A stretch of DNA of 38,446 nt from contig MEDY01000171.1 of the NCBI GenBank assembly GCA_001724265.1, positions 62,001 through 100,446 of the forward strand, written 5' to 3'. Below the pieces are notes generated by a model. The model was not told where the DNA came from. It saw only the letters and a list, made by a program, of their open reading frames with translations, and did not search any database. Origin of the DNA: Rhizaria sp. SCN 62-66 (Eukaryota). Both the position numbers and the translations under genes were made by a program. Below are positions 1-38,446 of this stretch, piece after piece (position 1 is the stretch's first letter; every line of letters begins with the position of its first letter).

Positions 1-1133
1 GCGCGGGGCGACCCCATGGCCGCGCCGGCCGCACTTAAGGAGCTCGAGCTGAAGCTGGAGCAAGATATCAGACTGGCGGCACTCGACGAGGATGAAGATG
101 ATGTCGTCGTGGAATGAAACGGGGAGGCCGACAGCAGACGGCGCGGCGAGCCCATGCCGAGCGGCGAGCGCGGGCCCATCGCGCCAGCAGCCAGCCCGCC
201 GCCGCCGCCGCCGCCACTGCCAGTGACGCCGGCGGCGGCGCAGAGCCCGCTGGCGGACATGGACGGCATGGCCATTGAAACCATGGCGGCCGCGGTGGGC
301 GCGGGCGCAGGACCCATCCCGGCAGCGCCGCCGGCTGCTGTGATCACCGAGGACGCCGAGCGCGCGCCCGAGGGCGACATGGGCGCCGCCAGCGAGGCCT
401 GCGGCAGACGCCGCGGGCTGCCAAGTCCGTGCTGCGCCGCGCTGATACTCTGCGACGGCGACATGAAGCCGCCGGGCGTGGCATGGGCGCGGCGCGGCGT
501 CGAAGGAAACGCGCCGCCCGCGTGGCCCGAGCCAGCCGCGTCGGTGGCGGCAGCGGCGGCAGCGATGTGCACGGGGGACGACAGCAGGCCGCGCGATGTG
601 GTGGCGCCGCTGTGCAAAGTCGCACATGCGGCGTGGGTGGGAGTGCCGGGGATGCGGCGCGGAGTCGCGGGCAGCAGCCGGCTTGCGCCACCGCCACCAC
701 TGGCAAACACGGCCGCAGAGGGCGTGGCGGCATGGCGGTGCGGCGTCTGCGGCGCGGCTGCGCGGTCGGGCGACGATGCAACTGGTTGAGGCTGCACAGA
801 CGCGGCTGCGGCGGCGCTGAGCGTGGCTGGTGCAGAGGGACTAAACCCGAGCGGGTTGGGGACAATAAAAAACGTCGCCAACGGGGCTACCGGGGAGTGT
901 GAGTTCATTGTGAAGCGGGCTGAGGAGGAAACCGAGCTGGAGAGCTGTGCGGGCTGCAAAGGGGAGCGGTGACCAGAACCCGTCGATGGCGCGGGCGGGG
1001 TCATGACCGGAGACTTAGACCGCGTCAGGGTAGTCTCTGCTACTTGAGCAGCCGCTGGGGCTAAGGGAGCAGGCTGAAAGGCGAGGTTCTCAGCGCTTGT
1101 GGCGCTGAAAGCATACCCAGTCGAAGCTGACAT
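1..1133 (-). CDS. 5' part of an unknown Ser/Pro/Ala-rich disordered protein; runs off the left edge of the window
   Basis: ATG at 1133-1131 (MSASTGYAFSATSAENLAFQPAPLAP...) opens a stop-free, GC-rich frame down to base 1. It is missing from the ORF track because it has no stop in the window. Contains TPHR, TPRR x2 and SPRR x2. Confidence 0.75.
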   Translation of the reverse strand, partial: MSASTGYAFSATSAENLAFQPAPLAPAAAQVAETTLTRSKSPVMTPPAPSTGSGHRSPLQPAQLSSSVSSSARFTMNSHSPVAPLATFFIVPNPLGFSPSAPATLSAAAAASVQPQPVASSPDRAAAPQTPHRHAATPSAAVFASGGGGASRLLPATPRRIPGTPTHAACATLHSGATTSRGLLSSPVHIAAAAAATDAAGSGHAGGAFPSTPRRAHATPGGFMSPSQSISAAQHGLGSPRRLPQASLAAPMSPSGARSASSVITAAGGAAGMGPAPAPTAAAMVSMAMPSMSASGLCAAAGVTGSGGGGGGGLAAGAMGPRSPLGMGSPRRLLSASPFHSTTTSSSSSSSAASLISCSSFSSSSLSAAGAAMGSPR

Positions 1134-1446
1134 CGCTGGACACGCGAGGGACCTAGACTACTTCGAACACACAAGGAAGACCGCTGTTTAAGGATGCTTT
1201 AGATACATTTTATTATATTTTAAACACAGATACCTCGTAGAAGTTCAGAAACGGCTTTATCAACGATGAATATGCAGCGTGGCTCGGCTTTCAAAGCAGC
1301 GCCACGCTCAACGGATACTGCCTCCAAGCAAGCGAGCGAGCCAGCTGTGGCGGTTCGCAAAAAAAATATCCAGCAGCAGACTAGAGGAAGTAGCAATAGA
1401 GATTACTTTGTTGGCGTTATACACTGCGCAGAACCGTCATCTCGCG

Positions 1447-3352
1447 ATGAAGTTTCCAGTGACTGTTGCACTTGCGCTCTTCGCAGCGGTTGTTGCATTT
1501 CTGTCCCACTCGGCGGATGCTGCGACAATCTATCCTCAGCCCTCCAAGGTCAAATATGATGAGAAGACGACGTACTCGATGCGCCGCGAGCAATTTAAGT
1601 TCGATGTCGCATCTGGGTCTTCTGAGATTCTGGAGTCGGCGTTCCGCCGCTATACGAACATCATTTTCGGCGACGCCAAGTCCGTGCAGCAGCGCCTCTC
1701 AGGGCTGCGCGCGCCCATGCTGGCCAACCCTTTCGCCCACACCGGCTGCAACAGCAACGCCACCGTGACGCGCCTGGTGGTGACTGTCTCGTCGACCAGC
1801 GAGGTGTTGCAGCCTGAGCAGGACGAGAGCTACATGCTCGAGACTGACAAGCCTTCGATTGCCTACCTGACTGCCCCCACCGTGTGGGGTGCCCTGCGCG
1901 GCCTCGAGTCCTTCGCCCAGCTCGTACGTCATCCTTTCTTTCAAGCAATGTTTCGACTGACATCCATCTCCATGTTCAAACAAATTAACCTGAAGATAAT
2001 TGCCTCACTTTTTTCTCTACCAAAATCCTTTGTTTATTTCCTTGTTAACCCCTGTTGCTCTTCTTGAACCCCCTTCGCACGCTCTTTACTGACCGTTTGA
2101 AACACCATATCTGCACTCCCCGCGACTTGTCTGTTGTGTGACATCATCTGCTCCCCAGGCCGTGCGCTCGCTTGAGGGCGCGGTGACTCTGCACTCGGCC
2201 GTTGTGAGCGACTCGCCGCGTTTCCAGTACCGTGGCTTCATGATCGACACGTCGCGCCACTTTTACCCTCTGCGCGTCCTTTACCAGCACATCGACGCCA
2301 TGTCGTACGCCAAGTTCAACGTGCTGCACTGGCACATTGTCGACGACACGTCGTTCCCTTACGAGTCATCCACGTTCCCCGAGATGGCGCAGCAGGGCGC
2401 GTTCTCGCCGCGCCATACCTACTCGCACAAGGACATCGCTGATGTGCAGCGCTACGCGCGCTTCCGCGGCATCCGCGTCATCCCCGAGTTCGATGTCCCG
2501 GGACACGTGACCAACGGGTATCTCGCGCTCAAGCCGCAGATTGTGACCACGTGCTACGACGTGCCGCGCTACCCCACGGGTCCGCTGAACCCGACGATCA
2601 ACGCTACATACGAGTTCCTGGACAAGTTCTACGACGAGCTTAAGACGGTGTGGGACGACAAGTACTTCCACATCGGCGGCGACGAGGTCGTCAAGCGGTG
2701 CTGGATGTCGAACCCGCAGATCAAGCAGTGGATGACTGAGCACCCCGAAATCGCCGACTACCACGAGCTGCAGAACTACTTCACGCGCAAGCTGCTCGCG
2801 ATGCTGAAGCAAAAGGAGCTGCAGTACATCTGCTGGCAGGAGGTCTTTGACTCGGGCGCGGACCTGCTGCCCGACACGCTCGTCGAGGTCTGGATCCCCG
2901 AGAAGTGGCAGGAGACTATGGAACGCGTGACGGCCAAGGGCTACAAGACCGTCCTCGCGGGCCCCTACTACCTCAACCTCATCAGCTACGGGCTTGACTG
3001 GCACAACTACTGGCGCGCCGAGCCCACCAATTACACCGGCGGCGTCGAGGCCGAGAAGCATGGCCTCATCGCGGGTGTCGAAGTCGCCATGTGGTCAGAG
3101 TACGTAGACGCGACCAACTTTGTCGCGCGCTCCTGGCCGCGCGCCGCCGCCGTCGGCGAGCGCGGGTGGTCTCCCAAGAACGTCACCGACATCGAGGACG
3201 CGTCGCGCCGCCTGCACGAGTTCCGTTGCAAGCTGCTCAAGCGCAACATCAACGCGCAGCCCATCACCAACGGCGCCAACCAGACGTCGCCCGTGCTCTT
3301 CAAGCACCACTGCGAGGAGGAGTGGGAGCCCCACTACGATCCCGTCTTCTGA
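1447..3352 (+). CDS. Beta-N-acetylhexosaminidase (GH20) with signal peptide; exons 1447-1923 and 2159-3352, ~556 aa
   Basis: Signal peptide MKFPVTVALALFAAVVAFLSHSADA. GH20 motifs DESYML, TVWGALRGLESFAQL, PRFQYRGFMIDTSRHF, KFNVLHWHIVD, GIRVIPEFDVPGH, catalytic HIGGDE, MWSEY and WPRAAAVGERGWS. Ends in TGA. Confidence 0.96.
1924..2158 (+). other. Spliceosomal intron (235 nt, phase 0) in the hexosaminidase gene
   Basis: GTACGT...CTCCCCAG, AT/pyrimidine-rich; removal joins ...ESFAQL|AVRSLEG... in frame. Confidence 0.9.
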
Positions 3353-3968
3353 GCGACAATCGCGCATGTGCCAGCACGCCCAAAACATACAGCGACAACG
3401 TCGCTCCTCTCAAGAGAGCGCGCCAAGTCATGCAACTACTATCAGTCAGCCCCATATCTATTTCTGTCTGTTTATAAAGCTAATGGAGCGGTCCCAGAAC
3501 ACTCTTCACTCATTGGTTTGTCTTAATAAATACGAATAAGTTTTGCATTAACGTCGAGTTGTGTACTCATGACGGTTTTGATCAGATTGGATTTAACGTG
3601 ATTGGTGCGTTGCACTGATGAAAATCGTTTTTTGGCAGCAAGCCAAACCTTATTACCAGTCCCCTTCCAAAGCTATATCCACCTCGTGAACTCGTTATTT
3701 ATCTCTGCTGGTGGATTATGTTATGTGACATCTTTTTTTTGTATTAGTTCATTACTTGACATTATGATATACTTGCGTCTTCGATTGTAGTGCATCATTG
3801 TGTGCGTACGGCCACATCGCATTCCAAGCGGGTCGACGTGCTCAATTCTCCGCTTGTACGGTGGACATAACGAAAACAACAGGGGGGCTCCTTTTGCCCA
3901 TCCACTGACGCACTTATAAGGACACAAGCTTTTGGCGGCACTTGCGCCGGCCTTGTATATATCCTCCC

Positions 3969-6900
3969 ATGACACCACAGACACGTTGGTTGCCGTTTAC
4001 CAGTCTCCTTGTCCTGACAGTAATTGCTTTCTCGGCGTCGCTAGCCTCTGCAGGCGTGATCCCGGGCGAATGGTTTTGTCGCAGCACGACTTCGTCTACG
4101 GGGTACGATTCCTGCACCGCTGTGTGCCCCCCTGGCTGCTCGCCATACATGACTCGCGTGCTCGCGACCGAGCCCGTGTGCGTGGTTATGGGCGCGATCG
4201 TCGACTCGGAGCAAGCCGCGCTCTCCTGCGCCTCTACTCTGGTGTCGCCCGTCGAGCTCACGACGGCCAACTACGGCCAGACATGCATGTCCACGTCGCG
4301 CTGTTCGTACATCTGCGCGACGGTGGCGAGCGTCCTGGCCCGCGAGACCGACTCCAACGCCTCACTCATCGCTGCAGTTTGCACTGACCCCGAATCGCCT
4401 TCCTTGCTCGCGCTCGCCGCAACCGACCCGTCCGCTACTCTGGCCTCGGCCGCGACGACATGGCCTACGTGCGACGTGGCGTGCGGCGTGAGCGCCAAGC
4501 CGCGGCCCATCTACTGCGTCGACAGAACGCTCGTCACGCTGGGCCAGCCCTTCGCCGTCGCCTCGGGAGTGACGCTCGAGACTTGCGTTGTGGGCGTCGC
4601 CTCCGCGGGCGTTGCGCCGGCCGCCGCCAAGCTCTGCGTTGGCGTCAACTGCGCCGTGCGCCGCTGGGAGTGCTCGCTTCTCGCCGTCGCGCGCGCCGAC
4701 GCTGCCGCCGCAGCCGCGTACAACGCGTCGCTGCTCGACGCCGGCTACACGCCCTTCGCCGCCCCCGCGGCCGACGCCACCGAGAGTGAGATCGCGGCCC
4801 GCGCCGTCGCCGAGGCCGCCGCGGTGACCACCGGCGTGCTGGCGGGCGCCAACGCTGCGACTGGTGTGAACGACTGGGCCGACTGCGCCTTCACCTCAGT
4901 TGCGCTCTGGTAGGCGGCCTGCGACGCCGGCTGCGGCACCAGCACGCGCCGCCGCGTCGCGCGTTGTGTGCTCTCCAACGGGCTTTCCACGGGAAATGAC
5001 GACCCCTCCGCGGTGCGTCTGCTGCCGGTCTCGCCGCTCAGCGCGCGCGCAGTGCCCGGCACGCCCGCGCCCTCGGCGGCGCTGGCGCTATCCCCCTGCG
5101 CGCTCACATCCACGGTCCCTCTCACGTCGTCCAGCTGCACCGACTACACGAGCTGCGAGGACCCGCCGCAGTGGATGTGTGCGCCGCCCGCCTCGCTCGA
5201 CGGCGAGGACGAGAGCGCGGACGGCAGTGGCAGTGTGGCTGTCGTTCCTAGCGCGCTCATGTCGTGCGATTTCGCGCCGCTGTCGCCCGCGCTGCCGCCC
5301 GGCCCGCTCAACGGCGGCTTTCGCGCCTGCCCGGTCGTATCCGGGTGCATCTCCAGCAGCGTGGTGACGTACCGCAACGTCGACTGCTACCACCACGGCC
5401 AGCGCGTGTCTGCCGCGGCGTGTCTCGAGATGGCGCCGCGGCCCGTCTCGTCAACGCAGTGCGCACCCGCCGTGGACCGCTGCGTCATCACGTACCCCGC
5501 CAACGCGCCGTGCTACACGGCCACTGGCGGCACGGCGACCTGCCAGTTTATCTCTGGGACCACATCCACGTTCCTGTACCGCTACGCCTCGTGCGCGGAC
5601 CCTAACACGACGCTGACTCGGCCGGGCTCCTGGTGCTGGGGCGATGGCCCGACGCCGTTCGTGTATTGCAATGATCTTCCCGTATGCGGAGCCTACGACC
5701 CGGCCACGGGAGAGCGCGCGCCCGACCGCTACAAGTCGCGCTGGTCGACGTCGCTGGAGCCGGGAGACGGCGTGCTGAGCACATTTTCCGGCATCCCGCT
5801 TGTGAGCACTAACATCTCGGTCACCTACGGTCAGTGCGTATTCAGCATGACAACAACGTGTCGCTCACACATGTTTTCGCCTGCTTTCTGTGAGGTTGCC
5901 TTTGATCCCACTGAAGTGTCTACTTATCCTCCCGGCGTCTGGGCGCGCGCACCGCTGTCCATGTGCGACTTCGACACGGCGCCCCCGACTGTGGTGGCGT
6001 GCGAGTCCGGGGTCGGTCCTGACCCCGCCACGGCGTGCGGGGCTTACGGCCGCTGCGCGCTGTCTTCGGCCGTGTCGCCCGTCGACGGCCTGCTCTACGG
6101 AGGCTACTCGGGCACGTGCGTGTGCTCCACGGGCGCCTTCGGGACCTACTGCGACAAGACACGCGTCGTAGGCGCCGTCACCGCCACAGTAGTCGAGTCT
6201 GGCGCGTCGCTGCTCGTCACGTTCCGCTTCCTCGACGATACAGACATTGCGTCGCCAGTGGTCGCACCGCGCGTCGACAAAGTTGTAGTCACGCTCGAGG
6301 CCGTCGTTGCCTCGGCTACTGACGCTAACGGCGATGGTGATTACGTGACCGATTCTTCATTCCCGCTAATCTCACTGGGTACCTTTGCACCGTACCCGCT
6401 GTACGACCCCGGGACAGGCCGTGTCGTCTTTGTGACCTCGCTGTTGAGCGCAGACCGCGTCGTGCCGATTCCCGCGGGGCGCTACCGCGTGCGTGTGCGC
6501 GTGCCGACGCTTACCGCCTCGCCTGCGGGGCTTCAGACGGGCTTTGCTGACGTTTCACCCGTGGTCCTCATTCCAGAGGCCTGCGCGGGGCTCTGTGGCA
6601 ACGGCGGCGCGTGCGACGGCACCTCGGGCCACTGCGTGTGCGTCAACGGCTGGTCCGGGACTCAGTGCCAGGTGCCGCCGTGCGAGACTGCCGGCTGCAA
6701 TCCCCACGGCAGCCTCTGCGTCATGGACGCCGCTGCCCGGTTGCGTGTGTCGCCGATTTTGTTCCAGTTGGCTGAGTCTTCCGGGGTTGCCGTCGCGCGC
6801 TGTGTGTGCACAACGCACCCAGACACGGGCGCGCCGCTCTACACGGGCCCGAAGTGCATGACACCCGTGGCCAACTGCTCCCTCTTGCCCGCCTGTGCGA

Positions 6901-9818
6901 ACGGTGGCACGCACACTGCGGAAACCAAGGCGGACGGTGAGATTGGCTGCGGCGCGTGCCAGTGCCAGGGCTCTTGGTCCGGTGTGTTCTGCGGCACGTG
7001 CAACCACGCATGTTACACTGCGGGAGGCGTAGCTAACGCAACGTGCTCGGGCTGCACCTGCATCGCAGGCTGGACGGGTTTGTCGTGCGCGTGCCGCTAT
7101 GCCACAATCCGCATCGATTTCGCGGCCTCGCACAACTCGCTCGTCTGGCGCGCCGCACAGGACGCTGCCGTCGCCGCGGCGGAGGCGGCTGGGAATGCGA
7201 CCGCCGTGGCTGAAGCGCGCGCGCGGCGTCAGGTGGCGAAGAGAGTGTGGCTGTCGACGGTGCAGGACGAGCTCGACGTTATTATTAATGGTGACAGTCA
7301 GGCGACTGCGATTTCCATGGTGATTGTGGAGCAGTATGTCGGCACAACCGAACTCACGGCGACCGACCGCATGATCTTGGTGCAAAGCAGCACCAACAGC
7401 AGCAGTGTGTCGACACTGAGTACTGTTTCAGTCTCGTTCCAACTGCACAACCTGCTTGCCTGCGCGGGTAAGGAAGTGTACCTGGAGACGTTTTACTCCG
7501 CGATCCGCCGCGACGTGCGCGACTTTCTCTCGCTGTCTGGCGACCCCGGCGCCATCACCTCCGGCAATAGCTCTTTCCTTTTCGCATTGCTGCCTGGCAA
7601 CGACGACAATGATAGCATTTTCTCGGACTCTGCCGCCGCCACTGCAGCCTCCGCGTTTGCGGCGCAGCACCACATGTCGCCGCGAGAGCGTTTGCACCGC
7701 CACCGCGCCAATCGCCGCTCACATGCTCTCAAGCACGGTGCAGACGGCTCTTACAAGCGCATGCACGACACCACCACACTCACAGTCACCCACTCGGCTT
7801 CCGTGCCGCGAGCCTTCGCTGCGGCACCGCTGGTGACCTCCTCCAGCGACGTCTCCGAGCTTAACATGGACCCCATCTACGCCGCAATTGCGCGTCTCGT
7901 CCTCGCTTTCAACCGCGGCGCCTTCGGCGGCAGCGACACGCTCTCTGGTGTCACGCCCGACGGCGGCCTCGGCGTCAGCGACCCCGTCTGCGACAGCGCT
8001 GCGAGCGCTGACGCCGACTTTGCCACGACTGATCTGGCCGCTGCGACTGCAAGCGTGACGTGCCCAGCCGGCGTTCCCGGCGCAGTGGTTGCGTTTCCAA
8101 GTGAACTTCCCGTGGATATCTCGGAGTCCACCGGGTCGGGTCTTGCGCCCGCGACTGTTGGCATCATTGCCGGCTGCTGCGCCATTGCCGCTCTGGCCGC
8201 GCTCGTCGCGGTCCTGGTGTGGTTCCGGCTGTTGTGTTTCGCAAAGCCCGCGACCGACGACGGCGCGCAGGAGCCCGCGCCAGTGCTCGATACGCTGGCT
8301 GCTGCGGACGAGGAGGTCGCCTCTGGTTCCGTGACTGAGCAGCACAAGGCGCCTGCTTTCGGCACAGCCGCGTTTGAAGCCGCGACTGCTGCTGCTACTG
8401 CAACTATGTCCTCGACAGACTCCCACCTTAATAATCGTGGCAAAAGACCGCCAGCCGCATGCCAGAAGACGCCCGCAGTTGAGGAAGATTCGCAATTCTT
8501 CTCGCTCGGAACAGTCACACTCGTCACCACAGGAAAGCCTAGACCTGGAGACGACGACTGCGGTACGACTCCTGCCGCAGAGCGCCAACGCGCGCGCCAA
8601 GGTCGCGCAGTGCCGCGGCATTGTCCGGCGCCGCTGTACCCACCCTCGCTGCCGCGTGTGGACAGCACCGAGCGCGCGGGGCTGGCGCTCGACGTGGGCC
8701 CCCCATTCCTGTCCGCGGGCGACGCGCTCTACTTCCCTGCGCCCGACTCCGTTGCGGCGGATGCGGCCGCGCCCAACGCCTCGGCAGAGCCCAACGCCGC
8801 AGCTTCTCCTGGTGTGACGACGCATCAGACCGACGGTCACGGGCGCCATAAACGCACCCCACTTGCCGCGCAGCACCCTTTCCCCGCCGCAATGTCCACC
8901 AACGCGTTCCCTCGGGCCGCCACTGCGGCGGCCACCGAGCGCGCAAGCTTTGCCGGCGGTCGCAGTGACGGCGCTCCCGCCACCGCCGCCATGGACGCAG
9001 ACGCAGACGCAGGCCCCGAAGACCCGTTCAACAGCGGACAACTGCGCTTGGGCTCTCGCGCAGCGGCGATGCACTAGAGACACGAGACGGCGTCCACACT
9101 GCCTCCGGTGCGCGCCCTGCAGCATTCGCCGGCGCGCCACATCCACTTCGACGTCTCCAACCCGGGTACAGCCCTCGACGCGGTGACGGTCAGAGGCAGA
9201 CCTGCGGGTGGAGGTCCGCTGCCGTTGCCGTCGCCGTCGCCGTTTTCGTCGCTGCCGCACCCGGCGCCGCCCGACTGCTCGTCTGTGCCCGTCACTGCTC
9301 CAGTGAGTACACCCGTCTTTGTAACCGCCTCCTCGAATGTGCCTTCTTCTGCTTCTGCATTTCCTGCATCTGGTTCTGGGTTTCTCCCTGCACCTGTGCC
9401 TGCGCCAGTACTGCGTCCGTCGGCTGCGTCAACGGCGTCTTCGTCCGTGTCAACGTCTGCTTCTCCCCTGCTCAGGATCGGAACTTCACTCGTGGTGGGG
9501 ACCTCTACTGCGCCAGCCGTGCCTGCGGCGCCCGCGACAGCGGCGCCATTGGCCGTTTGTGCAGTGTCCTCTGTCCCCTCGGCTGCTGGCGACGGCCCTG
9601 GTGATGCAGACGGAGATGGAGACATCGACCGCAATGAAAGCGTTCGGACTGTCGCTACGGCATCGACACCGTCGACCGACCACTCCATGGACGTGAGCCC
9701 GTACGTGACCACGGATGGCGTGCAGTCGGCGCGGCCACGCGCGCGGCCGCGGGCGTGGGAACAGGGCCTGTGGGCCGTGACCAACTCCCCACAGCAAGCC
9801 TCGTCGCCTCCGCAGTAA
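3969..9818 (+). CDS. Large Cys-rich type-I membrane protein (TSP1-like and EGF-like repeats, one TM helix, long low-complexity tail), ~1949 aa, containing two in-frame TAG codons (4911, 9075)
   Basis: ORF-track pieces 3942-4913, 4968-9077 and 9108-9818 are in one frame, separated only by TAG. Signal peptide MTPQTRWLPFTSLLVLTVIAFSASLASA. TSP1-like WPTCDVACG and W*AACDAGCGTSTRRRVARC. EGF-like CGNGGACDGTSGHCVCVNGWSGTQC and CQCQGSWSGVFC. TM VGIIAGCCAIAALAALVAVLVWF at ~8157-8225. Final stop TAA. Confidence 0.85.
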
Positions 9819-10981
9819 GAGTGGCACTCGGCCAGCATACCCTGTTTCGACCTTCTTTTTTTAATTTTGTTTGTATAATAAGAACTATCCTTAACTTTAA
9901 CGCGCATTTTATATTTCATGCTTGAAGTACTTAGTGATATAATGTAACTTCCCTCCGATCTTTCTTCCGCTTCTTCATGTGTGACGCTATTTGTTTTACT
10001 ACTTCAAGGTTGTTGTGCCTTGTTGGAGATATTATTTTTTTGTTATAAGTTGTTCTTAACACATTTTTCATGAGCTACATGCTCATTTCTCGATTCTACT
10101 TTGTTACTGTGGACACAATGTCGCAATGATTATCGCACTCGTGATAGAGGGTCTGAGTTAAAAAATGCCTACAAGACAATGTGATGCCTTGCATGATGCG
10201 ATGAATCGGTCTTGGATCATATTTTCTTCACCCCGTTGTGCAAAGATTGTACACAGAACCAACACGACCTGCCGACAAGCTCGAATATGCAACCTGTCCC
10301 ATGCCCCATATTGTCGCTTCACGTCGTCTCCCGCTTTTAAGATCAGAATGTTTATGATGAGAGTTAGCGCGCGTCCACGCAGGTTCAACCCGTACAATAC
10401 AGACGGGGTATCTTCCAATGTATACATGTTTTCACGACTCTCGTGATTAGCCGGATCATCGATGAACTTGATTTGTTAGCGCTTGATTTGTGAGCTACCA
10501 CGTTACTTTGCTAAACATGAACACTTGGACTGAAATAAGTTGTATTGCTCAAACATAGTGGCTAGAGTATATTTATGCAAAAATATAAATGTAGCTGTAC
10601 AGTAGCTTATATACACAAACGATTTAGGTGGTTTATAAATCATGTCTTGTCAAGTGGTTCTGGCGGAGATTGGAGCCATTTTTTCGGAACCGTTTTTCTG
10701 CTGTGATCAATGGATTGGTTTTGCTTTCCCGTTCATAACCAGGTTTTCGTCACATGTATCGAGATACTACACCTTTAGTCGTAATACCCATGCTGCCCTA
10801 TGTACTGATCTATTTCGTATGCATGTTCAGCCGAGATGTCATCCACTGGCTTGACTGTAAGGCAACGTCACCTCTTAAACCCAGATCATGGCACTTTTCT
10901 CACTGAGCCCCTTCTCCTGCGTAACACTGCCGTTGCAGTATTCTTTTTCTTGGTGCAGCTTCATTGTTTATAACCGCGCAA

Positions 10982-12903
10982 ATGCAGTTTGACCCCAACT
11001 CGGGGTATCCCGGGACGTGGACACACCCTGGGGTCACTCAACAAGCGTCCCCTTAGTTCAATCAGCAACACCAGCTCCAGCAGAGTGCCTACAACGCCCA
11101 ACAGTTCCAGCAGCTGTCCCAACAAGTTCCTACCCAGCAGCAATACCTCGTCAACAACCAATATGCTGCGCTGCAACAACATCAACAGCATCTTGCGCTA
11201 CCGCAGAGTCAGTTTTCTCAAGCTCCGAGTGCCTTCACTGGGGCTTCACCACAAGCCCCCCCAGCCTCGCCTCCGAGCACATCAGCGTCCCAACCACCCG
11301 CTGATGACGCCGGCACGGAGCGCATCCTGTATCTGAACCACTTAGCCGCGTCGCTGCGCACGCTGACGCTGTACGCCGGCATCCGCACGCTGCATGGCTT
11401 CCGCCTCAGTCTGCGCACGGCCAACGCCATGCGCGCGCGGCACCGCTCGCTCAACAACCCGACAGCGCCGGCACCGCTGCTGCTTTTCGTGACGCGCCAC
11501 CCGCACGCCGTGGCCGTGCTTGTGCCCGCCTCGCTGCGCCTGCGCTCGCTGCTCGCCTTCGCTGCGCCCTACGTGCAGCTAGGCGGCCGCTCCGTCGCCA
11601 CCTCAGCCGAGGACTGGCGCGTGTACCCGGCGCCGCTGAAACCCGCGCTGCCCGCCGCGGCACTGGACCGCTCGCTGGCCGAGCTCGCGCTGCCCTTTGG
11701 CGCCGTGCTCGACCTGCAGCCCGTGACTGCGCCCGCGGCGGCCGCGCGCACCGCCGCCGTCGCCGCGGGTGAGACGCTGATGCTGCGCTGCGAGCTCCAA
11801 GCACAAAAGGAAGCCTTCAACTTGCTCGCCTCGGCGCGCGCCTCGACCACCCCGACTGCCGTGGGCGAGGCCGTCTCCGTCGTGGCGCGCCGCCAGTACG
11901 CACAGCTCATGCGCCTATACGCCGGTGCCGGCGTCGCCGACCCAGAGCCCGACTCCGCCTCTTACTCCTCCAACAGCGGCGGCGAGGCGGCGGCAGAGCA
12001 GCCCGTCGCGGTGAGCGAGGTGCTGTTGGACCTGTTCCCGTTGCCGCCCGCCGTGGCGGCCGGACTCGATGCCGCCGCTGAAGAGCTTCTCTCTTCAGTC
12101 GCCGCCTGCGCCAGCGGTTTCGCGCCCCCGCTGTGCGTCCGCTGCCCCAAGCAGAAGGCCGTCTCATCGTCCCCGTGTGCCTGCCCCAGCAGCAACGGGA
12201 GCGGGCAGAGCGACGAGTACGACATCATGGAGTACATTTTCGAGACGCACCCCAACCAGGTCGCGGGCGCTAACGCCCACTGCGACCGCTGCGTCAACGG
12301 CCGCCGCCCCACAGCGCTCCTCATCTCGACCGCGCCAGAGCCGTCTCCAGTGTCGGCGTCAACACTAGCCCAAACAACGATGACGCAGACTCAGGCGGCT
12401 GCGCAGGGCAGTCCTCCCGCGCTGCGCACCGGCGCGAGCTAGACTCGTCCCCAGAAGCACAGCCACGGCAACGGCGATAGCAACGGCGACGGCGACTGTA
12501 GCGATGAAGATGAGAGCGAGGACGAGGACGACAGCGAGTTTGACTACTCGACCGACTCGGAGTCTGACTCGGCTGGTTCTCTCGCCACTGTCTCTGCTGC
12601 TGGTGCGCGCCCGCTTGCGCGCTTCAGCGCTCCTGCCAGCGCACAGAGCAGCGCGCACCACTGCCACCACGGTACCTGCGCGCACAGCACAGGTGCGAGC
12701 GTGAGTAAGCAGGCCGCCGCGGGGACCGCGTCAGCTTCCGCGTCAATGTCCGCGGCAACGTCTTCTGGTGCTAAGGGCAGCTTGAACGCCACCAGCGCCA
12801 AAAACGCCCCGTCCCAAGTTGCAAGCACGACTGCCGCCGCCAAATCTGGCGCCAAAGTCGGCAATAAGGCCACGGGCGGTAAGACTGCCACTGCGCCGGC
12901 TGG

Positions 12904-12955
<52 letters not shown>

Positions 12956-15916
12956 ACGGCAGCCGGCAAGCGCGGCGCGAAGCGCGGCGGCCGGGACGCG
13001 GAGAGCGATGAGGAGGACGCGCCATGGATGCACCTGAGCGAGGACGACGACGACAGCGACTTCGACGCGCCGCTCGCGCTAAAGCCCGCCGCTGCACGGA
13101 GCGGCAAGACCGTGACTGCCGCCAAGGACTCGCCCCAGACGGCGGCGGCGCGCGCGAAAGCGCAGCAACTGCTGCAATCCAAGAAACCGACTACCGCGGC
13201 GAGTGATGCGTCGACGAACAAGTCGCACAAAGATGTATCTGCCAAGAAGACGACATCTGCGGCGACTGCGTCCTCGCCGTCCCTCTCAGCGACCGCCGCG
13301 GGCGACTGTGCGGGCAAACGCGGCGCGAAGGACAAGGACAAGGTTTCGGTGTGCGCCAAGTCCTCCGTCTCTGCGGCCGAGTCCGAGCTCGATCCCGACG
13401 CGGCGGCGGCTGGTCCGCTGCCGGAGCACGTGCGGCCGACGCAGTTCTGTGACCCGCTGTCTGCGCCGCCGTACCTGGGCCCCACGGCCGCGCACCTGGC
13501 CAAGGCGCGCGCGAGCGAGCGCTGCGAGTGGTTCGAGACGTGCCAGCACTACGGCTGTCCCTCGCTGCACGGGCCGCGTCGCCGCCGCGACTGTCCACAG
13601 GGCCTGGCGTGCGCGCACCGGCCCAAGTTCCCCGCCTTCGCCAACGCGCACCTGCTCTGGGGGCACAACTACGGCATCACCGCGGCGGCCGCGCAGGCGC
13701 CCGCTGCCGAGGCCGTTGGACGCCCGGCACCAGAGTCAATGCCGGCACCTGTCAAGGCCGAGAGCAAGGCCGATGTGCCTGAGCCGGAGCCTGTGCCTGC
13801 GGTGTCACCTCCCCCAGCGCCGCGCACGATGGCAGACATGCTCCGCGGTGCGCTCCGGGCCGTCAGTGCCACCGCGCAGGCCAGTGCCAGTGCAGCACAG
13901 TCGATCCCGGCCCCCGCGCCGTGGGTCCAGCAGCAGCAGCAGCAGGAGAGCGAAGGCCGTCCTAGCCCTCTCGCGCCCGAGTCTCCGCCCGCGGTCGCGG
14001 TCGCTTCCGCAGTCGCGTCTCCAGTCGTGCCCGCTGCCCCGCCCGCTGCCGCGCCTGCGGTGGCGTCGGCGTCGGCGTCGGCGTCGGCGTCAGCGTCGGC
14101 GTCAGCGTCGGCGCAGGCGAGTCTGAGCGACGCGCAGTGCGAGGGTGCGGCCGGCTCCGAAGGCGAAGGCGAGGACTGCGAGGGCGAGGACGCGGGGGAC
14201 CACGACGACGGCGTGTGCCGTCTGCTACACCCCGACGACTACGCGCGCCTGATGCGCCGCATCGCGTGCGCGCAGCGCGGCCGCTGCCGCCGCTGGGACT
14301 GCTACTTCCGCCACCCACTCGCGCGCCCGCAGCCCAAGGTCCCGACCGAGATGCGCACCCACTACCACGACTGGTTTGCGCCCATCGAGGCCGCGGCTGA
14401 CGCGCGCGGCGGAGACCTCGACGCCCACGCTGACGCCCACGCTGATGCGCTCTTCGATGACGAAGACTGTGACGACGGCTTTGAGCGCAGCGACTCGGAC
14501 TGCTCCGACTCCGAGGCTGGCGTAGCCACTGCCGCGGCCCGCGATAAGCTCGGCTTCGATGGCAAGCGTGGCCCGCGCGCGTCCATTGTGTCGAATGCGT
14601 CCTCTGGGTCGGCGCCAGGCGCTACAGCTCTGGTTGCGACTGCGGGCGGCAAGAAGGCCGCTCCCCGCGGGTCCGCGATGTCGCAGCTGGCCATTCAGTA
14701 CGCGCTTGAAAACGTCTTCAACGGCGGCGGCGCCGGCGGTGGTCCGGCCGTGGCGTCGACCGGCAGCTCCACTGTCGACGACAGCGGCGACGCCGCCTCC
14801 AACGCCAGCGCACACAAGAAGCCTCCGAAGCGGGGCGACACCAAGCTTGCTAAAACGAGCGCGCCGGGCCCTGGAGCCGCGGCCGCATCGACCCACCCCA
14901 AGCCTGTCGCCGAGCTCTCGACCGCTTCTGCCGGTGCTGCCGGCGCGGTTCCGGGTGCACCTCTGCGCTCGTCGACGTTCCCCACCGCTGACCCGCAGAC
15001 TGCGGCCGCGGCAGCCGAGCAGCGCGCGCTCGCCAAGGCCGCGCGCGCGGCGGACAAGGCGGCGGCCAAGGCGCTTAAGAAGGAATCGGCGATAAGCAAA
15101 ATTGCATCTCCCGTCGCTGCCGAGACTTCTGACGCGCTCCTCGCCGCCGCCGCTGCCGCAGACTCAACCACTGCTGTAGCGACAAATGCCGCTAGTGTTG
15201 GCATGGTCACAGACTTCTTTACGCCTGAGCAGCTGACGACGGCCTCTGCGTACGGCTCGCTGTTCGCGTCCGCTGACATGTGGCCCGAGATCGGCCACGA
15301 CGGCGCGGTTGTGAACGCCGCCGGACTCGGTAGTCTGCACTCGTACGCGGGCTCGACCGTGCATTCGCCCTCGGCCGCCGCGGCTGTCATCGGTGCCGCG
15401 CCTGGCGGCGAGACCGGCCACGCGGCGCTGCTGCGCGCGAACCTCTTTGCCAGCGCTGGCGCCACTGGCAGCGGCAGCGGTGCGGTCGGCGCGCGCGGGG
15501 GCTCCGTGTCGCTGTCATCGGGCTCCCTTTCGCGCACCAACACGGCGACGACGTTGCTGGGCACCGAGACGGACTCGCTGCTCTCCAACGCGTACCCGCA
15601 GGGTCACGCGCTCGGGCACCAGCACGCCCTCGCTCACGGCCACGGCCACGGCCAGCACGGGCTTTCGCAAGGTCACGGGCCTGGACATGGGCATAGCAGC
15701 GTCGGCGCGCTCGGGCTCCACGGGGCGTACTCGCACCCGCACTCGCACACGCTCTCTCCCTCCGCGGCGGGCGCGGCCGCGATCAGCTCGCTGTCGGTGA
15801 GTAATATCATGCTCTCTAGCACCAGTGGCACCGGCACCGGCAGCGGTGCGGGCAGCGCGACGGGCACGCCCAATGTTGGGCCCTACGACAAGACCATGCT
15901 CTCCACGTTTTACCTC

Positions 15917-15993
<77 letters not shown>

Positions 15994-16114
15994 GCAGCAA
16001 CAACAGCATCACTTGTTGCATCAGCAAGCGCTGCAGCAACAGCAGCAAGCGTTGCAACAGCAACTGCAGCAGCAACAGCAACAACAATATGTGCAGCAGA
16101 AGCAGCTTCAACAA

Positions 16115-16171
<57 letters not shown>

Positions 16172-17152
16172 CAACAACTACAACTACAACAACTACTACA
16201 ACAACACCAACAACAACACCAACAACAACACCAACAACAACACCACCACCGCCAACAACAACACCAACAACAACACAACTGGCTCGAAATGTTGCAGCAA
16301 CAGCAGCAGCAGCAGCAGCAGCAGCAACATCAACAGCAACAATCCCCGACTCAAATTTCACTTGAGCAGTTGCAGAAGATGTACCCTAACTCCAGTATGC
16401 AGCAGCTTTTAATGCTTCAGGAGCAGCTCAACTTGCAGTCCCAGCTACAGAACACACTTGCGCTACAGAAGCAACAGCAGCATCAGCAGAATCAACAGCA
16501 GCAGCAGAAGCAGTTCCAAAATACGAACAATGCGCAGTCCTTCGTGCGCACGTCACAGGAGCAGCAGCTGCAACTTCTGATTCTGCAGGCTCAGGCGCAG
16601 GCGCAGGCTCAGGCTCAAGCTCAGGTTCAGGTCCAAAAACAGCAGCAGCAGCAGCAGCAGCAGTCGTCCGTGGACCTGAGTTACCTGGCCAACTCCATGG
16701 CCGCTCTCCAGAGCGCGGCTGCGCGGCATCAAAGCGCTGCGGCGCTGCAAAATCTTCAGGGCACCGGCTACGGCAATCTCGCTGCGCTGCAGTACCAATC
16801 TAATCCTGCCGCCGCTGCGGCGCAGCTTGGCTACGCGAATCCTGCCTCGTACACGGGCGCGCCGCTGGTCACTGCCGCTGGCGCGGGGGGCCCCCACAGT
16901 AACATCTCTGTGGCGGCTGCGGCCGCCGCTGCCGCTGCGGCGGCGATGGCGATGAGCAACAACCAGCTGCAACAGCAGAAGCAGCAACAGCAACAGCAAC
17001 AGCAGCAACAACAACAGCAGCAGCAACAGCAGCAGCAGCAGCAGCAGTATCAGCTTCAGCAACAGTACATTGCGCTGCAGCAGCTGCAACAACAACAGCA
17101 ACAACAACAGCAACAACAACAGACGCAACAACAACAGTTTTTCGGCTGGTAA
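10982..17152 (+). CDS. CCCH zinc-finger protein (paralogue A) with a putative ubiquitin-like domain and polyQ C-terminus, ~2056 aa, containing two in-frame TAG codons (11054, 12440)
   Basis: ATG 10982 (MQFDPNSGYPGTW...) is in frame with ORFs 11429-12442 and 12701-17152; only the two TAGs interrupt it. Fingers CEWFETCQHYGCPSLH and CAQRGRCRRWDCYFRH (C-x5-C-x4-C-x3-H). Ends QQQQFFGW-TAA. Confidence 0.82.
12905..12952 (+). repeat. (GCT)16 perfect trinucleotide repeat encoding poly-Ala
   Basis: Read directly from the sequence. Confidence 0.95.
15920..17137 (+). repeat. Multiple CAG/CAA polyglutamine tracts (densest at 15920-16342 and 16971-17137)
   Basis: Read directly from the sequence; in frame with paralogue A. 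Confidence 0.95.
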
Positions 17153-18493
17153 ATTTGTATGGTGTCCAAAGCAGTTGTGTTAGGGTGCGGACTTGATTGC
17201 GGACTTGACGTTGATGGTGCTGATCTCACGAGGACTGATAATGCTACTCCCAGTTCTTTAAAGGACTCGATCCTAGTCTGTTTCTTCTTTTTAGTTTCAG
17301 TATTCTTCTTGGATTATTGGTGTTTCTCACTTTTGTTTCTAAAGCTACTGAGATTAGTATTGTTCTCACTCAGGTGTTGCTCCAACTTTTGCTTTCAATA
17401 TGGTTCACTATATTGAGACTCTCGCTATATTACGTTTTTTTGTCAACTTTTCTGTGTTATACTATTTTAATAGTACGTCTTATCTGTCATTGATTCAATT
17501 TGTATCCGTGTGCTTTGCTTGTCTTCCAATGTTTTAGGATTAGTGTGAAGATGTGAATATACGTTTGTGTGAGCGTGTTTGTGTGCGTCCGAGTGTGATT
17601 GTGTGCGAGCCGTTCGAGTTGATTGCATCATTACGCCTGCATCACTGCGGTCAAAGGTCTCCTTCACTCCACACACGCACACTTTGCACACCACGTTATC
17701 TTTCCGTGCCTTGTTACCTGTGCATGATGTACGTTTGTGATGGGCACAGTCACAGTCATTTCTCCGCCTGTTTAATCCCTGATGAGGCTACGCGCCCGCC
17801 CAGCGTCGCACACCGAGCCGAGCCCTCGCGCCCACGGTCGTTCCAGCGACTGCGAGTATGTCTGAGCGACTCTTGTGTTGCGCGGCCTGGGCCGTGTGCA
17901 AACCTTGCGGTTCAGCAGCTTAGTTGGAGAAAATTGTCTCTTTTGCATTTGTATGCCATTCTATCGCATACGCCCCCTCGCAAATGGTTTTGCCGACATG
18001 CTTTTTGCGTCCGCGTGCACATTTTTTCGATTCCGTGCTTCATGCGACTTACAAAAGTGTTTATTTGGTGTTTGCCAGGCCCAAGATTATTTCATTTTCA
18101 TTGTTTCTTTTTATCATTGTGTATTTTGATGTAGCATTTCTATTGCCCGTTTTGTCTGTTCTCTCCCTCTGCCTTCGACTTCCCATCGCAAGCTCTTCCC
18201 GTGCATCGTCTGCTAATGCAGTGCGTCAGGCCACACGTGTTCTTGTGACGCTGTGGCCACGGTGACAGCTAGTTCGGCGTTGTATCGTGTTTCTGCACAA
18301 TTTGTATGTCAATCTGGTAGTAAACACGCATCTCTTAGCTCTAACAATGTAACACAAACGGACTACTTGGAAACGATGACGTGTATTCTTCTTGTCGCTT
18401 CCCATAATGTTCGCAACTTAACATTCGGTCAATACATGATTACAACTCTATTTCAAAACGCCTCTTACGCGCGCACAGTGTAGTGCTGTGCGC

Positions 18494-19252
18494 TCATGCC
18501 CTGCGCGCGCGCACACCGTTGTCGGTGTCCAGCTCCACGCGCTCAGAGTCGGGCTCCTTCTCTGCGCCATGATGCTCCTCAGCATCGGCATTCGTCGCAG
18601 CTTCCGCGTCGACCGTGACCTCAGGCGCGGCCTTAGGCGCGACGTCACACTTAGAAAGAGCAGCCTCTGGCGTGGACTGCGACTTAGCCGCAACAGGGGC
18701 CGTGCTCTTGGTTGCAGTCGGCGCCGTGACAGCCGCCTCATCGTCGTCGTCCTCGTCTTCGTCCTCGTCTTCGTCCGCATCTTCATCTTCGTCCTCGTCC
18801 TCGTCATCGGCAGCGGCGGCCTTAGCGGCGGCGGCGCGCTGCTGCTCCTCAAAGGCGTTAGACGCATCCAGGATGTCGTCCTTGTATCTAAACGCACAGC
18901 AATAACACAAGAATCACACAAACAGAAAAGAAGACGACACAAGGGTTGATATGTATCATGTAAGGCGGATATCATGTGGTTGTACAACACATAAATTGTG
19001 ATAGTATGCATCTTGGCGCGCGTGACTGACGTACTTGTTGATGAGGAAGGCGAGTGTGGTGGTAAGACCAAGCAGGATATAGATGTGGATGGAGCCATTG
19101 TTGAGGTACGCAGCAATCACCGCAGTAGTCAGCAGCGCAACAAAGACGTAGTTAAGTGCCTGGAAGCTTTGCGGGCGCACGCCGGGGTTAAATGCATCAG
19201 AGACGATGGCCTCCGCGAAAGAGACCTCGTTAGCGGGCTTCCTGGTTGCCAT
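18494..19252 (-). CDS. PKR1: Pkr1-like ER membrane protein (V-ATPase assembly factor family); exons 19252-19035 and 18887-18494, ~203 aa
   Basis: N-terminus SFAEAIVSDAFNPGVRPQ, TM1, NGSIHIYILL, TM2 resembles the Pkr1 pattern (S-IF-PG...SIHF), followed by an acidic tail. Ends in TGA. Confidence 0.72.
18888..19034 (-). other. Spliceosomal intron (147 nt, phase 2) in the PKR1-like gene
   Basis: Minus strand GTACGT...GCGTTTAG; joins LINK|YKDDILD in frame. Confidence 0.85.
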
Positions 19253-19774
19253 CTCACGTAGTTTAATGTGTTGCAGACAATTTGTGCGGTTTGAGAAAAG
19301 ACGGTGGGTGCGCTACATATCAATACGTAAAGGTACACAGCATGCGATGTTAGCTCGCTCTAATTACATCATCATATGTCGAGCCGAGACACGTTTGAGG
19401 TGCAATCAATGCATCTTTGGAGCTCGGACTTACGCGAATTTCGTCGTGCCAGAAAGAGCATGAAATCGCATACGTAAGCGCTAAAATGTATGGATATGAC
19501 ATAAAATAGCAATATAAAAACAGAGTATAACACACAGCTAGGCTGACGATCGATAAGACTCAGCTGAATGTTGATTGCTTGACGCAGTTCCTCGCCCTTC
19601 CAGACGTTCATTCTTCGTGATACTCGAGTAACATGGTAACTCTAAGAAAGACAATCTCAGATCGATAGAAACAATGAATGTTTGAAATGAGTAAATAAAA
19701 TGATATCCGTTTTTATAGTAACTATTTAAGAACTAAGTAACCCAACAACCACTGATCTTGATAAGAAAAAGCGT

Positions 19775-20200
19775 TTAATTGTTGTCGTTGTCCTTGCTGG
19801 CGGAGTCCTGCGAAGAGAAGTTAGTCATGCCCATGTTGGCGCCCATGCCCATGCTATTCATGCCCATATTATTCATGCCCATGCTGCCCATGCCCATGCC
19901 GCCCATGCCCATGCCCATGCCGCCCATGCCCATACCACCCATGCCCATGCCCATGCCGCTCATGCCTATGTTGTTGTTCATGCCCTGCTGCTGCATCTGC
20001 TGAAACTGCTGCTGCGCCATGAGCTGCATGTAGTACATCTGTTGCTGGTATTGCTGCTGCTGTTGCTGCATCATGAAGTTGAACATCGCCGTCGCGTCGG
20101 CCGAGCCCGCGTTGGCGCCCTCACCCGAGCCAGACCCGTCGCCGGAGGCGGCCTGCTGGGCGGCCAGCTGCTGCTGCATCATGAGCATCTGCTGATGTAA

Positions 20201-20231
<31 letters not shown>

Positions 20232-21004
20232 ATGTAGTTGAACAGCGAAGAGGGATCCGTCGTCGCCGCGCCCACGCCCGCGCCCATGCCCATGCCGCCC
20301 ATGCTGGAGTAGCCCATCGCGCCGCCGCTGCTAGACGCTGAGGGCGAGGTCATTGCGCCAGCGCCCGCGGAGGAGCCGCTGCCCGAGGCGTTGCCGTTGG
20401 CGTCCGCAGCGCCCGGGGCCGAGTCATGCGAGGGCGCGTTGCTGAGGCCGAGGCCCATGCCGCCACCCATGCCCATGCCCGCGGAACCCATGCCCATGCC
20501 CAGGCCCACGCCCATGCTGGCGCCGCCGAGGCCGAGGCCGCTAGCGCCGCCGAGCCCGCCCATACCGTCCAGCGCGCTCGAGGCGCCAAGGCCGCCCATG
20601 CCGAGGCCGGAAGACGAGGAGCCCAGCCCGCCGCCCATGCCGAGGCCGCTGGACGCACCGAGGCCGCCCATGCCGCCGCTGCCGCCCATGCCGCCGCTGC
20701 CGCCGAGGCCGCTCGCGGGGGAGCCCAGAGCGCCCATACCCCCGAGGCCGGAGGACGCACCGAGCCCGCCGCCGGAGCCAGAGGCGGGCGCGCTGGTGAG
20801 GCCGACGCTCATGCCAGAGGACCCCAGGCCCATGCCCATGCCGCCGGCGCCGCCGAGCCCGCTGCTGCCGCCGCCGAGGCCGCCCATGCCGCCCAGGCCG
20901 CCGCCCATGCCGCTGAGGCCGCCGGGGGCGTTGGAGGTCGAGTCTTGCGATGATGCGTTGCCGAGGCCGAGACTGGGAGGGGAGCCGAGGCCGCCCATGC
21001 CCAG

Positions 21005-21035
<31 letters not shown>

Positions 21036-24000
21036 CTGCCCAGACCGCCGGCGGCGCCACCGAGGCCGCCCGCGCCGCTGAGGCCGAGCCCGCTGGCGCC
21101 GCCGAGGCCGCCGGCGCTGCTGAGGCCGCCCATGCCCATGCCCATGCCGCCGAGCGCGCCGAACCCCGCGGGCGCGCCGGGCAACGTCTGCAGAGATAGC
21201 GCGCCCAGGCCTAACCCCACGGTCATTCCCAGCCCTGACGGCGAGTCCTGTGGGACGGAGAAGCCCAGCGGAGGCGCGCGCGCGGCCGGCGTCGCGGTCG
21301 TCGTCGCCGCCGCGGCGGGCGAGAGCGCGCTGGCGTCGCCGCCACCGTTGCTGTTGCTGTTGAGGGGCGCGGGCGTGACGTCGTGCATGTCGAGCACGAG
21401 AGGTGTGGAGCCCCACCGTGCGCTGTAGTCGTCCGCGCCGCCCGCGCCCGGGATCGGCGACGCCACAGCCGCCGCCGCCGCCGCCGCCGCGGAAAAGGCC
21501 TTGCCGACGGGCGGCTTCCCGGCCGCCGCGCCGTTTGCGCTCGCGGCGGCCTTGGAAGTCTCCGCACTCTTGGCCGCGGTGGCGGAGGCGGCGGCGGCCT
21601 TGATGCGCTCGTTGCGCGCGGTGATACGCGCCAACTCCTCGCGCTGGCGCTCCTGGCGGCGCAGCGAGTCGGCAATGTACTCGTCGCGCATCGTCGCGTA
21701 GTCGCCCGCAGACAGCCCCAGGCCCTCGAGCGACGCGATCGCCTCCCGCGCCTCGTCGTCCAGGTCCTCCTCGGCAGCAGCCGCCGCGGCCGCAGCAGCG
21801 GGGGAGGCGACAGCGGCGGTAGCGGCGGCGGCAGAGCCGTTCTTACCCGCGGCGGCGGCGGCCTTGCCCTGCGCAGCGCCAGCGGCGGCGGACTTGTTGG
21901 CGGCGCGCTGCGCGTTGACGGCGGCGAGCGCGGCGGCGGCGCTGACGGGCGCGGCCGCGGCGGCGGTGCGGTGGCCCTCGATGACGGCCTCGTCGTCGCT
22001 GTCGCTGGCCGGGGCCGGGGCCGGCGCGGCGGGCTTGGGCGCGGGCGGCGGTACGCGCACCTTGACGCCGCCGCGTCCGGGCGCGAAGATGCGGTTGTAG
22101 TACTCCTCGAAGCCCGCCGGGACCGTGGGTGGCGTGCGCGGCGCGGTGTGCTTGAAGTAGCAGTCCCACTTGGTGCAGTTGGGGCCCGTGCGGCAGTCGA
22201 TGCCGCGCATGCACTCCAGGAAGCTGTTCGGGTGCACCATCTTGCACGTCGACATCTGTTGTGCACAACAACACGACAAAAAAAAAAAAACAATTAAAAA
22301 AAGCGGTGGCAAAATGAATGGTAATGTGTGAGCGGCAATTGGGGAATAATCGAGCAAAATAAAAACACAGTCACCGAGTCAAGAACATTACAAAAAGCGT
22401 ATTCGGCAATGAATTTAGATGCTTCCCAACGTACATTGAAGCAGTTGGCGCCCTGGGGGCAGTCGCGCGGGCGGCGCTCGGAGTGGATGGCGGGGCAGCG
22501 GTAGTGCTTGCACATGTCCGGGTAGTCGCACTTGTCGTGGAGCGTAAAGCGCGCCAGGTGCGCGTCGGTGGGCCCGCGGTGGCCGGGGAACGACATCGGG
22601 TCATGCGAACCCTTGGCGGTGAAGTTGGCATCGCCGGGGTGCAGGCCGGGCGTCGAGGACCACTTGGCGGCCTCCTTCTTCGCACCCGCGCCAGCGCCCG
22701 CGCCAGCCTTGCCCAGCTGCTGCTTCGCACCCGCGGTCGCATTGTTGTTGCTGCTGCTGTTGCTGCTGCTGTTGCTGTCGGCCGCGTTCACGGCGTCCGC
22801 GCCGTAGGCGATGCCGAACTTTTGCGAGAATTTCTCGCGCGTGATGCGCGCAATAGTTTCCTTGTCCGTCATGGCGCCCGCGGCGGGGGCCTTGCCGGGC
22901 GTGGCCATGAGCTGGCGGTACGCCGCGAGCGTCACCTCCTCGGCGGCCGAGGGGAAGAGCTCGATGATGTCGAACTGCTCGAGCGCCGTCGCGGTCAGCT
23001 TCACCGACAAGGGCGCCAGCACCACGCCCGTGCGCGCGATCTTGGCCGTGTAGTTGTGCACGTGCGCACGCGGCGCGAAGAAGCCGGCCTGCTTGGCGAG
23101 CGCAAACACGTCGTCGAGCGAGGAGCTGGCGCGGACAAACACGCCCATCATGAAGAGGTCGAAGCGCAGGTATAGCGCCAGCCCCTGCAGAGTCAGCCCC
23201 TGCGACTGCAGCATCAGCGCAGCGCGGCGCTTCCATTCGCCGGGCTGCGCCGCGACCTTGGCCTCGACCGTGGCCGCGGCCAGCAGCATCGGTGCGCTAC
23301 CGCCGCCCATGGCCGTGTCGCTGCGGAAGCCCGCGGCGGAGGCGCGCGAGCGCAGCTCGTTCGTCGTCACGGTCGCCTCGAGCTCGTTGTAGGCGTTAGA
23401 GATGCGCAGCACCTGGTTCGCGGTCGACGCAGACAGAGCCGACGCAAACGCCGCGGGCTTCGCGGCGGCGGAGCTAGCACCGGCGCCGGCGGCAGCGCCT
23501 GCAGCAGCGGAATTGTTATTGTTATTGTTATTGTTATTGCTATTGTTGTTGCTGTTGTTGTTGTTGTTGTTGTTGTTGTTTGCGGGCGCGTAGGAGCCGG
23601 ACCAAATGGCAGTCCTCTCGCGCTTGTGCATGCCCTTAGGATCGTGGATGCGACCGCAGCCGTTGACGGGGCACTCGGGGTTCCAGCACGTGAGCGGGCG
23701 GCGCTGCGGGTGTCCGTAGACGCAGTTGTACGAGATGCAGTCCGCGCCGAACTTGCACGTGCCCACGTCGGTCGACACGCAGCGCGTAGGGCCCAGCCCC
23801 GGCAGGTGGATGCCGCGGCACATCGGCTCCGAGCACACCTTTGGTGGGACCAGGCCGCTGGTGGGGCACAGCGAGCGGCGCGTGAGCGGGTGCGCGTTGG
23901 GGCAAAAATAGGCGATGCACTGCTGGCCGTTGGCACACTGCGTCTTGTTGGTCAGCTGACCACCAACGGGAATGGAGCCCGCGGCCATGGCGCGGAGATT

Positions 24001-24489
24001 AGCAGGGAGAACGTTGGTCTTTCCTTCGCGGATCATAGTCTCAAAATCACCACGGACGCGCGCGAGGATAGGCTGCGCAATTGAGACATTGGCAACACGC
24101 TTGGACTTGATCTTGTGCTTCTCCGTGATCTTGTGATCCATGGAGAGCAGAACCTCACGTACAGGAACCTTGCCCGGAATCAAGCGATTCCCGTCCGAAT
24201 GGAAACCAAGCTGAGCCATAAAGGCAAAGAAGCCGTAAGAGTACCTCATCGAGTAAAACTGGTTTTGCTGGCTCGAGAAGGGAATGGGAACAAACTTCTT
24301 AGAGGCAGCGCCACACTCATACAGGTCACGAACGATAGAGGATAAAGAGTCCGTCACCTCACTGAAGTTATCAGGAGCTTCGATACGCATCTCGTCAAGA
24401 GCGGAATCCGCGTCAGGAAGCAGGATATTGAGCATCTCAGGTGAGAGCTTGAAGGCAGCGACGGAGTGTTCACCAGTCGCGGACGACAT
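19775..24489 (-). CDS. CCCH zinc-finger protein (paralogue B) with ~7 fingers, putative PUB-like and ubiquitin-like domains and a Gly/Met/Gln-rich C-terminus; exons 24489-22435 and 22255-19775, ~1511 aa (start uncertain)
   Basis: Fingers CANGQQCIAYFCPNAH, CKFGADCISYNCVYGH, CDYPDMCKHYRCPAIH, CPQGANCFN|MSTCKMVH (restored by splicing) and CRTGPNCTKWDCYFKH, plus two more degenerate ones. Ends in TAA. Confidence 0.85.
19825..21150 (-). repeat. GGCATG (Gly-Met) and GGLGG-type degenerate repeats with interspersed polyQ
   Basis: Tandem CCCATG / GAGGCCGCC units on the + strand, in frame in paralogue B. Confidence 0.9.
22256..22434 (-). other. Spliceosomal intron (179 nt, phase 0) within a zinc finger of paralogue B
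   Basis: Minus strand GTACGT...poly-T...CAACAG; removal restores C-x5-C-x5-C-x3-H. Confidence 0.9.
23512..23580 (-). repeat. AAC/AAT poly-Asn tract
   Basis: (GTT)n/(GTTATT)n on the + strand, in frame in paralogue B. Confidence 0.9.
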
Positions 24490-25124
24490 AATAAGAGCTA
24501 GAGACAGAGAAAAAGAACACATTCAGAGAGACTGTAAGATGCAGAACGAAGATCTAACGAATACATACAGATCTCCCTCCAATACTGCTGTGCAAGGACG
24601 CCCACGGCAATCTTCGCCTATTTGATGTGGGTCCCGACGCCACCACATGGCCAAGCTAACCACATGAAACAGCATCTCGAAATCCAGCGATCAATAAAAC
24701 ACATGACACAAAGAAAATAAAGCTCCAAGACATCTACATGCACTAACACCCAACAAACAAGTTTATACGCGCACAATCCCGTCTCCAATGAACGCCTCGA
24801 CTGACTGCGAAAACAGATCGACGAACAATGAATCGAACTAAAAGGATTACTTATGCTCGGCTATTCAGGCGAGCAGGCGACGGGCCAACTTTGGGGCCCA
24901 GAAGAAAGAACCTTTCGTGGGCTTTCTCATCATTAATTTTGCATAATTATTGCGTTATGACATAAAAGCATACGTAATTGTATGTTTCATTCTTTTTCAC
25001 ACTCATATTCGTCAGGAGTGTTTCACGAGAGCTGCTTGCGCAACTTCACCATCTCATCACGCCGTTTGCCCCCCCTCCCTTGCTATTTTGATCGCGCCAC
25101 AGCGTATCAAGACGCGCCCAGAAA

Positions 25125-27143
25125 ATGAGTGCTGCTTCGGGCACGCCATTTAAGGTGTCCGTAGGCACCTTTATGCTTTTCTTTATCCCGAGCCTGTTTA
25201 TTAACATGCTGCTGGCGACCACACTTGCGGCTGCATTCGCAGCTCACATTGCGCATCGCGTCATGTCGCGTCCGCCCCCGCTGCCGCCCGCAAACGTGGG
25301 CAAGCGCGTTGATATCACGCGCGACGGCTTTTTGGAGTCCAAGCTTCCTGCGCGTGTTGACGCTATTGTGATTGGCTCCGGTGTGGGCTCGCTCTACACG
25401 GCCGCGTTCCTCGCGAAGCAGGGCAAGGCTGTCGTCGTGCTTGAGCAGCACTATATCGCCGGCGGCGCCACGCACGCTTTTGAGGAGAGCGGCTTCGAGT
25501 ACGACACGGGCGTGCACATTGTGAACAACCCCCTGATTGCGAGCAAGCTCATGGCACCCGTCGCGGCCGAGGAGGTCAAGTGGTGCATCATGGGCAATGA
25601 GGCCGACGGGTACACCCACGAGCGCCTTCTGCTCGGCAAAGACATGGACTTCCCGTGCCGCAAGAGCACCGTGTTTGCGGACATGAAGGCGGCGTTTCCG
25701 GCCGATGCGGACAACATCCAGCGCCTGCGCCGCATCGTTGACGAGTCGCAGATCGTGCTGGGCCTCGACCTCTTCTGCAAGACGCTTCCTAAGTGCGTCT
25801 GGCGCTTCGTCAAGAACTGCCTCATCCCCGACTCGTGGTGGCGCCACATCGAGCGCTCGGGCGCCGAGTTGGTGTCGGAATACGCGTCGGACAAGAAGCT
25901 CCAGGCGCTGCTGCTGGCGCGGTACGGCGACATGGGCGGCCCGCCGTCGCAGGTAGCCATGTCGCTCAACCCCGCCATCGCGGAGGCCTTCGCGCAGGAC
26001 GGCGGCGGCTACCCCATCGGCGGCCCGGGCGTCTTTGCGCGCGCGCTGATCCCGACCATTGAGGCCGCGGGCGGCCGCGTGCTGGTGCGCGCGTCGGTGG
26101 AGAAGATCCTGCTCGAGGGACTCGAGAACGTGCCCGCGGGCGAGGCCGACGACGCCGAAGTCGCCGCCGACGCCGAGACGCGCATCGCCGCCGTGCGCCG
26201 CGCGGGCAGCGGTGCCGTCAACACGCTACTGCGCCTTGTCGGGCTGGGCAAGAGCGCGGCGCCGCGCGCCGTGGGCGTGCGCGTCAAGGGCAAGGACATC
26301 TACGCTCCGCTCGTCATCTCGGGCGCGGGCGCGTGGAACACCTACGCACGCTTGCTGCCGCGCGCGCTGGTCAAGCCGTGGGGTTTCTTGGAGCACATGC
26401 GCACCGCGCAGCCGTCGGTGTCGCACGTGTACGCCTTCGTGGGGCTGCGCGGTGACCAAGACGAGCTCCAGCTGCCCTCGGCCAACTTCTGGCACATGGA
26501 CGTGTCCGCGCCTGACTACGACGTGCAGAAGGCGGCCGAGGCCTTCTTCAAGGATCCGCTGCGCGGCCCCGTGTGCTGCTTCTTCGGCTTCCCCTCGGCC
26601 AAGGACCCGACGTACGCGGACCGCAACCCGGGCAAGTCGAACTGCCTGTGCTTCGCCGAGACGAGCCTCGAGGCCTTCGCCCTGTTCGAGGACGCGCAGG
26701 GCAAGGCCTCGGGCCGCCGCGGCGCCGAGTACGAGGCATACAAGCGCGAAGTTGGCTAGCGCATGGTGGACAAGATGCTGGAGCGGTTCCCGCAGCTGCG
26801 CGACCGGATCGAGACGGTGGACTTCGCGACCCCCTTCACCAACCAGCACTTCCTCAACGCCGCGCACGGCGAGTCGCTCGGCATCCGCTGCAACCCGTAC
26901 CGCCTCTCGCACAACGGCATGGACTTTTTGCGGCCCGCGACACCGGTTGAGGGGCTCTACCTCACGGGGCAGGACGCCGCCATCCCTGGCGTGTTCGGCG
27001 CCATGGTCGGCGGGCTGCTCTGCGGCCAGGTCGTCACGGACCTGCCCGACGCCATCGCCAGCGCGGGCTTTGTCTCGCGCCTCCCCGCGACATACATCGA
27101 CATGATGCGCCACTTTGTCTCCTCCAAGAAGAGCGTCGTCTAA
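25125..27143 (+). CDS. RETSAT: All-trans-retinol 13,14-reductase (retinol saturase)/CrtI-family FAD oxidoreductase, ~672 aa, containing one in-frame TAG (26757)
   Basis: Hydrophobic N-terminus, then the Rossmann motif DAIVIGSGVGSLYTAAFLAKQGKAVVVLEQHYIAGGATHAF...YDTGVH, GGGYPIGG and FPSAKDP. After the TAG come the family C-terminal motifs FPQL, TPFTNQHFL and RPATPVEGLYLTGQD...GVFGAMVGG. Ends in TAA. Confidence 0.9.
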
Positions 27144-28575
27144 ATATAGATCTGGCGCCCTCTATAAGAATAGCATCGCCTCACGCAGCAATATGCGACT
27201 TGCACGCACGGAATGGGATCTATGTCTTTTATCTCTCTTTTTTTGGTGATATTTTATTGACATTTGTGCTGCCATTGTCGCTTTCTTTTTCTTCTTTTGT
27301 AAACGTGTGTTGTTTTCTTCAACTTGAATCACTCCTTCGATCATATTGTGCCTTCTTAGTCATCTCTTCGTCAAGCATCTTCATTTTGACTACTCTACGT
27401 GTAATAATCTCTTTTTTATATTCATGACTCCATATCTTTGTTTGTTCATCTTTGTGTTGTGCTGTGTCTTGTTGCATCTCATCGTCTCTTGCAAACGCAC
27501 TCTGACTCACAGCAACACTCCATGGCGACTAGTCATCATGCTCAGCGTGGGTACCCGCACATGCACTGGTTTTAAGTCACAAATCTTACAGCGACGTGTG
27601 TAGCATCGAGCACACATCGTTGTATATACTGCCGAAGAAAGTTGACGTTTTTCGTGTTTGATCTTTTATCACCTGTTTCTTTTGGTCCGATCGCCTTCGT
27701 CTTTGTGTCACTAGTCGCATTGCGGACGCATTAATAACCCACAACTGAAAACCGACGTTCGTGTAAGCGAGCTGCAAAATTGCAAGTCGACTACATGGTT
27801 CAGCCGCACTTAATACATTATTTAATCGCTATTTTATCATCTGATGGCCTTTCTTCAAAGTTGAACGATGCGCGATATCACCTGTCGAAGCGCACGACAG
27901 AACACCGCGGCACCTGCGACCCCGCTCTCGACGTCGATGGCGACTCTTCTCACATCGTTCTCGCAGTGAAATGTCCGTCGTTTAGACATGCGGTGGTACT
28001 ATCTTGATGTACTAATGACTTTTGTTTACACACTTAAAATTAAACGTGCTAAGTCTTCGTTTAGACTGCACAAGACGAGTTTGAAAGACGTTTGAATCTG
28101 GTCGTTAAGCTTGCTCCGACTAGGGAGCATTAATCCGGCCCAGCCTTCGCAACTTGGCAGACATACGAGGCTTACTTATGTTATCATTTATGCACGACTA
28201 CGATTTAGTTGGATATGTTGTTTTAATAACGAGCTGTGCTTTTATTGCGCCGATTCATTGGAGGTGCGGCTACGCGCCTTCTTCACGCCGCCCTTGTTGT
28301 TATCTTTCCTAGCTTCGATGCATGGAGAAATGAAGTAGAATGTTTGTAATTTCACGTGCTTCAATTAACTCGCTTTGTAACGAATTTACTTTATTCACCT
28401 TTTGCTTGTACGCCCGCCTCTCAAAGCTGCAGCCAGCTTTACCAGTCGGTACCCTCAGCGCGCTTTCCTACTTTTACCAGCGCACAGTTTTCTGTTGCGC
28501 CTCCTTGCCACTGCTCTTGCTCCGACTCGTGCACACGCCTCTTGATTTTTTGTCAGTGCTGCTTGCTCTGGTGTA

Positions 28576-31500
28576 ATGGTTGGAGCGAAAAAGCGCCGTG
28601 AGCGCGCACTCGCCGTAGCCGCGCTCCACACTAACCGTCCGTTTCCTTTCTAAATTCACACGTTCCGCCTCACTTTGCCATCTTCGCTCGTTACGACTCT
28701 GACCTGCTGTCTCTGGGCGTTCTCTCCTTGGCTTACCACATTTTTTTTCTCTCCGATCTTCTTGTATCCCCGCACGCCCGCGTACAGGCTCGTCGTGCCC
28801 GCACCTGAGCCGCTTCCTGGCGCTGCCCCGCGCGCAGGCCTACCTCGTCGCGCTCGTCGTCCGCGCTGCCGTCGCCGCACACCTCCGCCGCGCGCCCGCG
28901 TCACCTGCGCCCGCTGCTGGCACGCCCGCCGTTGCAGGCGCGCTCACCGTGGGCGCTGCTGGCGCAGACTCGGACTCCGAAGCTGACGCAGACGCCGCAG
29001 GCGCGTGCTGCGACTGCTTCTGCGGCGGCGACGACAGCGGTAGCTCCGGTTGCGCTGCTGGCCTGGGCAGCGACGACATGCCCTCGCTTGAGGAGCTCTA
29101 CAGCGTCCGCTCCAAGCGCGCGCGCGCCGCCGCACCTGCCTCTTCGGCCTCAGTCTCCGCCTCCTCTGTCTCCGCCTCAGGCTCTGCCTCTGGCTCTGCC
29201 TCTGGCTCTGCCTGTGGTTCTGCCTCTGTTCCAGTGCACTCGCACGCGCACGCGCCGTGGCGTCCGCGCTGGAGCTCGTGCCCCGCCGCGCCCTTCCCTG
29301 TGCCGCTGCCCAGTGGCGCTGCCACATGCCCCACTGCCAGTGCTAGCGCGAGCGCGAGCGAGAGCGCAACCGTCGTCCAGTTCCCCTTCGCCGTGCCCGC
29401 CTCGGCGGTGCCCTGGCGCGCGCTGCTGTGTCCCTCCGACGCCGCCACAGACGGCTTTGCGGACACGGGCGCCAAGGACTCCTCGGTGGCTGCTGCGGGC
29501 ACCTCTGCTGCAGACACGGAGAGCGCGCGTGAGGCGCTCTTGACCCACTTCACTGCCACGGCCGCGACCGATAGCGAGGCCGCTACTGGGACGTTCACGC
29601 CTGAGGTGCTGCGCCACGCGAACCCGCTGGACCTGGCCACCACCGCGGCCGTCGCCGCCGCCGTTGCCGTCGCCTCCGCGCCGCGCGCCCGTCCCGGCGC
29701 CGGCGCCACTGTGGGCACGCGTGGGTCCTGCGGCGCTGCGGCCAAGGAGGCGTGGGCAGCGGCCAACGCGGCCTTCTTTGCGCCCGTGGTCGCCGCGCTC
29801 AAGGCCGGCTCGGCCGCTGCCGCTGATTCCGCCTCAAATGCGGCTGCGGCGCCTTTGTTGTCGCACACCTCGGCGTTGGCGCCAGCGTCGGCGTCCGCTG
29901 CCGGCCGTGAGGGCTGGGCGCTGGACCAGATGCTCAGCTTCCAGACACACCACGCCCGCCGCGCGCGCCGCCTCGGCCGCGTCGGTGCCAGCTCCGCGAA
30001 CCCGCGCAAGCGCGCCGCGCCTTCGAGCTCCGCCGCGGGCGCCGATACAGGCGCGAGTACTGGAGCACCTAGGTGCGGGCGTGGCGTGATGGTGGACGCG
30101 CACGTGTGCCTCGAGTGCACGGCCCCGCTCTCGCGCCTTTCCGCCGCGGGCGCCGCGCCGCCTCCCGCCCCTTCCGCCGCTGACGCGTCTGAAGCCCCTG
30201 CCGCTGATGGCGCTGCATCGCCGCAGTGCGCGTCGCCGCTGCCGCGGTACTTCGGCGCCGCGCACGATCCGCTCTCGGCGCATACGGCGGCCACGGGCCA
30301 CTGCCTCTCGTTGCGCCTCGGCACGCGTGTTGGTGCAGGCCGCACCGGCGCTGGCGCTGACACTGGTGCAAGTACGCGCCGCGGCCCCCGCGGCAACAAC
30401 AGTTGTGGTGGGAACGCGCCGCCGCCGGCGGTGGCGGTGCACTGCGCGGTGTGCAACGACTGCGTGTACGCGACCGTGGTGGAGAGCCTGCTCTCGCGCA
30501 CCGCAGCGCTGGTCGCGGCCGCCGCCGCCACCGTCGCGCCGCTGCCCGCCGTGGCCGCCGCGCTGGCGAGCCCCGCGGCAGTGGCCCGTGACTGCGCGCG
30601 CATCGCGGACGTCTTCGCCGCCGCCGCCAGCGCGCCCCCCGCGGCGCCCGCGCCCGACCCAGCGCGGTCCTTCTACGCGCTGCCGGTGCCGCCCGCGGTC
30701 GCTGCCGCGGCCACCGCTGCCGCCGCCGCGCGCGCCGCCTTTGAGGCCGGCGCCACGCCGCCCGCGCCGCCCGTCGCCGACGCCGCGGCGGACGGGGCTG
30801 GCACGCCGTGGGGCGCGCTAGACGCGCTGCTGAGCTCGCCTGCGCCGGACACGGCCGCCGACGCCGGCGCGCTCGTCGCGCTGACCGTCACCGTGCTCTC
30901 CGCCGCCGCGGCTGCCGCGGCCGCCGCCTCCGCCGCGGACGCCGCGGACGGCGCGGCCGAGGTGAAGCTTGAGCGCGTGGGCGCGTCGCCGACCAAGCGG
31001 ACCGTCGCTGCGGGCGCGCTGCCGGCCGGGTCCTTCGCGGGTCTCTTTGCGCCTGCGCTTCTGGCGCCCGCGCCTGCGCCCATCCCAGCGTTTGTGCACG
31101 CGTCTGGGTCTGTGGGGACGAAACTGCAGCCCTCCAGCGGCGGGACCGCGCAGCTGCAGCAGTCGGCGCTTGCGCAGCAGCAGCAGGACACGGCGCTGGC
31201 GACCGCGACGGCGGCCGCTGGGGCCGCAGCGGCGTCCTCCGCGTCCGCGGCGGCCGCGCCGTTTGGCCTGCCCGAGCTGGCGGGGCTGCGCGGGATCCTG
31301 AACCTGGGCGCGACGTGCTACCTCTCGGTCGTGCTGCAGGCGCTCACGCACACGCGCCCGCTCGCCACGCACCTGCTCGCGCATCCCGCCGTCGCCGCCG
31401 CCGAGGCCTGCTCCGCCGCGGCCACCACCGTCGCAGACTCGGTTGCTGGCGGCAGCGACAGCGGCTGCGGCGGTGGCGCCGAGCTCCCGCTGCTACCGCA

Positions 31501-34500
31501 CTCGCGCCGTGCGTGCGTGATCGCGCGCCGCAAGGCGAACCGGTTGCCCGTGGCGCCGCCCGCGCCCGCAACCGCGAAAAGTGCTGCGCAGGAGTCCGAC
31601 AGCAGCACTGGTAGCGGCAGCAGCAGCGACGCGGACGACGTGATCGCGCACTCGTTCTTCGGCACGCCGTTGTCGGCGCCGCTGCCGCTGCTCGCGCCGC
31701 CCGTGCGCGGGCCCGCCGCGCTGCAGACGCTGCTCGCGCCGCCCGACCGCGCCGTGGGTGGCGCGATCCGCGGCGGTGACACGCACGGCGCCGCGTCCTC
31801 GCGCTTGCGCCGCGCGCTCGCGCTCGCCATCCGCGCGCAAGCTGTTGCCGATGGCGCAGCAGCGGACGAGGCGCACGTGCCCGTGTGTCCTGCGCCCTCA
31901 CCCGCCGCGACGCTCGCCTCTGCGACGACCGCGGGGCTGTCCTTCGGCGCCGCGGGGGACTCGATGAGTCTCACCGGCGCCTCGTCCGGCGGAGCGTCCT
32001 CTGCCCCCGTGGCCGCCGGTGACGTTGCGCCCAACCACGGCCCGCTCGTGGCGCAGGCCCAGGCGCAGACGCAGGCGATGCTTACCGCGACCGGGACCGC
32101 GAACGCCGCGGTCGCCGCTGCCGTCGCGGCCACAAGCCCCGTCTCAGCGACTGGCGCGGCCGTGCGCGCGGTCGCCGCCAGCGCGGGCTATATGGACCCA
32201 GCGGTCGCGGCCACGCTGCTGACGGCCCTGGCCGCGCCGCCGCCCGCACCCGCGGCCGCGCTGCCGTGGCTCGCGGCCGGGATGCAGCCCAGTGACGGCG
32301 GCTCCTCCGCGGCCGCGGTCCGCCGCGCCGGCGCCGCCGTCGCCGCCGCGGCCTCCGCGCTCAACGCGGCCGCCTTCGCCGGGGGCAGCGGGACCAGCGC
32401 TGCCTGGTTCACTGCCGGTGCGCCTGGCGTGGCCAACGGCACCGCGGGCACGGCCGGTGTCAGCGCCGCGACCGGCTCCCTCGGCACCACCTTGGCAGGC
32501 GCAAGCATGACTGGCGGCCTGCTCGCGGCTGACGGGGCGGTGCCGCTGTACGACGACGACAACGGCGCCGACGTGCACAGCCTGACGTCGTCGCTGTCCG
32601 AGCTGGCGCCGTGTCTGGCGTGCGAACTCGAGTCCGTTGTCTCGGCGATGCACTCGGGCGACGCGTACCCGCTGCCGCCGGCCGCCACGGTCTACGCGCT
32701 GTGGCAGAACTCGTACGAGCTCGCGGGCTACGGCCAGCACGACGCGCACGAGTGCCTGCTCGCCTTCATGGGCAACGTGCACTCGTCGACGCTGGCCGCC
32801 AATGCCGTCGTCGCCATGGCCGCCGCGGCTCAGATTGCGCAGACCGCAGAGCCACCCGCCTGCGGCGCGGCTGCTAACGGCGCGGACGCGTGTGGCGCAG
32901 ACGCCGCCTGCGCGAGCCATGCGACGAGTCACGCGGCAAGCCACGCCGCTGCGCTGACCGCGCTCGCGCCACCAGCGCCGGCGGGGACCTCGGCCGCGAA
33001 CGCCAAGGACCTAGACTGCTGCATCATGCACCGTGTCTTCGGCAACGCCGTCGCGGGCGAGACGCTGTGCGTCAGCTGCGGCCACGTCTCCACGGCGCTC
33101 GAGTCGGGCGTCGACTTGGGCCTCACCATCCCACCCCCGGAGCTGCTCCCGATGCCGCCCACACCGCCCTCGACCGCAGCCGGCAGCGGCGGCACGGGCC
33201 TTGCCGCGGACGCCGCCACCGTAGTCGGCGCAGACGCGCTTGTGGGACCCGGCGCATGCGGTGCCGACGGCGCCACCAGCTCTCAATGTGCAGGCGCCCC
33301 CGCGGTCTCTGCGGCTGACGGCAACAACGCGATGTGGCTCTCAATCGAGTCTGCTTTGGCGGACGCGGCCGCAGCGCCCAGTGGCAACGCCAGAGCGAGA
33401 GCCAGAGCGAAGGCGGCTGCCGTGGCCGCGGGTATTGACCTTGCCGACGACACCGACAACGACGACACGACTGGAGAGGGCGAGACGGGCACCGACGCCG
33501 ACGCCGACGGCGAGGGAGAGGAAAGCATGGGCACAGGCACCGTGACGCCGAACAACGAGGACGAGGAAGAGGACGAAAACGACGACGGCGACGGCGACGG
33601 CGACACCGACGCTGACGCCGACCGGACGGGCGCCACGCCCGCCGACGACGAAGACGGCGAGGTGGATAGCGAGCCCTTCACTGGCACTGACGACAACGGC
33701 GACATGTTCACCATCGCGACAGGTGCATCCGCCGCCGCTGACGGCAGCGCGCTGACTGGCGACGCCGGCGCTGCGGGGGCTCTCGACCCCGCCTTGGCAG
33801 CCGCGACGAGCGGGGACACGCTGGCCATCGGCGGACGCGGCGGCTGGCGCGGGCGCGGGCGTGGGCGCGGCGGCCGGGGCCGGGGCCGTGGCCGTGGTCG
33901 CGGCCGCGGTCGTGGTGGCCGTGGTGGCATCACGCGTGGGGACGCAGACAACGCCTCGGGCATCTCGGCCACTGCCGCCGCGGCCGCCGCCCGTGCCGCC
34001 GCGGCCGCCGCGCGCGCGGCCGCGCATCAGCGACTGTACCGGCTGGTGCCGCTGGAGGAGTGTCTGGCCCGCTTCACCGAAGCCTCGTACCTCGGCGCGC
34101 AGCAGCTGCTGCGCTGCGACGGCTGCCAAGCGTTGTCTCCGTGCGTGCGCCGGAGCGCGCTGGCCGTGGCGCCGCGCGTGCTGTGTCTGCAGCTGAAGCG
34201 CTTCGACTTCGGCAAGGCCTCGCGCACGGGCCGCGCCCTGGCGTCGCCGATGAAGCTGAGCACGCCGGTCGCGTTCCCGCTGCGCGGGCTCGACATGGCG
34301 CCCTTCCTCAGCGTCAACCAGCGCGCCATCGCCGACTCTAAGGACGCCGCAGTGCAGCGCTGGGAGGCCGCCAACGCCAAGGACCCGGACACCAGAGCGG
34401 CCGCGGCGGCCGCGCTTGCGGCGGCTGCCCACAGTGCTAAGCCTGGCTCTGCGGCTTTGTTGCAGCCGTCCGTGGCGGCACCGCTCTTGTACGATCTGTA

Positions 34501-34849
34501 CGCCGTGGTTGTGCACATCGGCAGCATGAGCTCGGGCCACTACATTGCGTACGTGCGTAAGGGCCCCTTCTGGTTCCTGTGCAACGACGCCTTTGTGCTG
34601 CCCGTCTCCGAGGCCGCTGTCGCCACCGCCGAAGCCTACCTCCTCTTCTACGAGCGCCGCGCAGCCTCTACCGCCGCGGCCGACGCTGCGGCTGCTTGCG
34701 CGCGCGACACCCACGCGGTCAAGCAAGAAGCCTTTGGTGCCGCCGCTCATACCGACATTGCAGCGGCAGCAGCTGCAGTACGCGTTGACGCAGACAACAT
34801 CCTTAGCAGCATTAGCAGCATTAAAGCTGAGTCCCCAACGTACTTTTAA
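28576..34849 (+). CDS. USP22: USP22/Ubp8-like ubiquitin-specific protease (ZnF-UBP plus peptidase C19) with very large low-complexity insertions; exons 28576-28597 and 28788-34849, ~2027 aa
   Basis: Spliced N-terminus MVGAKKRRSSCPHL. Dispersed ZnF-UBP elements (CPHL, HVCLEC, HTAATGH, VHCAVCNDCVY). Cys box GLRGILNLGATCYLSVVLQAL, then CLACE, LAGYGQHDAHE, CIMHRVFG, LEECLARFT, LQLKRF, His box YDLYAVVVHIGSMSSGHYIAYVR and WFLCND. Ends in TAA. Confidence 0.9.
28598..28787 (+). other. Probable spliceosomal intron (190 nt, phase 1) after a 22-nt first coding exon
   Basis: GTGAGC...pyrimidine-rich...GTACAG; splicing puts ATG 28576 in frame with the USP ORF. Confidence 0.75.
33836..33927 (+). repeat. 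RG/RGG repeat (GRGGWRGRGRGRGGRGRGRGRGRGRGGRGG) inside the USP domain
   Basis: Read directly from the translation. Confidence 0.9.
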
Positions 34850-35160
34850 ACTTATCAATATTTGTGGATATACGTCTGTCTCACCATTACCTAGATTAAC
34901 TAACAATTTTATACACGTTGATTACTTGTGATTACCAATACAGAGAATCTTTTGTGAAATGTAGTGAATTAGATTCGCAATAAACGGTTTTTAAATATGT
35001 ATTACACGGCAAGTAGTCCTCTCATTGGCCTGACATACTCTTGTTATCGGTTACTCATGAACTTCGAGGCACTAATCCAGGAAAGACATATTCAAAATGA
35101 CCTATCACAGTGATTATTTGCTGCAAATCCAATAGAAACCCATTTCATGGCATCTCACAC

Positions 35161-36501
35161 TCATGCTGCTGGCTCAGCAGCCTCGGCAGCAGCAACGGCT
35201 TCGGTTGGAGCTGCACCGTCGTTCACGCCTTCTTTCGCGGCGTTGGTCGCTCCGTCTGCAGGCACGTCGGCAGCAACAGTATTATCGCCCTCCTCCGCGT
35301 CAGCGGCGGACTCCGCGTCAGCAGCGGCGTCGGCCGCGTCGTCGTCGTCGCCGCCGTCGCCGCCGTCCTCGGTGTTGCGCTTCCAGCGCGGCGGCATGAC
35401 GGCCTCGAGCGCCTCCTTCCAGCCCATCGTCTGCTTGGCCACGAGCAGCTCCATAACGCCCACGGTCGTCAGCACGGTGCGCACGCGGCCCGCCTGCGGC
35501 AGCAGCTTCTCGATCGGCAGGCGCGCGGTGCGCATGCCCAGCGCCGTAGCCTTTGCGTAGCACGCGCCCTTGAGGCGGTTGTGGTCGACGAGCCCGCCGA
35601 TGACGTAGACATCCTGCGGCGAGAGCTCCTCCAGCACCGTGTCGCTCTCGGCGCACAGGTACACGACGCGCTCGCGCGCGGGGCCTGCGGGGTAGACCTC
35701 GCCAAGCGGGCGCGGGTCCACGGTCCAGACCCAGTGGTCGATGTTGGTGCGCGAGCGCCGCATGCGATCCATCGTCTTGCAGTCGGACGTCAGACCCGTC
35801 GCCACCAGGTGCATCGGTTTGTGCGCGCGCGTTATCAGTGCGTAGCAGTGCGCGACCTGCGTCTCGAGACTGATCAGCTCGCGGTCAGTCATGTCGGCCT
35901 CGAAGCCGCAGTCGAGTACGGCAGTCAGCGTGTCGGGGGCCTTGAGCAGCTCGCGCAAAACCACCTCGCCGTGCCGGTGCTGGTTCTTGAACGCAGCGCC
36001 AAACATGGGCTGTTGCACGGGAAGACTCACCGACGTGTCGCCGGCCGCAATGGCGTCGAGCACGCGTTGCTGCTCCTCGCGCCTCGCACGCTTGCGCTCC
36101 TTGCGCCGGTTGCGCTCTGCCTGGCGCCGCGCAGGTTTGGCCGCGAGCAGCTCGGCCTTGCGCTTCAGCTTACGCAGCTTGTTCTTCGACAACGGAGGGC
36201 CCTCACCCTTCTCTGCGGTGGCAATCTCAGCAAGAACAGCAGCAAGCTCGACGGAGCCAGCAGGTGTCGAAGTGGTCTTATCATTGTCCTCGTCCGCATC
36301 ATCATCATCATCATCATCATCATCAGAGCCGCTGTTACCGCAGGAGTCGTCATTTGCCGTCACAGCAGCCTCAGCAGAAGAAGTGACAGCAGTCTCCTCC
36401 GCAGCACGCCGAGAAGACGCCGAAGATATGTTGGTGGTGCACTCCGTCGTCGCCGCAGCAGCAACAGCTGGAGTTGTCTCCACACTTGTTGGGCTTTCCA
36501 T
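35161..36501 (-). CDS. TRM10: tRNA m1G9 methyltransferase Trm10 (SPOUT family); alternative start at 36534
   Basis: LSKNKLRKLKR, LDCGFEADMTDRELISLETQVAHCY, VVYLCAES, VYVIGGLVDHNRLKG, RTARLPI and WKEALEAVMPPR. Ends in TGA. Confidence 0.95.
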   Translation of the reverse strand: MESPTSVETTPAVAAAATTECTTNISSASSRRAAEETAVTSSAEAAVTANDDSCGNSGSDDDDDDDDDADEDNDKTTSTPAGSVELAAVLAEIATAEKGEGPPLSKNKLRKLKRKAELLAAKPARRQAERNRRKERKRARREEQQRVLDAIAAGDTSVSLPVQQPMFGAAFKNQHRHGEVVLRELLKAPDTLTAVLDCGFEADMTDRELISLETQVAHCYALITRAHKPMHLVATGLTSDCKTMDRMRRSRTNIDHWVWTVDPRPLGEVYPAGPARERVVYLCAESDTVLEELSPQDVYVIGGLVDHNRLKGACYAKATALGMRTARLPIEKLLPQAGRVRTVLTTVGVMELLVAKQTMGWKEALEAVMPPRWKRNTEDGGDGGDDDDAADAAADAESAADAEEGDNTVAADVPADGATNAAKEGVNDGAAPTEAVAAAEAAEPAA

Positions 36502-36934
36502 TCTGCTCCGGAAGAAATCGGGTAAAGCAATCATTTGTGAGAAAATCCCAGGATGTTTTTCATTAAAAAAACGAGCGCATTTAACACATACTTAAGCGCG
36601 CACACGACTTTACGATGACTACACAGATATCTAGTGCTTCTCTCGGACCCTCTTTTGTCTCTTGCTCGGGCTCAAGCTCGACAAACCACAAACGAGTTTT
36701 CTCGACGTTTCGCGTGTCTGCAGAAAGCAAGCGAGTTTAAACTGCCAATTAGACTCGACTACTGCCGTGTATAGCGACTTTTGTTGATATCTCGTGTTAT
36801 TTTCTATTATTTCAACAATGAATTAACTATGATGTGCTCAATGGCGCACCTAATCTCGTCGTGTCTACGTACAAATCTTGCTTACCATCCCTCCATTGAA
36901 ATGGATCTACATTCGTGTTGTTTCAGGTATCCAC

Positions 36935-37903
36935 ATGCCCAAGAGCCGCGATATGATCGTGAAGGAGCGCAAGCGCGCAGAGGCCGAGGCCGCTCGCGCA
37001 AAGAACCAGGCCGAGGAGGAGCGCGAGCTTCGGAAGGCAACCAAGATGCAGGAGGTCGACAGCAAGGCTGGCTCGATTCTGGCTCCTGTGCACGTGCCCC
37101 TCAACGATAAGCCCCAGAAAAAGGCCGTCACGCTCGACAATCACGCCTCGGTCCCTGCGATGCCGCGCAAGTGGCGCAAGGGCGACAGTCAGGAGAGTGG
37201 TGATGATGATGACCTTGATGATGACGAGGACGAGGATGAGGACGAAGATGAGGATGAGGAAGAGGAAGAGGAGAAGCCTGAGGACGACGACAAGCCTGCC
37301 AAGAAGGGCAAGAAGGGTGGCAAGAAGCAGCAGCAGCATCTTGACGCCCCCAAGTCGGGTTCTGCAACTCCTGCAGCGCGCTCGCGTGCCAACTCCGGCT
37401 CTGCGTCGTCAGCGGCAGCGGATGGGAACCCAGAGGCCGGACACTCGCACCAGGGCAGCGTGCACCCGCTCGAAAACGGCAAGGGCTGGATGGCCGGCGC
37501 GTTCCTGCTCGCGGGGCTGCCCGGCGACCTGCCGCTCTCGGGCGCGGTCTCGGTGACGGTGAGCGTGCCCGGCGACGCCACCTTCCCCGCGCAGAAGCTC
37601 GAGGTCGACTGCGAGACGCTCCACCTGCCGCGCGGCAAGCGCTCCGCGCCCGAGCCCGCGCACGCGGCGGGCGCGCTCTTCATCGCCAACCGCACAGCCG
37701 ACCATAAAGGCGCCGCACTCAAGTCGGCGCAGGTTTCCGCGGCCTCCGAGTGGGACCAGCTGCGCACCACGGCCGGCGAGGTCGTCGCGCAGTACAAGGC
37801 ACGCGCAGCAGTCGACCGCGTCCGCTTCTTCGTGCAGACGCACCAGTATCGCGCGCAGCGCGACAGTGCCGCCGCGGGCGGCAAGACCGGCGCAAAGAAG
37901 TGA
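36935..37903 (+). CDS. Unknown protein (~322 aa): basic coiled-coil N-terminus, D/E tract, K-rich NLS-like segment, globular-looking C-terminus
   Basis: GC-rich open frame from ATG 36935 to TGA, with codon style like the neighbouring genes. Preceded by a possible acceptor TTTCAG (ending 36926). No family recognised. Confidence 0.75.
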   Translation: MPKSRDMIVKERKRAEAEAARAKNQAEEERELRKATKMQEVDSKAGSILAPVHVPLNDKPQKKAVTLDNHASVPAMPRKWRKGDSQESGDDDDLDDDEDEDEDEDEDEEEEEEKPEDDDKPAKKGKKGGKKQQQHLDAPKSGSATPAARSRANSGSASSAAADGNPEAGHSHQGSVHPLENGKGWMAGAFLLAGLPGDLPLSGAVSVTVSVPGDATFPAQKLEVDCETLHLPRGKRSAPEPAHAAGALFIANRTADHKGAALKSAQVSAASEWDQLRTTAGEVVAQYKARAAVDRVRFFVQTHQYRAQRDSAAAGGKTGAKK

Positions 37904-38139
37904 ATGCGGGCAAACAATTGACAATCTTCGTGGAGTACGACGGGCCCAGCGCGCGCATGATCACGCGGCATGCACCACTTAATATCGATAACTCAAGGAT
38001 GCATCAGTGTTATGTATGAATCATGAACACTCACCGAAGTAAACCAACAACCTGGAACCGGTAATACACAAAATCATTGCTTATCATGCGTCACTTGACA
38101 ATATTAACCTTTATCTACACGTGTTAGTACCTGGGTGCG

Positions 38140-38220
38140 GGGCGCGGCGTTGTTCTGCTCGACATCAAAGCTGCCACTGTCCTCTGCAGCTGTGTTGTCA
38201 AGCAGAACAGCGCCGAGCCC
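38140..38220. repeat. Imperfect inverted repeat: 35-bp arms (30/35 Watson-Crick plus one G-U) around an 11-nt loop
   Basis: 38140-38174 GGGCGCGGCGTTGTTCTGCTCGACATCAAAGCTGC versus the reverse complement of 38186-38220, GGGCTCGGCGCTGTTCTGCTTGACAACACAGCTGC. Confidence 0.9.
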
Positions 38221-38446
38221 ACATTGCCTTCATTGCTTTCATCTGCGTCGTTATTGCGCGCCCCATCGACGTTGCCGCTTTCCTGTCACAAGCCCGTAGA
38301 GCTGCAAGGCCTCATCAAATGCATCGCCGCAGGATTCTTCATTCAGGGCAGGATTTGGCTCGTGGATGTCAGGTGCCGCCAAGAAGGTGCTTGGTGCTAT
38401 GCCTCAGATTATTGACACCATTGGAAAGGGTGTTGGTCTTGTCAGG

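Follow-up and report, generated by a model that had tools for sequence, protein, structure and literature searches.

The DNA analysed here, referred to below as the window, is a stretch of 38,446 nucleotides that lies within a eukaryotic host assembly (G000; 34.9 Mb, 714 contigs). It carries an intron-free frame for a retinol-saturase-like oxidoreductase that contains an in-frame TAG, together with two further frames in which TAG codons also stand:

4911..4913, plus strand: in-frame TAG in a long Cys-rich membrane-protein frame (3942-9818), from the ORF frame
9075..9077, plus strand: second in-frame TAG of frame 3942-9818, which may instead be the end of that frame
11054..11056, plus strand: in-frame TAG in a Gln-rich stretch near the start of frame 10964-17152, from the ORF frame
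12440..12442, plus strand: in-frame TAG of frame 10964-17152, in low-complexity sequence, from the ORF frame
25125..27143, plus strand: frame of a retinol-saturase / CrtI-superfamily FAD oxidoreductase, without introns and 672 codons long when UAG counts as sense
25359..25529, plus strand: N-terminal Rossmann dinucleotide-binding motif (residues 79-135), from a domain search
26757..26759, plus strand: in-frame TAG (codon 545), a sense codon for which Glu is more likely than Gln by alignment and scoring
26952..27002, plus strand: conserved C-terminal motif (residues 610-626), gone if the TAG terminated
27141..27143, plus strand: true terminator TAA, with AT-richer non-coding DNA downstream

As the frame 3942-9818 is without a family match, its TAG at 4911 is uninformative as to the residue inserted. 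The TAG at 26757-26759 is in frame with the ATG at 25125 (the methionine encoded there is not certain to be the true start), and the peptide that flanks it agrees with the one quoted in the preliminary description of this DNA. The encoded protein has a NAD_binding_8 match at residues 82-135, and its nearest homologues are 71%, 58% and 59% identical to it. It resembles members of the RETSAT/CrtI superfamily in its N-terminal Rossmann motif, its conserved C-terminal motif and its full-length similarity to proteins so named. It departs from them in an insertion at approximately residues 335-380 and in its score of 91 bits against crtI_fam (NCBIfam), which lies below the cut-off of 238; CrtI (4DGK) gave a weak match to the C-terminal part alone (E 19). 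Many of the matches are called all-trans-retinol 13,14-reductase, a name that comes from source annotations only.

Termination at the TAG would remove what is encoded by the 127 codons 3' of it, as was first estimated (some 127 residues), and with it the C-terminal GLYLTGQD...G..GA motif, a putative contact for FAD. Among the 120 homologues listed of 860 matches, G615, D617 and G622 are each conserved in 119, G625 in 112 and A626 in 108, and residues 546-640 are aligned in 119 of the 120. Over residues 546-640 the identity to the two nearest homologues is 75% and 69%, compared with 75% and 63% over residues 79-544, and GC3 is 0.945 downstream of the TAG versus 0.914 upstream. Since conservation and codon bias hold up past the TAG, the pseudogene that had been named as an alternative is disfavoured. 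Furthermore, in the same 120 of 860 matches the columns adjoining the TAG are gap-free and the alignment is colinear through it, so the TAG is not removed as an intron.

The residues found at the TAG column itself in these 120 of 860 matches are E43, Q26, D20, K7, A6, R5, G4, N3, T3 and H2, with one gap, and none of the 120 has L, W, Y or F. The corresponding HMM log-odds are 1.9 bits for E and 1.8 for Q, and -2.5, -1.9 and -2.5 bits for L, Y and W. The column is thus polar, neither hydrophobic nor Trp, when aligned to RETSAT-like homologues as had been proposed; the expectation that it is usually E, Q, D or K is borne out, and the preference for Gln or Glu over Leu, Trp or Tyr is one on which the column, the log-odds and the genome-wide sites described below agree. 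Both of the nearest homologues (P0002 and P0003) have Q, which may itself be a TAG translated as Q by a gene caller. With the family preferring E and its two nearest members Q, this TAG alone does not separate Glu from Gln.

A contig from a DNA run (X2) covers 26714-28824 and is identical to the window at the TAG; X2 may be the source sample, and as such its agreement is not independent. In RNA run X1 several parts of the window are present as exact copies, none of those listed lying across the TAG, and X3 has almost nothing of it; among the contigs listed for the RNA runs of this one study, none bridges the TAG at 26757. A metagenome scan for relatives returned two loci, one (L181) identical to the window over 26803-27914 and beginning 3' of the TAG, the other (L182) a distant fragment. 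Taken together, and judged from sequence, the best explanation of the locus is a full-length retinol-saturase-like oxidoreductase in which the TAG would be read as sense.

The use of TAG elsewhere was assessed in 710,297 sampled bases (~0.7 Mb) and in 14 family/protein searches, amounting to ~2.7% of the genome plus the family match tables. By a codon-bias heuristic, the sampled bases hold 38 TAGs in 153,434 trimmed coding codons (~0.025%, or ~1 in 4,000), against 5,422 GAG and 5,450 CAG. Gene ends, taken as heuristic coding-to-non-coding transitions and not from annotation, with 17 cases unclear, numbered 53 in the sampled stretches and the window: 32 TAA, 20 TGA and one TAG. The sole TAG end lies within a CAG run and was discounted, which leaves TAG at 0 of 52 real ends (P ~3e-6 if TAG ended genes at its non-coding frequency). 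In the same material, coding sequence continues past TAG nine times (at least one of these being a shadow frame) and past TAA or TGA never. TAA, the commonest terminator and one beyond which coding sequence never continues in this material, is by that measure not a sense codon, unlike in the UAR=Glu and PL0344 codes.

Thirteen in-exon TAGs lie within recognisable or conserved domains, a count that excludes three UCH rows, two SNF2 rows with mixed stops and rows flagged with TAA/TGA only. Programmed read-through is not indicated at these 13 sites, as the TAGs stand mid-domain and no leaky 3' context follows them (the +4 base is C in five, A in three, T in three and G in two, without bias). Among the kinase rows, 11 of 142 were flagged with TAG, five of the 11 within exons. 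Searches with DEAD, kinesin, ABC, myosin, Ras, AAA, dynein N2 and dynein AAA1 yielded no in-exon TAG, the TAGs flagged being intron acceptors, as were those of two further flagged family-search rows; TAG was flagged in 0 of 20 ABC, 0 of 21 AAA and 0 of 12 dynein N2 matches. A public protein record (P0363) identical to one TAG-bearing gene stops exactly at the TAG. We are nearly certain that UAG is a sense codon in the host nuclear code, and the TAG at 26757 belongs to a reassignment of UAG throughout the genome, for which both a tRNA and an altered eRF1 were found. These last lie outside the window:

G000:C63:103463-103465: in-exon TAG in the eRF1 N domain
G000:C84:76008-76080, minus strand: tRNA gene with anticodon CUA, from a pattern search, ARAGORN and Rfam (58 bits)

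The eRF1 family search of the genome returned one eRF1 and one pelota-like gene. A stop within this sole eRF1 gene would deprive the cell of its release factor, and this is the strongest single argument for read-through; the retinol-saturase TAG had been put forward as the strongest single site, and it is outweighed by the eRF1 TAG and the Glu-type tRNA-CUA. The eRF1 column holds E105, D10, V1 and Q0 in 116 homologues, the nearest of which (84% identity) has Val there and keeps Thr32, such that the change at residue 32 may be recent. In the host, Thr32 of the GTS motif is replaced by Ser (Thr is kept in 116 of 116 homologues), and Ser57 (Gly57Ser) and Met124 (Leu124Met) are each found in 0 of 116. 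According to PMC5304391, Thr32 bonds the G at the third position of UAG and is replaced by Gly in Iotanema, whose standard-code relatives retain GTS (PMC9161772); both sources tie the change at Thr32 to the loss of UAG recognition in that organism. As Thr32Ser retains the hydroxyl its effect is not obvious, and by analogy Ser32 may act on UAG recognition as Gly32 does in Iotanema.

The tRNA-CUA gene is followed by poly-T and has eukaryotic genes on either side in an ordinary nuclear contig. It was the sole CUA tRNA called by ARAGORN among 12 pattern matches of the genome; a second, broader pattern gave no other CUA tRNA in 10 further matches (bar two already seen), and both of these patterns, though suited to a one-base mutant of tRNA-Gln(CTG), caught none. 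CUA tRNAs with introns or of unusual form may have escaped detection, and Rfam scored 63 of 506 candidates. ARAGORN labelled the gene 'Pyl' from the anticodon alone. The cloverleaf is standard, with a 5-pair anticodon stem, GG in the D loop, a TTC loop and no long variable arm; pyrrolysine decoding was rejected, the structural features that distinguish tRNA-Pyl being absent.

Over 63 positions the tRNA-CUA matches Glu(CTC) at 43, Glu(TTC) at 35, His at 35, Asp at 33 and the Gln tRNAs at 28 and 24, these being position-anchored counts that replaced global pairwise values, which are unreliable for dissimilar pairs. Among the tRNAs of the genome compared, only the two Glu tRNAs share its pairs U1-A72, C2-G71 and C3-G70, and A46 and a 4-base variable loop are likewise common to the tRNA-CUA and both Glu tRNAs. 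The Gln tRNAs of the genome have G1-C72, G2-C71 and U73, and tRNA-Asp differs from the tRNA-CUA at 3:70 and 38. All six viral-contig tRNAs that carry the D-arm/T-arm pattern of the tRNA-CUA are tRNA-Glu, a similarity that exists by construction whereas the isotype does not; an exact pattern of the tRNA-CUA had no match in prokaryote genomes. With Glu(CTC) as the nearest genomic tRNA and the acceptor pairs shared, the sequence points to derivation of the tRNA-CUA from tRNA-Glu. In the table of one review the eukaryotic Glu/Gln identity elements are blank, while U1-A72 with G73 marks Gln in bacteria and E. coli amber suppressors made from other tRNA bodies accept Gln (PMC9976931); in view of that blank and of the charging of suppressors with Gln, the argument from the tRNA is comparative, not proven.

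For the residue inserted at UAG, eight candidates were scored at 11 sites (five alignments of our own and six Pfam scores), two of the 13 being left out: the L174 kinase, whose TAG lies in an insertion, and a USP5-like protein, for poor alignment. The summed score of E exceeds that of Q by 2.8, K by 4.5, D by 4.8, S by 11.6, Y by 22.5, L by 27.0 and W by 30.8 bits. In the five deep alignments E leads Q by 2.0 bits with eRF1 and by 0.3 bits without it, such that the apparent advantage of Glu over Gln is small and comes mostly from eRF1. The single columns are varied. UBE2J1 has D50, N25, H14, S12, T12, E6, G1 and Q0 of 120; for the SUV3-like protein (L206), 40 of 80 bacterial loci could be anchored, and among these are E10, S8, D5, N3 and Q3; the L176 kinase has close paralogues with Asp; human NEK1 has Q at the site of the L169 kinase; and the zf-PARP column is neutral (K24, E21, D19, S14, Q12 and A12 of 144). 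Structure searches with PTEN_C2 and L096 gave no matches at the thresholds applied. One ubiquitin-domain copy, in which 27 differences are synonymous and 7 non-synonymous, has TAG in place of CAG. Four of the 38 TAGs lie in acidic tracts, as do 99 of 6524 Gln codons (1.5%) and 567 of 6306 Glu codons (9%), and four lie inside poly-Q runs. A score of flank composition favours Q over E by 35 bits, a result confounded by mutation of CAG in poly-Q.

On this evidence we consider it probable that nuclear UAG, and UAG alone, has come to mean glutamate, with UAA and UGA still acting as stops. Were UAG to mean Glu, TAG codons would be expected to arise from GAG by a synonymous transversion and from CAG by a frequent transition at tolerant sites, giving mixed contexts; were it to mean Gln, sites derived from CAG should dominate and acidic columns be rare. 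The scarcity of TAG is likewise what would be expected of a codon that has one tRNA gene to read it and arises by mutation of both GAG and CAG. Mechanistically, it is reasonable to postulate that the tRNA-CUA is a Pol III transcript and a substrate of GluRS, that its C34, unable to pair with the A of UAA, would leave UAA untouched, and that the changes in eRF1 would weaken recognition of the third-position G of UAG.

The best surviving alternative, itself unlikely, is that UAG means Gln as in Iotanema and Hartmannula, the tRNA-CUA being charged by GlnRS via its anticodon or a Gln-type CUA tRNA having been missed. Such a meaning would accord with the Q of the two nearest homologues at the retinol-saturase TAG, with the CAG to TAG change in a ubiquitin copy under purifying selection, with the Q of NEK1 and the TAGs within poly-Q runs, with the acceptance of Gln by E. 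coli suppressors of other bodies (PMC9976931), and with Gln being the commonest outcome in eukaryotes according to PMC11687900. It sits poorly with the absence of Q from 116 eRF1 and 120 UBE2J1 homologues at the TAG columns, with a tRNA body to which Glu is nearest and Gln among the most distant, with an enrichment in acidic tracts about equal to that of Glu codons, with the 2.8 bits by which E is ahead and with the failure of the two patterns to catch a one-base mutant of tRNA-Gln(CTG). Less likely again is a codon in transit, that is, a mixture of Glu and Gln, or a lone tRNA-CUA that competes with an eRF1 of residual termination activity at UAG. The Glu-like behaviour of TAG in acidic tracts and its Gln-like behaviour in poly-Q could be so explained, as could its rarity (38 codons, and absence from the ABC, AAA and dynein N2 matches), the single tRNA gene found and the mildness of Thr32Ser; however, mutation from both CAG and GAG accounts for the mixed contexts with one meaning, no gene was found to end at TAG, no read-through context follows the TAGs and eRF1 itself requires read-through.

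Very improbable, by comparison, is the standard code, under which the TAG at 26757 would be a nonsense mutation in a pseudogene, an assembly error, or a codon bypassed by splicing or RNA editing. The RNA contigs listed do not cross it, the one DNA contig that agrees with it may come from the source sample and many TAGs flagged in the family searches are intron acceptors, all of which this explanation would anticipate; it would not anticipate conservation, codon bias and a colinear alignment unbroken past the TAG, twelve other domain-internal TAGs (one in the only eRF1 gene found), coding sequence that never continues past TAA or TGA, no TAG among 52 ends, or the existence of a cognate tRNA. 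Last, a meaning of Leu, Ser, Tyr, Trp, Lys, Asp or pyrrolysine can be dismissed as extremely improbable, since the 'Pyl' label, the UAG=Leu of a rhizarian (PMC5304391) and the fewer than 5 bits that separate Asp and Lys from Glu are set against L, Y, W and S at 12-31 bits behind Glu, a standard cloverleaf with no long variable arm and a tRNA-Asp that differs at 3:70 and 38.

The host genome has spliceosomal introns and approximately 11 dynein heavy chains, the dyneins indicating that it is probably a flagellate; its 18S gene is divergent, with four group I introns, and an activated-sludge RNA run (one study) contains exact pieces of the window. The ubiquitin monomers start with MSMQIF, contig ends truncating several of the copies; a genome search for the polyubiquitin junction pattern, subject to that truncation, gave no matches. 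Some eRF1 residues are common, by eye, to the host, Guttulinopsis and exLh in supplement 6 of PMC5304391. The MSMQIF start and the eRF1 residues are weak hints that the host may belong to Rhizaria, for which PMC6133090 and PMC10770858 provide background on the lineage, and if it were a sainouroid-like rhizarian, two meanings of UAG (Leu and Glu) would exist within one clade.

With glutamate as the preferred meaning, a fuller scenario can be drawn, which we offer as speculative and rather doubtful as a whole: an undescribed UAG=Glu code caught early in a GC-rich flagellate, in which an old or imported Glu-type tRNA-CUA is opposed to a weakly terminating Thr32Ser eRF1. The UAG in the eRF1 N domain would make synthesis of the release factor dependent on read-through and so constitute negative feedback, to which the autoregulation of bacterial RF2 is an analogue. 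We estimate that a gene of 435 codons would contain a TAG with a probability of 5-10%, so its placement in eRF1 is suggestive only.

UAA and UAG nearly always change meaning together, and nuclear codes in which UAG alone has been reassigned are few. Those named in PMC5304391 and PMC11687900 have Leu in the rhizarian exLh and three ciliate (phyllopharyngean) MAGs, Gln in Iotanema, Hartmannula and Trochilia, and Ser in Scotinosphaera; UAG=Glu is described only together with a reassigned UAA, in PL0344 (PMC10553269), peritrichs (PMC11687900) and Blastocrithidia (PMC12153298). Our literature search, with most subscription journals outside its scope and hence not proof of absence, found no description of a code in which UAG means Glu while UAA and UGA are stops. 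Such a code is probably a new nuclear code table, and even if the residue were Gln it would be a new and independent reassignment of UAG alone. At ~1 in 4,000 codons, TAG is rare enough for codes of this kind to be missed by routine annotation. If the assignment is true, the presence of the tRNA gene and a Thr32-changed eRF1 in one genome makes it testable how eRF1 drops UAG and keeps UAA.

Among known systems, Iotanema spirale (UAG=Gln, UAA/UGA stop) is alike in having UAG alone reassigned, UAA as the main stop and a change at Thr32 of eRF1 (PMC5304391, PMC9161772); here the change is Thr32Ser and not Thr32Gly, a Glu-type tRNA gene was found and the residue is more likely Glu. In exLh and the phyllopharyngean MAGs, as in Hartmannula, Trochilia and Scotinosphaera, UAG is similarly decoupled from UAA by a CUA tRNA (PMC5304391, PMC11687900), whereas the Leu of exLh and the Ser of Scotinosphaera are here rejected by 27 and 12 bits and by the want of a long variable arm. 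Peritrichs and Blastocrithidia (UAR=Glu) share Glu at UAG, with a tRNA-Glu(CUA) in Blastocrithidia, where reassigned codons are avoided in abundant proteins (PMC12153298); they differ in that UAA too is Glu and, in Blastocrithidia, that UGA is Trp under AT pressure, in contrast to the GC-rich coding DNA and the UAA and UGA stops of the present genome (PMC11687900, PMC12153298). Oligohymenophorea sp. PL0344 (UAG=Glu, UAA=Lys, UGA stop) likewise reads UAG as Glu with a Glu-derived tRNA-CUA, and does so as a ciliate with UAA as a sense codon, abundant UAG and 10 tRNA genes that are 69-93% identical to tRNA-Glu (PMC10553269), whereas the present genome stops most often at UAA, uses TAG very rarely and yielded a single tRNA gene, which matches at 43 of 63 positions (68%).

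The eRF1 gene of G000, the 34.9 Mb assembly that holds the window, itself carries an in-frame TAG, which lies inside the stop-recognition domain, and eRF1 synthesis is therefore dependent on UAG read-through. It is possible that read-through in its own gene places eRF1 within a feedback loop. This site is listed here with two further TAG-bearing frames outside the window.

L033:1981-1983 (G000:C63:103463-103465), minus strand: in-frame TAG of the eRF1 gene
L077:8900-9073, plus strand: PARP-type zinc-finger gene with TAG
G000:C681, about 1-3600, plus strand: long frame of ~1,200 codons (L201 and L191)

The PARP-type zinc-finger protein is identical to a public protein record, P0363, whose last residue directly precedes the TAG, and which thus exemplifies the truncation of proteins from TAG-bearing genes by standard-code gene calling; the record may derive from this same genome. 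The long frame is AT-richer, has two in-frame TAGs, and contains an internal repeat together with ubiquitin and peptidase S74 domains; an ordinary host gene adjoins it. TAG seems to be denser than average in AT-richer genes (L167, L190, L191 and L083). Three divergent kinases (L175, L176 and L177) form one recently expanded family, two of them with in-exon TAGs.

Within the window, the following features were recognized.

1279-3352, plus strand: beta-hexosaminidase (GH20), in two frames
10964-17152, plus strand: low-complexity protein 1
19775-22357, minus strand: low-complexity protein 2
22294-24522, minus strand: low-complexity protein 3
about 26127-26265, plus strand: lineage-specific insertion in the retinol-saturase-like protein, residues about 335-380
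28949-34849, plus strand: ubiquitin C-terminal hydrolase; its Ala-rich insertions are very long
35161-36534, minus strand: tRNA m1G methyltransferase

An intron probably underlies the split of the beta-hexosaminidase. Repeated Cys/His motifs similar to CCCH zinc fingers occur in all three neighbouring low-complexity proteins, for which Pfam returned no match. The retinol-saturase-like insertion also occurs, at variable length, in the homologues P0002-P0004. No in-frame TAG is present in the hydrolase or the methyltransferase. Contigs of X2, a sequencing run matching the window, differ from it by 30 additional letters at 10134/10135 and by one-base mismatches at 10386 and 28369, which reflect either strain differences or assembly errors.

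Two RNA genes lie at other loci.

L036:1501-5945: 18S gene, divergent and AT-rich
L119:1500-1572, minus strand: tRNA-CUA gene

The 18S gene holds four group I introns, and its first insertion also contains an ORF with what we take to be His-Cys-box-like motifs. Ubiquitin monomers (L189, L192, L193, L198) begin with MSMQIF, and the stand-alone copies bear a short tail past GG; no polyubiquitin junction was seen among these loci because contig ends cut several copies.

The tRNA-CUA has an acceptor stem of the G000 type, unlike its D arm, and its provenance may be either an old origin or import; the D arm is nearer to bacterial/phage-type tRNA-Glu than to the Glu tRNAs of G000 itself.
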